Positions 1 to 64,000 of a stretch of DNA of 64,000 nt are shown here, piece by piece; positions within the stretch are counted from its first letter, which is position 1; each line of letters begins with the position of its first letter. Below the pieces are notes generated by a model. That model was not told where the DNA came from, did not search any database, and was given only the letters and a program-made list of their open reading frames with translations. Source of the DNA: an uncultured Thermoplasmata archaeon (GTDB taxonomy: Archaea; Thermoplasmatota; Thermoplasmata; Lutacidiplasmatales; UBA184); contig CAWJFK010000023.1 in the NCBI GenBank assembly GCA_963842165.1, positions 110,817 to 174,816 of the forward strand. The letters are read 5' to 3'. A program made the translations under genes and the position numbers.

Positions 1-2311
1 CCACTTCCTGGTGGACCCACTCGGCCGTGAACGGCAAGAGCGGCGCGATCACGCGCGAGAGCCCGAGCAGCGTGTAGGAAAGCGTGTCGTGCGCCGCTCG
101 CCGATCCTCCTCGGAGGTGTCGCCCCAGAAGCGCGGGCGCGACCGGCGGACGTACCACGTCGACAGGTCGTCCACCAGCTCCCGGACGGCCAGCGCGGCG
201 GGCCGGGGGTCGAACGAGTCGAACGACGCGGTGACCCGGGACCGGGTCGACTCCAGGCGGGAGAGGGCCCATCGGTCCAATCGCGCGGTCGGCGTCGGGC
301 GGGGGAACGAGGGGGGGAGTTGGTCGGCGCGGGCATTCTCACGGTGGAACACGACCAGGTTGGCGAGGGTTCCCAGCGTGCGGCCGGCCGACTTCTGGAT
401 GGTCGTCTCCCCGATCCGCATCGGTTCGGTGAAGTCGAGCAGCAGGAACGTCCACCGTACCGGGTCGGCGCCGAGGCGCTCGAGCAGGGGGATCGGCTCG
501 AGCACGTTCCCCTTCGACTTCGACATCTTCCGGCCGGTCTCGTCGAGCACCATGCCGGTCGTCAGGGACGCCCGGTACCCGGCCGGTCGAAGAGCGCGGT
601 CGCGAGGACGAGCATCGTGTAGAACCAGCCGCGGGTCTGGTCCAGGCCCTCCGCGACGTAGTCGAGCGGCGCTCCGGGGTCGAAGGCGCTCGGCTCGAAC
701 GGGTGGTGGAACTGCGCGAACGGCGCGGAGCCGCTGTCGTACCACGCATCGATCGTGTACCGGCTCTCGTCGGCTCGGCTGCCGACAGTGCGGACACGGA
801 AAGACGACCCGGTCCGTCTGCACTCGGTGAGGGTCGAACGGGTCGGGCAGAGGACCCTCGTTGTATCGGGCCAGCTCCGCAAAGCTCCCGACGGAGGTCG
901 CGTGACCCTCCGGACAGACCCAGATGGGCAACGGCGTGCCCCAGTACCGGTTGCGAGAGACCGCCCAGTCCTTGGCCTCCGTGAGGAAGTTCCCGAAGCG
1001 GCCGTCGCGGAGGTGGGAGGGCACCCAGGTCACGGTCGCGTTGTTGCGCACCAGCGCCTCGGTGAAGCGGGAGGTGCGGACGAACCACGAATCGATCGCC
1101 CGGTAGAGGAGCGGGGTGTCGCACCGCCAGCAGAACGGGTACGTGTGCCGCAGTGTCTCCGAGCGGTAGACCAGGCCCCGGGCGGCGAGGTCCTTCATCA
1201 AGAGGGGGTCGGCGTTCTTGAAGAACTTACCTCGAGCCTGAGGGACCGCGTCGCCGAACACGCCTCGGCTGTCGAGGGGGTCGAACACGCCGACCTTCTC
1301 CCGTGCGCCCACGCGCTGGTCGTCGGGCCCGAAGCTCGGGGCCACGTGGACGAGGCCGGTGCCCTCCTCCGCCGTCACGAAGTCATCGAGGACGATCCGG
1401 TAGCGGCCCGCGCCCGGTCCGGCGGAATCGAAGGGAGGGCGGTACTTCGTTCCCGCGAGCTCCCGCCCGGGTAACCGTTCGAGGATCCGAGGGGACGAGG
1501 GAAAGTAGCGAGGGACGGCCGACGAAGCGATCACGAACTCCTGGCCGTCGTCGTCGGCGACCACCGAGTATTCGAGGTCCGCCCGCACGGCGACGAGCAG
1601 GTTGGCCGGCAGGGTCCACGGGGTGGTCGTCCAGACGAGGAGGTCGCGGGGCCGCGCGGCGTCGGGCAGAGGGAAGCGGACGGTGACCGAGGGGTCGGTC
1701 GCCTCACGGTGACCCTGCGCCACCTCGTGGGAGGCGAGCGGCGTCTCGCATCGGGGGCAGTAGGGGAGGACGTAGTGGCCCTTCTCGAGCAGGCCCCGGT
1801 CGAAGAGGTTCTTGAGCGACCACCAGACGCTCTCGATGTACGGCGCATCCATCGTTCGATACGCGTGGTCGTAGTCGAGCCAGTAGCCGAGCCGCGCGCT
1901 CATCTCGCGCCAGACGTCCGCGACGGCGAGCGTTCCGGTCCGGCACTCGTCGCAGAACCGCTCGACCCCGTAGGTCTCGATCTCCTTCTTGGACTTCAAG
2001 CCGTGCCGCTTCTCGATCTCGAGCTCGACCGGAAGGCCGTGACAATCCCAACCGGCCATCATCGAGAGGACGCGGTCCCCGCGCATCCGGTGGTAGCGGA
2101 GCTGGAGGTCTTTCAGGACTCGCGCCACGAGATGACCGAGGTGGGGCGCCCCGTTGGCGGTGGGCGGTCCCTCGGTGAAGCGGAAGATCGGGCCGCTCGC
2201 CGGCAGCTCGAGCGAGCGCGCCGCAACCGCGGTGCTCTCCCAGTACTCGAGCACCCGCTCCTGCACCGCCCGGGCGGAGGGGGCGCCCGAGCCAGCGTCC
2301 TCGGGCGACAT
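1..2311 (-). CDS. ileS: Isoleucyl-tRNA synthetase (3' end beyond window; several indels)
   Basis: Across frames: [14 protein letters not shown] (HIGH motif), [36 protein letters not shown]; ATG at 2311. Confidence 0.95.
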
Positions 2312-2351
2312 GGAACGCTCCGACTCCCGCCCGGGAGATAAAAGGAGGTCG

Positions 2352-3244
2352 CTATCTCGAAAGCCCGTAGGGGGGCGGGCTCTTCGAACGGGGGCCGACT
2401 CGGGCGGTGGGGTGACGGCGTACGACCGTCCCCTCGACCTCCGACACGTGCGCGTCCCGGCCCAGGATGATCTCCGGGCAGCGGACGAAGGCGACGTCGA
2501 CCCCCTCCAGCTCGACCCGATCGGCCTCGATCCGGGCGACCCGGGGAGGCGGCGAGCGGCCGAAGACCCACTCGATCGGGTTGGGGGGCGAACGGAGGAG
2601 CCGTACGGTGTGCGCGCGGATGGTCCCGAACCGGCTGTCGCGACGGATCTTCACGTCGACGTCGGTCGCCTCGAGGTCGCCCGGGACGTTCACGGACCCA
2701 TCCGCGCGGAGTTCGGTCGCGCGGAGCGACGCGGCGGCGAACTGGCCGCGTACGGTCACCGGACCGTCCACCGCGGCCTCTCGAGCGATGCGGGTCGTCC
2801 CCCGGAACGTGGCGTGCTGAGCACGCACCGCTCCGGCCGCTCGGAGATTGCCGTCTGTGGACAGTGCCCCGGTGACCGTCACCGCTCCCTCGACGTCCAC
2901 GGTGCCCCGACAGGCGAACGAGTCCGAGGTGATCGGTCCCGCCACGGAGAGAGTGCCGGTGACCTGCGCGGCCCCCACGTCCACCTCGCCCGTGACCTTG
3001 ACCGTCCCCTGCACGACCCACGACTGCGCATGGACCGAATCCCGGCGGGTCACACCGTGGTCGTGGAGCGCTCCGACCCGGGGAATCCGGACCGCGGCCG
3101 GAGGAGCCGCGGTCGCGGGCTTGGCCGGAGTCGGGGCGGCCCTACGACTTTCGTCGGCACCGGCGGGGAAGCGGACGGAGGGAGGGCGGAGGCCGGAGAA
3201 GGAGACGGAGCGGGAGTCGAGGGGGTGGGCGGGCCGGCCGTCAT
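2352..3244 (-). CDS. Bactofilin-like / polymer-forming beta-helical protein with Pro/Ala-rich N-terminus
   Basis: Repeated V-x-G-x-(V/L)-x-V-x-G strands (VQGTVKVTGEVDVG, VTGTLSVAGPI, ADGSVNVPGDLEA); alternative ATG at 3244; as assembled it is in frame with the upstream CoA-binding gene. Confidence 0.6.
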
Positions 3245-3689
3245 ATGGGTTGCCCTCCCGGCGGATGCCCAGCCGCCGGTGCTGCGTCATGATGCACAGG
3301 TCTTCGACGACGGTCGCCCCGGCGGCCTGGCCCAGGGCAGCGGCATCCTTCTGCGAGATCCCGAGCTGCATCCAGACGGTCGGGACCTTCCGAGCGAGTG
3401 CCTCGTTCATGATCGCCGGCACTTCGTCCGGCTGGCGGAAGATGTCGACGATGTCGAGGGAGATCTCCGGGGGGATCGCGGAGAGGTTCGGGTAGGACCG
3501 TTCGCCGAGCACCTCGGGGACCATCGGGTTCACCGGGACGATCCGATAGCCGTGTCCCTGGAGGTACCGCGCGACCTCGTTCGAATCCCGCTCGGGCTTG
3601 TCGGAGAGCCCGACGACGGCGATCGTGCGGGCGCGGCCGAGCACGTCGCGAAGGCGATCGTCCGGCGGGTTCATCGGACGAGGGGACAC
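3245..3689 (-). CDS. CoA-binding protein (YccU-like)
   Basis: TIAVVGLSDKPERDSNEVARYLQGHGYRIVPVNP, DIVDIFR, VWMQLGI, EDLCIM. Confidence 0.9.
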
Positions 3690-3758
3690 AGGACCGTTAC
3701 ATGATGCTAGCGGGCTCTACCCCCAAGGAGTCATGGCGGGAAGTCCGCGGGCGGGCCG

Positions 3759-4145
3759 ATGCACGTTGACTACGTCGGCCTGGGCGGGACGAACCTCGCG
3801 AGATCTCACCGCTTCTTCACGAAGGGCCTCGGGCTCTTCGAGGGGCGCCGAGGGAAGATGTTCCACGGTGGGATCCGGGTCCTGTTCCAGGACCCGGTCT
3901 GCCTCCAGCGGATCGAGCTCAACTGATATCCCAGGGGCTCGAAGTACGCGACCCCGTTCGTCCCCGGCGAGGGGCTCGACCACATCGGGTTCCGCGTGAA
4001 CAACGTCATGACCGTCGGACGGCAGTTGCGGACCGCCGGGGCCTCGCGGATCGAGGACTTCCGGGACAAGGGAATCGCCGAGGTCGCGTACTGTGCGGGC
4101 CCCGACGGACTCGGGGTGGAACTGATCCGTTCGCCGACCGCCTAG
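3759..4145 (+). pseudogene. VOC/glyoxalase family protein with one in-frame TGA (3924-3926)
   Basis: Hand translation MHVDYVGLGGTNLARSHRFFTKGLGL...IELN*YPRGSKYATPFVPGEGLDHIGFRV...GPDGLGVELI; missed by the ORF track. Confidence 0.75.
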
Positions 4146-4166
4146 GTTTCGACCGCTCGTCCGCCA

Positions 4167-5030
4167 TCAGAAGCGAGGGAGAGGCGGGAGCGCCGCCGGC
4201 TCCTTCCGCAGGTACAGGATGAGGCCGAGGAGCGCCCCGACCAGGATGACGAGGTAGTGGAGGCCGTCCCCCAGGGGGGCGTTGACCAGCGTAAGGAACG
4301 CGGTCGCGTCGTTGATCCCGTGGAGAAGGGCCACGACCACGAGGTTGCCGCCGGAAGCTCGGTAGGTGGCGGCGAACGCGAACCCGAGCAGGAACAACGT
4401 GGGGAAGACGAGCGGCGCCGCCGGGCCGTACGTCGTGGCGTAGTAGAGGTGGACGCCCGCGAACAGGAGGCTCGAACCGACGGCGGGTACGATCCAGGAC
4501 CCGCCCCGCCCGGTCCAGAAACCGAAGATCCAACCTCGGAAGATCGTCTCCTCGAACGCGCCGACCACGAACGACAGCGCCACGTACAGCCACGGGTTCC
4601 CGACCGCCTGCTGCAGGGCCGGGTTGGGGCGATTGAGGTACTGGAAAGCGGCCGGGTCGACCGCCATGTACACGATGACCAGGACGAGCACGACCACGAG
4701 GGCGAGGAGGGAGAGCAGGCCGTACCATCGGAGGCCCTCGACCGTCGCCTCCTTCATCCGGTCGGCCCAGTGACGGAGGGGTTCCCCGCCGACCAGCAGG
4801 GCGAAGGCCAGCACCGGGATCCCGTAGACCACCGCGAGGTCGCCGACGAGGGTCCCGTAGATCGGGCGCAGCGCGGGAATCAGGTCGGGGAGGAAGTACT
4901 GGCTCAGGACCGCGAAGACGGTGACCACGACGCCCGCGGCGTACCGAGCGAGCAGACCCGAGGGGGGGCCGATTCGGCGGGCTGGGGCGTTCCGAAGCGC
5001 CGGATCCATCCGTCCGACCGAGGGGGCCAC
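4167..5030 (-). CDS. CPBP/CAAX family intramembrane glutamic protease
   Basis: Multiple TM segments; EETIFRG, FAGVH, HGIND motifs. Confidence 0.9.
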   Translation of the reverse strand: MAPSVGRMDPALRNAPARRIGPPSGLLARYAAGVVVTVFAVLSQYFLPDLIPALRPIYGTLVGDLAVVYGIPVLAFALLVGGEPLRHWADRMKEATVEGLRWYGLLSLLALVVVLVLVIVYMAVDPAAFQYLNRPNPALQQAVGNPWLYVALSFVVGAFEETIFRGWIFGFWTGRGGSWIVPAVGSSLLFAGVHLYYATTYGPAAPLVFPTLFLLGFAFAATYRASGGNLVVVALLHGINDATAFLTLVNAPLGDGLHYLVILVGALLGLILYLRKEPAALPPLPRF

Positions 5031-5031
5031 G

Positions 5032-5310
5032 TTACTTAGAATCCGCCGCCGGACCTACCGTCCGCTCGGCCGCCTGAACGCAGGCGAGGAGGTCCTCGAG
5101 CGTCGCGCGAGCCCGACGCGCGGTCGACGCGCTCGTGCGGACGACCAACGTGGCGCCCTCGACCTCGAGGTGGACAAAGTCGTCCGGGGAATCGGCGACG
5201 AGGGCCCTCCGCAGCCGCTCGGCGCTCGCGGCGTTCGCGCACGGCCGCCGGGCGACGACGGTTACTTCGACGCCGGGGATCTCTTCGAGCGGTTCGCCGA
5301 TCGCTCTCCC
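5032..5310 (-). CDS. pcc1: KEOPS complex subunit Pcc1 (start approximate)
   Basis: AERLRRALVADSPDD...VEGATLVVRTSASTARRARATLEDLLACVQAAE matches the Pcc1 pattern. Confidence 0.7.
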   Translation of the reverse strand, partial: GRAIGEPLEEIPGVEVTVVARRPCANAASAERLRRALVADSPDDFVHLEVEGATLVVRTSASTARRARATLEDLLACVQAAERTVGPAADSK

Positions 5311-6263
5311 CCCTTCGGCTGGGCGCCCGGCCCCCGGCTGAGCGCGTCCGGGACGATCGGGGCCGTGGTGGTGCGCCGGGCGACCTCGGCGTCGGCTCGC
5401 TCCTTGAGGTAGGCGAGGATGCTCGGCCAGACCGCGTCCTCGCGCGTCTGCTTGTTCTCGAAGTTGTGTTCGCCGATGAACCGCACGAACGAGGCGCGGC
5501 TCGGCGCGTCCCACCGCCCGTTGAGGCGGCCGGTGTAGTAGCCGAGCACGTTGAGGTCGTGCTGGAGCGCGAGCGCGACCTCGCCATCGATCGGGCGGAG
5601 GGTCGTGGGGTCCTCCCGACTGAGCATGGTCAGGTCGTAGAGGCGGAAGACCCGGCGGAGCTCCTCGATCGGGGCCACATGGTCATCGACCCGGACGTCG
5701 ATCCAGCGGTTGCTCTGCCCGTAGCCGGCGCCCGTCTTGCTGACGAGGAGCGCGGCCGACTGCTGACCCCGCCGGTCGCCCCCCTCTCGCTGCCCCGCGA
5801 AGAGGGCGGCGAGGAGTCGGTCGGCGATGTCGCCGGCCAGTCGTCTCGTAGGCGCGGGCCATCGCCTGAACGACGGCCGGTCCGAAGAGGATGTTCCCCT
5901 GGCACGTGAATCCATCCCCGACGACGTGGCCGGCCCAGTCCATGCACTTAGGCCCGGTGAACGCCGCCGCCTCGCCCCGCGCATCGACGACGCCCAGCTG
6001 TCGCGCGTCACGTCCGGGGTCGGCCTCGATCGAGCCGGCGGACGACCTCCTTCGCGCCGAGCCCCTTCCGCAGGAGGGCGAGCCCTTCTGGCCCCCAGGC
6101 GGGGTTGGTGTTGGCCTGCGTCGCGACGGCCCCCACCTGGGCCTCGGCCCACGGGACGACGGCTCCCACGGAGATGAACTTGGATTGGACCGCGACCCCG
6201 CACGTCCCATCGGCCGGGCTCGCACGCGACGATCGAGAAGGTGCCGAACCGCGGGCGCTCCAT
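5262..6263 (-). CDS. DUF1028 family (Ntn-hydrolase-like) protein with C-terminal peptidoglycan-binding-like domain; indels
   Basis: GTFSIVA, GAVATQA, RQLGVVD, QGNIL, GGDRRGQQSAAL, DVRVDDH; C-terminal LQHDLNVLGYYTG. Confidence 0.85.
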   Translation of the reverse strand: MERPRFGTFSIVACEPGRWDVRGRGPIQVHLRGSRRPVGRGPGGGRRDAGQHQPRLGARRARPPAEGARREGGRPPARSRPTPDVTRDSWASSMRGARRRRSPGLSAWTGPATSSGMDSRARGTSSSDRPSFRRWPAPTRRLAGDIADRLLAALFAGQREGGDRRGQQSAALLVSKTGAGYGQSNRWIDVRVDDHVAPIEELRRVFRLYDLTMLSREDPTTLRPIDGEVALALQHDLNVLGYYTGRLNGRWDAPSRASFVRFIGEHNFENKQTREDAVWPSILAYLKERADAEVARRTTTAPIVPDALSRGPGAQPKGGERSANRSKRSPASK

Positions 6264-6288
6264 CGGTTCCCCGGAGACGCTCGCGGCC

Positions 6289-6575
6289 TTAAGAGGTGGG
6301 AGCGCCGCCCGATCCCCCCAGGTCGGTCCGCCGAGCCAACTCCCCCAGCAGCTCTTCCACCCGCCGGGTCGCCTCCTCCGCGCGTCCGTCGGCGTACGCG
6401 CGCTCCGCCACCGTCAGGTCCCGCAGCTCGCGGCTCACGTCCCGGCCCTGGGATCGGAGCAGGGAGAGCAATCGGGCCGCGAGCCGTATCCGATTACCGG
6501 TCCGGTCCTCTTCCGGGGACGGAACGTCGTCGGGCGACCCTTTGGAGGTGTAGTCGACGAGCCCGCGAGGCCACT
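6289..6575 (-). CDS. Hypothetical helical protein (start uncertain)
   Basis: Open frame WPRGLVDY...NRIRLAARLLSLLRSQGRDVSRELRDL, in line with neighbours. Confidence 0.4.
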
Positions 6576-6647
6576 GCGTGACCTCCCCCTCTCCCCGACG
6601 GATCCGGCGCCGACGCTCGTCGGACGACGTAGAACGCCCCGGACCGT

Positions 6648-7286
6648 CTACGCCTCGCCGACCTCTTCCGAGGCGGGGGCGGCGGGCGCTGGGGTCCCGG
6701 GGCGGCTCTCAGCGAGGACGACGCGCTCCCGGATGGCGAGCCAGACCGGGTCGATCCGGTCGTAGAACCCCTCGACGACCCCTTCCGCCTCCAGGATGGC
6801 GGAGGCCTCCTCGACGCGGGGGGCGAGGGAAGAAAGGTCGACCCCGTGGGCGGTCGCCCAGGCGACGCTCGCCCGAGCGAGAGCGAGCTGGTCGTCCGCG
6901 CTCCGGCGGGCCCGGCGCGCCTCCTTCTCGGGGACCGCCATCCCGTGCTCCGGGTCCCAGTGGGGCGGCATCGGCGGGGGGATCGGCACGCGGAGCCGTC
7001 GGAACGGTTCCGGGAGCGTGGGCCAGCGCGGCTCCGCGAAACGGACGGACAGCTGGTCGAGCGCCTGAAGCGCCGCCTTGTAGTCCCCCGCGACGTACGC
7101 GGCCTCCGCCTTGTGGAACGGAGTGAGCAGGTCCGGGCTCGGCGCGCCCTTCCACTGGTCGAGTCGGAGGGCCACCCGGCTCGGCGCGAGGCGACGGAGC
7201 GCCTGCCGCTCCGGGGTCTCGGGGAGCGTGGGCGCGACCGGGGTCTCGGGGTCCTTGGGGGGCGGACGGTTCGGTGCGCCGGGCAT
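6648..7286 (-). CDS. Hypothetical protein
   Basis: 212-aa ORF with protein-like composition directly downstream of the GGR gene. Confidence 0.65.
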   Translation of the reverse strand: MPGAPNRPPPKDPETPVAPTLPETPERQALRRLAPSRVALRLDQWKGAPSPDLLTPFHKAEAAYVAGDYKAALQALDQLSVRFAEPRWPTLPEPFRRLRVPIPPPMPPHWDPEHGMAVPEKEARRARRSADDQLALARASVAWATAHGVDLSSLAPRVEEASAILEAEGVVEGFYDRIDPVWLAIRERVVLAESRPGTPAPAAPASEEVGEA

Positions 7287-7304
7287 CGTTCGGATAGGAG
7301 GCGC

Positions 7305-8494
7305 CTAGAGGAACGCCTCGAACTCCTTCGTGATCTCGGGGTACTTGTCGTGGACGGCTCTGAGGATGTTGTGCACGTTCAGTTTCTCGAGCTTGACCCC
7401 GAGGAGCGCGTCGATGACCTTGTCGAACGTCTCGTCCGAGAGCGTCGTGAGCTTCTCCTTCGCGAGCCAGTTGCGGTAGAGCTTCTCCTCGAGGCGAACG
7501 CGCCAGCCCTTCTCGTACTTGTCGAGGACCTTGGTCGACGCGTCGCCGGAGTGGACGGCTTCCGCCGCGACCGTGCCGCAGATCTTCCCCGCGATGCATC
7601 CGTTCGCGATGCCGCCTCCCGTGAGAGGGTCGATCATCCGGGCCGCGTCCCCGACGATCATGAACCCGTTCAGGATCGTCTGCTTGAGGGGGGGAGCGAT
7701 GGAGACCCCGCCGCCGACCATGTCGATCTTCTTCCCCTTCGCGTAGGCGGGGTGGTGGTCGATCCAGGCATCCAGGTACGACCGCGCTTCGGCCATCGAC
7801 TTGATCTGGCTGACCTGCACGCCGATCCCGACGTTCGCGAGACCCTCCGCCTTCGGAAAGATCCAAACGTACCCCCCGGGGCGACCTTGCCGAGGTAGAA
7901 ATCGCAGTAGCGAACGTCGCAGTCGACGTTCGTCATTCGGTACTGGAGGCACGTGTCCATGTCGCGCAGCGCGAGGTTGGTCGAGATCCCCGCCCAGCGA
8001 CCGACCTGACTTTCGAACCCGTCGGCGCCGATGGTGACCTTCGCGTGGACGTCGAAGGTCGTGCCGAACTGCTTGACCTTCGCGCCGACGACGCTGCCGT
8101 TCTCCTTCAGGATGCTGGTCGCGGCGGTCTTGAGGCGAACCTCGACGCCCTCGTTCGCGGCGTCGATCGCCAGCTGCTTGTCGAACTCCGAGCGCTCGAC
8201 GACGTAGCCGACCTCGTTGCCGGCCTGCTTCTCGTTGATCTCGAAGATCCGCTCGCTGGGCGAAAAGATACGGGCCCCCTCGACCTCGAGGTTGATCCAG
8301 CGGCCGGGCTTGATCCCGACGTCGGGCAGCCAGTCCTTGCTCATCCCCTCGCCGCACCGGACGGGGCTGCCGATCTCCTGGCGCTTCTCGATCATGAGGA
8401 CCTTCGCGCCGTGCTTGGCCGCCCACTTGGCGGTCATGCTGCCCGCCGGTCCCGCACCGATGACGAGGACGTCCGTCGTCAGGTCCGCGGCCAT
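7305..8494 (-). CDS. Digeranylgeranylglycerophospholipid reductase (geranylgeranyl reductase); indel near 7875
   Basis: DVLVIGAGPAGS, PVRCGEG, GADGFES, PGGYVWIFPK, VGDAARMIDPLTGGGI. Confidence 0.93.
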
Positions 8495-8519
8495 GAGTTC
8501 GTCCTCCCCCTCAAAGACG

Positions 8520-8711
8520 TCAGTCGATCTCGATCGCCCCGACCGGGCAGGCCTTCACGCAGATCTCGCACCGAGTGCACACCTTCTCATCGAACGTGAT
8601 CCGGGTCTCGTCGAGGTAGATGCAGTTGAGCGGGCAGATCCCGACGCACGCTCCGCAGTAGATGCACAGCTGGCCGGTGGACTCGATGTGGAGGCTCTTC
8701 TTGCTCGGCAA
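8520..8711 (-). CDS. 2[4Fe-4S] ferredoxin, probable GGR electron donor
   Basis: CIYCGACVGICP and CTRCEICVKACP. Confidence 0.92.
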   Translation of the reverse strand: MPSKKSLHIESTGQLCIYCGACVGICPLNCIYLDETRITFDEKVCTRCEICVKACPVGAIEID

Positions 8712-8828
8712 AGCGCCGTCCTCGGGTCGGACCTATCCGGACCTTATTAAAGGGTAGCCAGCGCGGGTCGCGACGAAGGGCCCGGGCCTCGCCGACCGGG
8801 GAACGGCGAGCGGGACCGGCCCGCCGCC

Positions 8829-9760
8829 CTACATTCCCTGGAGCCACCGCTCTGCGTCGATCGCGGCTTGACAGCCCGCCCCCGCCGCGGTCACGGCCTG
8901 GCGGTACCGGTGGTCCTCGACGTCCCCCGCCGCAAACACCCCTTCCACGCTCGTACGGGTTCGGTCGTGGACCTTGAGGTAACCGGTTTCCGTCAGGTCG
9001 AGAGCACCGCGGAAGACCTCGGTAGCCGGTTCGTGGCCGATCGCGACGAACAGCCCTCCGACCGGGAGGACCGAGGACCGTCCGGACGGGAGGTGCTTCA
9101 GTCGCACCCCTTCGACCTTCTCTCCTCCGAGGACCTCTTCCACGACCGACTCGAGCGCGAGGGTGATCTTCGGGTGGGCGCGCACGCGGTGCTGCATGAC
9201 CTTGCTCGCCCGCAACGTGTCCCGACGGTGGACGAGGGTGATGCGCGTCGCGAAGTTGGTGAGGAACAGCGCCTCCTCCATCGCCGTGTCGCCGCCCCCG
9301 ACCACGACCAGCTCCTTTCCCTTGAAGAAGAACCCATCGCACGTGGCGCACGCCGAGACCCCGTGGTTCTTGAGGCGCTCTTCGGAGGGAAGCCCGAGCC
9401 ATCGTGCGTTCGCCCCCGTCGCGACGATCACCGCGTCGGCCCGGACGACTCCGTTGGAGCCCGTGTGGAGGGTGAACGGCCGCTCTCGAAAATCCACCCG
9501 GGTCACGTTGTCGTCGACGAAATCGGCTCCGAAGCGGGCGGCCTGGCGCCGCATGAGGTCGACCAGCTCGGGGCCCTGGACTCCTTCCGGGAATCCGGGG
9601 TAGTTCTCCACGTCGGTGGTGATGAGGAGCTGTCCTCCGGCGGGACCCCGGCGATGACGAGCGGCTTCAACTGACCCCGGGCGGCATACAGGGCTGCGGT
9701 GAGGCCGGCGGGACCGCTCCCGATGATCGCCACCTGCACCCGGCGTTCGCCCTCGTTCAT
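8829..9760 (-). CDS. trxB: Thioredoxin-disulfide reductase; indel near 9640
   Basis: IIGSGPAGLTAA, ENYPGF, SACATCDG, VVGGGDTAMEEA, FAAGDV. Confidence 0.95.
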
Positions 9761-9834
9761 CCTCGGAAGTACTCCGCTGGGGGGTTAAAGCCGCACCTCA
9801 TCGGCGCGATCGGCCCCCCCGCGTTCTCCGGAGC

Positions 9835-10494
9835 CTACGTCCGGCGGGGGCCGGCGGGGGGTGGGGCCACGACCCAATTGTCTGCGGTCGTCGATCGTGA
9901 AGGCTCGCGTGCGCGGGGCGGCTCGGACGTTCCCGCCGGGTGGGGGGTAGGGTGGCGCAGGTCCCGCGCGATCGATTCGCCCAGTGCCGTCAGGCGGTAG
10001 ACCTTCCGACGACGGTCCACTCCCGAGATGTGACGGCGGTCCACGGTGAGGACCTCCGCGGCCTCGAGCCGCTGGAGGACCCGGACGAGGCTCCCTTGAC
10101 GGACCGACAACGCCGCGGCCATCCCTTCTTGCGTGAACCCGAGACGGGCGACCTCGTCCGCCCCGAGTCGGCCGAGAAGAGACAGGTGGAGGATAACTCG
10201 GCGGGCCAATCCCAGTCCCTCTCGCGCGGGAGGGGCCGGGGTTCCCGGCGCTTCCGTCGGGCCCCCCGCCGGCATCGAGGCTGCAGGGGAGGGAGCACGG
10301 ACCGAGAGGGAAGGTGGCACCTTCGCAGGGGAGGGGGGAGCGGGGCCGCCCGACGAATCCGCCACCCGAGGGCTGGGTTCGGTCTCGGGTGCGGAGACCC
10401 GCCACTGCGTCCAGAGATAATGGCCCAGCCATCCAGCGGCGACCGCTCCGACCGCTACGGCGACCAGCTCGAGGAGGTCCGCGGCCATCCGCAC
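9835..10494 (-). CDS. Membrane-anchored winged-helix (MarR/PadR-like) DNA-binding protein, copy 1
   Basis: N-terminal hydrophobic helix, Pro-rich linker, TQEGMAAALSVRQGSLVRVLQRLE helix-turn-helix, RRKVYRLTALG wing. Confidence 0.8.
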   Translation of the reverse strand: MRMAADLLELVAVAVGAVAAGWLGHYLWTQWRVSAPETEPSPRVADSSGGPAPPSPAKVPPSLSVRAPSPAASMPAGGPTEAPGTPAPPAREGLGLARRVILHLSLLGRLGADEVARLGFTQEGMAAALSVRQGSLVRVLQRLEAAEVLTVDRRHISGVDRRRKVYRLTALGESIARDLRHPTPHPAGTSEPPRAREPSRSTTADNWVVAPPPAGPRRT

Positions 10495-10596
10495 CTACCG
10501 TCCCCGAAGGCGACCCGGCGGAAGAGCAGTCCGCCTCCGGGGAGTGGTCGGGAGCGCCGGCGCGTTAGGACCTCGGGACATGGAGAGGGCCCGGGC

Positions 10597-13500
10597 CTAC
10601 CGGGTCCGGCCCCGGTCCGACTCGCGGCCCTCCCGCTGGAGCTCCCGGACCCACTCCTCGCCCTCCTTCCTCTTCTGCTCGAACCGATAGCGGGTGTACC
10701 CCCACACTCCGGCCAGGGAGGCCAGGACCGCGGTGATCAGGGAGACCGCGACGACCAGCGGGACGGTCCACGTCGCGGCGATCGTGCCTTCGGGGGCCGG
10801 ACTGGTGTAGCTCACCGAGACCGGATTCGGGGCCGCCCCTTGGACGGTCAGGGTCGAAGCCGAGAGGGAGACCCGGTATCCTGCCGGACCGGTCGCTGTC
10901 AGGGAGTACGACCCGTCGGGCAGCCGGAGGGTGATCTGGGATCCGGTCGATTGACCGGACGTCACGGCCTGGGTGGCCTGGTTGACCGCCGTGACCGTCC
11001 AGAAGGACCCGGTGGGCAACCCGGACTCGAGGAAGAACGCGGGGAAGGTGCTGTTCGAAAAGGCCACCGCGACCACGACGAGCGCCCCGTCGACGATGAC
11101 CTGCGGCGAGTAGTTCGCCGTGTAGCCGACCACCCCGCTCACGTTGAGGACGTAGGTCCCGTTCGGGACTCCAAAGGAGAGCGTGGTCCCCGCGGAGGAG
11201 AGGGTCGTCCCGCCGAGGGTTGCCGACCAGTCCGTGCCGTTCGCCAGGCCCGATTCTACGACGTCCACCCCGTAGACCAACTCGCCGGTCGCGTAGGAGA
11301 TCTGGACGATCACGGCCGTGCCGGAAAGATTCACCCACCCGAGGCTCGGCGACGGAAGGTAAGAAGAGACGCTTCCCACGAAGAACTGGTACGTCCCGTT
11401 CACCGCCGCGAACGAGATCGTCGGGCCGGTCGAGCTGAGGTTCGACCCGCCCAGGTCGACCTGCCACGCGGTGCCGGAGGGGAGTCCGGTCTCCTGGAAC
11501 GCGACCGTGTAGGAGGGACCCGAGGAGGCGTAGGAGAGATTCACGGCGGGGACCGGACCTCCCGCCACGATCACCGTGCCGTTGTTGGGGGTCGGGAAGT
11601 ACGTCGTCAAGCCGTACGAGGCGAACGCCTCGTACCAGTACGTTCCGTTCGGATCGTCGATCACGATCGTGTTCGAGTTCGTTCCCGCCCACTGGCCGGA
11701 GAGGTTCACGGACCAGCTCCACCCCGAGGGCAGACCCGTTTCTTGGAACGTCACTGGGTAGGTGACGATTCGTACGAACGTCACGATCACCGTCAGGTTG
11801 GCCCCGGCCACCACGAACAGGCCGGAGACGTTGACGGCGGCGTACGTTCCGTTCCCGTTGATCTGGAAGAAGTACGTCCCGTTGGGCTCACCGAAACTCA
11901 GGGTAGAGACCGGGGCCTGGGCGTATTGCCAGGAGCCGTTGACCCCGACCGACCAATTGGTCCCGCTGGGCAGGTCGTTCCCGTCGTTGAACGTCACGAC
12001 ATACCAGGCGGGGCCGGAGAAATTCAGGTAGACCTGGGTGGACTGGCCGCTGACCAGTACCCAACCTTCCGAGGACGGAAGGCTGTACCCGGCGCGTCCG
12101 CCGGTAACCACGTAGAAGTAGCTCCCGTTGGGCTCGTCGAATTGGAGCCAGCCACCGGTGGTGGTCCGGACGGCCCCCCCGACAAAGACCGACCACGAGG
12201 TACCCAGTGGCAGGCCGTTCTCCGTGAACTCGAGGCCGTACAGCGGGGGGTTCGCGGTATACGTGATGTACACGGTCGTCCCGTTCGGGCCCACGGTGAC
12301 ATTGCCCGCGGCAGGGGACGGGAAGTACGTCCCGCTCGAGGAAACGCTGTACTGGTACGGGACGGTGGCGTTCGGCTGCACCATGAACTCGAGCGGATTC
12401 GAATCGCCGCTCTGGGCGAGCTGGTCCGCACCGATCGTCACGCCCCAGTAGGTTCCGTTCGGGAGCCCGGTTTCCTGGAATACGAGCGGCACCCCCGGCG
12501 GAGGACTGGTCCCGAGGAACTGTGCGCACTCGAACGTCGTGTTGGCCGTGTTGGTGACGCAGACATCCCCGGTATCGGGGTCGTACACGACCCCCGACGG
12601 GTCGAAGGTGAGGACCGCGTAGACCGACTCGTTGGCCGTCGAAATCACGACGAGCGGGTTGAGGCCGCCGCCGACCCACATCATCCCGTCCGCGGGGTCG
12701 TAGGCGATCCCCTGGAGGTCCAGCGGAAAACTCGAGTTGGTGGACACCGGAATAGTAAGGACACTGAGGAAGGAGCTGCCCGAAATGACGCTGACGTTGT
12801 CGGACCCCTGGTCCGTGACGTAAACGTTGTCGGTCGCGGTGTCGACCGCCACGCCATAGGGTCCCTGGTCAACCGTGACGTTGGCGAGGCGCACTCCGGT
12901 GGATCCCGAGATGACGGTCACGTTGTTGGAACCGTAGTTCGCGACGAAGACATCCCCCGTGGAAGGGTCGGCGGCGATTCCGATGGGATCCGACCCGACC
13001 GGCACGCTCGCGAGGAGGGTGAGAGTCGAGCCGGAGATGATCGAGACGTTCGCGCTCCCGTTGTTGGCGACGTAGATGTCCCCGTTCACGGGGTCGAACG
13101 CGACGCCCGTGGGGCTCGTTCCGACCAAGATCGTCGCAATCGGAGCGGTGTCGTTGCCGGAGAGGGCGCTGACATTGTCCGAGCCGGAATTGGCGACAAA
13201 GATGTCACCGGTGAGATTGTCGTACGCGACACCGAAGGGATTCGAACCCACCGGGATGGTCTCGCTCACAATAGGATTCCACGTGAAATTCCCCGGCACG
13301 ATGTCGACACTCGAAGGGGGAACCGCGACGTAGAACGATTGGTCTGCGTTGTCGTAGGCCAACCACGCCGGGGGCCCGGGAAGATACCCGGGGGGCGTGG
13401 GATTCAGTGCCACGGTAGCGAGGCGGTGGTGCGGGAGGGTGGCGAGGGGATGGGCCACCGCCGGAGCCGCCACGCCCGGAGGAGCGGCCACGTCGGACAC

Positions 13501-13683
13501 GGGGTGAGCGGCGGCGAGAGTCGCCCCGCTCCAAGATCCGACGGAGGCCAGGAGGACGATCAGGGCCACCCCCAGGACCCAGCCGGCAACGACGGTCGGG
13601 GGAGCCGGTGCATTCAGGACAGGATGGGCAGCCCGGGGCGAGGGCATCGGGACGGTTCCAATCCTCGGCCGATCCGCGCTCAT
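10597..13683 (-). CDS. Cell-surface protein: YVTN/YncE beta-propeller, thermopsin-type Ig-like repeats, C-terminal TM
   Basis: Signal-like hydrophobic segment; repeats VGSNPFGVAYD...IFVANSGSDNVS; repeats VTFQETGLPSGTxWSV...PNGTY; TM plus basic tail. Confidence 0.85.
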   Translation of the reverse strand: MSADRPRIGTVPMPSPRAAHPVLNAPAPPTVVAGWVLGVALIVLLASVGSWSGATLAAAHPVSDVAAPPGVAAPAVAHPLATLPHHRLATVALNPTPPGYLPGPPAWLAYDNADQSFYVAVPPSSVDIVPGNFTWNPIVSETIPVGSNPFGVAYDNLTGDIFVANSGSDNVSALSGNDTAPIATILVGTSPTGVAFDPVNGDIYVANNGSANVSIISGSTLTLLASVPVGSDPIGIAADPSTGDVFVANYGSNNVTVISGSTGVRLANVTVDQGPYGVAVDTATDNVYVTDQGSDNVSVISGSSFLSVLTIPVSTNSSFPLDLQGIAYDPADGMMWVGGGLNPLVVISTANESVYAVLTFDPSGVVYDPDTGDVCVTNTANTTFECAQFLGTSPPPGVPLVFQETGLPNGTYWGVTIGADQLAQSGDSNPLEFMVQPNATVPYQYSVSSSGTYFPSPAAGNVTVGPNGTTVYITYTANPPLYGLEFTENGLPLGTSWSVFVGGAVRTTTGGWLQFDEPNGSYFYVVTGGRAGYSLPSSEGWVLVSGQSTQVYLNFSGPAWYVVTFNDGNDLPSGTNWSVGVNGSWQYAQAPVSTLSFGEPNGTYFFQINGNGTYAAVNVSGLFVVAGANLTVIVTFVRIVTYPVTFQETGLPSGWSWSVNLSGQWAGTNSNTIVIDDPNGTYWYEAFASYGLTTYFPTPNNGTVIVAGGPVPAVNLSYASSGPSYTVAFQETGLPSGTAWQVDLGGSNLSSTGPTISFAAVNGTYQFFVGSVSSYLPSPSLGWVNLSGTAVIVQISYATGELVYGVDVVESGLANGTDWSATLGGTTLSSAGTTLSFGVPNGTYVLNVSGVVGYTANYSPQVIVDGALVVVAVAFSNSTFPAFFLESGLPTGSFWTVTAVNQATQAVTSGQSTGSQITLRLPDGSYSLTATGPAGYRVSLSASTLTVQGAAPNPVSVSYTSPAPEGTIAATWTVPLVVAVSLITAVLASLAGVWGYTRYRFEQKRKEGEEWVRELQREGRESDRGRTR

Positions 13684-13708
13684 AATGATCTGTAGGCGGT
13701 CCCGGGCT

Positions 13709-13746
13709 TATGAACCCAGGGCGATTTTACGTCAGAAATATTCCGG
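13709..13746 (-). promoter_or_regulatory. Putative promoter/operator motif shared with 54442-54480
   Basis: Minus strand CCGGAATATTTCTGACGTAAAATCGCCCTGGGTTCATA, ending 25 nt before the ATG. Confidence 0.55.
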
Positions 13747-13753
13747 TTCGGTC

Positions 13754-14296
13754 TTACGTACGCTGGTCCCGGGGGGGAGGCAAGTGCAGTCGGTCGTCCG
13801 TTTCGGCCTGCGCGTAACCGGACTGGAAGAAGAGCAGGGGCGCGCCGGCCCGCCCGAGCTCCTGGTGGACGACCTCCCCCACAATGAGCACGTGGTCGTA
13901 GCGGGGCGTCCAAGCGACGACCCGGCATTCGGCCGCGCCGAGCGTTCCGTCCAGCAGGGCCGCCCCCGTGGACCCGCGGTGCACGGGGAGGTCGCGGAAC
14001 TTTTCCTCGGGAGGTGCCGCGCGGGAGAACCGCTCGCTCAGCGCCCGCTGGTCGGCGGCCAGGAAGTTGACCGCAAAGGCCCCGGAACGCTGGACGACGG
14101 GCGTGGTGTCGGCATCGAGGGTGAGGCTGATGAGCAGGGACGGGGGAGCGACCGAGACGGAGAGGAGGGCGTTCACGGTCAGCCCGGCGTCGTGGCCCTC
14201 TTCATGGGCGGTGACGACCGCCACCCCGGTCGCCCATCGGGCCATGAGGTCCCGAAAGGTGCGTCCGTCGGTCGAGGCCGCGGGAGGACCGCTCAT
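13754..14296 (-). CDS. Flavin reductase family protein
   Basis: FRDLMARWATGVAVVT, SVSVAPPSLLI, FAVNFL, DHVLIVGEV; apparent fusion to the permease in the ORF track is an indel effect. Confidence 0.9.
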   Translation of the reverse strand: MSGPPAASTDGRTFRDLMARWATGVAVVTAHEEGHDAGLTVNALLSVSVAPPSLLISLTLDADTTPVVQRSGAFAVNFLAADQRALSERFSRAAPPEEKFRDLPVHRGSTGAALLDGTLGAAECRVVAWTPRYDHVLIVGEVVHQELGRAGAPLLFFQSGYAQAETDDRLHLPPPRDQRT

Positions 14297-15413
14297 TCGA
14301 CGTCCCGCCATTGGAACAGTCGAACGGCGAGCGCGAAGATGAGTACGGCCACTACCGTGACGACCGCGACGTCGAACAGGGCCCGCGACGGGTTGGAGAA
14401 GAGCATCACTTGGTCCATCCCATCGATCACATAGTACAGCGGTAGCACTTTCGCCACCGGCTGCAGCCAGCTCGGGAACATCGAGACGGAGAAGAACGTT
14501 CCCGAGAGGAACATCATCGGGAAGGTGATGATGTTCCCGATGAGGGCGGCGCTCTCGGGCGTGCGCGCGACCGTGCCGGCGAGCATCCCGAGCGAAACGA
14601 ACAGGAACGGTCCCAGGACCAGGAACGCGAAGAGGCCGGCCGTGACGTGCACGTGCGCCGAGAAGAGACCCACCCCGGCGCCGATCATGATCCCGGCGGT
14701 GACGAACGTCAGGAGGACGTACCAGATGATCCGGGAGAGGAGCCATTCGGATTTCGTGAGGGGCGTGAGAGAGAGGGCGCGGAAGATCCCCTCTTTGCGG
14801 TACGAGGAAGCGATGTCGACCATGGAGAACATCGGGCTCGTCAGGATCGAGAACCCGACGAGGCCGGGGATCAGGTAGTCGATGTAGGTGTAGACCTGGC
14901 TGCCGATGTTCTTCGGCGGGGGCACCTGGATGACCGGCGCGCAGCTCCCCGGACGCGCAGACGGCGTGGAGGTTGAAGTAGTTCGCCACACCCATAACGG
15001 CGCCCTCCGCTTGGCCGGTGGACGCGGCGCTCTCTGGGTTCGTGAAGAGGGTCACGTCCACGCTCGTTCGATTCGAGTAGTTCGACTGGAACCCCGCCGG
15101 GATGAGGAGGCCGACCGAGTACCCGTTGTCGCCGAGATCGGCCGAGAACGAGGCGGTGGGATAGTTGACGATCGTGACCTGGACGAGGCTCGTGTTGTTC
15201 AGCGCGGCGAGGAACGCAACGCTCGTCGGGGAGTTGTGGTCGAGGTTCTCGACCGCGATCGAGACCGCGCCCCCTCCGCCACCGGAGAAGATCGCCCCGA
15301 ACAGCGCGATGAGGATGATCGGGAAGATCAGCGAGAAGAACAGGGCCACCGGGTTCCGGAGATACGACCGGGACGACGACCTTCAGGTCAGCCAGGATGC
15401 GTTCGGGCTTCAC
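14293..15413 (-). CDS. ABC-2 type exporter permease; indels
   Basis: RNPVALFFSLIFPIILIALFG, YIDYLIPGLVG, PMMFLSGTFF. Confidence 0.88.
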
Positions 15414-16342
15414 GGAGTCGCCTCCGACTTGAGCGCCCCCTCGTCCATCGTTCCGACGAGGCGAACGAACACGTCCTCGAGCGTGTCGCGCTCGGTCGCG
15501 AACCCGTCCCACGGGATCCCGCTCCCGTCGACCGCCGTGAGGACCCGGAGCGCGTCGTGGCTGGAGGCGAGCGGGACCTCGACATGGCCGTCATGCGCCT
15601 CCGCCGCGAACCCGTGGGACTGGCGGAGGTAGTCCGCGAGCGCGGGAGTCGACCGGAAGACCAGGCGTTCGGGGCGGCCGCGCGCCCGGATGATTTCCGC
15701 GGGCGTCCCCGACGCGATGATCTTCCCGTGGTGGATGATGCCGACCTGGTCGGCGAGCAGCTCGGCCTCCTCGAGGTAGTGGGTGGTGAGGAAGACCGTC
15801 CGCCCCTCCCGCTGGAGGCCCCGGATCACTTCCCAGATCGACCGTCGGGCCTGGGGGTCGAGTCCGGTGGTCGGTTCATCGAGGAAACAGACCTCCGGGT
15901 TGTCGGAAAGGGCGAGCGCGAGTCCGAGCTTCTGCTTCTGACCTCCGGACAGGGTATCGAAGCGGCTGTTCGCCTTGTCCATTAAGTCGACCTGTCCGAG
16001 CAAGGTCATCGGGTTCGGGTGGGTCCCGAAGATGCTCCCGTAGTACTGGATCGCCTCCTTGGGCGTGATCTTCTCGAAGAAACGGAAGTCCTGCGGAATG
16101 ACACCGATCCGTCGGTGGAGCGTCGTCCCCTCGGTCCAGGGGTCGAGGCCCAGGACCCGAACCTCGCCTTCCGTGCTCCGCCGGAGGCCCTCGAGGATCT
16201 CGGTCGTGGTCGTCTTCCCGGCCCCGTTCGGGCCGAGGAACGCGTATACGGTGCCCGCTTCGACCGAGAAGTCGATGTGGTCGACCGCGAACAGGGAGTT
16301 GTAGCGCTTCACGAGGCCACGGACCTCGATCGCTCGCGCCAT
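15410..16342 (-). CDS. ABC transporter ATP-binding protein
   Basis: GPNGAGKTT, LSGGQKQK, FLDEPTTGLDP, LTTHY. Confidence 0.95.
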   Translation of the reverse strand: MARAIEVRGLVKRYNSLFAVDHIDFSVEAGTVYAFLGPNGAGKTTTTEILEGLRRSTEGEVRVLGLDPWTEGTTLHRRIGVIPQDFRFFEKITPKEAIQYYGSIFGTHPNPMTLLGQVDLMDKANSRFDTLSGGQKQKLGLALALSDNPEVCFLDEPTTGLDPQARRSIWEVIRGLQREGRTVFLTTHYLEEAELLADQVGIIHHGKIIASGTPAEIIRARGRPERLVFRSTPALADYLRQSHGFAAEAHDGHVEVPLASSHDALRVLTAVDGSGIPWDGFATERDTLEDVFVRLVGTMDEGALKSEATP

Positions 16343-16364
16343 CAGCCCGGCGTGCCGCCTCCGC

Positions 16365-18564
16365 TTATGAACGTTCTGGCGGTCTCGGGAGGTCGAGGAC
16401 GGCTGACTCGCCCGGCGCGAGCAAACGAAGCCCCGAACCGGCCTCCACGGTGAGGCGGCCGGTCCCCCGCCAGTGAACGCTCAACCTCCCGGGCGACCAG
16501 TTGAGGTCGAGGTAGCCACGGGCCACGCGCAGCCCCCGGAGCGCGGCGGAGGTCCATCCGTGCGGAAACGCGGGCAGGACCCGGACGGGGTCGTCCCCTC
16601 CTCCGACTCGGATCCCCCACAGGCGCTCGAACAGGAGCGTGAGGAACGGTGCCACGCTGAACCCGAGCAGGTAGCACGAGTCGAACGGCTCGGCCCGGTC
16701 GCCGAGGTAGCACTCGTTGGCGAACCCGTCCTCGGCGGCAAACCGGTCTGCGATCGTTCGCAGGTAGCCGAGCCCCCGCGACCGCTCTCCCACGGCGAAG
16801 GCCGCGTCCGCGGCCCACGCCGTCGCCACCGTCCACACCTGCCCCTGGTGGTAGGCACGGGGGTCGTACTCCGGGTCGAGTGACGACAGGCTGCGAACGC
16901 CCCAGGCTGTGGTGAGGTCGTCGCGGGCCGCCCGCTCGACGGCCGCCCGCGCGACGGTCGGGTCGAGAACACCGGCGCTGACGGCTCGGAGGGCGTTCGG
17001 CCGGACCCGGGCGACCGGAGTCGAGCCGAGGAGGGAGTCGTACAGGTCCTCCTCCTCGGGCCAGAGGTCCCGGTCGCGAAGAGTCACCGCCAATCGAGTA
17101 GCGAGCGCTTCGCAGGCCGACTTCCGGTCGGTGTCGGCGGCGCGGCCGAGCAATTGGGAAGCGGCGGAGAGCGTCTCCCACCAGAGGACCTGGACATCGA
17201 GGGCATGATCCCGACGGTCGGCGGAGTCCCAGATCGTCGTGTCGGGAGAGTCGATTCCGTACTTCACGCGGGCGAGTCCTCCCGTCGCGCGCGCGATCTC
17301 CTCGGCCTCGCCCCCGTGCCGCAGCAGTCCGGTCGATGCGTCGGTTCGGCGCCGACCCCACTCCACGATCCGGGCGAGCGCGTCCGCCCAGCGCGCGACC
17401 GAGGAGAGGTCTCCGCTGTGTCGCTGCATCTGCTCGACGACCGCCGGGTACCGGAGCGTGCTGTCGGAGGTGCCGTAGAGTAGGATGGGTCCTGGGGCGA
17501 GCTGCATGGGGAGCTCGCCGGGTTCCCCCGCCAGTACCGGAACGCTCTGTCGGCTCTGGAACCGAAAGACGGTCTCGACCGAACGGGCGGCCCATTCGAA
17601 ATCCCCCAGCCAGAGGAGGGCGGGTAGCATGATGGCCAAGTCCCGGCACCAGATCGCCGAATACCAGGGGTACCGGCGACGAGGCCGACCATCTGGTCGT
17701 CGGGCGCAGCGTAGAGCCGACGCAGGGCCGACCGCGCCGAGCGGTAGGCGACCTCGAGCTCGGGCGCATCCGGGAACTTGAGCTCCGGCGTCCCTTCGGT
17801 CCAGCGAAGATCGTCCGCGGCTTGCCGGGCGGCGATCCCGAGGGGGTCGGGGAGCGCCGCGCCCGCGTCGGCCAGCGCCGTGTCGAGGTCCCGGACGAGC
17901 CCCCCGGCGATCTGCCAGCGGACCTCGGCTGAGCCGCTCGCCGGGACGACGACCTCGTGCTCGGCCGCGAACTCCTCGACCGGTCCCGGGTACTTGCCGC
18001 CGACCCAGGAGCCTCGATTCAGGAAGAGCCCGGCTCGGTGCGGCGGTCGAAGCGGCCTGCAGACCGAAACCATGGTGGCGCACCGCCACCCCTGCTTCCG
18101 ACGTCCGCACTTCAAATTCGAGCGGCCAGGATCCCCTCGACCAGGACAGGGAACAGGAAGGGGCAGAAGCGGCTCGTGAGGGTGACGGCGACCTCCCGAT
18201 CGGAGGCTGAACGGAGGACGAGCCGCCGGACCGCCCCGGAAGGCCGAGCTTGCGCGACGATCTCCTGGTGGATGTCGAGACCGGTCCAACGATGCTCGCT
18301 CTTCCAGCCTCCGGGGAACGACGATCCGCCCACTCGACACGACGGGAGGTCCGTCGTGCTCTCGCCCGAGCTGATCTCCACGGTCCAGGGCCCCGTGAGG
18401 CGGATCAGCTGACCGTAGACTCCCCCCCATTCCGCCAGCGACCCCCGGCTTTCCCGAACGAAGCGAAGGTCTCCTCGACCGTCGCCGAGCGCGGCCGATG
18501 CGAGGCTCGTGAGAAGGAACGGAGTGGGCGGGGTAGCCATGCCGGGGCGGCTGGGATCGATCAC
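16365..18564 (-). CDS. Amylo-alpha-1,6-glucosidase / glycogen-debranching-like (alpha/alpha)6 glycoside hydrolase; indels
   Basis: GYPWYSAIWCRD, TIWDSADR, VRPNAL, TAWGVRSLS, YHQGQVW. Confidence 0.8.
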
Positions 18565-19046
18565 GACGACCCCTCCGCCCGGGGAATGTCTCGGACCTCC
18601 AACCAGACGAGAGGCGGGATGGCCACACTACGGAGCTCCAGTCGGACGGTGACCGGGACCGACCCTTCCGGAAGCGGCCAGTCCGCCTCCAACTCTAGTC
18701 CGCTTCCCGCCTGAAGCTCGAGGGGATGGACCCGATCCAGCTGAGTCGTGGTTCGCCAAGCCTGACCCGGACCCTCCCGTACCCGGACCTGGTCGAGCGG
18801 CACGGGGGTCCCGTCCACTCGGAGGAGCAAGCTCGAGAACGCGCCGATCCTCAGCGGTGGGTTGGAGAGGGCGAACTGGAACCCGGTAGGCGTCTTCGCC
18901 AGGGAATGAGGAACATACACCGAAGCTTCGACCGTTTCGGCGATCCACGCCAGTGCCTCGAGCGACTGCGTTCCGAACTCGAGCTCGAGCCGGATCGCCT
19001 CGCCCACCAAGTGGAGGAGCGATCCGATGCGGTGGTCGCTCACCAC
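18561..19046 (-). CDS. Hypothetical beta-sandwich protein, stop overlapping the hydrolase start
   Basis: 161-aa ORF; VYVPHSLAKTPTGFQFALSNP...LRVDGTPVP. Confidence 0.6.
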   Translation of the reverse strand: MVSDHRIGSLLHLVGEAIRLELEFGTQSLEALAWIAETVEASVYVPHSLAKTPTGFQFALSNPPLRIGAFSSLLLRVDGTPVPLDQVRVREGPGQAWRTTTQLDRVHPLELQAGSGLELEADWPLPEGSVPVTVRLELRSVAIPPLVWLEVRDIPRAEGSS

Positions 19047-19342
19047 CTCCGCAACGAACGGGGCCGCTTATCGGGTTCGCCAGGGGAACCGGCCCGGAAA
19101 AGGTTCGCGGCCCATCGGAAGGCGCTCCGGTCGAGGGAGCGGCCCCCGAGGGCCTCGAGGGGGACGGGACGGACCCGCCATTCCCCCGATCGAGCGGGAG
19201 GGTCGGCGGCTGGTCGGTTCGGTCGGCCACGGTCTATCGACCGCCTTCGGCACTCCGTACCCCGACTCCGGGCGGGACCCGATCCAACCACCGGTCTCGG
19301 CCCGTCCGTCCCTGTCGTCCACGAAGAAACCAGGGGTGGGGG

Positions 19343-19374
19343 ACTACTTAGCTGTAGTAACGATAAATCCGTTA
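19343..19374. promoter_or_regulatory. AT-rich patch with two short inverted repeats (ACTAC-N6-GTAGT; TAACG-N7-CGTTA)
   Basis: Read directly; stands out from the GC-rich background. Confidence 0.35.
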
Positions 19375-19380
19375 AATGAG

Positions 19381-20205
19381 TTAAGCGATTGATTTCCTCG
19401 CCGGGGTCCGGGCGAAGAGGGCCAGCGCGAGCCGGCCCTGGTCGGTGAGTAGAACTCTCGCCCGCGGCCCGGCGGATTCGGTTCGGACGAACCCCCAGCG
19501 GCGCTCGAGCGGGTCGAGCCGTCGGCGGAGCCGGCCGTGCTGGGCCTGGGGCGAGGGGGGCCGCCCGCCGTCCGGTGCGGGCCGGTCGAGCCCTAGTTCG
19601 CGCAGGAGGTCGCGCTTTCGGAGCGAGCCTCCGCGACGGTCGAGCGCCTCGAGGACCTCGACCAGCTCCCGGCCGGGCGCCCGGAGCTCGTACACCCCCA
19701 CCGGCTCGACCCGGTCGACGACGTCGTGGACCTCCCCTACCCGCGGCGTTCGGTCGGAGTACCACGCTCGCGAAACCTGGGCGTAGTAGGGGGTCCCGTT
19801 CCAGAGCATGCAGGCGAGCGTCCCGGCGATCGCCGTGATCTTCGTCCCGGTCGAGACGTTGACCCGGAGCGGGACCACGTCCCGAGCCGAGCGGTCGCTC
19901 CTTCCTTCGGCTTCAAAGATCGCCCGGAGCGACGACAGCGCGTGAAAGACGTCCCACAGGTCGGTCCGGACCACCCGTACCTCGACGGGCCACGACGCCT
20001 TTCGCAGGCGTCGCGTGACCTCGTCCACGAAGGGGGCGGCGACGTCGTGCTCGGCCCGCGTTAGCAGATAGACCCGGTCGGCCCGATCCTCCTCCAGCGG
20101 TTGGGTGACGCGCTCGACCTCGAACCCGACCGGAGCGATGTGGATGCGGCCGTGGGGGGCTCCGAGCGCGGAGGCCGAGACGACGCGGCCCCGGGGTTTC
20201 GGCAC
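19381..20205 (-). CDS. DUF6293 / HFX_2341-like regulator (CARF-like Rossmann domain plus winged helix)
   Basis: RIHIAPVGFEVERV, ADRVYLL, VNVSTGTKITAIAG, C-terminal wHTH ending VLLTDQGR. Confidence 0.8.
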   Translation of the reverse strand: MPKPRGRVVSASALGAPHGRIHIAPVGFEVERVTQPLEEDRADRVYLLTRAEHDVAAPFVDEVTRRLRKASWPVEVRVVRTDLWDVFHALSSLRAIFEAEGRSDRSARDVVPLRVNVSTGTKITAIAGTLACMLWNGTPYYAQVSRAWYSDRTPRVGEVHDVVDRVEPVGVYELRAPGRELVEVLEALDRRGGSLRKRDLLRELGLDRPAPDGGRPPSPQAQHGRLRRRLDPLERRWGFVRTESAGPRARVLLTDQGRLALALFARTPARKSIA

Positions 20206-20256
20206 GGCGGGGTCGAAGCTCCGCTCTCGGATGAACTTCGCGGACGGGCGAACGAC

Positions 20257-20724
20257 TCAGCGGAGTGCGTCGGGCGCCGCGTGCGGGTGGCGGTGGCCGG
20301 TCCGGCCCCCCGCGATGCTCGGCGTCATGATGACCGTCTCCCCCTCGAGCACGCCCCGGACGCCGCTCAGGTCCTGGGCAGCGGCTTCCACTTCGCGGCG
20401 CCGGCCGAGCAGGACGATGACCTCCGCACATGCGTCGCCCTCGAGATGGACGTGGTTGGTCGAACGGACGTGCTCTCCCCAGCGGTGCTCGGCGGTCGTG
20501 AGGCGCTGCATCACGTTGGGCGCCCCGTGGCGGTAGAGCACGGTGACCACCCCCAGCGCGTCCGCCTCCGGGTCGGAGAGGGTCCGGTCGGCGAGCTCCT
20601 TGCGGATCAATGCCCGGATCGCGTCCGAGCGGCTCGGGCTGTTCCGTTCCTGCACCCACCGGTCGAGGAGCTCGAGCAGTTCCGGCTCGAGGGAGACGGC
20701 GGTACGGACGACGTTGCGCGTCAT
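20257..20724 (-). CDS. nikR: Nickel-responsive regulator NikR
   Basis: Ribbon-helix-helix RTAVSLEPELL...SRSDAIRALIR; metal site EH...HVHLEGDACAEVI. Confidence 0.92.
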   Translation of the reverse strand: MTRNVVRTAVSLEPELLELLDRWVQERNSPSRSDAIRALIRKELADRTLSDPEADALGVVTVLYRHGAPNVMQRLTTAEHRWGEHVRSTNHVHLEGDACAEVIVLLGRRREVEAAAQDLSGVRGVLEGETVIMTPSIAGGRTGHRHPHAAPDALR

Positions 20725-21854
20725 GGGGAGGCGGTGGGGTCCCCACCGGGGCCGGTCGGAGGGTTGGGGGGACCCCACGGGATCTTCTCGTACCCCTTGG
20801 CGTAGTAGACCGCCATCGCGACCCCCCAGGACGCGAGGAAGAGGACGACGATGCCGATCCCGAGCGATTCGAAGTCGAGGTTGTCGATCCAGCCCCAGAC
20901 CGGGCCCTTCCAGCCGAGCTCGCCCGAGATCACCTGCAGGAGTTCCACGCCGCCGATCACGAAGGCAACCATGACCGAGATCACGGTCAGCGTGAGGTTG
21001 TAGAAGATCTTGCGAATCGGGTGGTTGAACGCCCATCCGTAGGCGTAGCGCATCGCGAACCCGTCCGTGGTGTCGGAGAAGACCATTCCGCACGTGAACA
21101 GGAGCGGGAGGATCAGGACCGCCCAGAGGGGGATTGCCCCCGACCCGGCCACGACGACGGCGAGACCGATGATCAGCACCTCGGTCGCGGTGTCGAAGCC
21201 GAGGCCGAACAGGACGCCGATCGGGTAGATTTGCCAGGGCTCGCTGACGACCCGGAAGAACCGGCCGAAGATCCGATTGAGGAACCCCCGCTTGTTCAAC
21301 TGCTCGTCCAGCGCCACCTGGTCGAGCTCGCGGTCCCGCACGCCGCGGAACATCCGGTAGACGTCGAGCACGATGATCACGTTCACGATCCCGATGAGGA
21401 CCAGGAAGACGCCGGAGATGAGAGTCCCGAGGACGGCCCCGACGGCGGCGAACGTATCGTACTGCTGCTGGATGAACTCCGTGACGACCACGAGGGCGAC
21501 GATCATCCCGCACACGATGGTCGAGTGGCCGAGAGAGAACCACGTCCCGACCGTCAGGGGCCGCTTTCCGTCGTGGAGGAGCTTCCGGGTCGTGTTGTCG
21601 ATGGCGGCGATGTGGTCGGCGTCGAAGCCATGGCGAACGCCGAGGATGTAGGCGGTGATCGCGAGGCCAGTAAAGAGCAGGCCCCCCGCCGTGATCTCCC
21701 CAGGATAGTGGTGGGGTAGGTAGGCGAACGCCGCGGCGAAGGCGAGGACGGTCACGACGAGGAGCGCGCCGTAGATCGCGGCCATCTTGAGGACCTCCAG
21801 CGGCCGCAAGCGGAGGTCGCCGTTGGAGGAGGTCGGCGGCGAATCGGAGGCCAT
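20721..21854 (-). CDS. NiCoT (HoxN/HupN/NixA) nickel/cobalt transporter
   Basis: LGVRHGFDADHIAAIDN, FSLGHSTIV, LFGLGFDTATEV. Confidence 0.95.
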   Translation of the reverse strand: MASDSPPTSSNGDLRLRPLEVLKMAAIYGALLVVTVLAFAAAFAYLPHHYPGEITAGGLLFTGLAITAYILGVRHGFDADHIAAIDNTTRKLLHDGKRPLTVGTWFSLGHSTIVCGMIVALVVVTEFIQQQYDTFAAVGAVLGTLISGVFLVLIGIVNVIIVLDVYRMFRGVRDRELDQVALDEQLNKRGFLNRIFGRFFRVVSEPWQIYPIGVLFGLGFDTATEVLIIGLAVVVAGSGAIPLWAVLILPLLFTCGMVFSDTTDGFAMRYAYGWAFNHPIRKIFYNLTLTVISVMVAFVIGGVELLQVISGELGWKGPVWGWIDNLDFESLGIGIVVLFLASWGVAMAVYYAKGYEKIPWGPPNPPTGPGGDPTASP

Positions 21855-21885
21855 CGGAGACTCCACGGACGAGCACGGCTTAACG

Positions 21886-21913
21886 GTTATGTCGCTTTTT
21901 CAAATCGTCATAC
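21886..21913. promoter_or_regulatory. NikR-type operator
   Basis: GTTATG-N16-TCATAC versus the E. coli consensus GTATGA-N16-TCATAC, just upstream of NiCoT-nikR. Confidence 0.75.
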
Positions 21914-21938
21914 TCCCGGACGGGTCCGGAGCGAGCGC

Positions 21939-22589
21939 TCAGCCGAGGGTCCTCGTCAGGACCGAGATCGCCGCGTTCAAGTCGTCCCGCTCGAGCAGGA
22001 AGATCGTGTCGGTGTAGCAACTCAGCGCCTCCACGATGTTGATGGCCTGCGCGGAGAGCACGCCGGTGAGGAGGGTCAGGAGGCCCGGGGTCTCCTCGAT
22101 GCTCTCGGGGCTCGCGACGGCGACCTCGACCAGGTTCTTGCGGACCCGAACGATCTGGCTCTCCCTCAGGGCGTGCGTGACCCGGGCGACCGAGTCCTCG
22201 TCCACGATGATCACGGTGCCCCGAGAGACCTGGATCAGTCGGCACAGCGAGTTCTCGTCGAGCAGTTCCTCGACCACGTCGCCGAGCCGCTGGAGGATGT
22301 CCGCTCCCTGGCTAACCGTGATCGTGGCGACCTTGGTCCGGGTCTCGATCCGGCTCTTGCGCAGGACACGTTGGACCCCGGCGGACCGGGCGGATTCCCC
22401 TCGGCCGCGCGGGTAGCGACGGCACGCCGCGATCACGGCTTCGGTCTGGCGCACTTCGAGGTCCGCGGAGATGCGGCGGGCGACGGCCGAGTAGTTCGCG
22501 ACCCCCCGGCGGAGCGCGTCCGCGAGGACGGGCTGGCCATCCAAGTACTCGCGGACTCGCCGCGCGATCGAGATCGGGTGGTCCGGCAT
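21939..22589 (-). CDS. Archaeal ACT-domain protein with N-terminal helical (HTH-like) domain
   Basis: ADALRRGVANYSAVARRI...AVIAACRRY; ETPGLLTLLTGVLSAQAINIVEALSCYTDTIFLL. Confidence 0.8.
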   Translation of the reverse strand: MPDHPISIARRVREYLDGQPVLADALRRGVANYSAVARRISADLEVRQTEAVIAACRRYPRGRGESARSAGVQRVLRKSRIETRTKVATITVSQGADILQRLGDVVEELLDENSLCRLIQVSRGTVIIVDEDSVARVTHALRESQIVRVRKNLVEVAVASPESIEETPGLLTLLTGVLSAQAINIVEALSCYTDTIFLLERDDLNAAISVLTRTLG

Positions 22590-22601
22590 AGATGTCTGAT
22601 T

Positions 22602-22650
22602 TTGGACAGTACTGCCCAATCGTGTCGCCACACGGTCACATGGTATAAAT
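22602..22650. promoter_or_regulatory. 18-bp palindrome plus TATA box between the divergent ACT gene and argG
   Basis: TTGGACAGTACTGCCCAA (22602-22619, one mismatched pair); TATAAA / TTTATA at 22644-22649. Confidence 0.6.
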
Positions 22651-22688
22651 CCGTCAGGGGTCCTCGGGACGCGCGTAAGGCACGCGCG

Positions 22689-23924
22689 ATGGGTCCCCCG
22701 AAGGTTGTACTGGCGTACTCGGGGGGTCTCGACACTTCGATCGCGATCCCTTGGTTGAAGGAGAAGAAGGGCTTCGACGTCGTGGCGGTCACCGTCGACG
22801 TCGGCCAGCCGGTCGACCTCGCGCGGGTCCGGGCCAAGGCGGAGGCCTCGGGCGCGGTCGCCGCGTACGTCGCCGACGCGCGTCGCGAATTCGCGGAGGA
22901 GTTCATTGCCCCCGCCCTGCGGGCGAACGCCCTCTACGAGGGAGTCTACCCGCTCAGCACGGCGCTCGCCCGCCCCCTCATCGGGCGCCATCTGGTGACG
23001 GTCGCTCGCCGGGAAGGCGCGACCCACGTGGCCCACGGGTGCACGGGGAAGGGAAACGACCAGGTCCGATTCGAGCTCGCGACGACGAGCCTCGCGCCCG
23101 AGCTCGAGGTCATCGCGCCCACCCGGGAGTGGAAAATGACCCGCGAGGAGGAGATCGTCTACGCACAGCAGCACCACATCCCGGTGGAGGCCACTCGGGC
23201 TTCCCCCTACTCCACCGACGAGAACCTCTGGGGTCGATCTGTGGAGTGCGGGATCCTCGAGGACCCGGCCATCGAACCCCCGGAGGAGGCGTACGGTTGG
23301 ACGACCTCGCCGCAGGCCGCACCGGACACCCCCGCGTACGTGCGGTTGACCTTCGATCATGGACTACCGGCTACGCTCGACGGCGAGCCCCTCCCGCTCC
23401 ACGAGCTGATCCTCCGCCTCAATCGAACGGCGGGCGCCCATGGCATCGGCCGGATCGACCACCTCGAATCCCGAGTCGTCGGGATCAAGTCACGGGAGGT
23501 CTACGAGTGCCCGGCCGCCACGGTGCTCATCCGGGCCCACCAGGCGCTCGAAGCGCTCGTCCTTCCCCGCGACGTGCTCGATTTCAAGCGGACGGTCGAG
23601 CAGCGCTACGCCCAGCTCATCTACGACGGCCTTTGGTTCGCCCCGCTGCGCTCCGCCCTCGACGGGTTCGTCGATTCGACCCAGGAGCGCGTCTCCGGCG
23701 AGGTCGCCGTCAAGCTGTTCAAGGGGTCGGCGACGGTCACCGGCCGACGCTCCCCGCACGCTCTCTACCAGCACGACCTCGCAACGTACTCGAAGGGGGA
23801 CCGGTTCCGGCAGGAGATGTCGGAGGGGTTCATCTACGTCTGGGGATTGCCCGCCCGCACCTGGAGCGCCATCGGTGCCCGGGCCGAACCCGCCTCGCCG
23901 CCTCTCGCGAAGCAGCGCCGCTAG
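22689..23924 (+). CDS. argG: Argininosuccinate synthase
   Basis: VVLAYSGGLDTS, HGCTGKGNDQVRFE, YSTDENLWGRS, GIKSREVYE. Confidence 0.97.
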   Translation: MGPPKVVLAYSGGLDTSIAIPWLKEKKGFDVVAVTVDVGQPVDLARVRAKAEASGAVAAYVADARREFAEEFIAPALRANALYEGVYPLSTALARPLIGRHLVTVARREGATHVAHGCTGKGNDQVRFELATTSLAPELEVIAPTREWKMTREEEIVYAQQHHIPVEATRASPYSTDENLWGRSVECGILEDPAIEPPEEAYGWTTSPQAAPDTPAYVRLTFDHGLPATLDGEPLPLHELILRLNRTAGAHGIGRIDHLESRVVGIKSREVYECPAATVLIRAHQALEALVLPRDVLDFKRTVEQRYAQLIYDGLWFAPLRSALDGFVDSTQERVSGEVAVKLFKGSATVTGRRSPHALYQHDLATYSKGDRFRQEMSEGFIYVWGLPARTWSAIGARAEPASPPLAKQRR

Positions 23925-23941
23925 AAGCCTCAGGGCCATCC

Positions 23942-25363
23942 ATGTCGAACTCTCACCCCGTTCCCGCCTACGTTCGAACGCCCTTTGGGGAGTACCTGAA
24001 CTCCCTAGAGGTCGACCGCACGCTCGCCCCGTACGACCTCGCCGGCAGCGTTGCCCACGCCGAAATGCTGGGGCGAGTCGGGATCCTACCGGCCGCCGAA
24101 TCCTCCGCGCTCGTCCGTGGACTCCGGCAGATCGCCCTCGAGATTCGAGAGGGCTCGTTCCCCTGGCGCTCGGAACTCGAGGACGTGCACACGAACGTCG
24201 AGGTCCGCTTGATCGAGCTCGTTGGGCCAGTGGGCGGGAAACTGCACACCGCCCGCAGCCGCAACGACCAGGTCGCGCTCGACGAGCGGCTCTTCCTCCG
24301 CGCCGCGGTCCACCAGATCGGCACAGCGCTGCTCGGGCTCCAGGGCGTCCTCCTAGCGCAGGCCACGCGGGAGCAGGCGACCCTCATCCCGGGGTACACG
24401 CATCTCCAGCGCGCCCAACCGATCACGTTCGGGCACCTTCTGCTCGCCCACTTCTGGAGGTTTGACCGCGACCTCGACCGACTCCTCGCTACCAGTCAGC
24501 GGGCCAACGTCTCACCTTTGGGCGCCGGGGCCCTGGCCGGTTCGACTCTCCCTATCGACCCGGCCTGGGTCGCTTCCCGGCTCGGGTTCGACGGTCCTTT
24601 CCAGAACTCAGTCGATGCGGTGAGCGACCGGGACCCTTTCGCGGAGCTTCTGTTCGACCTCGCGTTGCTGGCGGTTCACGCGAGCGGCCTCGGCGAAGAG
24701 GTGGTGCTGTTCGCGACCAAGGAGTTCGGGTTCATCGACCGGTCCTCTGCCCTCGGGTCCGGTTCGAGCCTGATGCCTCAGAAACGCAATCCGGACGCCG
24801 CCGAGCTCATTCGTGGCCAGTCGGGCCGCGTCGTAGGCGACCTCGTCTCGCTCCTGGTGACCCTCAAGGGACTTCCGCTCGCGTACGACCGGGACCTGCA
24901 GGAGGACAAGCCTCCTGTTTGGGACGCCCTGACCACGATGGGCTCGGCGCTGGAAGCGCTCCGAACGGTCGTCGAAGGGCTCGTCCTCGACCGGACCCGA
25001 TTGTCCGAAGCAGCGAGCGACCCCGAGCTGCTCGCGACGGACGTCGCCGAGCACCTTGTCGCCCGGGGCGTACCGTTCCGGGAGGCGCATGAGGCCGTCT
25101 CGGCCCATTTCCTGGCCAACGGCGGCCGCCTCGACCCGGCCCTCGTGGCCGAAATCCCCGGGGTCGACCCGGCGCTCGCCTCCTCCTTGGACGCCCCTTC
25201 GGCCCTCGCTCGGCGATCCTCGCCGGGAGGTCCCGGGCCCTCCTCCCTCCGCCACCAGCTCGAGGCCGCCCATTCGGCGCTCTCCGCGCGGCGGGCTTCC
25301 CTGTCCTCGCTCGGCCGGAAGGTCGGGCTCGTCGAGGATCTATTGAACGAGGAACGAACATGA
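23942..25363 (+). CDS. argH: Argininosuccinate lyase
   Basis: EDVH, HTARSRNDQV, PGYTHLQRAQP, GSSLMPQKRNPD. Confidence 0.96.
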   Translation: MSNSHPVPAYVRTPFGEYLNSLEVDRTLAPYDLAGSVAHAEMLGRVGILPAAESSALVRGLRQIALEIREGSFPWRSELEDVHTNVEVRLIELVGPVGGKLHTARSRNDQVALDERLFLRAAVHQIGTALLGLQGVLLAQATREQATLIPGYTHLQRAQPITFGHLLLAHFWRFDRDLDRLLATSQRANVSPLGAGALAGSTLPIDPAWVASRLGFDGPFQNSVDAVSDRDPFAELLFDLALLAVHASGLGEEVVLFATKEFGFIDRSSALGSGSSLMPQKRNPDAAELIRGQSGRVVGDLVSLLVTLKGLPLAYDRDLQEDKPPVWDALTTMGSALEALRTVVEGLVLDRTRLSEAASDPELLATDVAEHLVARGVPFREAHEAVSAHFLANGGRLDPALVAEIPGVDPALASSLDAPSALARRSSPGGPGPSSLRHQLEAAHSALSARRASLSSLGRKVGLVEDLLNEERT

Positions 25364-25521
25364 CACAGTGCCCTGAGTGCGAAGCGTCCGTCGAGAACCA
25401 CGACAAGATCATGGGGGAGGTCTTCCCCTGCACCGACTGCGGAACGGAGCTCGAAGTCCTCCGGACGGAACCGTTCTCGGTCCAGCCCGCGCCCAAGGAA
25501 GCCGAGGATTGGGGTGAGTGA
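25360..25521 (+). CDS. lysW: Amino-group carrier protein LysW/ArgW (53 aa)
   Basis: MTQCPECEAS...CTDCGTELEV...EAEDWGE; below the ORF-track length cutoff. Confidence 0.96.
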   Translation: MTQCPECEASVENHDKIMGEVFPCTDCGTELEVLRTEPFSVQPAPKEAEDWGE

Positions 25522-26365
25522 AGGGTTCTCGCTCGGGGTCTTCTACACGATCATCCGACCCGAGGAGAAGGCGATCCTGGCCGCCGCCGAGGCGCGCGGG
25601 ATCGCGGTCCAGCGGATCGACGACGGGCAGACGACCTTCGGGCTCGAGCGGCCCGACGGGCTCCCGGACGTCGTCGTCAACCGCTCGGTGAGTCACACGC
25701 GCTCGCTCTACGCGACCCGGTGCTTCGCTCACTACGGAGTGCCGACGGTCAACACCCCGGACGTGACCGAGCTCGCCGGGGACAAAATCCTCACGTCGCT
25801 CCGTCTCGCGGAGCGGGGGATCCCGACGCCCCGGACGGTCATCGCGCTCTCGCCCGAGGCGGCGATGCTTGCGATCGAGGAGGTCGGGTACCCCGCCGTC
25901 CTCAAGCCGGCGGTCGGGTCCTGGGGGCGCCTCATGGCCAAGGTCGACAACGCCGAGGATGCAGAGCAGATCCTCGAGCACAAGGCCGCTCTGACCTCGC
26001 CCGTCCATTCCGTGATCTACGTCCAGGAGTACGTCCCGAAGCCGGGCCGGGACCTCCGCGTGTTCGTCGTCGGTGAGGAAGTGGTCGCGGCCATGTACCG
26101 TCGGAGTGCGGACTGGCGCACGAACGCGGCCCGCGGCGCGACGACGGAGGCGGCCCGCGTTACGCCCGAGCTCCGGGAGCTCGCCCTGAAGGCGGCGGAG
26201 GCGGTGGGCGGCGGAGTTCTCGCGGTCGACCTGATGGAGGCTCCGAGCGGCCTCGTCGTCCACGAGGTCAATCCGACCCCGGAATTCAAGGCGCTCAGCG
26301 CCGTGACGGGAGCCGACGTCGCCGGCAAGATCGTCGAGTACGCGGTCCGCGTGGGCCATCGATGA
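25514..26365 (+). CDS. lysX: LysX/ArgX ATP-grasp ligase
   Basis: VLKPAVGSWGRL, YVQEYVPKPGRDLR, WRTNAARG, HEVNPTPEFK. Confidence 0.92.
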   Translation: MSEGFSLGVFYTIIRPEEKAILAAAEARGIAVQRIDDGQTTFGLERPDGLPDVVVNRSVSHTRSLYATRCFAHYGVPTVNTPDVTELAGDKILTSLRLAERGIPTPRTVIALSPEAAMLAIEEVGYPAVLKPAVGSWGRLMAKVDNAEDAEQILEHKAALTSPVHSVIYVQEYVPKPGRDLRVFVVGEEVVAAMYRRSADWRTNAARGATTEAARVTPELRELALKAAEAVGGGVLAVDLMEAPSGLVVHEVNPTPEFKALSAVTGADVAGKIVEYAVRVGHR

Positions 26366-27390
26366 AGGTCGCGGTCGTCGGGGGCTCGGGCTACGTGGGC
26401 GGAGAGCTCCTCCGCCTGCTGCTGCGCCACCCCGAAGTCGAAGTGGGCCAGGTCACCTCCGACTCGATGGCGGGCAAACCGCTCGCCCGAGCCCACCCGA
26501 ACCTCCGGAAGGTCAGCTCGCTCCTCTTCACGCCGCACGCGAGCCTCCAGCCCGCGGACGCGACCTTCGTCGCCACTCCGCACGGGGAGTCGATGGGTCG
26601 CGTGCCCGAGATCGCGGACGCGGGCGGGCTCCTCTTCGACCTCTCGGCGGACTTCCGACTGCGCGACCCCGAGGAGTACCTTCGGTACTGACGGTCGGGT
26701 CCACCCCCGACCGGACCTGCTCGCCTCCGCGGTCTATGGCCTTCCCGAGCTGCATCGGGAAGCGCTCCGGACGGCCGCGATTGTCGCGGTCCCGGGGTGT
26801 ATCGCCACCGCTTCGATTCTCGCGTTGCACCCGCTCGTCCGGGCGGGACTGGTCGACCCCGCTCATGTCGTTGTGGACGCGAAATCTGGCTCCTCGGCGA
26901 GCGGCCGGGACTCCGGGCCGGCCGGGCCTTCACGCCGAGCGGTCGGGCGTCATGCGCGCGTACGCACCTACCGGTCACCGGCACACCGCCGAGATCGAGC
27001 AGGAGACCGGGGTGCGGGTCGCCCTGTCGTGCCACGCGGTCGAGGCGGTGCGAGGAGTGCTCGCGACCGTGCACGCCTTCACCGCCCGTCCGGTCGAGGA
27101 GAAGGAGCTCTGGCGGATCTCATCGGGCCGCGTACGGGAGCGAGCCGTTCGTCCGGATCGTGCACGAGTCGGATGGGATCTTCCGCGAGCCCGAACCCAA
27201 GATCCTGGCGGGGAGCAACTTCTGTGATATCGGCTTCGCCGTGGACCCCCATGCCCAGCGGGTCGTGGCCCTGGCCGCGCTCGACAACCTCATGAAGGGC
27301 GCGGCGGGGGCGGCCGTTCAGTGCTTCAACCTCCGCGCCGGCCTCCCGGAGACCACGGGCCTCGACTTCCTCGGCCTCCACCCGATCTAG
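26362..27390 (+). CDS. lysY: [LysW]-gamma-phosphate reductase (LysY/ArgC); indels
   Basis: VVGGSGYVGGELLRLL, DLSADFRL, YGLPELHR, PGCIAT, LDNLMKGAAG. Confidence 0.92.
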
Positions 27391-27399
27391 GGGGCTCGC

Positions 27400-28197
27400 G
27401 TGACGCTCGTGGTCAAGGTGGGCGGAGCCACCGGGAACGCGATCGACCCGGTTCTGGACGATCTCGCGGCCCGGACCGACTTCGTCCTCGTGCACGGAGG
27501 CTCGGACGACGGTCGACCGACTCGGGGCCGCGCTCGGACGACCGGCCGAATACTACACGTCCCCCAGCGGGGTCGTTTCACGGAAGAGCACCCCGGCCCA
27601 CCTCGAGGTGGTCGTCCTGGCGCTCGCGGGCGCCGTCCAGACCCGCCTGGTCGCCGGCCTGGCCGCGCGGGGGCGAAGGGCGGTCGGCCTCTCCGGCGTG
27701 GACGGAGGCCTCCTGCGCGCCCATCGGAAGCAAGGGGCCCGAGCGGTGGTCGACGGTCGCGTCGTGCGCGTCGAGGACGACCGCTCCGGCTCGCTCGACG
27801 CGGTGGACCCCACGGTCCTTCGGCTGCTGCTGGGCGCGGGTCTGACACCCGTCGTGGGACCCCCCGCGGCGGACGAGCGCGGGGAGCTGCTCGAACGTCG
27901 ACGCCGACCGGGTGGCCGCGGCCGTCGCCGTCGCCCTCGGCGCCGAGGCGCTCGTCCTCCTCACCAACGTGAGCCGGCCTACGGCGAGATCCCGAAGACC
28001 CGAGCTCGGTCATTCCCCGGGTGGCGAAGGCCCAGGTGGACTCCGTCCTACCGTTCGCCGGCGGCCGGATGAAGAAGAAAGTCCTGGCCGCGCAGGAGGC
28101 TCTCGCGGGCGGCGTGGGATCCGTCGTGATCGCGTCGTCCGAAGGGAAGGATCCGGTCGGTCGAGCGCTCGCCGGGTCCGGGACCGTGTTCCGATGA
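27400..28197 (+). CDS. lysZ: [LysW]-amino acid kinase (LysZ/ArgB); indels
   Basis: VVKVGGA, VLVHGGS, GLSGVDG, NVDADRVAAAVA, MKKKVLAA. Confidence 0.9.
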
Positions 28198-29338
28198 CCG
28201 ACGGCGGGGCGTTCTTCCCACCGTCGCGCGCGGGGCCGGCCCTCGTCCGCGGGGAGGGCGCATCCCTCTGGGACCGTTCGGGCCGTCGCTTCGTCGACCT
28301 GGGGGCCTCTCACGGAGTCGGGAACCTCGGCGCGAGCCATCCCGAGGTCGTCCGGGCGATCCAGCGTCAGGCCGCCGAGCTCCTCTACCTCGGCGCGGGC
28401 TACGATGTCCCGGCGCGGACCGAGTTCGTCGACCGACTGCTGGGGCTGCTGCCCCCGTCGCTCAACCGCGTCTTCCTCTCTAACTCCGGGACCGAGGCGG
28501 TCGAGGCCGCGATCAAGTTCGCCCGTTCCGCGACCGGCCGACCGAAGGTCGTCGCCGCGATGCGCGGCTTCCACGGCCGGACGTACGGAGCACTCAGCGC
28601 GACGTGGAAGAAGGAGTTCCGGGAACCGTTCGAGCCCCTCGTTCCCGGGTTCGTCCACGTCCCCTTCAACGACGAGGTGGCCCTCGCGGCCGCCATCGAC
28701 GAGACCACCGCGCTCGTCCTGCTCGAACCGGTCCAAGGGGAGGGGGGCGTTCACGTGGCGACTCCCGAGTTCCTGGCGGTGGCCCGGGAGCGAGCGTCCG
28801 AGACGGGGGCCCTCCTCGCGTGGGACGAGGTGCAGACGGGCGTGGGCCGGACGGCAGACTGTTCGCGTTCGAGCGGTGGGGCATCGTCCCGGACCTCCTC
28901 GTGCTCGCCAAGTCGCTCGCCGGCGGGTTCCCGATCGGGGCCACCGTGACCACCGAGGACGTGCGCCGCCGTTTCCGTGGGAGCCACCACTCGACCTTCG
29001 GTGGCAACCCCCTCGCGTGCGCGGCCGGTCGCGCGGCGTTGGACGTCACCGTGCGTGAACGATTGTCGGAGCGGGCCGACCGTCTGGGCGAATACGCTCG
29101 GGAGCGGTTGGGTCATCTGCCGCCCGAGAAGGTACGTGAGGTCCGGGGGCTCGGTCTCCTGATCGGCGTGGAGCTGCGGGAGCGAGTCGCGCCCGGTTCT
29201 TGCAGCCCTCGAAGAACGGGGGTTCCTTGCGATCCGGCCGGCGCGACGGTCCTCCGCCTCCTCCCTCCTCTCGTCATCGCCGAGGACGACCTGCGGGCGG
29301 GCCTCGAGGCGATCGAGGAGGTGATCGGCCGTGGATGA
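28194..29338 (+). CDS. lysJ: [LysW]-semialdehyde aminotransferase (LysJ/ArgD); indels
   Basis: [47 protein letters not shown]. Confidence 0.92.
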
Positions 29339-30393
29339 GGCCGACGTGCTCGTCCCGGTTGCTCCGACCATACAGCCCGAGCAGGGCCGAGGGGCCCGCG
29401 GTGCGCTCGTTCGTCCGCGTCGCTCGCGAGCTCGGGTACTCGGCCCGGCGCGACGCCGCCGGTAATGGGGTCGCGCGCCGGGGCCGTGGCCGTCCGCGGG
29501 TCGTCTTCCTCGGGCACATCGACACCGTCCCGGGCCGCCGGCCGGTCCGTCGCGCGACCGGACGGGTGTTCGGTCGCGGGGCGGTCGATGCCAAGGGCCC
29601 CCTGGCCGCCGCGCTCGTGGCCGGGTCCCGGTTCGGCGGACCCGGTACGCTCGAGGTCGTCGCCACCGTCGGCGAGGAGACCGACAGCCGAGGCGCCCGC
29701 CACCTCGCCCGACAGCGAGGGGTCGACGCCGTCATCGCGGGGGAGCCGAGCCGATGGGACGGGATCACGATCGGTTACAAGGGCGACCTCCGCGTGACGG
29801 CCCGGTTCCGGGGAGGGCGGAGCCATTACTCGTCGCCTCGACCGACCGTCGCCGATACCGCGCTGATGTGGGTCCAGTGCGTGCGGTCCTCCCCCTCGCT
29901 GGTGCCAGCCGCTTCCCCGTTCCGTTCTCTCACCGCCAAGGTCGTGGGGATTCAGACGGGCGGCGACGATGCGGAATGGGCCACCGTCACTCTCGACCTT
30001 CGGATCCCGCCGGGGGGTTCGACCGCGGAGGTGCTCCGCGGACTTCCCCGGAACCCGGCCGACCCCGCCCTGCGGCCGTTCGTCCGGATCGAGCCGATCG
30101 AGGTCGACCGAACGAACCCGGTGGTCCGCGCGCTCGAAGCCGGCATCCGTGCGGAGGGAGGGCGCCCGACCCTCTGGCGGAAGTCGGGGTCGTCGGACCT
30201 CAACCTGGTCGCGCCGGTGTGGCGAGCGTCCGGAGCCGCCTACGGACCCGGGAATCCCCACCTCGACCATACCGCGCACGAGTGGGTCTCGGTGCGGGAG
30301 CTGGGTCGGGCGGTTCGGGTCCTGGAGGCCGCCTTCCGGCAGCTCGCGGGCGAGCTCGCTACTCCTCGAGGATCGGGCGGCGGTGGTGGATGA
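29331..30393 (+). CDS. lysK: [LysW]-lysine/ornithine hydrolase (LysK/ArgE, peptidase M20)
   Basis: [35 protein letters not shown]...LDHT. Confidence 0.9.
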
Positions 30394-31235
30394 AGTCGCC
30401 GCGATCGAGCTCCTGCATCGCGGTGACCAGCTCGGAGCGCGTGTTCATGACGATCGGACCGTACCAGGCGACGGGTTCGTGGAGCGGGCGTCCCGACACG
30501 AGAAGGAATCGGAACCCCGCATCGCCCGCGCGGGCGTTCACCGCCCGGCCCGGACCGAAGAGGACCGTCTCACCGGAGTCGACCGCGCTCCCATCCGCCC
30601 CGCCGAAGCTTCCCTGACCCTCGATCGCGTGAGCGAAGGCCGTGTACCCCGAGTGCGTCGGGAGCTCGAACGTCGCTCCGGCCGGGACCGTCACGTCGAG
30701 GTAGGTCGGGTCGACCGGGATACCCCGCACGGGACCCTCCACGGCCCCGTAGGTCCCGGCCACGACCTTCACTCGACTCCCCTCGTCGGTGGAGACGGTC
30801 GGAAGGTCGGGAGCGGTCAGGCCCCGATACGCGGGCACGCTCATCTTCTCCTTGGCCGGGAGGTTGACCCAGAGTTGAAAGCCCGCGAGCGCACCGTCCG
30901 TCCGCTCGGGCATCTCCTGGTGAATGATCCCGCTGCCCGAGTTCATCCACTGTACGTCGCCGGGTCCGATCACACCCTCGTTACCGAGCGTGTCGCCGTG
31001 GGCGACGCGTCCGTCGAGGATGTAGGTCACCGTCTCGATCCCCCGGTGGGGATGCCAAGGGAATCCGGCCATGTAGTCGGCCGGGTTGTTCGAGCCGAAC
31101 CGGTCCAGGAGGAGGAACGGGTCGAACAGCGGCACTTCCGGGTTGGAGAACGATCGGCGCAGGTGCACACCCGCGCCCTCGAGGGTCGGCACTCCCGGGG
31201 AAACGCTGGGAGATGGAACGGATCGGTTCGGTCAT
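30359..31235 (-). CDS. Pirin family protein
   Basis: [42 protein letters not shown]. Confidence 0.95.
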
Positions 31236-31408
31236 CGGGAGTCCCGGGGTTTTCAGTGGACCGACCCTCATAAACCCTCGGGCGGCGCTGGGTAGCTAGC
31301 TCTCCCCGGGGTAAGCTAGGGTCGCGTCGTGGGCAACCCGTCCCGGTTGCGGGCCTCCGAGGGAGGCTCGACCGCGTCACTAATACGCGAGGGCCCGGTC
31401 GCGCTTCG

Positions 31409-32451
31409 ATGTCCACGAGACCGTGCCCCCGGTGCGGAGGGCTCGCCCCACTGGGCGCCACTTTCTGCCCGTTCTGCGGCACCTCCCTGGCCGCCCCGCT
31501 CGCCGGCGGGCCGGGCCCGACTCCCCCTCCCCGGGCCAGTATGTCCTGTCGGGACCCCCGACCGCCCCCCCCTACGGGACGGTGGCGCCGCCGCCCTGGC
31601 CGCCAGGAGGTGGGTACGCCGGTCCGTTCCTTCCCTCCCCCAACCCTTCGACCTTGGCCATCGACCGAGGGGCGCTCACCTACCTGTTCTGGGCGGCGAT
31701 CCTCTGGCTCTGCTCCGGGGCCGTGAGCCTCGTCCTATTGTCGAGCACCACCTACCTCCGCGTCGTCACGGTCAGCGTCACCGGAACCTCGTTCGTCTTC
31801 GAACCTTTCTTCTACGTGATCGTGGTCGTCTCCGGGGCCTTCACCATCGTGCAGGTGCTTCTCCTCAGGGCCGCTTTCCGCCAACTGGCCCCGATCGACA
31901 GCCGCTTCTCCACCTCGAGCAAGCTCGCGTTGCTCCTGATCATCGGATTCGTACTCGTACTGGTCGGCCTGATCCCGCTCACGATTGGGGCCCAAGGAAT
32001 CTCCGGGTGCATCACGAACAGCACGAACTCGACCCTCTCCCCGAACTGTCCGGGGTTGGGCGACCTGGTCCTGGGGGGGCTGGTCGTCTTCGTTGGCGGG
32101 ATCCTCACGCTCATCGGTTACATCGGCTGCCTCATCGGAATCTGGCGGTTCGGTTCCCGCTACCAGACCGACCTGTTCAAGGTGGGGGCGATCCTGCTCA
32201 TCATCCCCGTCCTCAGCGTCGTCGGCGCCATCCTGGTCCTGGTCGGCTCCCACTCCGCGCGCGAGCGTCTTGGCGCGCCGGCAGCCCCGGGGACCCCGCG
32301 CTCTCTAGTTGCCGGGCCGAGCCGAGGTCGTTCGGGACCTTACGCGCGTACGATGGCGCCCGTCTGGAGGAACGTGGCGGGTACGCTGAACGACAGGCCG
32401 CGGGCGCGGGGTAGTTGGCGTCGAAGGCGGTCAGCCAGTCGCCGAAGCTAA
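31409..32451 (+). CDS. Zinc-ribbon plus DUF973-like membrane protein; indel near 31520, end uncertain
   Basis: CPRCG...FCPFCG; IGIWRFGSRYQTDLFKVGAILLIIP. Confidence 0.7.
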
Positions 32452-32716
32452 CACGAAAGCCCCTCCGACCGCCGAACCTCCCCTGAGCGGGCCGGCCGCG
32501 ATGGTGAGGAGCGGACCGAAGGAAAGTCGGCAGACGCGGGAATTCACGACAGAGTTCGAACCACTGAATCGATGAACTTGGTTCGCCTCCACGCACTCCC
32601 CGTTCCGGGGGAACGGCCGGCGCCCGCTGGGACCGTCCGAGTCGCTACGGGCTAACCCGGTGGTAACTCCGGGCAAGAGGCTATGACCGCCCGGGGCCGC
32701 GGCGGCATGCAACCCC

Positions 32717-34318
32717 ATGGCGACCCCCCACCCTCCCGGCACCGCCGTCCCGGCCGACCCCCTTCCGGAGACGGACGCCCACCGCGAGGCTCGGACCGGC
32801 CTGCGCCACCAAGGGCTCGCCGTAGCGGTGGTGTTGGGCATCATGCTCTGTCTCCTCATGGGAGCGCTGGACAATTTCGTCGTGCTCACCGCGCTGCCCA
32901 ACATCCTGTCGGACCTCCGGGCCCCGTCCGGCGGCGAAACGTTCGTCGTGAGCGCCTACCTCATCAGCTCCACCGTGGCCATCCCGATCTTCGCCAAGCT
33001 CTCCGACCTCCTCGACCGAAAGCGGGTCCTGATCGTGGGGCTCCTCATCTTCATCGGCGGGTCCGTCCTGTCCGGGGTCAGCCAGTCGTTCAACGAGCTG
33101 GTCCTGTTCCGAGCCGTCCAGGGCTTCGGGAGCGGGGATTTCTTCCCGGTCGGCCTTTCGATCGTCGCGGTCATCTTCCCCCCCGAGACCCGCGCCCGGG
33201 TGACCGGGCTGCTCTCGGGAGTGTTCGGCATCGCGACCGTCGCCGGCCCGCTCCTCGGCGCGGCGATCGTCAGCGTGACCACCTGGCGATGGGTCTTCTA
33301 CGTCAACATCCCCGTGGGGCTCGCGGGATTGGTCCTACTGCTCGTGGCCCTCGGTCCGATCCGGCCCGAACGGAAAGGTTCTTTCGATTTCCCGGGCGCC
33401 GCGGTCCTCGTTGGGTGGGTCGGGTCGCTCATGTTCGCCCTGATCGAGGTCTCGGAGGGAGGGTGGGCGTGGGCGGACCCCCGCGTGGTCTCGCTGTTGG
33501 TCGCGGCCGTGGTGTTCGTCGGCGTGTTCGTGTGGTGGGAGACGCTCCGGGCCCGGGACCCGCTGGTGCCGTTGCGTCTCTTCTCCCGGAAGATCGTGAC
33601 GGCGTGCGGCGGGACCACCTTCATCGTCGGGATGGTCCTCTTCCCGCTGGCCACGTTCCTGACCCTGTTCGTCACGTTCGTGACGCTCCAGGGACGGGGG
33701 GACGCCTCGGACACGGTGAGGGATGTGCTCTACTTCCTCGTCCTGCCGGTCGTCTTCGGGGCGGCGACCGGAGGAAACCTCCTCACGCGCGTCGCGTACC
33801 GACCGGTCGTGCTGGCCGGTCTGCTGATCTCGACGGTGGGTCTCGTGTTGCTCACGATGGTGGGGGTTTCGACCCCGACGTGGAAGCTCGCCGACAGTTT
33901 TCTCCCGGTCGGCGGGGTGGTCGCGCCCCTCATCCCGATCGGGTTCGGCATCGGCCTGACGTTCCCCGTCTTTCTGTTGGCCGTCCAGAACCAGGTGCCC
34001 GAGGGGGAGGTCGGGGCCGCGAGCGGTCTGGTCCAGTTCCTGCAGTCTCTCGGCGGCTCGATCGGGCTCACGCTCCTCTCTTCGTTCCAGCAGTCCCGCT
34101 TCCTCGCGCTCTCTCCGGCCCCTCCCGCCGGGGGCTGCGCGCCGCCGCCCAGCGCGGCGTGCATCGCCTACGGCCAGGGTCTTCTGAGCGCGAGCGCGAC
34201 CTCCTTCATGGACGTGTTCACGGTCATGCTGGTCCTCGCGGTCATCGGCCTCCTGCTCAGCCTCGCCATCTCGGGCCGATTGCCGAAAGGCAAGAAGCCG
34301 ATGGGCGGTGGTCTGTAA
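32717..34318 (+). CDS. MFS drug:H+ antiporter (DHA2, EmrB/QacA-like)
   Basis: LDNFVVLTALP, KLSDLLDRKR, RAVQGFG, WRWVFYVNIPVG. Confidence 0.92.
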   Translation: MATPHPPGTAVPADPLPETDAHREARTGLRHQGLAVAVVLGIMLCLLMGALDNFVVLTALPNILSDLRAPSGGETFVVSAYLISSTVAIPIFAKLSDLLDRKRVLIVGLLIFIGGSVLSGVSQSFNELVLFRAVQGFGSGDFFPVGLSIVAVIFPPETRARVTGLLSGVFGIATVAGPLLGAAIVSVTTWRWVFYVNIPVGLAGLVLLLVALGPIRPERKGSFDFPGAAVLVGWVGSLMFALIEVSEGGWAWADPRVVSLLVAAVVFVGVFVWWETLRARDPLVPLRLFSRKIVTACGGTTFIVGMVLFPLATFLTLFVTFVTLQGRGDASDTVRDVLYFLVLPVVFGAATGGNLLTRVAYRPVVLAGLLISTVGLVLLTMVGVSTPTWKLADSFLPVGGVVAPLIPIGFGIGLTFPVFLLAVQNQVPEGEVGAASGLVQFLQSLGGSIGLTLLSSFQQSRFLALSPAPPAGGCAPPPSAACIAYGQGLLSASATSFMDVFTVMLVLAVIGLLLSLAISGRLPKGKKPMGGGL

Positions 34319-34380
34319 GGGGTGCGGACGAGGGGGGCTCCCGCGTCAGTGCGAGGTCGACCTCCTCTGTGGAGTTCTCG

Positions 34381-35130
34381 TCAGACGATCCCGTCGTGAA
34401 ACTGGATGCTGGCGTGGCTGCCGTTGCAGAAAGGCTTGTTCGCGGAGGCGCCGCATCGGCACAGTGCGACCCGATTGCGTAGCTCGTACGGTTTCCCGTC
34501 CTCGGACTCGATCCGTATTCCACCCCGGACCCAGAGCGGTCCGCTGACGCCCAACGCCGGGTCTTCGACCACGCCAATGGACGGTGGGAGGTCCGGTTCA
34601 ATCGCCTTTCGGGCCTTCTTGTCGTGCAGGACGAGCCGCCCACCGGGGCACCTCATCCCCTCCCGGATCGCGAGCTTTCGGGCGGCGGGGTCGTCGGACT
34701 GCCCCACGAGGTTCCAGATCTTCCCGCCGGGGTCGCAGAACCTTGCGAAGGCGCAGAGGACCTCTGCGTCTTCGAGCGCCAGCGTCGGGCCGTCGATCGT
34801 CTCCGCCTGGCGCGCATAGGGCTGCCGGGTCGCCGTCTCCGTGCCATCGAAGTGGACGAGTTCGTGGGTCCCGTCACAGTACGGTTTGTTCTTCGAGCGG
34901 CCGCACCGGCAGAGCTCGTACTCCGGACCGGCCTCGAGGGTCCGGGTCTCCTCCCAGTTCCATGAGAGGCCCTCCGCGTTGGGACGGATCACCTGCACCG
35001 AGAGCGGCACGTTCCCCGTGACGCGGTAGGGCCCATTTCGGGTCACGACGATCTTCATCCCAGAAGAGTTGGCCCGCGACTTAGCCGGCGATAGCTTCGA
35101 CGTGACTTTCGAGGAGGGCAATGGATTCAT
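34381..35130 (-). CDS. Double CDGSH iron-sulfur domain protein
   Basis: LCRCGRSKNKPYCDGTH, CAFARFCD, LCRCGASANKPFCNGSH. Confidence 0.92.
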   Translation of the reverse strand: MNPLPSSKVTSKLSPAKSRANSSGMKIVVTRNGPYRVTGNVPLSVQVIRPNAEGLSWNWEETRTLEAGPEYELCRCGRSKNKPYCDGTHELVHFDGTETATRQPYARQAETIDGPTLALEDAEVLCAFARFCDPGGKIWNLVGQSDDPAARKLAIREGMRCPGGRLVLHDKKARKAIEPDLPPSIGVVEDPALGVSGPLWVRGGIRIESEDGKPYELRNRVALCRCGASANKPFCNGSHASIQFHDGIV

Positions 35131-35476
35131 TCCGACCCCTGCGAGCGAAAAGGGAAGTCGAGCCCCGAGATGAACCTGGCGAATGGTGAATCCCAGCCCG
35201 GGGAGCCCAGGCCCGGCTCACCAGGGCGGTAGGGGGAATCGGCCCGTTGGTCCGGACGCGTGGGAATTCCAGCGCGCCTATCTCTCGGAGGGACACCGGG
35301 GCCCGGACCTGCGGCGGCGGGTGCCCCTGACCCAGGGTCTCCGGTAAAGGCGGAGCGCTCGACCGCAGAATATCGCGTCGAACATCAGAGCTGAATCTGC
35401 TCCGACCCGACCTGTTCCGGCGCCGGAACTGCGGCTCAATTCGGTCCGAAATCTGAGAGCCCTTTTCTAGAAAGAT

Positions 35477-38400
35477 GTGATGCGGGCTAACATGACGCAG
35501 GGTCGTCGGAACCTCTGGGTCGCGTTGGCCGTTGCCGCGTTAATGGTCGTCTCCTCGAGCCTGGTGATCGGGGGAGCGATTGCCCCCCTCACTCAGGCTA
35601 CGGCGGCGTCGATCACTCCATCGCCCGCCCCTGCAGCAAATTCTGCCTCGATATCCGCGGCTCCGACGCATGAGGGTCTTGGCGTTGACTCGGCCCGGGC
35701 CGCTACGGTGCAAGCGGACGAACAGGCTCTCGCGGCCAACGGGTACTCTTCCTCGCAGTTCCTCCCTCCGAACCTCCATCAAGCTCCTCCCATGTCGCAA
35801 ACGGCCGGTGTCGTTACGCCGCTTTACTCGGTGGCGCCGGCTCCCACCGGAGTCGCCTACTACGGACTCAACGACACGAACGGCCAGGTGGTCGCTTCCA
35901 CTGTAAACACCACGAGCCTTCAGGCGACGTTCTCGACGAGCGATCCGATCGGCGTTCAGACCGAGGGGTTTGATTTCGGGACTCAAACGGCGTACGGCGC
36001 CCAGCTGAACGCCGTCCTCACGAACGTTACTCTTTTCGGGCAAACCTCGTTCCCCGCCAACCCCAACGCGCCGACCGGGTGCACGATTGGAACGGGCAAT
36101 GCCCCGAACTGCCCGAACGAGTTCTGGTTGCAGAACGTGATCGGCTACAACACGGCGACCCACGTGCTCTCCTTCGAAAACAACATCTGGAACTTCTCCA
36201 ACCCCTCGGGGGCCTGGTCCAGTGGAACGAACGCCGTCCAAGGCTTCTCCACCCCTCGCGGCGGATTCTACGCGGTGGGGGGTCCATCCATCACGATCTC
36301 CTATCCGTTCACCCTCGCCCTCTACCTCAACACCACGCGGGGTCCCTGCCATCTGGATACCACTCCCGGTTCGGGGGTCCCGTCGTGCGGCACCGTTAGC
36401 ACGACCGCACCGGTGAACGAAGTGTTCTTCAACTACACCGTCTGGAATTCGCTCGGGCAGAAGGTCTGCCCGGGGAGCCCGGGAACCGGCAAGGTCTGCG
36501 GCGAATACGATGACGTCTTCTTCAATTCGGTCAGCCCGTCGGTCAACCCGCTCGGAGTTCCGGAGTACGGACCGAGTGGCCGGATCGGCTCCGCCACGAT
36601 ACAGGCCAACGGGAGCTCGTACGATCCGCTCGGTCTTACCAACGATTACGAAATGGACTGGGGCATTGGATCCAGTAGCGGTGCCACAACGAACGTCGTC
36701 TACGCCGACGCGACGGTCGGAATCAACTACTGTACCTCGGCGGACACGACCCCCACCGGATCTTGCACTGCCTACAGCACCCCCCCCGCGGCGTACGACT
36801 ACGGTGGGGAAACGGGGGAGACCAACACTGGGGCATTGAGCTTCTGGGCCCCGCAGGCCACCGCGGGGGGAGCCCCGTTGTATGTTGCGACGGGGACTCC
36901 GGTCGCACACTTCGTGATGGGACCTTCTCTGCTGCTCGGACTCTGGAACGCGACCGGCGGCCCCTATCCGGCTGGGTCCGGGGCATATCCGCTCAATTTC
37001 GCGAGCATCTCCCCCGCCAACGCCTGGGTGGGGATCGCACCGGGGACGAACCAGACCAACCAGTCGCTGTTCCAAGTGGCTCCGACGTTCGGATGGTACT
37101 CCGGATGGTCCGGTTCGGGAGGCGCACCCACACCCACAACGTTGGGCCAGAACCTGTACCTCCCCCCGGGCCTCTACACTGTCGAAGTGCTGTTGAGCGG
37201 CTACAACCCGTACATCGGCAACGTGGACCTTCGAACCTCAGGACAGACTCCCGTGATTTCCCTAACCCACAACCTGGGAACGGGAGTCTATACTCCCCTG
37301 TGGGCCTACAGTAGCTCCGACCTAGCGAACATCTCGCTCAACTACGGAGGGTTCGGTCTCGGGAGCCCAGGAAACCCATACCTCCTGCAGAACGCCGCTC
37401 CTACCGTCGGCGCGCCGTTCGGAGTGTCCGGTTCGGTCTCCTGGCTCTTTTCGAACCTCAACGACTACCTCTTTACGACGTGGATTGGCGAGTACATCAA
37501 TGCGACGGCATCCTACGCAGAATCGAATCCCGGGCCGTCGTTCCTGATGGACTACCCCAGCTGGCAGGTCCCGACCCTGCTCTTCTTCGGGGTGCCGACG
37601 ACCGACCAGTTCCAGTTTTACTTCTACCACACCCAGAACTTCACGCTCGCCGGAACGTCCCACATCTACGCGTGGGCCAACAGCCAGGCCACCACGCTCT
37701 ACAGCGTCGTCTGCAATGCGTGTCACAACGACCTGATTGCCGACAACGCGTTCGCGGTGTCGGACCGGGGGCTCGAGTTCATCAACGGGGGAGGAACCCT
37801 CCCGCTCGGAAATGCCCTGCTGAATACTCGGAACGTGGTCTGGGGGAATACCTTCGTCCCCGACCCCCAACCCGCGTTCCCGGGACTGATCTCGCCCTCG
37901 ACAGGGCTGGTCGCGAGCGAGAGCTTTGACCGCATCTTTAACAACGAGTTCTACACCAACGGGACGGCCACGTCGTCGGGAACGAACTCGAACTTCTGGA
38001 ACGTGACCTGCCAGTCGGGCTACGCGCCCCTGACCCAATCCTCGTACCCCGGATCGATTGTCTGCCAGCCGGGGTCGTTCGTCACTTCCTATCTGGGGTT
38101 CGCCCTCACCGGCAGCATCATCGGCACGGCCTACCAGGGTGGGAACTTCTGGTTCAATTACGGGAACGCGGCCAACCCGTTCGCCAACATCCCTTACGTG
38201 GCGCGCTCGTCCAGCATCTCGTCCTCTGCAGGAATCGCCGCGTCGGCGAACCCATACCGCGGCGACTACGCCCCGCTCATCTCGTACACGGTTTACGACC
38301 CGAACTTTGCCGAGACCGGGCTACCGATCTCGGGCACCGGCACCACCAGTGCGACGGCGTTCCAAGTGCGTGTAGTGAACGCGACGGGGTACGGATGGCT

Positions 38401-41400
38401 GAACGACACCCAGACCGCCGTGCCCACGGCGCTCTGCTCCGGCAACCCGTGCGTAGTGTTCTATCTACCCTCCGGAAGTTACACCTATACCGGATTAAGT
38501 GGCCTGACGGGCACGCTCGCATCGGCCGCGAACCCCGCGACCGGCTCGTTCTCGATCAGCGGTGCCCCGGTCGGGCTCGTGACGACCTTCGCCTTCGGTC
38601 TGTCGCACGCCGTGACATTCACCGAGACCGGCCTCCCGAGCGGAACGCACTGGTCGGTCAGCATCACCGGCCAAACGACGCTGACCAGCACGACATCATC
38701 GATCGTGTTCAACCTGGCTAACGGTGGGTACCTCTACACGGTCGCGGGAGTGACGGGGTATCTCACAACCAACCCGTCCGGCACCGTCACTGTGAGCGGA
38801 GCGGCCGTTCCGGTCAGCGTCCCCTTCTACCCGCTGCTGACCCCGGCGGGCGCCCCCTCGGTCAGCGCTCCCGCGCTCGACGTCGACCAAGCGCTTCTCG
38901 TAACGGGAACGATCCCGACGACCGGAGTTCCGAGCTACGCCTGGCAATGGCTGGTGTCGGTGAACGGAGGCTCGTACGCCTCGGCCACCCAGTGCGCGGC
39001 CAACAGCGGCTCTGGAGCGTCCGCGGGCGCGACCGAGTCCTGCTCGGTCACTGGCGGCACGCTCACGATCGGCGACACGTACGCGTTCGAGATGCAAGTC
39101 ACGGATAGTGCGTCGGAGAGCCAGACGTCGATCGCGTCTCCGACCGTGACCGTCGCGTCCGCCCTCACGGCCCCGGCGGCGCCGGCCGTCAGCGCCACGA
39201 CGCTCGACACCGACCAGGTCCTGTCCGTCACGGGAACCATCCCTTCGACCGGGACCTCGTCGTATGCCTGGACGTGGCTCAACTCGGTGAATGGGGGATC
39301 CTACGCCACCGCCACCCTGTGCTCGACCAACGGCGGGGTGGGCGCGGCTGCCGGAGCACCCGAGACCTGCTCGGTTCCCTCCGGCTCGCTCGCGGGAGGC
39401 GACACGTATGCCTTCGAGCTCCAGGTCGCGGACAGCGCTACCTCGCCGGAGACGCAGACGTCAACCGGATCGGCCACGGTGACCGTCGCGCCCGCCTTGA
39501 CCGCCCCCGGGGCGCCGGTCGTGAGTGCGACCGCGCTGGACGGGGACCAAGCGCTCACGGTGACCGGAACGATCCCTTCCACCGGCACCCCCTCCTATGC
39601 GTGGACCTGGCTGGTGTCGGTGAACGGAGGGTCGTTCGCCGCCGCCACCCAGTGTGCCGTCGATGGCGGAACCGGCGCCTCGGGTGGGGCGATCGTCACC
39701 TGTGCGATCTCGGGCGGAACGCTCGTGACCGGGGACTACTATGCGTTCGAACTACAGGTTACCGACGGTGCGAGCTCGGGCGAGACCCAGACATCGTCCG
39801 CCTCCTCGACCGTGACCGTCGCCACCTCGTTGACGTCCCCTGCGGCTCCCTCCGTGAGTGCGACCTCGCTGGACGTCGACCAAGCGCTGACGGCGACGGG
39901 CACCATCCCCTCGACGGGAACCGCCCCGTACGCGTGGTCCTGGTTGGTCTCGGTGAACGGCGGCTCCTTCTCGAGCGCCAGCCTGTGCGCCACGAATGGC
40001 GGCGCCGGAGCCGGGGCGCTCGCGACTGGAGACCTGCTCGGTCACCGGAGGCTCGTTGACGGTCGGGAACAACTACGCATTCGAGCTTCAGGTCACGGAC
40101 AGTGCGACCACGACCGAGACCGCCACCTCGACGACCTCACCTACGGTGACGGTATCATCGGCGCTCACGGCGCCCGCGGCCCCGTCGGTGGGCGCGACAT
40201 CGTTGGACGTCGACCAGACCCTCGGCGTGACGGGCTCGGTCCCCTCCACGGGGACGTCGCCGGTCAGCTGGACGTGGCTGGTGTCGGTGAACGGCGGCTC
40301 GTACGGCACCGCGACCCAGTGCACCGTCAGCAGCGGCACGGGGTCCGGCCCGTTCGGTTGCTCGATCCCCGGGTAGTACGCTCACTGCCGGCGACATGTA
40401 CGCCTTCGAGTTGCAGGTCACGGACAGCGCGACCTCCGCGGAGACGCAGACCTCCGGCGCGTCATCCTTGGTGACCGTGGCGTCGGCCTTGACGGCCCCA
40501 GGCACACCGATAGGGAGCGCAACGGCGCTGGATGTCAACCAAGCGCTCGCTCTGACGGGAACCGTCCCCGTGACCGGAACAGCCCCGTACTCTTGGACCT
40601 GGCTCGTGTCGGTCAACGGCGGCTCGTATGCCGCCGCGACCGAGTGCGCTGTGAGTGGCGGATCCGGAGCCTCGGCGGGAGCGACGGAGACCTGCTTGGT
40701 CGGGGCGAACGTGCTCACGGTGGGCGACACGTACACGTTCGAGCTGTTCGTCACCGATTCGGCGCAGACGGCCGAGACCCAGACCTCGAGCCCCTCCGCT
40801 ACGGCGACCGTGGCCTCGGTGCTCAAGGCTCCCTCCTCACCGACCCCGAACCGCCCCGCCTTGGACGCTGACCAGGTATTGACCGTCTCCGGAACGATTC
40901 CCTCGACCGGAACGGCGCCGTACTCCTGGACCTGGCTGGTCTCCGTCAACAGTGGCGCGTTCGTCCTGGCGGCGCAGTGCTCGGCGAGCACCGGTACGGG
41001 AGCCTCGGCCGGTGCGGTCGTCAAGTGCACGATCGCAGGCGGAACGCTGACGGTCGGAAGCTACTACAACTTCGAGCTGGAGGTCACCGACAGCGCCACC
41101 GCGGGGGAGACGCAGACCTCGCCGACGTCCCTTCAGACGGTGACCGTGTCGTCGGCGATGGCGGCTCTCGCGACTCCGTCCGTGAGCGCGACCCGGTTGG
41201 ATGTGAACCAAGCGTTGACCGTGACCGGGACGGTCCCCTCCACCGGAACGTCCCCGTATGCCTGGACTTGGATGGTGTCGGTGAACGGTGGGTCGTACGG
41301 CGCCGCAACGGTTTGCAGCGTCCCCAGCGGTACGGGAGCCTCGGGAGGTGCGACCGTGACCTGCTCGATCGCCGCCGGAGCCCTGACGGTCGGAGACCAC

Positions 41401-41823
41401 TACAACTTCAAGCTGAAGGTCACCGACAGCGCGAGCGTGGCGGAGAAGCAGACCTCGTCCGCGTCCGCAAAGGTGACCGTGAAGTCGGCGCTCACTGTGC
41501 CGGGGACTCCGAAGGTGAACCACACTCGACTCGTCGTGAGTCAGTTGTTGACCGTGACCGGCAAGATCCCCTCCGCGGGTACCGCGCCGTTCGCATGGGA
41601 GTGGCTGGTGTCCATCAACGGAGGGGTGTACACGGTCGCGACCCAATGCACGGCGAACAGCGGCACCGGAGCCGCCTCGGGGGCGACCATCACCTGCACG
41701 GTCTCGGGAGGGACGCTGACCGTAGGCGATACCTATCAGTTCGAGCTCAGCGTGACGGACAGCGCGACGTCGCCCGAAACTGCAGTCTCGGCGGCATCGC
41801 GGACGGTCATGGTGGTCGCTTAA
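35477..41823 (+). CDS. Giant secreted thermopsin-family (peptidase A5) protein, about 2,100 aa; indels near 40015 and 40375
   Basis: Signal peptide; PAPTGVAYYG, QLNAVL, FWLQNVI, YDYGGETGET; GGNFWFNY; FTETGLPSGT repeat; nine C-terminal repeats. Confidence 0.85.
38837..41820 (+). repeat. Nine tandem ~330-bp coding repeats (109-112 aa)
   Basis: Unit LTAPxAPxVSATxLDVDQxLTVTGTIPSTGTxPYxWTWLVSVNGGSYxxATQC...C...GDTYxFELQVTDSA. Confidence 0.9.
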
Positions 41824-42120
41824 GACGAGAGAACGACCCTCCCAAACCCATTCCCCCCACCCCGGGCCGGGCGCCCGGTCGCTCCCGGGTGGCGGCGGCG
41901 GGGCCCGTTGACGACCACCCTGCGGTGGGCTTGGGAAGGTGGCCTTCGAACCGAGTTCCCAGCCCCGCGTCGGCCGGAGCCGAGGGGAATCTCGGATGGA
42001 TGATTCGGACCCGCCTCGGTGGCGCACTCGCCCTCCCGGCCGAGCGTCGGACCACGGCACGACGCGACAGGACCGACCCAGGGGTCAGAGCCATAACCCC
42101 CGACGCCCCCACCTCGGACC

Positions 42121-42930
42121 GTGCCTCGACCGGTCCCCCGACGGGTCCAGAAACGCGTCTTCGGGCGGGATCCCGAGGCCTACGACCGCGCCCGCCTCGG
42201 GTACCCGAAGCGGGTCTATGACGTTCTGACGGCGCGGTGTGGCCTTCGTCCGGGAACGGCGGTCTTCGAGATCGGGCCGGGCACCGGAAAGGCGACGCGG
42301 GAGCTCCTCAAGCTCGGGGCCGACCCGATCACCCTCATTGAACCCGACCGACGGCTCGCTCGCTACTTGCGGCAGCGACTGAGGGCCCGGGAGGGCCGGG
42401 TCCGGATCGCGGTCCAGCCGATCGAGCGGGCCAGCCTCCCGAATCAGGAGTTCGATCTCGGTGTGGCTGCCACCAGCTTTCACTGGCTACCCGAGCGCCT
42501 CGCCCTCCGAAAGGTAGCGCGCGCCCTCAAACCGGGAGGTTGGTGGGCTGCGTGGAACAACTATCATGGAGATCCCGCCCGCCCAACCGCCTTCCATCAC
42601 GCCCTCCAGCCCCTCTACCGGGAGTTCTTCGTGCAGGCTGACCTCCTGCCCACGAAGGCACAGGCCCGGAAGGCTCGCAGGAACCGTCTTCTCGCTCTCG
42701 GATCGGTGGGCGCCTTCGACCGGATCTCCAGGGAGGACATTCGGTGGACGATTTCCCTCGGGACGCGCCGGGTCCAGGCGCTCTGGGGGTCGTTCTCCGA
42801 GATCGTCACGCTCCCCCCAAGGGCGCGAGAGCGGTTTCTCACGGAGCTCGGAAGGTTGGTCGACGACCGATTCGGTGGCACGGTCGAGATACCGATTCTG
42901 ACCCCTCTCTACACCGCCCGCCGGGAGTGA
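42121..42930 (+). CDS. Class I SAM-dependent methyltransferase
   Basis: YDRARLGYP, VFEIGPGTGKAT, AATSFHW, LKPGG. Confidence 0.9.
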   Translation: MPRPVPRRVQKRVFGRDPEAYDRARLGYPKRVYDVLTARCGLRPGTAVFEIGPGTGKATRELLKLGADPITLIEPDRRLARYLRQRLRAREGRVRIAVQPIERASLPNQEFDLGVAATSFHWLPERLALRKVARALKPGGWWAAWNNYHGDPARPTAFHHALQPLYREFFVQADLLPTKAQARKARRNRLLALGSVGAFDRISREDIRWTISLGTRRVQALWGSFSEIVTLPPRARERFLTELGRLVDDRFGGTVEIPILTPLYTARRE

Positions 42931-43032
42931 AGCCAGCTCGGACCGGCCCGACGGTGGCCCGACCGATCACCGTCGTATGCGGTCCCCGCCGGACCCCAGG
43001 GGGCACGGGGGGCGGCCAGAAAGGTGGGTCGA

Positions 43033-43050
43033 CGGGCCCGAGGGGACTCG
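43033..43050 (-). repeat. tRNA 3'-end fragment, putative att site
   Basis: Minus strand CGAGT-CCCCT-CGGGCCC-G fits tRNA positions 56-73; coincides with the composition change. Confidence 0.65.
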
Positions 43051-43692
43051 GATGCTTGTGAGTTTGAATAGCGGGGCCCGTATCAGTCTGAAATCGCAGC
43101 CCGTTGCTGATTGTCACCTCGCTTTTCCAGCCTCTCATTTCGCTATGACGGTCACCAGAGTAACGTTCGTCGACGATTTCTCTAAGACAGGCAGGGTCCC
43201 TGTTCTGCTCGATCTGCATGGGCGAGGGTGGGATTGATGCGCTCGAGTTCGTACGCGCTTCGGGGCCGATCCGAGCCAAGCAGACGGAGCCGCGATCTCG
43301 ACCCTCCAAGCGCGGCCGCACTCTGCCAACGCCATCAAGGCCGATAGAATTTGCCAATCCCTCAGACTTCATCTTTCCTCCCTCATTGGCAGATCCGAGC
43401 GGCCATGGAAGTTGGCCCGGGAGTTCCAATCTGTCGCGGGACAACTTGAGCCCGGGACGTTTATTGGCTGCAGCTCAAGCGTTGCCCGACTCGCCTCTGG
43501 CGGATGCCATCGTTGCCACGCTCTCGGAACGGAACCCGTCCGTCAGAGAAGCGGTCACCTGGATCGCGTTGTTTCAACGGAGTGTTCGACATCCCAGGGC
43601 GTAGATAGTCACCTCCCGGCTACTCGCGCCGCCCAAGGGCTCCAGTGCTAATCACTGCGAAGCACCAACCGCTTAGGGCTTCACCTTAATAT

Positions 43693-45295
43693 GTGGCGAA
43701 CCGTCGAAGCGAATCTATGACTCCTCCCGCCTCGCGAGCAGAGGTAGAGTCTGACCCCGTGGCCAGCGCGATTGGCCGCGCGGGAATGACGGGAATCACA
43801 CTGAAGCAACTCGCCACTGTGACCAGCTTGGCCCCCGATAGGGTCGCCCATCGTGTAGAACGATTGGCGGCCGCTAAGACGATTGCCCGCCACGGACGGG
43901 GACTGTGGGTGTTGAGTCGATTTGCTGTAGGAAGTCCGGCGCCATCCTCGTTTCGTGGCCCCGACTGGTTCTCGGGCGCATTCGAAAGGCAGTTCACCAT
44001 CAAGATTGGACGGCAGGCAGGGGAGATTCAGTTCAATCCTAATGAGAAGCGGCCGGTCCATCGCTGGTGGCCATACGTTCAGGGGTTCTCGGCCGGATTC
44101 GTGGAGCTTACTTGCCGACGGTTTGGGGCGGCTCGTGGTTCTGTCGTGCTTGACCCATTTTGTGGTAGTGGAACCGTGCCGGTTACCGCCCGCTCACTCG
44201 GTGCCCTGGGTATCGGCGTTGACATGATGCCGGTAGCCGCGTTCGTTTCCGCGGCCAAGGCGGAATGGGAGACCGATCCCGAGGCGTTCTGGAAGGCTGC
44301 GATAAGTGTCATCGGAAACCGTGGTGACCCGACCATCGCCAAGCCATTCCTGAAGGAGACGGAACGGCAGTTTGAGAAGGATGTTCTGCGCTCGCTCCTG
44401 AAACTCAAAGAGAGTGTGTGGTCAGTGAAGGAAGGCCCGGTCCAGACATTGCTTAAGCTCGTGTTCGCGAGCATTCTGATTGACTGTAGCAATCTGAAGC
44501 GAGCGCCATGTCTAGGCTACACGCGTAAGCTCGGCCTGACGGCGGACACTCCGTATGACTTGTTCCGAGCTTCGGCCGGACGAATCAGAGATGATCTCCG
44601 TCTTCTCCAGAGGGAGCCCGAGAGATGGGGACCGAAGCCTCAGATTAGTTTGGGTAGTTCAGCTGAGGTCGAGCTCGGAACTGAGACGATAGATCTCGCA
44701 ATCACTAGCCCGCCGTACGTGAACGGGATGGATTACGTAATGAACTACAAGATCGACCTTGCATGGCTAGACTACATCCACTCGTACGAGGAATTGGCCC
44801 AATTGCGCGCCTCGATGGTGGCGTGCGACAACATCCCGAGAAGCACCGCGGCGAACCACAGGCCTTCCGGATTCGTTCGTTCGGATGAATGGTTGAGTTC
44901 TATCGCTCAAAGCGTATCGAAGAACATCGGTGCGAAGGGGGCGTATCGAGCGCGACGACATGGCAGCAATCGTGACCAAGTACTTTGACGACTTGGTCCC
45001 CGTCGTTCAGAATGTCTACAGAGCCCTCAAACCGGGCGGCCGTTTTGTGGTTGTGAACGGAGACTCACTGATCGCTGGAACCTACGTGCCCGGCGACATG
45101 ATTTTTGCCCGTCTTGCCGCTCAAGCCGGCTTCATTGTCGAGGCCTGCGACGTTGCTCGTGAGCGTCGTTCGGGACAGCGGCGCGGATTCATACTCCGGG
45201 AATCTATCCTTACTCTCCGGAAGCCCGGTCCGTACTCTCCCCCGCGTTCTGTCCGCCCGGTTCACGAACTGGAGGACTTTGACCCACCGAACTGA
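43693..45295 (+). CDS. Amino-type DNA methyltransferase (probably N4-cytosine) with N-terminal wHTH; indel near 44950
   Basis: VHRWWPYVQGFS, VLDPFCGSGT (motif I), ITSPPY (motif IV), LKPGGRFVVVNGDS, LRESIL. Confidence 0.88.
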
Positions 45296-46231
45296 GCAAC
45301 CGCCATCGGGCTCAAACCCGCCGTCCAGAGCGTTTCGTCCTCAAGACGGAGGAAGATGTCGACTGTCTGGTTCTGTAGTTTGGAACCGAGCCAGGTCTTG
45401 ACCTCCGAATTCGGGATCAGATAACAACGGCCACGGTTGTAGCATAGGTGTCCTCGTCCTTCGAGAACAGCCTTGCCAAAGGGTTCCCCCACGCGTATTG
45501 TGACTTGCAGCCCTTGTGACTTCTCGCTGCCCTTCCGGAAGAAGACAGGCGCTCCACCTAGCCTTCCCTCGTATCCCTTGATCGCCGATATGGCGCGCGT
45601 GGGAAACCGGCTCTCCACGTCTTGGGGCCGGACGATTGTCGAATCGACGACCGGCTCTTGGCCTCGAATCAATCAGCTCAAGTTCGTAGAGCACGTGACC
45701 CAGCTCGCTTCTGAGCTCCTCGAACAGGGTCTGCTGGGTTACCGAAAGCTCCGGCATCTTCTTTTGCTGATTGACGGCCGAATGGGCCTCTCCATCTAGA
45801 AACAGCTTGATCGCGGCCTGTTCCAGGGCCTCCCGGAGCGTCGAGTCGTTGAATCTTGAGTGCACAGCAGCGCGGCCATCATTGATTATGAGCGCCCGGT
45901 CGAAGCGACCGAGTTCCTTGGGTGCATGGTCGAGGTGTTGGCCCAACCGAGCTCGCAGATTGGAACTCTCGCCGATATAGACCCTATCTGTTTGTTCGTC
46001 CATCAGAACATAGAGGCCAGGGTGAGCGAGCCCCCTTCCCAGCTCCTCTTCAATAACCGACTTTAGCGGGTCGGCCGGTATGAGCCACACAACAAGCTGG
46101 CCGAGCTTGGTTCGACCCCTTACCACTCCGCGACCATCCACCGGATCAATGTCCCAGCCATATCGGTCTCTTGCGGACACCGCAAGGAACGAGTTATCCC
46201 CCCCAGATAAGCGGGCTGTCGCAAGGGTCAA
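45262..46231 (-). CDS. GIY-YIG endonuclease with unrecognised C-terminal domain; indel near 45670
   Basis: PGLYVL...VYIGESSNLRARLGQH...ALEQ...AVN. Confidence 0.8.
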
Positions 46232-46304
46232 CGCGAGGCCTGACGAGAATCGATCCCTGGGGGCGTGATCAAAGTCCTGAGTTCGCGAGCGCGTGACCGA
46301 ATCT

Positions 46305-46795
46305 TCAACAGCGTCTAGGCCGAATCGCGGCTAGCGGGGGGCCAGCGAAGTCTTCCAATCGCCTTCAACTTGTTGACGCCGAGGGCGCCTCGCTCATTTC
46401 TGGCCCTAGAACCCGTGCGCGGAAAGAGCCTCGAGGACTGCGACTCGGTCCGCCTCGTACATCGCAACAGCCTCGAGGTTTGCGTCCAGGAGCACCATTA
46501 GAACGGCATCCCAATCCTTACGAACATCGATTCGACCTAGTCGCTGACCCGGCTTGCTCCGAGGCTGGAGGCAGCGGCCTTTGATTTGCAGTTTGCGGGT
46601 GACCCCATTCGTGCGCTCCAAAGCATCGTACCCTTCATGCCTCGCGGGTGTCAGCTCGAGGCCGAGGAGTCTGGCAGCTTCATATTCGGCAACTTCTCCG
46701 GTGACCCCCAGCGGTTTTCCAGTCAGCGCCCGGTACTCTTGAGCCAGCTTCTTTACCCGTTGAAGGACCTCCAAGACGCGGGGACTCGTTTCCAT
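46305..46795 (-). CDS. DUF6998-like small PD-(D/E)xK nuclease-fold protein; indel near 46415
   Basis: GKPLGVTGEVAE...GYDAL...LQIKGR; continues in another frame as GSRARNERGALGVNKLKAIG. Confidence 0.7.
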
Positions 46796-46918
46796 TTTCT
46801 AAGGCTCCGAGTCGAACGACCGATAAGTGAGTTACTCCGGGTGCCCAGCCTTCCTCGGAACAAAGTCCCGCGACCTGGGACCGACCTTTATCTAAGGGCG
46901 GAACCCACGCGAGAGTCC

Positions 46919-47882
46919 TCACGGCGTTCGGGGTTTGGAGCCCTCGACCGACGAGCGCAACTGAACGAGCCTTGTCGCGACCGTTGCGAACAAGTCGAGC
47001 GCAAGTTGTAGGTCCTCCTTCGACGGATCGTGTCCGGTGTGGACCGAGCGGCTCAATAGACGGTGGAGTCGCCGGGCGATCCCTCTTTCTTCGTCGGACT
47101 GCATCAATCGGTCAACGCCGGCTTTCCAATCCTTCTCGCCACTCAGTTCGGTCACCAAAACCTCGAAGGCGATGCGGAGGGAGGCTGCGCCTTGCCGGTA
47201 CGCATCGGACCCCCCATCCTTCAGGCGGGTGATCGCCCCGTCAATCGACTCGGTAGCTTTCGGAATAGTTCGAATTGAGCTCAGCCTGGCTGCGTAGGTA
47301 CTCAGCGTCTTGCGGAGCTTGGAGGCGCTGAAGAAGGTCGGCGAGTTCCGGGGCACTACGCGCAGTCCGGTCTCTCGCTCGCCCGAACTTATGTCGCTCG
47401 TAGAGTCGGGGCACCTCCTGGTTAGGGACGAGCGGCATGTACGAGACCTCGTCGAGCGCGCGAATCAGGGCGCGGATTCGAGTGCCAGGGGCGCCACGAT
47501 CCAGCGCTGACCCGAAGCGACGGAGCAGTTTCGCGGAATTCGGGGTTGCCCCCAGCGAACCGTCCGCTACGGAATGCGAGCTCGCCATGGCCCTCGCTTC
47601 ACCTACGAGGGCGTCGATTCGCCGATTGGCCTCATCCCTTGCCGCTATCTTCGCGGAATGTCCCCACGCGGCCAGGACCTTGCGGCTCGTTCCTTGCCAC
47701 CCCCACGGCACGAGCTCACGGATACCGGCGTTAAGCAGAAGCTCGCCACCGGGGTTGGACCGTCCGGTCGCCGCGGCTGCATACGTACCGAGCAGCTGGG
47801 CTGCCTGCGCTCGAATGGCGGCAATCTGAGCCAAAGCGCCGGATCCCCCCACGGTTGGGTTACCGTACCCCCCGAGCGACAC
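46919..47882 (-). CDS. Hypothetical helical protein, C-terminus HEPN/Abi_C-like; indel near 47340
   Basis: AYRQGAASLRIAFEVLV...LHRLLSRSVHTG...EDLQLALDL. Confidence 0.5.
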
Positions 47883-48047
47883 GTACTCTCTACCCGATAA
47901 GTTCAGGTCATCTCGAGCTTGGGCAGGCCCCGGCTGTCAAGGATCCCGGACAACCCGACCTCGCCCGAGCCCCGGCCCCGGAAGCCTGGGTCGTGACTCG
48001 GGTCGCCCCGTGGGCAACGGGATGGACTTCGTCCTCGACCGATTCGT

Positions 48048-50156
48048 ATGGCCGACACCGGGGGAGGTAGCAAGAACTATCGCAAGCGTCAGGTTCCGGA
48101 TCTCGTGCGCCTGACGCAGATTTCGGTCCAGAACTTCCTCACCTTCGGTGAGAGAGCCGGCGTCCTCAAACCGCGGGCGGACAGGAACGTCCTACTCGGC
48201 CCGAACGGTGCTGGAAAAACGAGCCTATTCGAGGCAATTGACTTCGTGGGGTCCGCGTTCGGATACCCTGGCCCCCCGATCGAGCCGTATCGCCATCGCG
48301 GGAACGATTTGGCCGAGCCGAACATCGAAGTAAGGGTAAAACTCCTCGGCCCCGAGATCAAGGCGCTCACCGACTGGATGGTCCTCGCTGGGCTGTCCGA
48401 GCAGCTCAACATCACCCAAGGTACGAACGAACTCGGGGAGAACCCCGACCTCGGCGCGGCCCGGAGTCTCTCGAGAGAGCTGATCGGCTTCACGAGGCCG
48501 GCGTTCGATGCGCTCTTCTCGCGGGAGATTGGCTTCCGGGTCCAAGGAACTGGGAATCCCTCGCGTCCCCTCCGGTCGTGGATCGAGTTGCGCGCGGGAC
48601 CGGACTCCCTGTACATTTCCGAGAACGCCGGGCTGACGCTAGGCCGCGACTGGAATGGGGGTGGGTTCGTCTTCGATCTCCGGAAGGAGACCCTGAAAAC
48701 GCTCCTCGAGATCGCCCCAAACGCGCTGGCCCTCGATCCGGCGAAGAGGTCGGCGACGAGGGGCCAAGTCGCTCGGGCTGGTCGACGGTTCAACCTCAGG
48801 TGGTTGGTCGAGGGACTGCGGGTCCCAAGCCAAGGAACCCGGTTCGTCCAGGTCCACTCCTTCAACCTGAGAAGTTACGAAAGCCAAGAACGCGACACCC
48901 CCTCTCTTGCAAACGACCTTCTCCGCTTCCTGAAATCGCGTGGCTTCAGCTCCGAGACCATCGGGCTGCGCGAGCTCTTTCGCCTTGTTCTCGCGACCTC
49001 GGTCGTCCGCCTGTCGAATTTCCGGTCTCCTCCGAACTATTATCCGGAAGAAACGTTCGATCAGATCCCGACCCACTTTGAGCAATTGAACGGATGGGAA
49101 CTTCCCGCCGCGCTCTGGAGGCTCAAGGATAGTCCGGAACGGTCCGACCGCCAGCGGTTCCAACGCGTACAGGCCGCGTTCAAGGAGGTCTCGGGTGGGA
49201 TCGAGGTAGACGTCACCCTGGAGTCGGAACAGGTTACTCCCACCGTTCCCCCGACTAACCCTGCAACGGAGCACCCTGCACCCGCGCCCAACACCTCCAT
49301 GAACGCCCCTCCGCCCGCGTACCGGCAGTTCCCACGGATCCGCTTCTTTGACGAGCCGTACGAGTTCGGTTCGTTCAATGCCTCGGCCGGTCTGTACGAG
49401 TCGCTCCTGCTCGTTTTCACGGCCTTCGAGAGCGAGGGCGCAGTCGTGGTATTGGACGAGCCGGCTACAAATCTCCATCCCGCAAAGCAGCGTGAGTTCG
49501 CGCGCCTTCTCACGACGCGACTCGCGACTTCGGGTGTCCAACTGTTCGTCATCACCCACGCCCCCTCGTTCGTCGACCGCCAGAACCTTCGAGGGCTGGT
49601 CAGGGTCGACCGCCCGTCGGGCGCCACTCGACTTCTCCCGATAGACAAGAAGGCGGGGTTCGCGTACGACGAGCTGGCAAGTCAGGCCCAGATCCTCCCA
49701 AACCTGATCCCGATGCTATTCGCCCGGAAGGTGATACTATTCGAGGGAGACCAGGAGGCCCGTTCGCTACCAGTGTGGTTCCGGAAGATCGAACCCGGGA
49801 TAGAGCCTGGAGACCTCGGGATCGATACGGGTGACGGAGGCGGCGACCCGAAGTTGGTAATGCACGCAAAGGCGCTCAAAAAACTCGGGATTCCCTTCGC
49901 TATTGTCGGCGACCGGAAAAACAAGAAGGCGCTGAGGGCCTTCACTCCGAATGTGTTCACCGTCCCGTACTCGGACTTCGGCCGGATGGTCCGAAAGGAG
50001 TGCGAGCCGGAACTCAACCGAGTCTACACGCGCAAACCATGGCCCGACAAGATCGGAGCCGACGCCTGTCGGCGAGTCGCTGAGCTGGGCAATCCTCCAC
50101 CCTCCGTGATCGCTCTCTGGGATCGAATCAAGTCATTCATCGACGAGCCCCTCTAA
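48048..50156 (+). CDS. OLD-family-like ABC ATPase plus TOPRIM domain
   Basis: VQNFLTF, GPNGAGKT, VLDEPATNLHP, ITHAP, LFARKVILFEG, IVGD. Confidence 0.85.
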   Translation: MADTGGGSKNYRKRQVPDLVRLTQISVQNFLTFGERAGVLKPRADRNVLLGPNGAGKTSLFEAIDFVGSAFGYPGPPIEPYRHRGNDLAEPNIEVRVKLLGPEIKALTDWMVLAGLSEQLNITQGTNELGENPDLGAARSLSRELIGFTRPAFDALFSREIGFRVQGTGNPSRPLRSWIELRAGPDSLYISENAGLTLGRDWNGGGFVFDLRKETLKTLLEIAPNALALDPAKRSATRGQVARAGRRFNLRWLVEGLRVPSQGTRFVQVHSFNLRSYESQERDTPSLANDLLRFLKSRGFSSETIGLRELFRLVLATSVVRLSNFRSPPNYYPEETFDQIPTHFEQLNGWELPAALWRLKDSPERSDRQRFQRVQAAFKEVSGGIEVDVTLESEQVTPTVPPTNPATEHPAPAPNTSMNAPPPAYRQFPRIRFFDEPYEFGSFNASAGLYESLLLVFTAFESEGAVVVLDEPATNLHPAKQREFARLLTTRLATSGVQLFVITHAPSFVDRQNLRGLVRVDRPSGATRLLPIDKKAGFAYDELASQAQILPNLIPMLFARKVILFEGDQEARSLPVWFRKIEPGIEPGDLGIDTGDGGGDPKLVMHAKALKKLGIPFAIVGDRKNKKALRAFTPNVFTVPYSDFGRMVRKECEPELNRVYTRKPWPDKIGADACRRVAELGNPPPSVIALWDRIKSFIDEPL

Positions 50157-50308
50157 CGGGCCGGAAACCACCGCGGTTCAACACTAACTCGGACCTGGAG
50201 CTGACCCGGGGGTCAATTCTTCGTCAGTAGCTCCCGTGCGGCGTGGGCGGCAAGTGCTGGACGCTATCCCCGTCTTTTCGCCGTCGATAAGGATGGACGG
50301 ACAAGTAG

Positions 50309-52121
50309 TTGGCCGGACTCATTGAGATACCTGGCGACCAAAATCGGGCTGACTTATCTGGAAGGACGATTATCGGGCCACTGGCCCAGCGCGAGATGTC
50401 ACCCACGGGATTGACCACATTTCCAGTTGACTTCGGACTGGCACCCGACTACGTCGAGTCGGCGAGCAGGCTACCGGTCTCCTTCCCGACCGCACTCTGC
50501 GAACTTATCGACAACTCGATAGCGTCGACACCTTCGGGGGCTCCCGGGTTCGGAGTCGACCTCTACATCCATGAGACCCCGGCGGACTCGCTGCGCATCA
50601 TGCTGTCGGATGCCGGCCCGGGCATGCCTCCCGGCTATGTCGAGCGCGGCCTCTTCTTGCTTGGGGGGAAGCCTGCCCTACCGCCCGGGCCGTTTGCGTC
50701 TCTGAACGAGCACGGCCTAGGCCTCAAGCAGGCACTCCCCAGGCTAGTTCGTGACTCAGGTTACGTGTTCGAGTTGCGTTCTGGTTTCCGAGGTACTCCG
50801 GGTTCACCGATTGAGTACAGCCACATCCAAGGCGTGCTCACAACCGATCCCCTCCGCAAGATGAGCGGGCACCGGTGTGACCTACTCGCGGCTAAGCGGC
50901 TCCATGCGGGAGAAGCTCACTTCAATGCGGGGGTAAAGCCACGAGGTTGGAATCCGAATACCGGAACGCGACTCATCTTCGACTGCTCCAAGGGGTGGGC
51001 ATACGAGGGTTGGCAGTCCCCGTTCGGGATAGATCCCTCCTCAGTTGATTTCAAACGCTTCGCACAGCTGCTCAACGAGCATCTTGGGGTCACGTACCGG
51101 CATTTCCTTTCCCCCACGGGCAGGTTTGCCCTAGGTACTCCGGAACTCGATTAAGTGCCGATACTGGGCCGCCACGGGCCGTGCTCTTGGCCAATTCGAG
51201 ATCAAGCCAGTCGAAGTCCCCTATGAACCTGGCAAGTCGAAGTCAAGCACCTTCGCAGTGTCTAACGGAGCCGTCTCCATCGACGTCTCGTACTCGAGGG
51301 GAATATCGGACGCTGCGGTGTCCGCTACCAGGCAGGCATTCCACAAGATCAATCCCAGGGCCCAAGGCTATGACTTGGTCGTCAACGGCAAGGTACTCCA
51401 GTCCGCCGTTCTTGAGGAGGTCTGGGGGCGCAACAAACATCCCGGCCTCAACACTCTCACGGGCGAGATCATCTTTGAGGTGACCTCGGGAATCCTTCAC
51501 ACTACATCCACGAAGGATGGTCTTGACTGGAACCAGGACATCCTCGACGATGTTAGGACGGAGATTCGCAAGCTCGACTGGAGCGCTGAACATGTAGTTG
51601 ACATGTTCAGGCCGCCCCCACCAGCACCGCCGAAGTCTCGATTTCGGTGGGCGGGGCACGAAACGACCCTACACAAGCTCTTGGAGAGGGCGTGTCTTGC
51701 CGCGTATCCGACTTCCACCACGCGCCGTCCTCACTCCGCGTGGCCGATGGCGTCGACGGGCATCGATCCCAGAACTGCTGCGGATCTGACTTTTGACGAT
51801 CATCGCGGGTTCATCGTAATGGAGGTGAAGAAGGGTTACGTGGAGCCGCTTGACCTGTATCAGCTTCGACTCTATCGGGACGGTTTCTGCTTTTCGCGAG
51901 CCCCAAAACACCCGAGTTTCGGTTTGCTCATTGGCGACAGCGAACCGCCCGGGGTGAAGTGGTTGAGAGCTTACCTCAACCGACAGAAGGACCCCTGTGG
52001 AACCCTCTATCAGCTTCAGTTCCGACCGCTTAGTTTTTTCGGGCTTCCGCCACGTTATCCGGGGGGGTCCGCAAACGTTTCCGCGATGAGGAGTCTAATC
52101 GAGAAATTGTTGGGCCCATAG
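50309..52121 (+). CDS. GHKL (MORC-like) ATPase fused to a C-terminal restriction-endonuclease-fold domain; indel near 51150
   Basis: ALCELIDNS, DAGPGM, LNEHGLGLKQA, TGT; then ADL...VMEVKK...LYQLRLY. Confidence 0.78.
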
Positions 52122-52671
52122 CCAGTCCTTACGACGTGACCTCCGGGTCCGTTTACCGTCAGAGGGGGAACCGTGGACGCGCGTCGAAAGCCCTGATTTC
52201 GATCCTGAATGCGGACCAGTCTCCTGTCGAACGAGTTGGCACTGAGCGCGACCGATCCTGGCGCGGCTCGTTGCTTTTCTGACACCGTCGTGGTGCGTTC
52301 GGACTCGCTCACATCTCTTCGGACGGAACAGACAACGTAGCGGCAGCACCGTTCCACGCATTCTCTCGCCAATCAGGCGCGGGGGCCATCCGCCCCAGAC
52401 CTGGCTGGGCGGTGGGGCATTCGCGCTGGGGAAAACTAAGGGTGCCTTGGCGGGACCCTTGAAGACTGGACCGAATCGTGAAATGGTTGAGCCCTTCTAG
52501 GTGCGCTGACAAAGCTGAGAAGTGTTCCACGTATGGGATTGGACTACTAGGTTGGCACGGAGGAGTAATTCACAACGCTCGTGAGGTTCCACATCGACGT
52601 GGAAGACAGTGGGGCCGCCGTCAGAGCCTATACGGAGGCTCTACGAACCAAGGTTGTAGGGGTCAACTGGG

Positions 52672-53004
52672 CTAGACTATCCTGACCGGTTGTTCGGTCT
52701 TGGGTTTGAGGACTTTGATATCGTAGTCAACAAGGACTTGGTTTGCCGCCCACCTAATGGCTTCCAAGAACGCAATCATCCCGGCCGTGGACTCAGGGAC
52801 GATTGAGATGTTGTATACGTCGGTGGAAGTGTCAACGTCCATGGTAAAGCGAATCCCTTTGGGAACCTGGAACTGCTGTTGCTTTACTACGACGGTCTTT
52901 GTCTTGGGCGGCTCAACGGTAGTTCTGCGGTTAGGTTGCTTCTCCTCAGTCTCATTCCCCCGCGCTTGAACCCCCACCCGAGTACTCTCCTGCATCCCGT
53001 TCAT
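52672..53004 (-). CDS. Hypothetical protein
   Basis: ATG overlaps the reconstructed glycosyltransferase stop (ATGA); protein-like composition. Confidence 0.55.
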   Translation of the reverse strand: MNGMQESTRVGVQARGNETEEKQPNRRTTVEPPKTKTVVVKQQQFQVPKGIRFTMDVDTSTDVYNISIVPESTAGMIAFLEAIRWAANQVLVDYDIKVLKPKTEQPVRIV

Positions 53005-54154
53005 CGAATCATCTCCGCGCATAATACCTCGAGCTCACTCGCAAGGTGCTCCCACTTGAGTTTCGGGGGCACCCCCCCACTCCCTTTGGGCGACCCCAGA
53101 GACTTACCCAAGCAATCAGCTGCGTCATCGACGTTGGCGAACCACTCATAGCCTAGTTGATGCGGGTATCCTGCCGAGATCGGACCAAGAAGGACGAGTG
53201 AAATTCATCCCAATGGCTTAGAACCTCTCGATGGACTGGGAAGTCTGTCATTATGGTTGGAGTGCCGCACGACGCGGCTTCCGCCATCGGCGAGTTGAAA
53301 CCCTCCGCGGTGGTGAGGCTAACCACAGCAGTCGCGGAACGGTACAGTCCTGCCATATCGCCTTCCGTCATGCCGATTGTGTGGCCCGAGAATCCCGCCC
53401 CCGACCGAAGGGCGATTCGTCCCTTTCCCCATAGACCGGCCGCCTTGACTATCTCCTCAAGTCGAAAAAAGCCTTCAGATGGTGAGTGCAAATAGAGAAT
53501 GGCATCGGAGTCGTACCTTTCGAGGAACGACTTGAAGGCCAGGATAAGCAACGGCTGCATCTTTCGACCGGTCGACCAATTGGTCGCGACTTGGACAAAC
53601 AGGGGAACATCTGAGGGAAGACCGAACCTATCGAGGGTTTCCGGTTCAGCTTTCCCGGCGTGATAGATGTCGGGGTTTACGCCTGGGTAAAGCCGCCTCA
53701 TGCGCGTCCGCGGCGCGCCACATCTAGTGAGTACTTCCAGTCCCCAGTCAGTTGTCACAGTCGTAAGGTCGGCTTCGGAGCTTACGGTGTCGACGAAAAA
53801 GTCCGGATAGTAATCGTGATCCACCGGCGTGTAAGCCATGAATTTTCCTCCGAACCTATGCGCGATAGGCATCAGGTGGTAGGGCTTTGCCGCTGACTCT
53901 TCCGATAACACCCAGTTGTCACGGATGTGAACGGTTACATCGGGTCTGAAGGTGGAGAACGCCGACTCTCGCGCATAGGCGTCATTGAAAGCGATAACAT
54001 GAACCCCCTCGACTTCCCGAGGGGGGCCGACGTGCTGAAGCCCAAAGTTCGCAACGACGTGCCCCCTGCGAACAAGCCAACTCCCGAGCTCGAGTGTTTG
54101 CTTACCGTAATCGGTGGGGAATGTGCAGAGGTCCCCGGCGAGAGCGATTCTCAT
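53001..54154 (-). CDS. GT-B (family 4-like) glycosyltransferase; indel near 53155
   Basis: PGVNPDIY, GRKMQP, EGFNSPMAEAASCGTP; continues LGYEWFANVDD...KWEHLASELE. Confidence 0.88.
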
Positions 54155-54441
54155 TCGTTTTGCGAGTGGACTCGCCTACATGAATGCTTCCGAAATATCC
54201 TGGAGTCTCAGAGGGGGCCGCCGAGAGGGCGCGTGTCGATTCCATCTGCCAAGCCCCAGCCCTCGTCCGCTCCGCCTGAGCCTGCAGGGCTGCTAGTTTC
54301 CCTGTGCCCAGACCTTGTCCTTGATTGCCGTTCCTTCCGTGAGAATGATTCACGATCCCCTAGGGCCCCCAAAGGTCAAGGGAAAGCTGGCCCTCAAAGG
54401 TTGTGATTTTCACTTGGCCCGACGACACTCATATGTGGAAA

Positions 54442-54480
54442 TCGGACATATCTGAGTCGTATCTTCGCCGAGGGCTTATG
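54442..54480 (+). promoter_or_regulatory. Putative promoter/operator motif shared with 13709-13746
   Basis: TCGGACATATCTGAGTCGTATCTTCGCCGAGGGCTTATG, ending 25 nt before the GTG start. Confidence 0.55.
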
Positions 54481-54505
54481 TTGCGGGAGACCCAATACAA
54501 CGAAC

Positions 54506-56649
54506 GTGCGCGCTTCAGTTACCGCGGTAATGGCCGCCCTGATCGTTCTCTTGGGAGCCTCAACTCTGGCCCCGATTTGGGAGGAACAGTTAGGCGATGG
54601 GAACGCTCCTGTGGGCCACCAGTACGGCTCGGCCTCATCACTGCCGATGCAGGGTAGGTCATCTAGCGTCCGAGATGGTGCTAAGACAGGCGTAATGGAC
54701 CCGAAGTCGGCAGGAAGTCAGCCGACGAAGTGTCTGCTTGGTGGCAGCCACGATTCTGGGTGCGGCGAATTGTTGAGCAGCAGGAGCTCGACATCTGCGT
54801 CCGGCCCGGTTTGGACAAATCTCAGCACCCCGGGCGGGCCACCCCCCCTCTATGATCTCTCGATGGGATATGATGCAGGCGACGATCAGACCGTCGTTTT
54901 TGGAGGATTCAACCCTGCGGCGACTGCGGTCAGCTATACTTGGACTTTCACCAATGGGACGTGGACGAATCTAAGCCCCCAGCTCACTCAGTTCCCTTCC
55001 GCTCGGGGTGGCATGTTAATGACAGACGACCCAACCGATGGGTACCTCCTCGCATTTGGGGGTAATGGGATGGCTTGTTCTCCCTCGGAATATTATGGTT
55101 GCGCAGACACATGGACCTTCGAAGGCGACTCTTGGAGCTTGACTAATGCAAGTGCACCGATTCCAGCGGCAGGAAGAACTGGATTTTCGATGGCGTTCGA
55201 CTCTTCGTCGTCTTACGTCCTGCTCACTGATGGGTGGGCTACTTGGAAGTGGTCAGGAGCGAATTGGACGCCATTTTGCGCCAGCCCCTCTAATTGTACT
55301 TTGTTCATACCTGGTCCGGACATGACTGGGTCCCTAAGCGACGACCCGGCCCTCGACGGCCTACTGTGGTATGGCGCTGGATTCACCTGGGTTTTTGCGT
55401 CGGGAAACTGGACAAACGTCTCGGCGACCGCGGGACAAGCACCCTCTGGCGCCAACGGACAGCTTGTCTATCCCCCCGCCTCGGGGGTCCCACTTCTCGT
55501 GGTGACGGGGGGCTATAGCCAAAACGTGACGCTAGACCAATTCGCTAACGACAGCTGGACAGTTGTCTCAAGCGGGTTTTCGCCTCCCGCCCGTTCCGAG
55601 GCAGGTATTTCGTACGCTGGTTCGGCAGCTGATATCCTGATGTTCGGCGGCTGGAACCTCTTCGGGCCCACACGAATCTTGAACGAGACTTGGGCATGGG
55701 GGTCGAGCCCGCCAATTAGCGGGCTCAACATCTTCGTTCAGCCGACGGTCCCTGAGCCAGCGCAAGTGGCGACTTTCAACGAATCCTTCGTCGGCGGTGT
55801 TGCCCCTTTCGGATACTCTTGGGGCTTCGGAGATGGAAACACCAGTTTCGTCCCAACTCCTATTCACAGTTTCGACGCAATCGGGCACTACTCAGTCCAG
55901 CTATGGGTCAACGACAGTGGCGGGCACCACGCATTCGCCCAACTGACCGTCAAAGTTTACGTTCCGCTTTCGATCCGAGTACTTCCGGGTGTCCCCCGCC
56001 ATTCCTGCGCTGGGTCAGCCGGTGAATTTCTCGGTGCTGGCCACTGGTGGGACGCAGCCGTACCTTTACTCGTGGTCATTCGGGGACGGAGGGACGGGGG
56101 GAGACCTTCCTAACATTACCCACCTCTACACGACAAACGGCCCATTTTACGCCCAGGTTACTGTGACTGACGGTCTTGGAGCCACGGTCAAATCAGGGCA
56201 GAACCTGTCCATCCGCCTCCAGGCGATTGCTGGGATCGAGCCTTCGAATTCTAGCTCGCCTCTTACGGTGGAATTCATCGGGCAAGCCCAGGGTGGCGTT
56301 CCGCCATATACATTCGACTGGTCATTCGGAGATCATTCCCCAAACTCGACCTAGCCAGAATCCGACCCACTCATACTCCTTCGCAGGGGAATATGTCGTG
56401 CGGCTCTCCATCACCGATGGAGCGGGGAACCGATCCACTAGTGAACTTTCTCTTCAAGTGGGGGCTGAGTCGACTAGTCCAGTCGGGCCGTCGGGAAGCA
56501 CGTGGTGGGGCTGGCCCCTTGCCCTAGGGCTGACGGCCGCTGTGGGGGTGGGTGTTGCAGGTGCATGGGTGATTACGTTCAGGAGACGACGATCGCTGCG
56601 GAGTGAGGTTAAACGCTGGGTGGACGAGCTCTTGAACGAGGAGCCTTAA
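54506..56649 (+). CDS. Cell-surface protein: Kelch-like propeller, three PKD domains, C-terminal TM; indels near 55980 and 56350
   Basis: Signal peptide; VVFGG...TWTF...WT repeats; GGxxPYxYSWxFGDG repeats; TM plus RRRR tail. Confidence 0.85.
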
Positions 56650-56766
56650 GGCAATTCTCCCTCAGGAATCTGATTCCGTTGCACGCAGTTTGGCCGAAAG
56701 CTCAAAGCGAGATGCTGACTTACCATGCGGCAGTCGGTTTGAATCTCGGGATAAGTCGGTGCGAGT

Positions 56767-57282
56767 GTGATCTGGGGATATCTGGGAGTCGGACTCGCGG
56801 TAGGCGGAGCCGCCGGCTGGGCCCTCAGGTCGATTCTGTTTCGACCTTCTCGCTCCAGCGACAGAGTTGGCGAAAACACAAGAACTCCACTAATCCCCGC
56901 CCCTCCAGAACAGACTGAATCAGTCGCTCATTCCAGCCCTAGGGCAACTAATCTTGGGAAGGTAGTTTCACCCGGAGCCGCAACAGTCGCCCGAGTGGTT
57001 TTGCATCTCTACTCACTTGGAAGGCTCGGACCGGACGAGGTCGCTAGAGTTGGGTTCACTCAAGGAGGAATGGCAGAAGCCCTGCAGATTAAGCAAGGAA
57101 CATTGGCCCGGATCTTGACACGGCTTGTGGCAGCGGACGTGGTCGAGTGCCGGACACAGCATGTCTCGGGTCATGCCCGCCGATTGAAAGTCTACAGGTT
57201 GACAGCTGCGGGAGAAGCCTTGGCACGAGATTTTCGGAGACACCCGAGAAGCCAGTACTTGGCCATCCCTCGCCTGAACTAG
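56767..57282 (+). CDS. Membrane-anchored winged-helix protein, copy 2
   Basis: N-terminal TM; 52 of 82 residues identical (ungapped, hand count) to 9835-10494. Confidence 0.82.
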   Translation: MIWGYLGVGLAVGGAAGWALRSILFRPSRSSDRVGENTRTPLIPAPPEQTESVAHSSPRATNLGKVVSPGAATVARVVLHLYSLGRLGPDEVARVGFTQGGMAEALQIKQGTLARILTRLVAADVVECRTQHVSGHARRLKVYRLTAAGEALARDFRRHPRSQYLAIPRLN

Positions 57283-57349
57283 TCGCCTGATTTCTCGGGT
57301 TGCCGGTGGACGCCGGCGTTGAAGAGGGATACACCGCGGACGACTCGGT

Positions 57350-58649
57350 GTGTACCCAAACGTCCGCGGCGGCGGTCGTGAGACCGCAACAAGGGGAGCT
57401 CGCCACCGAGAGAAATATCCACCGACCCAGCACGCCCGTCGGCGAACCCGACCGCTCACCGATCGGGAGGTGCGCCGTCAGGCGCATCATTGGCTCCTCC
57501 CCCTACTCGCCTCCGCCCTCGCCAGCCCGTTCTCCTCGCCGGTCCGCCGCGGCGTCGCCGACCTGATCCTTCGCGCCTCGGCCCAGCGGCTTTCAGTCAC
57601 CCGGGCCCGGGCTCACTCTCGTCAGGGTCCTTCGGACCGACACGCCCGTCGGGTGCTCCAACAACTCGACCTCGGCCGCACTCAGCATGCGCTGACGCGC
57701 GCCTTGCGCGAACAAGCTCGGCCGTACGTCCCTCGCCACCCGGTCGATGTCGCCCTCGGCTTCTACGACATCCACTACTACGGCGGGCCGATCGACCCGG
57801 CCCACCCGCAATTCGTTAAGACGCAGGAGTCCCGCGGGACCCACCGGACCTACCACTACGCCACCCTCGACCTGCTCCTGCCGAACTTCCGGCTTACGGC
57901 ATCGGTTCGCTACGTCCGCGAGCGGGGCCACCGCCGCCGAGCGGTCGCCCGGGCGCTCGAGGACACCCGGCGGTGCGGCGTCCAGGTCCGCCGCCTCTAC
58001 CTGGACCGCGAGTTCTACGAATACGATACCTTGAGCTGGCTGAAGGCCGAAGAATACACGGTCCTTACCCCCCATGCGCTTGGGTTCGAGACAGCGCAAG
58101 AAGTGGGAGCGGGGCCAGTGCTCCTACGTCACCGAGCACACCCTTCGAGACCCTCGGCGGAGGGGCGAGTCCCTCGGCTTACGGATGCATGTGGTCGTCC
58201 GCTACCAGAAAGGGAAGAAGTGGAACAAGCGAGGAGCGCAGTACCTCGTCTACGAGGTGATCGGCCACGTGGCGAACGATGCGATCCGCGACGTCCCTCT
58301 CCACTCGACCCATGCCCTCTACCGAAGGAGGTTCGGCATCGAGACGTCGTACCGACTGCTCGGTCAGGCGCGAGCGATCACGACCAGTCGGTCCCCGGCG
58401 CTCCGACTCCTCTACGTCGGGGTCTCCCTGCTGCTCCAGAACGAGTGGGTGATCCTCAAGCTCCGATTTACGAGCGAAGGACGGCAAGGCCCGACAGGGT
58501 TTGTCGTCCACGAAGAGTTGTTGCGGTTCGCCACACTCCTCGAGTGGCTCGCGAGCGCGGTGGCCCGACGACTGGGTTCAACTCGAGAGATCTATCGTCC
58601 GGGGCGGTTCCCCCATCGCCTCCGCGCGATGGGGATCGCACCCATGTGA
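57350..58649 (+). mobile_element. ISH3-family (IS4-like) DDE transposase; indel near 58070; element ends not identified
   Basis: DIHYYG, RGTHRTYHYAT, LYLDREFY, YRRRFGIETSYR. Confidence 0.85.
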
Positions 58650-58664
58650 GCCGCGGCTACCTTC

Positions 58665-59357
58665 TTGACCTCGGTCGAGGTCAGGAATGGCATGCCCCGA
58701 GCAGGGTCTCAAGCGAATAGCCGGCGAGTGCCGTCCTCCCCCCGTACGGCGTACCAGCTTCGGATCACCCTCCTCGGAGCCCGTCCGCCGATCTGGCGAC
58801 GGGTCTGGGTGCCCCCGGGCGAGTCCGCGGAGTATCTCCACGACGTGATCCAGACGGCGATGGGATGGTACGACAGCCACCTCCATCAGTTCCTCCTCGG
58901 TGAGCGACCCAACTACATCTCGGTGGAACCACCGGATCCTGAGAACCTCGGGGATCATCCGAGCGTGGACTCAAGGCACATGCCCATTCGGGCACTTCTC
59001 CAACGAGGCGGTGGTCGTGTTCTCTACAACTACGATTTCGGTGACGACTGGATGCACGAGGTGCGGCTCGAGAAGGAGGTTCCTCTCGAGGAGAGAGCCT
59101 TCCTGCCGCAGTGCCTGGAGGGGAAGAGGGCCTGCCCTCCGGAGGACTGCGGGGGCGTCTATGGCTATGCCGACATTGTGAGGATGCTCAAAGATCCGAA
59201 GTTCAAGCCGGCGGGTAGTTCCCGAGAGGAACTCCTCGAGTGGTTGGGCGACGAGTTTGACCCTGATGCGTTCGATGCAGAGGTGGTGAACGCCCAGTTC
59301 AGGCCGACACGAAGGACCGCACGAAGAGCCCGAACGAAGGTGAAGAAGTCAACCTAG
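58665..59357 (+). CDS. Plasmid pRiA4b ORF-3 family protein
   Basis: YQLRITL...PPIWRR, LHDVIQTAMGWYDSHLHQF, YDFGDDW, RACPPEDCGG. Confidence 0.93.
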   Translation: MTSVEVRNGMPRAGSQANSRRVPSSPRTAYQLRITLLGARPPIWRRVWVPPGESAEYLHDVIQTAMGWYDSHLHQFLLGERPNYISVEPPDPENLGDHPSVDSRHMPIRALLQRGGGRVLYNYDFGDDWMHEVRLEKEVPLEERAFLPQCLEGKRACPPEDCGGVYGYADIVRMLKDPKFKPAGSSREELLEWLGDEFDPDAFDAEVVNAQFRPTRRTARRARTKVKKST

Positions 59358-59411
59358 TCCCCGGTCGGGGATGGCCAAGTACTGGAATCGGGACAGGGTT
59401 GGACCACACTA

Positions 59412-60548
59412 CTGACCGTTCTAGTAGATGCATTGATATCGACGGACCGGCTATCCCCTGGGCGTGGCGCGCTGGGCACAACAGCATCGTGACACGCTCG
59501 TCCTCGAGGAACGACGGCTCAAGGGCCTCCAACTGCTTCGTCAGGGAATTCGACCGGCCGAGGTCGCCCGCCGCTTGGCAGTCTCGCCTCAGGCGGTCGA
59601 TCACTGGAAGCGGCGCCTCGAGACGATGGGCCCGGAGTCCCTTCGCGCCCAACCTCGGCGCGGCCGGCTCCCCTTCGTCGAAGCGAAGAAGATGGCCACG
59701 CTCCCGGCGATCCTGGCGCGCGGCGCCCAGTTGTTCGGATACCAGACGGACCTCTGGACCCTTCGAAGGATCGCGTCCGTTCTCGAGAAGGAGTGGGGGG
59801 TTCGCTACAGCAAGAGCGGGGCTTGGGTCCTCCTCAAACGCACGGGGTACTCGTGGCAGCGACCCTCACGCCAGGCCCGGGAGAAGGATCTCGTCCGGGT
59901 GGCTCATTGGAAGCGCTACACTTGGCCCCGGCTCAAAAAAAAGCCCGGCAGCGTCGAGCGGTAATGGTCTTCGTCGACGAGAGTGGTCTCTCGCTCATCC
60001 CGTACAACGCGAAGACCTGGGCACCGGTGGGGAACACCCCGGTGCTGATCCATCAGGGGCGTTGGCCGAAGGTCTCGGCCATCGGCGGGATCACCTCTCG
60101 AGGCCGCCTCTATCTCAAAGTGCGCAAAGGCTCCATTCGGGGTCCGCAGGTGATCGCCTTCCTCCGGCACCTGCAGCGCCACATCCGGCGGCGGCCGATC
60201 ATGATCTTCTGGGACAACGGCCAACCTCACCGGGCCAAGCTCGTTCGGGCGTTCCTCGAGAAGAATCCTCGGATCGAGGCCCACCGACTTCCGCCCTACA
60301 GCCCGGACCTGAACCCCGAGGAGTGGGTGTGGGCCCATCTGAAGAAGCACGAGCTGGCGAGCTTCGCCCCCCACGACCTGAAGGAGCTGAAGCGGGGCGT
60401 CCGCCTGGCGGTAGTACGGATGCGAGATCGTCCCAAGCTCCTACTGAAGCTCGCCGGCTCCTCGAAGTTGCCCCACTGAATCGCACGAGACGATGTGGTC
60501 AGCACGATCTGCCGTCAGGGAGGGGCAAGACAACTTCTCGACGGTCAG
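59412..60548 (+). mobile_element. IS630-family element, 1137 bp, two-ORF transposase (59464-60479)
   Basis: TA-CTGACCGT...ACGGTCAG-TA ends; HTH ORF plus DDE ORF (FVDESG, WDNG, PPYSPDLNPEE); A-AAA-AAG at 59937-59943. Confidence 0.93.
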
Positions 60549-60713
60549 TAATCTCTGAATCCCCTTCGGAGATCGCCATTATGGCAGCGTCAGCCAACCG
60601 CGAGTCAATTTGGCGGTTCCGAAACCTATCTCGGCTTACGGACCTGAGATTCCGGGTTGCGCCGGTTCTTGAACCCATCCTAATCTATCCGTGCCGCTTA
60701 CCCATTGACTGCC

Positions 60714-62725
60714 TTGACAGCACTTCCGAGTGTTGGCACGGTTTCCGGGGTCGTCTCTTCGGGTACCACGTTCGCCCCTCTCAACCCTCGCCCAGACTGT
60801 CACAGGCGGGGCCATCATCTATCTCCAAGTGGCGATGTATGGGTCATCCCCGAGCGTTAGCTCCATTACTGATTCGCAGGGAGGCGTATACGAGAAGGTC
60901 GTAGCGGGCGCCAACGGCTCAGTCTACATGGCCGTTTACCGCCGCACCAGTCCCTTAGCGGATTCCTCCTCCTCATTCACCGTCGCCGCAACGCCTAGCG
61001 CCTCCGTCCCGATCGAGATGGTCGCCATCGAGGTGTGGAACGACGGAGGGGTCGACACCATGAGCTCCGTCCACTCCGGCACGGGTACCTCCGAGACGTC
61101 GAGCGTGGCGACCTCCGTCACCAATGACCTTGTCCTCTTCCTCGGCGCCGACAACTCCGGCAGTGGGCCAAGCTGGGGATCGGGCCAGACGGGCATCATG
61201 GGGTATCCCGCCACCCCTCCACCCAACGTTACTGCTTGGGGAAGCTACCAATCGCAGGTGTCTCCCGGCACCGCCAACTCGACACGCACTATCTCCACGT
61301 CGAAGGCCTGGGTGGCGGCGAGCATCGCCGTCTCGCCTCAGGTCCCGTGGTCCGCCCTCGCCGGGAAACCGTTCGTGACGGTCTCGTCGATTGGAACATT
61401 GACCACCCCCGCCTCTACCCTCCCCAACAACGGCGCCGACTTCGGCCCCGACACGCCCCTCACTGCCACCAGCGGCATCCAGGAGGCGCTCAACGCGGTG
61501 GTGAATGGGGGAACTGTCTACATCCAGGGCGGAACGTACACCCTTAACGGACCCATCTCGCAGACGGGGAGCTACCAGGTAGTCAATTTCGAGGCGGGCA
61601 CCACGTTGCAGATCGGATCGATGTTCCCGACGTCGGGCCTCGGCACGTGGGCCGGCGTGATCATCGTCGGATGGAACCTGGCGAACACCGAAGCATACCA
61701 CCACTGCTACTGGTACGGCAACGGCACTGTCCTGAACCTCTCCGGGATCCCAAACAACGTTTACGGAATCGCGATCGTCGGCAACGGACCGATGAACGGG
61801 GGCCCAAGCCCGGCTCCATTCATGCTCCGCGTCGATGGGTTCGAGGATCTCCGGAAGCTATGCTCCTGGCGGTAACGATCAGGTCTTCATTGCTTGCGCA
61901 AACGGCAATGGAACGAATCCGACGACTATAGACCAGACTCTCAGGGAAGTAAGGGTCAGTAGGATTTACACACACAACATCGCACCGGGATTCAACGGCG
62001 CCGGGATAACAGTGCGCGGATCCGTCAGGGGAGTTGAAATCGAGGATTGCTTCGTCGATTGTTCATCGGCAGCCGCCACCGATACCTACAACGCGATGTT
62101 CTTTGGCTGCCCACAGGGCGACAATCAAGGAATTGTTGTGAGGAGGACCGTCGTACTGTCCAACGGGACGTCTGGAAACGCACTATTGCTGGCGGGATCA
62201 CTTGACACTGCGGGGCACACCAAAACGCAGGGTGTCCTTCTCGAGGATTGCACGTTTCAGGCAGGTACCTCGGGCACAGCCAATGTTGGGCAGGGTCAAG
62301 GCGGAATTTACGTCACTGACGAACAATCCGTGAACGCCATAAATAACGTAGAGTTCGTGAGGTGTCAGTTCATACGAACTGCAGTGGGGACTTACTCGCT
62401 CAACAATTCAATATTCGGATACCTCAGGTTCCGGAAGGGTTCCATCCCCCCGAACTTTCCTCCTGGCCCGCTTGCCGGTAGAGGTCCGGGGGAGTCCCCT
62501 ACGACAGTCTCGATCGGGGCCAGCTCCCCCGCGACATACATTGCGACGGACGGGTTCGAAATCGACGCCATCGTCACGGGCGGGGCGGTTTCTGGTATCA
62601 CCCTAAACGGCTCGGCTACCTCTGTCGGATTCAACAGTGGAATTATCCGGCTGAGCGACGGGGATTCTCTGACGATTTCGTTCACTCCAGGCTCTGCTCC
62701 GACTGTGACGAAGATTGCGGCCTAG
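60714..62725 (+). CDS. Spike/adhesin-like beta-helix protein, variant A; indels near 60770 and 61846
   Basis: Ser/Thr-rich N-domain, NNGADFGPDT...TSGIQEALNAV, GGTVYIQGGTY, beta-helix-like repeats, short C-terminal beta domain. Confidence 0.6.
61472..61845 (+). repeat. Left arm of perfect inverted repeat (at least 374 bp)
   Basis: Identical to the reverse complement of 63627-64000. Confidence 0.95.
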
Positions 62726-62738
62726 AGCCGGTCACTTC

Positions 62739-64000
62739 CTAAGACGCGATCTTTGTCATTGAGGGGGCAGAGGTGAACGTTACAGTAAGAGCATCCCCGG
62801 ACCTGAGTGGGAAAATTCCCGCCGTTCGACCGGTCGCTCCACCATTAAGAGTGACGGATGAGATGGAACCGCCACTTAGGAGAACCCGTTCATCGAGGCC
62901 ATCCACATTCACGTACTTGTATGGCGAACTCCCAACAGATACGGTGGTCGGACTCTCTCCAGGACCTCGACCTCCCATTGGAGGACTTGGAATGGGGGTA
63001 GGCACGGAACCATCAGTGAAACGAACATAGCCGAACTTCGAACCGGCACTTCGATTGCTCCCTCCACATCCGATGAACTGGCAGCGGACAAAATCCACGT
63101 TCAGGACAAAAGCCGTGCCTTGAGACTGATAGGTTTGTGTGTTGATGTCATCGATATAGATGCCACCGTCGCCGCCTATAGCATGGGACCCGCCAACAGC
63201 AACAAACGTGCAGTCCTGAAACTCGACACCCTGGGTGAGAGTTCCGCCCACACCATCTTGCGTCCCCTGGACCTCCAGTACCTGCTGACCATTATACGCG
63301 GCTCCCGGGGCGGTGGCCACAACACGACGAAATGTGATGCCGTATTGATTCCCTTGTGGGCACGCTATGAAGAGGATGGATGGACCGCCAGTTCCCGTTG
63401 CAGCCGAACCGTCAATGTAGCAATCCTCAACATCGACGCCTCGAACTGAACCTCGAACAGTGAGCCCAGCCGCGCTGAAGTTTGCTGCGAGCCCGTGGAC
63501 GTAGATGTGACTCAGCTTTACGCTGTTGAGGGTCTGAGTGAAGGAGGTTGGCCTCGCACCGTGCCCGTTCGCGCAAGCGATGAAGATTTGGTCTTCGCCC
63601 CCAGACCCGCTGTATGACCCAGAGATCTCGAACCCATCGACGCGGAGCATGAATGGAGCCGGGCTTGGGCCCCCGTTCATCGGTCCGTTGCCGACGATCG
63701 CGATTCCGTAAACGTTGTTTGGGATCCCGGAGAGGTTCAGGACAGTGCCGTTGCCGTACCAGTAGCAGTGGTGGTATGCTTCGGTGTTCGCCAGGTTCCA
63801 TCCGACGATGATCACGCCGGCCCACGTGCCGAGGCCCGACGTCGGGAACATCGATCCGATCTGCAACGTGGTGCCCGCCTCGAAATTGACTACCTGGTAG
63901 CTCCCCGTCTGCGAGATGGGTCCGTTAAGGGTGTACGTTCCGCCCTGGATGTAGACAGTTCCCCCATTCACCACCGCGTTGAGCGCCTCCTGGATGCCGC
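62739..64000 (-). CDS. Spike/adhesin-like beta-helix protein, variant B (5' end outside window)
   Basis: Identical to variant A through RVDGFE, then homologous but diverged. Confidence 0.65.
   Translation of the reverse strand, partial: GIQEALNAVVNGGTVYIQGGTYTLNGPISQTGSYQVVNFEAGTTLQIGSMFPTSGLGTWAGVIIVGWNLANTEAYHHCYWYGNGTVLNLSGIPNNVYGIAIVGNGPMNGGPSPAPFMLRVDGFEISGSYSGSGGEDQIFIACANGHGARPTSFTQTLNSVKLSHIYVHGLAANFSAAGLTVRGSVRGVDVEDCYIDGSAATGTGGPSILFIACPQGNQYGITFRRVVATAPGAAYNGQQVLEVQGTQDGVGGTLTQGVEFQDCTFVAVGGSHAIGGDGGIYIDDINTQTYQSQGTAFVLNVDFVRCQFIGCGGSNRSAGSKFGYVRFTDGSVPTPIPSPPMGGRGPGESPTTVSVGSSPYKYVNVDGLDERVLLSGGSISSVTLNGGATGRTAGIFPLRSGDALTVTFTSAPSMTKIAS
63627..64000 (-). repeat. Right arm of inverted repeat (truncated by window end)
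   Basis: Reverse complement of 61472-61845. Confidence 0.95.

Follow-up and report, generated by a model that had tools for sequence, protein, structure and literature searches.

Membrane-bound regulators of the ToxR type consist of an N-terminal cytoplasmic OmpR-type domain, a transmembrane (TM) helix and a C-terminal periplasmic sensor. Several RsgI/SigI pairs are found in Clostridium thermocellum, each made of a single-pass protein with a differing extracellular binding module and of an adjacent transcription factor, a sigma-70-type factor that is held by an N-terminal cytoplasmic anti-sigma domain. In archaea, information transfer from the cell surface to the genes is, to our knowledge, poorly known. 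ToxR/ToxS, TcpP/TcpH and CadC/LysP have a DNA-binding domain carried on one TM helix and an adjacent gene for a membrane partner, as do the loci described here, and in systems of the ToxR/ToxS type this second membrane protein is thought to set the activity of the regulator (PMC10269533, excerpt). In ArnR of Sulfolobus acidocaldarius, an HTH lies at the N-terminus and two TM helices at the C-terminus, and the protein also has a HAMP and a sensor domain (PMC6396743, excerpt); among the characterised membrane-bound regulators tabulated in PMC10269533 (excerpt), ArnR/ArnR1 is the only one from archaea.

The window analysed here, a stretch of 64,000 nucleotides from the 2.15-Mb genome of an uncultured Thermoplasmata archaeon, contains two loci, A and B, in each of which a gene for a surface glycoprotein (the partner) is followed by a gene for a winged helix-turn-helix (wHTH) protein (the regulator). 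Their parts are the following.

10597-13683, minus strand: partner A, a surface glycoprotein of 1028 aa (ORF, domain and repeat searches)
10696-10764, minus strand: C-terminal TM helix of partner A, residues ~974-996
10600-10695, minus strand: cytoplasmic tail of partner A, residues 997-1028, a basic cluster and then KEGEEWVRELQ
10495-10596, minus strand: spacer of 102 nt separating partner A from regulator A (sequence inspected directly)
9835-10494, minus strand: regulator A, 219 aa (ORF, domain searches, AF2 model)
9955-10230, minus strand: wHTH domain of regulator A, aa 89-180 (AF2 model, Foldseek, Pfam)
54506-56649, plus strand: partner B, with Kelch propeller and PKD repeats, TM helix and tail, in three frames
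56581-56646, plus strand: tail of partner B, RRRRSLRSEVKRWVDELLNEEP
56767-57282, plus strand: regulator B, 171 aa, with N-terminal TM helix, linker and wHTH (ORF, domain searches)

This layout of paralogous pairs with varied extracellular modules is also that of RsgI/SigI, but the resemblance is functional only, without homology: the factor is a wHTH protein, docking would fall to a C-terminal tail 22-40 residues long, and neither protein has a sigma or anti-sigma family match in Pfam or NCBIfam. Compared with ToxR-type regulators, the order of parts is reversed, running from the outside (or a stub) through the TM helix to a C-terminal wHTH, so that the architecture is not ToxR-like; in addition, the wHTH is PadR/MarR-like, the large sensor lies on the partner, which has a conserved cytoplasmic tail, and many paralogous pairs occur per genome, in an archaeal host. 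Regulator A does unite a predicted DNA-binding domain and at least one predicted TM helix in one protein, which is how a transmembrane transcription regulator (TTR) is defined in PMC10269533 (excerpt), and the soluble members of its family fall outside that definition. ArnR/ArnR1 (PMC6396743, excerpt) is, again, a one-component regulator bound to the membrane of an archaeon, and it acts on surface-structure genes; it has, however, neither partner gene nor ectodomain, and its architecture is not the one found here. The sequence-only reading of this DNA had not recognised the module as a described system, and we found no published description of it; the supplementary tables of PMC10269533 (excerpt) may list members as TTRs. 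The tail motif of the partners and the two-way linkage described below are, as far as we can tell, new here.

The ORFs and the gaps of 102 and 117 nt bear out the two-gene arrangement that had been proposed for both loci. The reported identity of the two wHTH domains, 52 of 82 positions without gaps, was obtained again on recomputation (in 200 shuffles, the mean was 16 and the highest value 23), and the regulators match each other with a BLASTP E-value of 2e-33. The gene of partner B is split over three frames (54506-56113, 55989-56354 and 56176-56649); since further genes of the same assembly also appear frameshifted, a true pseudogene and an assembly error are indistinguishable in this case. 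On inspection of the sequence, no TATA-like box was seen in the spacer of either locus, and that of locus A has neither an AT-rich TATA-like box nor a T-run, which makes it likely, as far as the sequence can tell, that partner A and regulator A are co-transcribed. None of the contigs of four sequencing runs reaches the regulator gene or the spacer. When locus A is aligned as DNA with its orthologue in genome G007, the coding parts and the flanking gene align and nothing else, so that the spacer yields no footprint. At loci of the soluble type, the wHTH core begins just 77-218 nt past the end of the partner ORF.

Partner A starts with an N-terminal hydrophobic signal or anchor, which is followed by a YVTN/NHL propeller (TIGR02276, E 1.4e-18; NHL was also matched), seven repeats of ~80 aa sharing the motif E-[TS]-G-L-P-x-G-x-x-W, the TM helix and the cytoplasmic tail. 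All of its 36 N-X-S/T sequons fall within residues 132-877 (shuffle mean 11, maximum 19). The repeats had been called thermopsin-type, a label that we do not retain: none of the Pfam families scored above its cut-off on them, and thermopsin is absent from the families listed up to an E-value of 5. The other domain assignments stand, profiles matching both the YVTN propeller of A and the Kelch and PKD domains of B, and the two ectodomains are indeed unrelated by sequence, with a best BLASTP E-value of 0.13 between them. What recurs from partner to partner is the C-terminal end that had been singled out as conserved, that is, the TM helix, a basic cluster and the consensus EGE-x-[LW]-[VI]-x-[ED]-[LM] in tails 22-40 residues long; by its sequence, KEGEEWVRELQ of partner A belongs to this motif. 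The ectodomains, whose types were grouped by BLAST clusters, are swappable in the sense that close relatives by regulator and tail bear differing ones.

Regulator A is composed of a TM helix (aa 2-33), a disordered Pro-rich linker (34-88), the wHTH (89-180) and, at the C-terminus, an extension bearing the motif D-N-W-V-V. The AF2 model has a pLDDT above 95 over aa 89-180 and contains just helices H1-H4 and a wing there; the dimerisation helices that MarR proteins add at both ends are absent. Its top Foldseek match in the PDB is the PadR protein Rv3488 (5zi8; E 8e-4, TM-score 0.53 on the target), chains of the MarR family (MarR/MepR) ranking next with almost equal scores; by fold, the domain resembles solved PadR proteins. 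Profile scores fall short of membership: Pfam PadR (PF03551) gives 25.7 (regulator A) and 26.4 bits against a cut-off of 27, over profile positions 25-72 of 75 only, the NCBIfam PadR models score far under their cut-offs, and MarR falls short in both collections, with no more than 19 bits in Pfam (PF01047/PF12802; cut-offs 24.6 and 27). The alignment of homologues shows conservation of the recognition helix and of the wing, which is basic; basic residues are kept in both. The N-terminal helix is conserved in 38 aligned homologues, with G17 and G21 at 90% or more. The model thus describes a PadR/MarR-like winged-helix protein with a fold of the DNA-binding type, which would be expected to bind DNA.

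Regulators of this family come in three forms: with a stub and a TM helix, as in both window copies, soluble (46 of 197 homologues have no helix), or fused to an ectodomain of their own. In all 10 fused homologues sampled, a 2xPKD or Kelch ectodomain lies N-terminal to the same helix, and the same order is found in the database proteins P0058-P0060; the profile matches such Kelch/PKD-TM-wHTH proteins from the helix onward. These fused proteins of Thermoplasmata share with the window module the TM-linker-wHTH unit, the lineage and adjoining surface-protein genes, but in the window the ectodomain is on a separate protein with its own TM helix and tail, leaving the regulator with a stub only. The first residue of the helix falls at positions 1-8 and basic residues come after it, the mean number of K+R being 0.18 before it and 3.23 in the 15 residues after it, and the C-terminal flank is the more positive one in 79 of 93 proteins. 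Regulator A has no N-glycosylation sequon, against the 36 of its partner. By homology, the wHTH is cytoplasmic, as shown by the fused and soluble forms and the positive charges that follow the helix. The contrary case, a cleaved signal peptide that would export the wHTH, is ruled out by the fused homologues and the charge pattern. A membrane tether, which the sequence-only reading had made part of the system, is present in both window copies, but it is no constant of the family, soluble and fused forms having partners of the same kind; what stays constant is therefore the TM helix and tail of the partner, and the wHTH. One database protein, P0056, has partner and regulator in a single frame; if it is real, its wHTH would be extracellular.

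The linkage to surface proteins on which the proposal depended is strong. This genome has seven pairs, and each of the seven wHTH genes is preceded by a same-strand ORF ending in a TM helix and tail. Over 12 genomes (this one and 11 others), 36 of 40 wHTH genes, a count that includes L050, have an upstream same-strand partner with TM helix, basic cluster and EGExLVxEL tail; the four loci with no tail ORF in the scanned stretch (L058, L061, L063 and L067) are all of the fused type, and L058 begins at the first base of its contig. In the reverse direction, a profile built from 31 tails gave 26 full matches (E<3e-5) in five genomes, all 26 within ~1.3 kb of a wHTH match, weaker matches lying mainly or only over the TM segment. 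Likewise, a regex search of this genome found the TM-preceded tail motif beside wHTH genes only, and many other surface proteins of the genome have a TM helix and Pro-rich tail without the motif. These linkage counts, the shuffles and the tail-profile search reject chance or artefact as the source of the recurrence, and the two genes can be regarded as a recurrent, co-inherited module. At E<=1e-18, 17 of 301 genomes of the class have the family, and these belong to two families within a single order; the genomes searched have up to nine wHTH matches each, eight of them with a tail-bearing partner. At E<=1e-30, 228 representatives were matched. Matches outside the order (L069-L076) are wHTH domains of the same type at the N-terminus of STAND/AAA ATPases, and so do not represent this module. 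When a third conserved gene was sought in the neighbourhoods, just an ABC ATPase (five loci) and a glyoxalase-like gene (four loci) recurred, which is explained by synteny or by the commonness of these families.

Upstream of both operons lie short AT-rich elements.

13735-13744, minus strand: box 0 of locus A, GGAATATTTC, a near-palindrome and candidate operator
13722-13730, minus strand: box 1 of locus A, GTAAAATCG, a candidate operator half-site 8 nt upstream of the TATA-like box
13707-13714, minus strand: TATA-like box of locus A, TTCATAAG, 24-31 nt upstream of the surface gene's ATG
54448-54465, plus strand: direct repeat of locus B, ATATCT / GTATCT, with an 11-nt period, a candidate operator
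54475-54482, plus strand: TATA-like box of locus B, CTTATGTT, 24-31 nt before the GTG of partner B

The spacing of 24-31 nt at locus A suggests a leaderless or short-leader transcript. The 9-mer GTAAAATCG occurs three times in the 2.15-Mb genome, twice at the equivalent promoter place of two A-type modules, and is present too in L042 of genome G015; a module related to B (L044) has GTATCT / GTATTT, also with an 11-nt period. Sixteen module promoters, those among the 40 loci where a start codon with signal peptide could be placed, show a TATA peak of AT content at -30 to -26 and extra peaks at -45 to -41 (0.82) and -60 to -51, whereas control promoters show the TATA peak only. AT-rich direct repeats (at least five of six matches, 10-13 nt apart) are found in 8 of the 16 against 1 of 70 controls, a contrast that overstates independence because the 16 promoters are mutually related, the control sets (32 and 70) being small and picked by a crude rule. 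The sequence of the boxes tracks the module subtype, which makes them candidate operators. PadR/MarR proteins usually bind palindromes as dimers. Box 0 is palindromic in some loci only, L038, the G007 orthologue of locus A, having the perfect palindrome GGAATATTCC at this place; the reading as direct repeats is our own. Searching the genome for the loose pattern CGCCGAGG with a TATA element gave mostly matches in coding DNA and was uninformative.

The reading that we favour, with a probability of about 0.5, is that each locus is a cognate receptor/transcription-factor operon, in which the regulator binds boxes at its own promoter and has its activity set by contact with the partner. The partner would be a type I surface glycoprotein, with its variable propeller and Ig/PKD ectodomain outward and its conserved tail inward. 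The N-terminal TM helix and disordered linker of the window regulators would keep them at the membrane's inner face, and the regulators would bind the AT-rich boxes that directly precede the TATA box of their operon, which is probably autoregulated. Contact with the partner, made by its tail and, where the regulator is tethered, by the TM helix as well, would set the activity of the regulator, so that what the ectodomain encounters outside would feed back on transcription. Trans-membrane signalling is what we infer from the anatomy of the proteins, their linkage and the candidate operators, and contact of tail and regulator, DNA binding, the way in which regulation runs and the kind of signal are likewise proposed. 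The earlier idea of a split receptor and regulator keeps its module, tail, variable ectodomains and cytoplasmic wHTH; its constant membrane tether is lost. Distances between tails and those between wHTH domains are correlated (Mantel r 0.53 over 34 pairs, reached in 0 of 2000 permutations). Such co-divergence could also stem from duplication of the two genes as a unit, without contact.

Other readings use the same parts differently. The wHTH protein might be a plain local autoregulator that controls the neighbouring surface gene without touching its protein, the tail having another role, for example in sorting, anchoring or turnover. Small regulators often adjoin their targets, the candidate operators sit at the operon promoter, and soluble regulators exist; but confinement of the tail motif to the partners of these regulators (26 of 26 in five genomes, with agreement of the regex), its absence from the many other surface proteins with TM helix and Pro-rich tail, and the membrane anchor or own ectodomain of many regulators, which a cytoplasmic autoregulator does not need, make this rather unlikely. 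A winged helix can also bind peptides, as in the contact of CdvA with the wH of CdvB, and the protein could be an adaptor that links surface-protein tails to some structure or machine of the cytoplasm rather than a transcription factor. This we think improbable, given the basic residues conserved in wing and recognition helix, the DNA-binding regulators that are its nearest folds and the module-specific boxes at the promoters.

A regulator freed by cutting has a precedent in the regulated intramembrane proteolysis of anti-sigma factors, and TcpH protects or exposes TcpP. Here, a signal-triggered cut would release the tethered or fused regulator, and the partner would protect or expose it. The long disordered linker between helix and wHTH, the likeness of the fused forms to single-pass receptors and the partner proteins of ToxR-type regulators listed in PMC10269533 (excerpt) would suit such a scheme, to which we nevertheless give little credit: no protease gene recurs in the neighbourhoods of the module, the linkers are variable and have no conserved site in the alignment of homologues, and the soluble forms require no release.

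The tails may be docking peptides that hold or release their own wHTH factor, giving mutually insulated pairs with interchangeable ectodomains; we propose this tentatively, at somewhat less than even odds. Complex prediction with the alignments of regulator and tail scored 0.07, against a mark of 0.32, a score that bears on binding in neither direction. The module is a compact, repeated two-part unit, and its short conserved tail, its small regulator and its candidate operator, also short, can be tested without growing the organism. Should the pairs be specific, they would amount to naturally occurring orthogonal receptor/regulator modules whose ectodomains can be exchanged. Such a system, if real, would be an archaeal equivalent of anti-sigma signalling assembled from unrelated components, and a main route of signalling from surface to gene in these Thermoplasmata.

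The module pairs a gene for a surface glycoprotein (the partner: a variable ectodomain, a TM helix and a cytoplasmic tail) with a downstream gene for a winged-helix (wHTH) protein, the regulator. It occurs twice in the window:

10597-13683, minus strand: locus A partner, 1028 aa, with an N-terminal hydrophobic signal or anchor
9835-10494, minus strand: locus A regulator, 219 aa, after a 102-nt spacer
54506-56649, plus strand: locus B partner gene, for which three reading frames are needed in this assembly

Partner A carries YVTN/NHL propeller repeats (TIGR02276, E 1.4e-18; NHL, E 1.9e-10) and seven repeats of about 80 aa sharing the motif E-[TS]-G-L-P-x-G-x-x-W, and ends in a TM helix (residues ~974-996) followed by a 32-residue tail, TRYRFEQKRKEGEEWVRELQREGRESDRGRTR. 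Its 36 N-X-S/T sequons all fall at residues 132-877 (shuffled sequences average 11 and reach at most 19), a number and placement that fit an extracellular glycoprotein. Two RNA libraries yielded contigs, 90-100% alike, that overlie parts of the gene at 10615-11243, 12494-13025 and 13407-13594, and a further piece at 10663-10793 shows zero differences; because DNA can occur in RNA libraries, transcription of the gene, or of a close relative, is no more than weakly hinted at. Partner B has Kelch and PKD domains, a TM helix and RRRRSLRSEVKRWVDELLNEEP as its tail, and its regulator, of 171 aa, lies 117 nt downstream. The two spacers bear out the gap of about 100-120 bp noted from the sequence alone.

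The arrangement recurs well beyond these two loci. Our own genome (G000; 2.15 Mb, 30 contigs, 69% complete) has seven wHTH paralogues, and all seven follow a same-strand propeller/PKD surface gene ending in a TM helix and tail. The sequence-only reading had proposed scoring this linkage among homologues, and we did so for the seven G000 genes and the flanks of 33 from 11 other genomes, the unpublished G019 being left out. When the partner was defined as an ORF lying upstream, 150 codons or longer, that ends at most 1.1 kb before the wHTH core and has a C-terminal TM helix with a short tail, 35 of the 40 genes had one, and a second script added L050, giving 36/40. The remaining four (L058, L061, L063 and L067) are all loci of the fused type described below; for L061, the longest, the scan probably did not reach far enough, and L058 begins at the first base of its contig. 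The linkage also holds in the other direction. The 31 tails that could be aligned share a common order, TM helix, R-x-R-R-x-R, E-G-E-x-L-V-x-E-L and often a final P-P, and in a tail-profile search of five genomes all 26 matches covering the tail part adjoin a wHTH match; weaker matches are confined largely or wholly to the TM part. A regular-expression scan of G000 found the TM-preceded tail motif solely beside wHTH genes, and many other surface proteins of this genome have a TM helix and a Pro-rich tail from which the motif is absent.

Regulators A and B match each other with a BLASTP E of 2e-33, and the ungapped core identity of 52/82 noted originally was reproduced. An AlphaFold2 model built with 38 homologues predicts that residues 2-33 form a helix, 34-88 a disordered Pro-rich linker and 89-180 a winged helix (pLDDT >95). 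The best PDB matches of the latter are PadR (5zi8, E 8e-4) and MarR/MepR regulators, and the Pfam PadR, Pfam MarR and NCBIfam models all score under their cut-offs, so that the modelled domain is best called a PadR/MarR-like fold, outside the curated membership of both families. In the alignment the N-terminal helix is conserved, its glycines G17 and G21 (90% of rows or more) lying four positions apart and preceding a W; basic residues directly follow the helix, the recognition helix is conserved and the wing is basic. Many A-type and related soluble regulators end in a short conserved motif, [DE]-W-[VI]-[VA] (regulator A extension, 9838-9954), similar to the E-W-V of partner tails (EEWVREL, QRWVEEL); given this likeness, the motif could mimic the partner tail within the regulator itself.

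A cytoplasmic wHTH had been proposed, and the competing topology, a cleaved signal peptide with the wHTH outside the cell, is ruled out on four counts. The helix is preceded by no basic n-region and followed by a basic cluster (mean K+R 0.18 before versus 3.23 after), and in 79 of 93 proteins positive charge is greater on its C-terminal flank; fused homologues place the same helix after PKD or Kelch ectodomains; other homologues are soluble; and the regulator contains no glycosylation sequons. In one database protein, P0056 (970 aa, on a 3.2-kb contig), partner, spacer and regulator form a single reading frame that has two TM helices; it is probably an indel or gene-calling artefact, and the alternative, a natural fusion, might put the wHTH outside the cell.

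Membrane tethering of the regulator, also part of the sequence-only reading, describes the window copies and does not extend to the whole family. A script sorted 197 database proteins into 95 with a stub and TM helix, as in the window, 46 soluble, 49 extended N-terminally before the helix and 7 others. Two PKD domains precede the helix in all ten fused proteins sampled, and the ectodomains of P0059 and P0060 are Kelch, or Kelch plus PKD. Fused regulators in genomes likewise lie downstream of a tail-bearing partner, and where the regulator is soluble, only 77-218 nt separate the end of the partner ORF from the wHTH core. Thus, the membrane tether varies, and the constant elements are the wHTH and the partner tail.

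Among 301 genomes from the class, 17 are matched by a 38-row wHTH profile (E<=1e-18). Apart from G000, the matching genomes comprise 15 of the 37 in the family to which the window belongs (12/28 in genus g1, 3/3 in genus g16) and the single genome of another family in its order; the 31 other families searched (262 genomes) gave no match. Occurrence is patchy within the genus and reaches nine wHTH matches in one genome, eight of them beside a tail match (a tally that includes G019). Among 1.84 billion representatives, the profile found 228 proteins with E<=1e-30, a number that rises to 575 when the cut-off is relaxed to E<=1e-10, and the named matches are all 'Thermoplasmata archaeon', automatically labelled PadR or MarR. 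Weaker matches in other Thermoplasmata families (L069-L073, L075) place a wHTH of the same type at the N-terminus of STAND/AAA ATPases, and P0057 has it at the C-terminus of such an ATPase with TPR repeats, so the domain serves elsewhere as an output or input module.

Locus B lies in a stretch (~44000-64000) of 57-63% GC, versus ~68-72% elsewhere, which is possibly an acquired island. The stretch also carries a GT1 glycosyltransferase (53153-54154), a pRiA4b ORF-3-like protein (58665-59357) and long ORFs that no Pfam family matches (57350-58720, 58074-58649), transposase-like by impression. Besides partner B, an ABC-2 permease (13754-15349 / 14293-14991, minus) and two wHTH paralogues (G000 C22:134798-135145 and C23:194581-194865) appear frameshifted, and intact orthologues of the frame-split genes are present in G007 (L055, L066). 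The G000 assembly may contain many indel errors, and pseudogene calls in it, that of the locus B surface gene included, are therefore unsafe. The last ~160 residues of ORF 13754-15349 (C-terminal part, 13754-14400, minus) look flavin reductase-like by eye; their junction with the permease frame is probably two genes or a frameshift, not a fusion.

At 16 module loci the partner start codon could be placed by its signal peptide, and a TATA-like box lies ~24-38 nt upstream of it. Archaeal TATA boxes centre near -26/-27, so this spacing suggests leaderless or short-leader transcripts. Two extra AT-rich boxes stand upstream of the TATA box, and their sequence tracks the module subtype:

13735-13744, minus strand: locus A box 0, GGAATATTTC, candidate operator
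13722-13730, minus strand: locus A box 1, GTAAAATCG, candidate operator half-site
54448-54465, plus strand: locus B boxes ATATCT and GTATCT, 11 nt apart, candidate operator
A-type (locus A, own C20, L042, L038): [AG]TATT[TC]C ... GTAAA[AT]
B-type (locus B, L044): [AG]TATCT ... GTAT[CT]T
C25-type (own C25, L039, L041): [AC]CTAA ... GACTAAAGTCACC

Box 0 is a perfect 10-bp palindrome in L038 and L057, and box 1 of locus A has three copies genome-wide in G000, two of them at A-type module promoters. Modules have AT peaks of 0.82 at -45..-41 and of 0.51-0.60 at -60..-51, versus 0.30-0.39 at these positions in controls with a TATA-like box (n=32 and n=70), and AT-rich direct repeats occur in 8/16 modules versus 0/32 and 1/70 controls; since the modules are mutually related and the controls crude, this contrast counts as a lead with some support, short of proof. 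The partner-regulator spacers contain no such boxes, which fits a single transcript for both genes. The locus A promoter has a further direct repeat, 28 nt apart on the minus strand (ACGTAAGA, 13752-13759; ACGTAAAA, 13724-13731), whose first copy shares bases with the stop region of the ORF upstream.

The anatomy of the module fits the receptor/regulator pair first proposed for it. What stays conserved when the ectodomains are unrelated is limited to the TM helix, the tail and the adjacent wHTH. In the simplest model, to which we give a probability of about one half, the variable ectodomain would meet something outside the cell, and the tail would dock or restrain the cognate regulator, which would act on its own operon through the promoter bearing subtype-specific boxes. 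Parallel TM helices in the tethered forms, and membrane-proximal PKD domains in the fused ones, may contribute to the coupling.

Tail and wHTH distances covary (Mantel r 0.53, 0/2000 permutations, 34 pairs), which shows at least that the pairs are inherited as units. The main rival, a plain local autoregulator making no contact with the partner, is a possibility we rate as rather unlikely. In its features the wHTH resembles a DNA-binding protein; that it instead serves as an adaptor in a role unrelated to DNA seems improbable, and we think just as little of proteolytic release of the regulator.

If the docking model is right, anti-sigma pairs such as RsgI/SigI are nearest in mode of working, though the module is no member of them. 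No description of it came up in a full-text literature search that included part of PMC4158269; the supplementary tables of the census of transmembrane transcription regulators may list members. By kind it groups with such regulators having accessory partners (PMC10269533), yet it is a member of none of these systems, and the architecture of ArnR, the characterised archaeal case, is unlike that of the module (PMC6396743). What is new is the split form, the partner's conserved tail with its two-way linkage, the three-form series and, in these loci, the subtype-specific promoter boxes. We conclude that the module is real and lineage-specific, an undescribed form within a known kind of system.

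Follow-up and report, generated by a model that had tools for sequence, protein, structure and literature searches.

The 64,000-nt stretch of DNA analyzed here (the window; part of contig C23 of a 2.15-Mb genome in 30 contigs with 66–70% G+C) contains two sensor-like modules, in each of which a gene for a surface protein is followed by a gene for a wHTH protein. These modules raise the question whether both are controlled through a common DNA site, and if so, which protein would read it. A sequence-only reading of the window had described a motif shared by both upstream regions at identical spacing and had proposed an activator-dependent promoter, plausibly bound by the wHTH protein of the module itself. 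Archaeal regulators with a known operator are very few, and in the literature consulted, as far as the available parts of the papers go, ArnR and ArnR1 are the membrane-bound archaeal examples studied in detail.

Two promoters with a common arrangement

A sequence lookup returned both strings, for module 1 as well as for module 2, at the positions reported for them. The distance between the last hexamer and the start codon, said to be 25 nt in both cases, is indeed exactly 25 nt: TTCATA ends at 13709 and is followed by ATG at 13683–13681 on the minus strand, and CTTATG ends at 54480 and is followed by GTG at 54506 on the plus strand. The promoter features are as follows.

13736–13744, minus strand: module 1 distal half-site GGAATATTT, 11 nt 5′ of the proximal box (columns 4–12 of alignment A1), kept in the footprint of the module-1 orthologues
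13720–13731, minus strand: module 1 proximal box CGTAAAATCGCC, ranked 2nd of 4.3 million genome positions by the box part of a relatives-trained matrix
13707–13714, minus strand: module 1 TATA-like 8-mer TTCATAAG, 23 nt 5′ of the ATG at 13683, its presumed TATA role assigned from position only
54445–54453, plus strand: module 2 distal half-site GACATATCT (A1 columns 4–12), with 6/8 identity to the proximal 8-mer at offset 11
54458–54469, plus strand: module 2 proximal box CGTATCTTCGCC, equal to the family consensus and ranked 1st of 4.3 million positions by the box part of the same matrix
54475–54482, plus strand: module 2 TATA-like 8-mer CTTATGTT, 23 nt 5′ of the GTG at 54506, a weak match (rank 5472nd for the TATA part alone)

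We compared the alignment of the two upstream regions with 126,253 genome windows under four scoring schemes. With +2/-1/-4/-2 the pair score was reached by 0 windows for module 1 and by 1 window for module 2, with +5/-4/-8/-4 by 14 and 16 windows and with +1/-1/-2/-1 by 121 and 108 windows, and under the strict scheme +2/-3/-5/-2 about 20,000 windows (about 16%) scored as high. The significance of the two-sequence comparison by itself is scheme-dependent and mixed, and relatives are needed to call it. The pattern CGTANNNTCGCCNNGGG matches the 2.15-Mb genome only at both window sites; we rejected this uniqueness as evidence because about one chance match is expected for 12 fixed bases at this composition and because the pattern was derived from the pair.

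The motif precedes homologous modules in related genomes and metagenomes

The wHTH gene has seven paralogues in the source genome, and the family is present in 21 of the 41 related genomes searched, where it gave at most 8 matches in any one genome. We compared the upstream sides of 33 loci; ten genus genomes contributed 32 of them, and the remaining one came from a different family of the order. When these loci were scanned by local alignment with both window motifs, many showed the same arrangement. A motif matrix was built without the AT-rich locus L062, which had swamped the first iteration. With this matrix, which was trained on many of the sites that it scored, 24 of 41 wHTH loci carry a motif of at least 20 bits located 1.5–4.1 kb upstream on the same strand and a further 8 loci score 12–20 bits; no motif (<12 bits) was found at the other 9 loci, 4 of which are cut by contig ends.

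We also scored with matrices that were kept apart from the DNA scanned. The matrix made from the two window sites gave, at a threshold of at least 20 bits, 7 matches in 684,402 positions of the module loci of relatives compared to 0 matches in 4,296,892 other positions of the source genome; at 18 bits the counts were 10 and 1, and that one source-genome match precedes a wHTH paralogue. Scanning the 4.3 million positions of the source genome with a matrix made from relatives only, we observed module 1 (37.4 bits), module 2 (32.6 bits), C25:56804 (29.1 bits) and C22:138201 (25.2 bits) at ranks 1–4, all of them upstream of wHTH paralogues, where the 99.999th percentile of positions is 11.8 bits. 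For a test in metagenomes, 38 contigs were found through the protein, and 18 of them include at least 2.5 kb of upstream DNA. The motif is present at 26–44 bits, 2.2–3.4 kb before the wHTH gene, in 15 of these 18 loci and was not found in the other three (L078, L100 and L111), and control DNA composed of opposite strands and downstream parts (331,236 positions) contains 1 match of at least 18 bits.

The arrangement is also kept over larger distances. L062, the AT-rich locus from another family of the order, retains TGTATCT-N4-TGTATCTTCACC-N5-TATATAAA despite its shift in composition, and the same box architecture persists at loci whose wHTH domains are only 34–59% identical to the first sequence of the alignment. 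The sequence-only reading had held that its proposal would fall if other homologous modules lacked the motif; we observed it in the genus genomes, in L062 and in 15 of the 18 metagenome contigs. Judged by these comparisons, the shared motif is real and more than chance, a conserved control site predicted before surface-protein operons of soil Thermoplasmata archaea.

The box is distinct from the general promoter

A second objection foreseen at the outset was that the motif might be just the general BRE/TATA consensus found before many genes of this genome. When the relatives-trained matrix was divided, the box part alone placed the C22 module third, directly after the two window sites, and the TATA part alone placed module 1 only 74th. 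We collected candidate leaderless-type promoters of the source genome (67 after filters) and found TCGCC at the box position in 1 of 67 and GTA likewise in 1 of 67; no BRE consensus emerged from these 67 promoters. In an upstream A+T profile of 854 crudely called genes, whose starts are those of the longest ORFs and imprecise and whose calls cover 65% of the genome, we observed a faint peak at -27 only. The box-only ranks, the relatives-only scan and the comparison with the 67 promoters all speak against a general consensus, and the element is supported as a promoter-proximal, module-specific cis site.

A sequence-only covariance model from 24 sites was run over 41 whole genus genomes and gave 40 matches at E ≤1. 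Twenty-five of these fall into module loci already compared (most of these sites being part of the training alignment), namely 23 operon promoters and 2 sites before neighbouring genes (L041:9699 and L057:10524), and 3 lie in the unpublished genome G019. The remaining 12 matches are new: in 4 cases a wHTH gene follows 2.2–3.1 kb downstream (L066, L068, L069 and L074), in 5 the contig end cuts the locus short, 1 (L071) is weak and lacks a reading frame, and 2 are orphans, to which we return below.

The conserved unit reads as a direct repeat next to a TATA-like box

The layout common to the sites consists of a distal half-site, repeated with an 11-nt period as the proximal box CGTAWNWTCGCC, followed by 5 nt, the TATA-like 8-mer, about 23 nt and the start codon. 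The consensus of 42 distinct sites is GGagTAtct..GgCGTATaTTCGCC..gggTTtATAA, then the start codon. We calculated the identity between the proximal 8-mer and the DNA upstream of it for each offset. For 32 sites the mean identity is 4.03/8 at offset 11 compared to 1.25–2.9 at the other offsets, and an identity of at least 5/8 is reached in 16 of the 32 sites at offset 11 and in 0–3 sites elsewhere; for 42 sites the mean is 4.19/8 at offset 11, with 19 of 42 at 5/8 or more and 0.9–3.1 at other offsets. Out to 59 nt upstream, no further repeat beyond the two half-sites was found family-wide in the 42 sites. The similarity between half-sites of the same site (4.03/8) exceeds that between half-sites of different sites (3.49/8) only modestly, 39 of 10,000 shuffles being as high. 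On these alignments the conserved unit is a direct repeat with an 11-nt period and not a palindrome. The imperfect palindrome YCGGA-N4/5-TCTGA, which had been described in front of both hexamers, does not hold family-wide: CTGA is invariant only among the five promoters of module-1 orthologues, where it represents the linker between the half-sites. Only a few members of the module-2 group have a GGAGTAACTCC element.

The sequences of either orthologue group are unalignable 5′ of the distal half-site and conserved from this half-site through the TATA-like box. Such a sharp conservation edge at the distal half-site has the appearance of a classical footprint. A start codon lies 20–24 nt after the 8-mer in 17 of 24 strong sites and opens a frame of 77–1183 aa; the commonest offset is 23 nt (6 sites), followed by 24 nt (5 sites) and 22 nt (4 sites). 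It is from this conserved distance of 20–24 nt between the TATA-like 8-mer and the start codon only that we infer a leaderless-type transcript. Both hexamers had been regarded as poor TATA matches, which applies to module 2, whose 8-mer is weak, but not to the family, whose consensus is TTTATAA, nor to TTCATAAG of module 1, which is typical of its own group. The argument from a poor TATA box is weak. The proximal box ends 5 nt 5′ of the TATA-like 8-mer, on TATA and BRE positions that are themselves presumed.

Surface proteins and regulators of the two modules

The genes belonging to the two promoters are as follows.

10597–13683, minus strand: module 1 surface-protein gene (1028 aa), with N-terminal hydrophobic segment, NHL/YncE-type beta-propeller, repeats and C-terminal anchor plus tail ending in RKEGEEWVRELQ
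9835–10494, minus strand: module 1 regulator gene (219 aa), with N-terminal helix, linker of about 55 residues modelled at low confidence and MarR/PadR-like wHTH
54506–56649, plus strand: module 2 surface-protein gene, with signal-like N-terminus, Kelch-type propeller, PKD domains and anchor plus tail ending in SEVKRWVDELL
56767–57282, plus strand: module 2 regulator gene (171 aa), with N-terminal hydrophobic helix and wHTH, a paralogue of 9835–10494

The surface protein of module 1 contains many N-x-S/T sites. The surface-protein gene of module 2 is composed of three frames with two frameshifts near 55975 and 56340: the first runs from 54506 to about 55975, two PKD domains follow in a second frame, and the stretch 56176–56649 encodes a PKD domain, the anchor and the tail. 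The frameshifts may represent an assembly error or decay. This gene sits in a low-GC, mobile-looking island.

The coding sequences downstream of the two promoters had been called unrelated. This is correct for the ectodomains (NHL versus Kelch/PKD), but the anchor and the cytoplasmic tail are similar, and a homologous wHTH gene comes after each. The surface proteins combine differing ectodomains with a common anchor, which is followed by basic residues and an EGE-x-W/L-V-x-E-L-like helix. A pattern designed from those tails matches 5 frames in the whole genome, and all 5 of them adjoin a wHTH paralogue. The tail or the anchor could represent the contact to the regulator.

The intergenic gap before the regulator gene measures 102 nt in module 1 and about 100 nt in many modules. 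By eye, we saw no TATA-like box in the approximately 100-nt gap before the wHTH gene in 13 modules, and a purine-rich GGAGG-like stretch is located just 5′ of the wHTH start in most of these 13 gaps. Since a gap that lacks a TATA-like box and carries a purine-rich stretch is as for an internal gene of an archaeal operon, a factor acting on the box would control the synthesis of the regulator itself. In two peat metatranscriptome runs the surface-protein gene of module 1 is covered in parts by RNA contigs, with DNA carry-over being possible, and none of the contigs of these two runs covers the module-1 promoter. This is a weak hint that the module-1 surface-protein gene or a close relative is expressed.

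The two regulators are paralogues. Both consist of a hydrophobic segment at the N-terminus, a linker rich in Pro, Ser and Ala, and a wHTH domain, the latter with 63.5% identity over 85 residues. The model of the 95-residue wHTH domain reaches a pLDDT of 94.3 and has the order helix-helix-helix-wing-helix; in the full-length model of the 219-aa protein a helix at residues 3–33 (pLDDT 81–89) is separated by the linker from the wHTH at residues 89–180. The hydrophobic N-terminus is conserved and carries a G-x3-GW motif, and a manual window count gave 17 of 18 residues as hydrophobic or small. This conserved segment and the modelled helix suggest that the N-terminus is inserted into the membrane. 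Several homologues are without a hydrophobic N-terminus, so tethering is not universal, and the architecture varies further in that the wHTH of some members is preceded by a signal, two PKD domains and a TM.

The best profile match of the regulator is the PadR-family protein Rv3488 (PDB 5zhc; E 7.2e-6), with MarR-family proteins also matching, and the top Foldseek matches are MepR, Rv3488 and AF1382. Against Pfam, the 171-aa protein scores 26.4 bits for PadR (PF03551; cut-off 27) and 19 bits for MarR_2 (cut-off 27), both below the curated cut-offs, and all NCBIfam scores are far below cut-off (padR_acidobact 27 versus 101.8). A relation to MarR/PadR at the level of fold and profile is clear despite these sub-cut-off scores. 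Close homologues bear the public name 'PadR/MarR family regulator', and their organisms are named only 'Thermoplasmata archaeon'. On the strength of the wHTH model and of the profile and fold neighbours, the predicted DNA-binding domain by which transmembrane transcription regulators are recognized (PMC10269533, as far as the available text describes it) is present in the window regulators.

The motif co-occurs with the wHTH family

We combined the covariance-model scan of the 41 genus genomes with a wHTH profile search in which family membership was defined as E ≤1e-20. Both motif and wHTH are present in 16 genomes (15 without G019), only the wHTH in 1 (G045), only the motif in 2 and neither in 22. 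The two motif-only genomes are G002, which holds the weak L071 site, and G048, where the site is 1.5 kb from a contig end and the genome is 59% complete. Fisher's test gives p 2.3e-8 for this co-occurrence, a value that is overstated because the genus genomes are non-independent kin. We further observed that variants of the box track the wHTH clades, a pattern confounded by shared descent. The recognition helices and their sites are grouped as follows.

Helix Q-N/S/T-x-L-T-N-V-L-R-R-L: box CGTATCTTCGCC, distal half-site CGTATC
Helix RQGSLVRVLQRL (module 1 and its orthologues): box CGTAAAWYCGCC, distal half-site GGARTAT
Helix NQSAVSKVL (a clade of 3): box ACTAAAGTCACC, distal half-site ACTAA in 2 relatives and CTAA in the third
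Helix TQGA[VI]SKIL: box AATAWCTTCGCC

One locus, L099, is an exception, having the recognition helix of the CGTATCT group and the box CGTAAAT. We considered a simple code between recognition helix and box and rejected it: groups are visible, but L099 breaks the rule and the independent contrasts are too few.

The two orphan sites bear on the binder as well. L064 precedes the gene of an 819-aa NHL surface protein that has no tail helix and no wHTH gene after it, and its box CGTATATGCGGC is the rare variant of module L039 from the same genome. L070 has a CATCTATCCGGG-type box, as found in module L053 of the same genome. The flanks of the orphan promoters are unlike those of the modules. Such agreement between an orphan box and a module of its own genome is what a trans-acting factor encoded by the module predicts. 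Co-occurrence and clade tracking agree with the wHTH of each module as the binder and, as its gene is part of the same apparent operon, with an autoregulatory loop. Based on these comparisons, the motif is most likely the docking site of a membrane-tethered DNA-binding protein encoded by its own operon, and autoregulation by the module's own MarR/PadR-like wHTH is the best reading.

Activation, repression or another binder

In the mechanism that we propose, each module would be a two-gene operon in which a leaderless-type promoter drives a variable surface protein and a small MarR/PadR-like winged-helix protein is encoded about 100 nt after the surface-protein gene. In both window modules the regulator would be held at the membrane by its N-terminal helix. 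The motif would serve as the operator of the operon; its half-sites, 11 bp apart, would lie on one DNA face, and the proximal half-site would end 5 bp 5′ of the TATA-like box, abutting the presumed BRE position. The binder would be the module's own wHTH, probably as two parallel subunits, and the operon would be autoregulated. The surface protein would supply the input signal, passing it on through the conserved anchor and the cytoplasmic tail. A direct repeat would be a natural target for two membrane-tethered subunits in parallel, as it is for ToxR. That the wHTH activates its operon from this operator is the reading we favor tentatively, at a little short of even confidence; we judge activation somewhat likelier than repression because the site lies upstream of BRE/TATA, which is a leaning rather than a result.

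Most MarR and PadR proteins are repressors and bind palindromes as dimers. The module's wHTH might accordingly repress its own operon by occluding BRE/TFB, with a signal from the surface protein releasing the regulator or sequestering it at the membrane. The closest relatives in sequence and fold are of the MarR/PadR type (Rv3488, AdcR, SlyA and MepR), and the proximal box reaches into BRE territory, so that TFB could just as well be blocked by a protein bound there; TTTATAA, the TATA consensus of the family, cannot be called obviously weak, and a sequestration switch would suit the homologues without a hydrophobic N-terminus together with surface proteins that keep the cytoplasmic tail. With regard to the fold family of the regulator and to the 5 nt between proximal box and TATA-like 8-mer, repression is almost as good a fit as activation. 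We nevertheless consider it a possible but doubtful reading, since the bulk of the operator is located upstream of the BRE, which is the usual place for archaeal activators in the part of PMC5512572 available, the TATA-like box of module 2 is poor, and a direct repeat is typical of the membrane-tethered activator ToxR (PMC8517210, likewise available in part).

It is unlikely that the operator is bound by another factor, for example a shared regulator of surface-protein genes, and that the wHTH of the module has its targets elsewhere. The orphan promoters L064 and L070, away from any wHTH gene, and the two matches before neighbouring genes would agree with such a factor. However, the presence and absence of motif and wHTH over the 41 genomes (16/1/2/22), the clade-specific box variants, with both half-sites changing together in the ACTAA clade, and the match of the orphan boxes to a variant from the same genome argue for a factor that belongs to the module. 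Finally, a non-functional similarity (due to chance, to a generic BRE/TATA consensus or to a module duplication that left a neutral remnant) might be suspected from the strict scoring of the pair and from the generic TATA part but is very improbable, being contradicted by the cross-validated genome scans and the independent metagenome loci, by the box kept in the AT-rich L062, by an architecture shared across the diverged wHTH domains, and by the sharp conservation boundary beside unalignable flanks, whose divergence argues against recent copies.

Returning to regulation by the module's own wHTH, a broader picture can be drawn with reserve, as we think it rather less probable than not. Each module might be an insulated transmembrane signalling channel, in which a receptor with an exchangeable ectodomain (NHL, Kelch or PKD) and a conserved anchor and tail acts on a wHTH that is either self-tethered or docked to the tail, and this wHTH reads a paralogue-specific direct-repeat operator in its own promoter. 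If this is true, the system, with up to nine paralogues per genome and boxes diversifying together with the recognition helix, would be an archaeal counterpart of ToxRS or of cell-surface signalling, as well as a natural set of orthogonal switches for the archaeal TBP/TFB promoter.

Comparison with known membrane-bound and archaeal regulators

We compared the predicted system with published regulators, referring to those parts of the cited papers that were available. Transcription factors bound to the membrane occur in bacteria as well as in archaea, and a census of them lists 1,384 archaeal examples (PMC10269533). The words PadR, MarR and Thermoplasm are absent from what was available of its main text, and its supplementary tables may list such proteins. 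Among the listed papers considered in our literature searches, we found no prior description of the wHTH family or of the motif; one of the papers listed deals, by its title and the opening of its abstract, with a TrmB-family regulator.

A close archaeal likeness is to ArnR and ArnR1 of Sulfolobus acidocaldarius (PMC6396743), membrane-bound one-component activators for which both boxes are needed for binding. Here as there, though predicted from sequence in our case, a membrane-anchored archaeal factor would use two cis boxes 5′ of BRE/TATA to act on the promoters of cell-surface structures. However, ArnR has an N-terminal HTH, a HAMP-like/sensor part and two C-terminal TM, whereas the proteins of the window have an N-terminal helix, a linker and a C-terminal MarR/PadR-like wHTH, and for its boxes ArnR has inverted repeats of 15 bp (TCGAC-N5-GTCGA), found between about -43 and -84, in contrast to direct repeats 11 bp apart that abut the BRE position (PMC6396743). 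Unlike ArnR, the regulator here is encoded in the operon that it would control. The window regulators thus do not have the defining features of ArnR/ArnR1, showing a reversed domain order, a single helix and direct repeats.

Membrane-tethered ToxR binds the direct repeat TNAAA-N5-TNAAA (PMC8517210). The system predicted here is similar to ToxR/ToxS in its single-pass tethered winged-helix factor, its direct repeat of about one helical turn and a membrane partner encoded next to it (PMC10269533, PMC8517210). ToxR, on the other hand, is bacterial and has an N-terminal OmpR-type domain and a periplasmic sensor, whereas almost nothing of the window regulators would lie outside the membrane, their fold group is MarR/PadR, and they would work on an archaeal TBP/TFB promoter. 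The order that defines ToxR-like proteins (N-terminal OmpR-type winged helix, TM and periplasmic domain) was not found; the wHTH is MarR/PadR-like and C-terminal to the helix. By analogy, the resemblance to ToxR would be limited to the direct-repeat logic and the idea of a partner protein.

The binding site of archaeal activators is typically upstream of the BRE (PMC5512572). Sites immediately upstream of BRE/TATA, as in promoters of the EarA, Ptr2 and TFB-RF1 type, are also present here, given the presumed TATA and BRE positions. These three activators, however, are soluble and not encoded in the operon that they control, and a weak BRE is documented for them (PMC5512572), whereas the 67 promoters gave no BRE consensus. 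Rv3488 (PDB 5zhc), AdcR, SlyA and MepR, the best profile or fold matches of the DNA-binding domain, are soluble proteins too. As far as can be predicted from sequence, the system would work like ArnR/ArnR1 and ToxR yet belong to neither family, differing in domain order, fold family, operator symmetry and operon logic.

With these results, an uncultured soil-dwelling lineage gains a defined cis element with conserved promoter geometry and a named candidate for its binder, and a large set of unannotated surface proteins is tied to a regulatory logic. The clade-specific boxes and recognition helices offer natural variation for work on a recognition code, and the system could reveal how, and with which sign, an archaeal TBP/TFB promoter is controlled by a membrane-located factor. 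Of 151 genomes of the class, 106 have a domain related to the wHTH, in most cases as part of frames of 400–1100 aa.

Surface-protein tails and the wHTH regulators

The surface proteins of the two-gene modules (loci L032–L063) have in common a C-terminal membrane anchor, a basic stretch and a cytoplasmic helix resembling EGE-x-W/L-V-x-E-L. In the window this anchor and tail is found at two places:

10597–10700, module 1 (minus strand), anchor and tail of the surface protein
56520–56649, module 2 (plus strand), anchor and tail of the surface protein

When the whole genome was searched with the tail pattern, five frames matched, and all five adjoin a paralogue of the wHTH regulator. We consider the tail a candidate docking site for this regulator. 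Of 151 Thermoplasmata genomes, 106 have a domain matching the wHTH profile (E ≤ 1e-15), mostly as the last part of a frame of 400–1100 aa. The small tethered regulators of the modules may derive from a large family of transmembrane wHTH proteins that spans the class.

Operator-like sites outside the modules

Two orphan promoters were found in related genomes, each bearing a rare box variant that is also borne by a module of the same genome (L039 and L053, respectively), and neither is followed by a wHTH gene:

L064:868–3392, genome G023, promoter preceding an 819-aa NHL surface protein, which is without the tail helix
L070:9612–10116, genome G022, promoter preceding a 146-aa frame

Orphan promoters with box variants matching those of the modules suggest small regulons. 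Two further motif-like sites lie outside the window, at C20:22680 and C20:26359 on another contig of the window's own genome (G000). Their boxes deviate (CATCTATTCTC...TTTAACAA) in the same way as in the related locus L059, and both sites are placed downstream, not upstream, of the wHTH paralogue on this contig; the gene order in that subfamily may be a different one.

Sequence around the operator

The sequence that separates the start codon from the TATA-like box (window 13684–13706 and 54483–54505) is likewise partly conserved within orthologue groups, with a CCGGGA..CC.CAAT-like pattern (alignments A5 and A6); this stretch may be a promoter-proximal element or an additional site. In the metagenome loci L081, L098 and L104, a palindromic GGAGTAACTCC element is located upstream of the distal half-site, at a distance of about 17 nt. 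It stands ahead of the operator in only part of the module-2 group, and is not present upstream of the operator of the window's own module 2.

Surroundings of module 2

Module 2 lies inside a stretch of lower GC content (57–63% in 44000–64000, compared to 65–72% in 1–44 kb), which resembles an island of variable or mobile DNA. Further genes in the window are:

35477–40474, 1665-aa frame with thermopsin-family peptidase domains
48048–50156, OLD-family ATPase/TOPRIM nuclease, in the lower-GC stretch
58665–59357, PRiA4_ORF3 protein, in the lower-GC stretch
59793–60479, DDE_3 transposase, in the lower-GC stretch

The surface-protein gene of module 2 is divided among three reading frames, with two frameshifts in 55900–56660, at about 55975 and 56340, which could reflect gene decay or an assembly error; the middle frame carries two PKD domains that look intact.

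Follow-up and report, generated by a model that had tools for sequence, protein, structure and literature searches.

A probable pair of complete convergent paralogues with near-identical 5' halves on a tRNA-Lys island of an uncultured soil Thermoplasmata archaeon

The long inverted repeat at the end of the window, a stretch of 64,000 nucleotides from an uncultured Thermoplasmata archaeon (C23:110817-174816 of genome G000), probably marks two complete paralogous genes in convergent order, A and B, which are carried on a tRNA-Lys island and owe their common 5' halves to recent gene conversion or to a partial inverted duplication, and which do not form an inversion switch of the P1, Mu or phiCh1 type. 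The first-pass annotation had taken the locus for two alternative 3' halves of a single N-terminus and had raised the question of whether copy B has a start and a promoter of its own. Gene B proved to be a complete gene of 675 aa whose start and 36 upstream bases are identical to those of gene A, and its N-terminus agrees with that of homologues, residue 4 of the query corresponding to residue 1 of P0001, P0006, P0011 and P0012. As B is complete, begins at a start of its own and has the 36 bp upstream in common with A, the locus consists of two full convergent paralogues (Table 1) rather than of a single expressed 5' part and a pair of 3' cassettes that lack promoters. Half of the refuting condition named in the first-pass annotation is thereby borne out.

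Table 1. Features of the locus and of the island that carries it, in window positions
Feature	Position	Strand	Remarks
Left att repeat of the 24.2-kb island	43031..43046	+	16-nt exact repeat; partner at ~67262-67277 in the tRNA-Lys(CTT) 3' end, past the window
IS630-family insertion sequence	59400..60550 (ends approximate)	+	HTH_33, DDE_3; ~120 bp upstream of the left arm
Left repeat arm	60670..61845	+	36 bp upstream of TTG 60705 plus gene A codons 1-380
Gene A, full-length paralogue	60705..62725 (likely real start TTG 60714)	+	Frame broken in the assembly: +T at ~60771, +G at 61846
Variable 3' half of A	61846..62725	+	Distal beta-helix rungs and C-terminal beta-sandwich (structure model); GC 0.559
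Spacer between the convergent stop codons, 13 bp	62726..62738	.	Bridged by contigs of 3 runs
Variable 3' half of B	62739..63626	-	GC 0.561; structure model
Gene B, intact, 675 aa	62739..64000 (start at ~64766, past the window; L004 4739-6766)	-	Open frame without stops
Right repeat arm	63627..64000 (cut by the window end; to ~64801 in the genome, L004 5627-6801)	-	Alignment; contigs

The inverted repeat that had been reported is real and extends further than the window could show. The stretch 61472-61845 matches the reverse complement of 63627-64000 at 100%, and in the genome the arm continues past the window end, with a 1074-nt run without gaps and 113 nt more at 96%; each arm measures ~1176 bp, about three times the length visible inside the window. 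All other inverted repeats within 58000-64000 are at most 33 nt long and 72-77% identical, and since these are short and imperfect the long repeat stands far above chance. When aligned, near-identity runs from 60670 to 61845 on the side of A and from ~64801 to 63627 on the side of B, and over these ~1176 bp the arms differ by one substitution (A 61089, C vs T, synonymous) and one one-base indel (an extra T in A at ~60771); the first 1.18 kb of the two genes are 99.9% identical. The abrupt end of identity noticed earlier is likewise borne out, near-identity stopping at 61845/63627, and in the structure model this limit, at residue 380, falls within beta-helix strand 372-382 and not at a domain border. 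At the outer ends, the common upstream stretch of either copy reaches 36 bp back from the TTG, the contexts diverge beyond -36, and the unique flanks outside the two arms differ from each other.

The 1781 nt enclosed by the arms consist of two convergent 3' halves, gene A ending at 62725 and gene B having its stop at 62739-62741, and the ORFs within 61846-63626 are these two gene halves and antisense frames of them. The description of convergent, diverged 3' halves with stops 13 bp apart thus agrees with the alignment, in which the proteins encoded by the A and B halves share 52% identity (148/284 aligned residues). The A half is an open frame of 293 codons bearing conserved family motifs. An in-frame exchange of A and B between the arms had also been proposed; in sequencing reads the frame across the left joint is intact (see below), and the exchange would yield the same two proteins. 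Since start and 5' half are identical on both sides, a flip would alter no protein.

A phase-variation switch, in which the 1.78 kb would invert reversibly by homologous recombination or with the help of the integrase, and in which only one 5' site would be expressed while the distal modules of A and B alternate, is an unlikely reading of this layout. In the account of Milman et al. (2023; PMC9881135), gene-altering programmed inversions are treated for bacteria only, and the present locus has three of the four attributes given there, namely a long inverted repeat, a short distance between the coding sequences (13 bp) and a tail-to-tail orientation in which the repeats lie near the 5' ends. 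The fourth attribute, an asymmetry reported in that account as the strongest predictor, is absent: unlike in those inversions, no coding sequence is devoid of the stretch between the TSS and the first repeat, and both genes begin inside the arms and keep their start and 36 bp upstream. Past -36 the upstream contexts do differ, with the IS630-family element 120 bp upstream of A and the integrase side upstream of B, and regulation could differ with them. Were the extra T at ~60771 real, the left site would be silent and an asymmetry of the switch type would be present. A more specific version, a soil Thermoplasmata switch whose arms flip the 1.78 kb reversibly, with one 5' site active by virtue of its upstream context or of a real left frameshift and with two distal glycan-binding modules alternating on one N-terminal anchor, appears quite unlikely too. 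Such a flip switch, if true, would be a case of chromosomal gene-altering phase variation in a lineage of uncultured archaea. According to a preprint (bioRxiv 10.1101/2023.03.11.532203), chromosomal invertons have been investigated only minimally in Archaea, and of the 10 literature matches listed out of 401 for Thermoplasmata with phase variation or an inverted repeat none names Thermoplasmata, which is not proof of absence.

The layout of the switches of P1, Mu and phiCh1 had been claimed for the locus, and a switch of that kind is not supported, as both copies keep their starts and neither a recombinase, nor short repeat clusters, nor att-like sites were found in the segment or the arms. 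The Mu G and P1 C segments (Gin/Cin) have short inverted repeats, a neighbouring serine invertase and only one constant 5' part, which lies outside the invertible DNA. They resemble the present locus in having a common 5' part and alternative, convergent 3' parts of a fibre-like gene, whereas here the constant part is the 1.18-kb repeat itself, which is present twice, and no serine recombinase (PF00239) was found on contig C23, the matches lying on C18 and C14 only. The tail-fibre inversion of phiCh1 and phiH1 (ORF34-int1-ORF36; PhiH1_165/175/185) is likewise archaeal, with two opposed related genes and inverted repeats through which the 3' parts of a putative binding protein would be exchanged (PMC6210493). 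Unlike in those viruses, the partners here are separated by 13 bp only, with no recombinase gene between them in the ORF list; neither partner appears to be uncoupled from a start codon, B being complete and A having the same start; there are no clusters of short repeats (Tandem Repeats Finder returned 0 rows on L004 2500-7900); and no viral genes were seen among the 18 ORFs scanned in the island and its neighbourhood. In archaea, large chromosomal inversions by homologous recombination occur between inverted paralogous integrated elements (TKV2 and TKV3 of Thermococcus kodakarensis), and the pTN3 integrase is reported to recombine identical segments of at least 104 bp (PMC8371274). This could favour a switch at the present locus, where long identical inverted segments would similarly be able to recombine without a dedicated invertase; here, in contrast, the putative invertible segment would measure 1.78 kb and lie within two paired genes.

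The search for a recombinase near the repeat, which had been left to the DNA beyond the window, was successful in that a putative tyrosine integrase lies at ~65819-67072 on the minus strand, ~1 kb beyond gene B and the right arm, a proximity that speaks for a switch; its evident role, however, is at tRNA-Lys(CTT), which it adjoins. The surrounding DNA has the hallmarks of an island integrated into a tRNA gene, with an integrase beside the tRNA, a direct repeat at the opposite border that matches the tRNA 3' end, and a deviating composition (GC 0.607 vs 0.687 and 0.703 outside), and integration at tRNA-Lys accounts for the presence of the integrase. The assignment of this protein is based on a match to phrog_1 (integrase; E 4.9e-8 over 67 residues) and on Atlas features, which place it at 0.98 to archaeal integrase clusters, one of them with PF00589 in 24% of its members; it has no Pfam or NCBIfam match, was missed by the PF00589 scan of the genome and is without a match in the PDB sequence search. 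An action of the integrase on att-like sites in the arms was ruled out, there being no look-alike of the att core in either arm at up to 3 mismatches. The IS630-family element, of which this genome has one copy and at whose right edge related contigs show loose ends (L004 2550), was also ruled out as what sets the left limit of homology, as it ends at ~60550 and the arm begins at 60670. Neighbouring genes encode a TM-wHTH protein and Kelch/PKD surface proteins, and the combination of such a surface protein with a TM-wHTH protein, beta-helix paralogues and an integrase forms a recurrent island module.

The genome is a bin of 30 contigs with 68.84% completeness, and an exact 1.18-kb repeat is difficult to assemble in the absence of long reads; together with many one-base assembly errors, this raises the prospect of an artefact, either from polishing that made truly different arms alike or from a mis-join that created the inverted duplication. 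Short Logan contigs from four public runs, none of them long enough to span the 1.18-kb arm, were aligned to the locus and make such an artefact very unlikely. Contigs on the arms show 0-1 deviating letters in all four runs (records 2, 7, 10, 15, 18 and 22), and run X1 has 2 substitutions in total across all contigs aligned. The joint between the arm and the A half is bridged in two runs (X1 record 2, X5 record 27), the tail-to-tail joint of the A and B 3' ends in three (X1 record 4, X2 record 12, X5 record 29), and the joint of the right arm with its flank in one (X5 record 31), at an edge (L004 6801-6803) where contigs from three runs end; the differing unique flanks point in the same direction. 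Depth on the arms versus the unique parts is noisy (2-8) and unsuited to a reading of copy number.

The same contigs bear on the two frame breaks of gene A. The extra G at 61846, which throws the A half out of frame in the assembly, is missing from the covering contig in 4/4 public runs (2 studies), so that the in-frame reading ...GFE/ISGSY... is correct in the reads and the frameshift is an assembly error. The extra T at ~60771 is carried by no short-read contig, the A-side bins 2670-2903 being nearly uncovered in all four runs; contigs without it cross the equivalent site in four runs (records 7, 15, 22 and 30), which is not proof, as contigs can drop variants. Essential genes nearby are broken likewise in the assembly (ValRS is split over 3 frames and LysRS over 2), AKR is truncated, and five further one-letter excesses occur in the 7 kb compared with contigs. 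The assembly is thus rich in indel errors, which account for most of its one-base frame breaks, and such breaks should not be given a biological meaning. That copy A is a decaying pseudogene with real frameshifts, one copy of a recent duplication being lost, is suggested by its two breaks beside an intact B and is most improbable in view of these contigs, of the similarly broken essential genes, and of the long open frame with conserved motifs in the A half.

The protein is predicted to consist of an N-terminal beta-sandwich, a right-handed beta-helix and a C-terminal beta-sandwich (mean pLDDT of the model 84.9, with a parallel beta-helix fold). Foldseek relates it with probabilities of 0.99-1.00 to GH87, AlgE epimerases and tailspikes, at low query-normalised TM-scores (0.14-0.28) that are due to the several domains of the protein; polysaccharide lyases are further fold matches, and residues 250-309 match the tail spike family phrog_2234 (E 1.9e-6). 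Neither A nor B has a Pfam, NCBIfam or PDB sequence match, and the family is without a Pfam or NCBIfam model, PF13229 or PF22842 being present in 2 of the 35 homologues found. Many of these are alike only in the N-terminal part (52-64% identity), and the family is uncharacterised, largely confined to Thermoplasmata, modular and often multi-copy. In this it is like mosaic phage tailspikes and depolymerases, in which a conserved N-terminal part precedes a variable beta-helix and to whose folds (tailspike, lyase, epimerase and GH87) it is matched; unlike for phage tailspikes, no viral context was seen, the neighbours being Kelch/PKD and TM-wHTH proteins, and no relatives were found in viral or metagenome contigs with the peptide patterns used. 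At least two copies occur at five loci, in convergent (G000, G035), divergent (G069) or same-strand (G183, G182) order; these three arrangements fit an expansion of paralogues better than one dedicated invertible design, and that the pairs of relatives are otherwise arranged argues against a switch. The convergent pair of G035 is 79-93% alike across the whole gene, which indicates patchy homogenisation elsewhere in the family.

For the pair of complete paralogues, the following course of events may be envisaged. The shared 1.18 kb, comprising 36 bp of upstream DNA of the size of a core promoter, the N-terminal domain and the initial beta-helix rungs, would have been homogenised recently by gene conversion or stem from a recent partial inverted duplication, while the distal beta-helix and the C-terminal domain would be old, diverged modules. 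The cell would then encode two isoforms simultaneously, with a common N-terminal part that may serve attachment or assembly and two different distal parts that may bind or cut glycans. The long identical arms would make a good substrate for homologous recombination, and the 1.78-kb middle may flip.

Silent-copy asymmetry is what makes an inversion a switch, and with this asymmetry missing the locus matters less than the switch reading had suggested. If the pair is as it appears, it would offer a clear case of diversification in a modular, surface- or glycan-directed protein family of uncultured soil Thermoplasmata, with the N-terminal part kept identical by recombination and the distal parts swapped.

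A and B, two paralogous genes that converge tail to tail, are both complete: at the 5' end they are near-identical over 1.18 kb, their 3' halves are diverged, and they lie on an integrative island. The first-pass annotation had proposed a phase-variation switch operated by inversion between the repeat arms, likened to the P1 C-segment, the Mu G-segment and phiCh1, the comparison with Mu and P1 being general background. The inverted repeat itself is genuine, with 61472-61845 the exact reverse complement of 63627-64000 in an inverted-repeat search, while the remaining inverted repeats within 58000-64000 do not exceed 33 nt at 72-77%. It runs on beyond the window end (1074 nt gap-free and 113 nt at 96%), and in a global alignment near-identity spans A 60670-61845 and B ~64801-63627, an arm of ~1176 bp in which the differences are a single synonymous substitution (61089) and an additional T in A (~60771). 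Past 61845 the identity collapses; the convergent 3' halves show 52% protein identity (148/284) and their stop codons lie 13 bp apart, as had been described. In the AlphaFold model the boundary falls at residue 380, within a beta-helix strand (372-382) and off any domain border, a position more in keeping with a homology-guided crossover than with a designed joint.

The expectation that B might lack a start of its own did not hold, as it is an intact frame whose TTG start and 36 upstream bases are the same as those of A (TTG 60705). The second TTG at 60714, named in the first-pass annotation, is probably the true start of A since the N-termini of homologues align from query residue 4; judged from the sequence, both genes have full N-termini whichever TTG is used. 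The locus is thus most likely a neat but ordinary pair of paralogues whose 5' halves have evolved in concert. The arms would have arisen by recent gene conversion or partial inverted duplication, and both isoforms would be made, having in common whatever their N-terminal part binds. Homologous recombination between the arms could flip the 1.78-kb middle, a flip that would change no product because the two sides do not differ in start or 5' half.

We consider a working inversion switch improbable, the proposal having found only partial support. In its favour, the locus shows three of the four attributes that section 26 of PMC9881135 connects with bacterial gene-altering programmed inversions; the fourth, asymmetry (a silent copy without its 5' end), reported in that section as the most predictive, is absent, both copies having full 5' ends. 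As described in the relevant part of PMC6210493, phiCh1 and phiH1 have a recombinase between the genes, short repeats in the genes and one start-less partner, and the A/B locus differs in all three. The first-pass annotation had also asked whether a recombinase is adjacent: an integrase-like ORF does lie ~1 kb past B. The contig carries no serine recombinase, and the closest PF00589 match in the genome profile scan is 33 kb off. The arms contain no look-alikes of the att core at ≤3 mismatches, and no tandem short repeats were found in or around them.

It is unlikely that the arms were artificially homogenised, or the duplication mis-joined, since contigs from public metagenome runs connect the arm with the A half (X1 record 2, X5 record 27), A 3' end to B 3' end (X1 record 4, X2 record 12, X5 record 29) and right arm to flank (X5 record 31), and match the arms with 0-1 differing letters, none being long enough to span an arm.

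As assembled, A carries two frame breaks, +T at ~60771 and +G at 61846, the latter exactly at the end of A/B identity. Logan contigs from four soil-metagenome runs of two studies were placed on L004 1500-8500 (L004 being 20 kb around the window end, offset by 58000). In all four runs the single covering contig omits one letter at L004 3845, and A then reads ...GFE-ISGSYAPGG..., in register with ...GFE-ISGSYSGSGG... in B. The +G is not biology, and the in-frame reading of A, broken in the assembly, stands in these contigs. The +T occurs in none of the contigs placed from the four runs, and in four runs contigs cross the corresponding position of the B arm without it, bearing in mind that contigs can drop variants. 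With five further one-letter excesses (L004 7140, 7201, 7252, 7354, 7718), public contigs contradict six one-base insertions within 7 kb. Essential genes just outside the island are broken as well: for the catalytic domain of ValRS (PF00133), profile positions 2-183 and 184-404 fall in separate frames, with the anticodon domain in yet another ORF, and the LysRS match (PF00152) is interrupted at profile positions 172 and 185. An aldo-keto reductase begins only at profile position 105. Given these broken genes and the contradicted insertions, frameshifts in this assembly are to be presumed errors. A Kelch/PKD surface protein spread over three overlapping frames is probably one gene broken by a similar error, and the apparent split of a DNA methylase may be an assembly indel.

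Coordinates of features at and around the A/B locus (window numbering unless marked L004)
Feature	Window	L004	Strand	Remarks
Low-GC integrative island	43031 to ~67277	to 9277		24.2 kb; tRNA-Lys(CTT) and 16-nt att repeat
DNA methylase (N6_N4_Mtase)	43693-45295			ORFs 43693-44988, 44930-45295
Kelch/PKD surface protein	54506-56649			frames 54506-56113, 55989-56354, 56176-56649
Mobile-element gene cluster	57350-60550			directly upstream of A
Broken transposase-like frame	57350-58720			upstream of A
PRiA4_ORF3 protein	58665-59357			upstream of A
IS630-family element	ends near 60550			upstream of A; single copy; transposase in two frames (59464-60479)
B		4739-6766	minus	675 aa
80-nt spacer stretch	~65400-65490	~7400-7490		matched at L040 11869-11952
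Candidate integrase	~65819-67072		minus	417-aa ORF; ~1 kb beyond B
Frame-broken ValRS, LysRS, aldo-keto reductase	~70654-77995	12654-19995		profile matches
Very long ORFs	35477-40474; 10597-13683			1665 aa; 1028 aa; outside island
Recurrent module				L025, L026, L027, L028, L036, L039, L041, L042, L045 and others

The candidate integrase matches the phrog_1 integrase (E 4.9e-8) and, by language-model features, archaeal integrase clusters (0.98), and goes unrecognised in Pfam and NCBIfam profile searches. It adjoins a tRNA-Lys(CTT) whose 3' end recurs as an exact 16-nt copy at 43031-43046, precisely where GC drops from 0.687 to 0.607, to stand at 0.703 past the tRNA; the A/B locus is accordingly placed at the integrase-bearing end of a 24.2-kb integrative island. 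The island encodes a DNA methylase, GIY-YIG, OLD-type ATPase-TOPRIM and GHKL ATPase-like proteins, all defence-like, besides a glycosyltransferase, the Kelch/PKD surface protein, a wHTH protein, an IS630 element and a PRiA4_ORF3 gene; no viral hallmark gene was found among 18 ORFs scanned. Within the 1-kb non-coding spacer between B and the integrase, an 80-nt stretch is conserved beside an integrase homologue in another genome, at the DNA level since it matches in three frames, and has no Rfam match at the gathering threshold.

The protein model (30 aligned sequences, mean pLDDT 84.9) predicts an N-terminal beta-sandwich (residues 9-211), a right-handed beta-helix (~250-590) and a C-terminal beta-sandwich (605-675). 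Foldseek matches include GH87 glucanases, mannuronan epimerases, alginate lyases, phage tailspikes and Caudovirales tailspike-like proteins, with low query-normalised TM-scores (0.14-0.28), as is to be expected when the query has several domains; one domain is well matched by ~220-residue phage proteins of unknown function (TM to target 0.65-0.75). None of the 35 homologues among 7999 scored candidates carries a functional name. Many have only the N-terminal 265-290 residues in common (52-64% identity), and some contain this domain two or three times. Matches occur in 33 of 186 genomes of the order. In named genomes 29 loci were located, 23 of them under a Thermoplasmata or Thermoplasmatales title.

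Five loci are multi-copy: convergent in the source genome (G000) and G035, divergent in G069, same-strand in G183 and G182. The two G035 copies (L025 7474-15669, G035:C5) match at 79-93% along their full length (~2.3 kb) and enclose two PKD-domain genes, one fused to a TM-wHTH domain, while the G069 pair has only 143 nt at 79% in common. From these patterns, multi-copy, patchily homogenised paralogues are the habit of the family, and the near-perfect half-gene repeat is peculiar to the source genome. Across 25 distinct loci (six fetched twice counted once), the fetched flanks hold Kelch/PKD proteins in 15, a wHTH protein in eight and a homologue of the island integrase in three. Beta-helix paralogues, Kelch/PKD surface protein and TM-wHTH protein, at times with the integrase homologue, recur as a module in Thermoplasmata MAGs, which may represent a family of integrative elements carrying surface-protein cassettes. 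Among chromosomal invertons in Archaea, 12 putative cases are given for 42 datasets in the part of bioRxiv 10.1101/2023.03.11.532203 that treats them; these elements are little studied, and a working switch here, if true, would be of interest.
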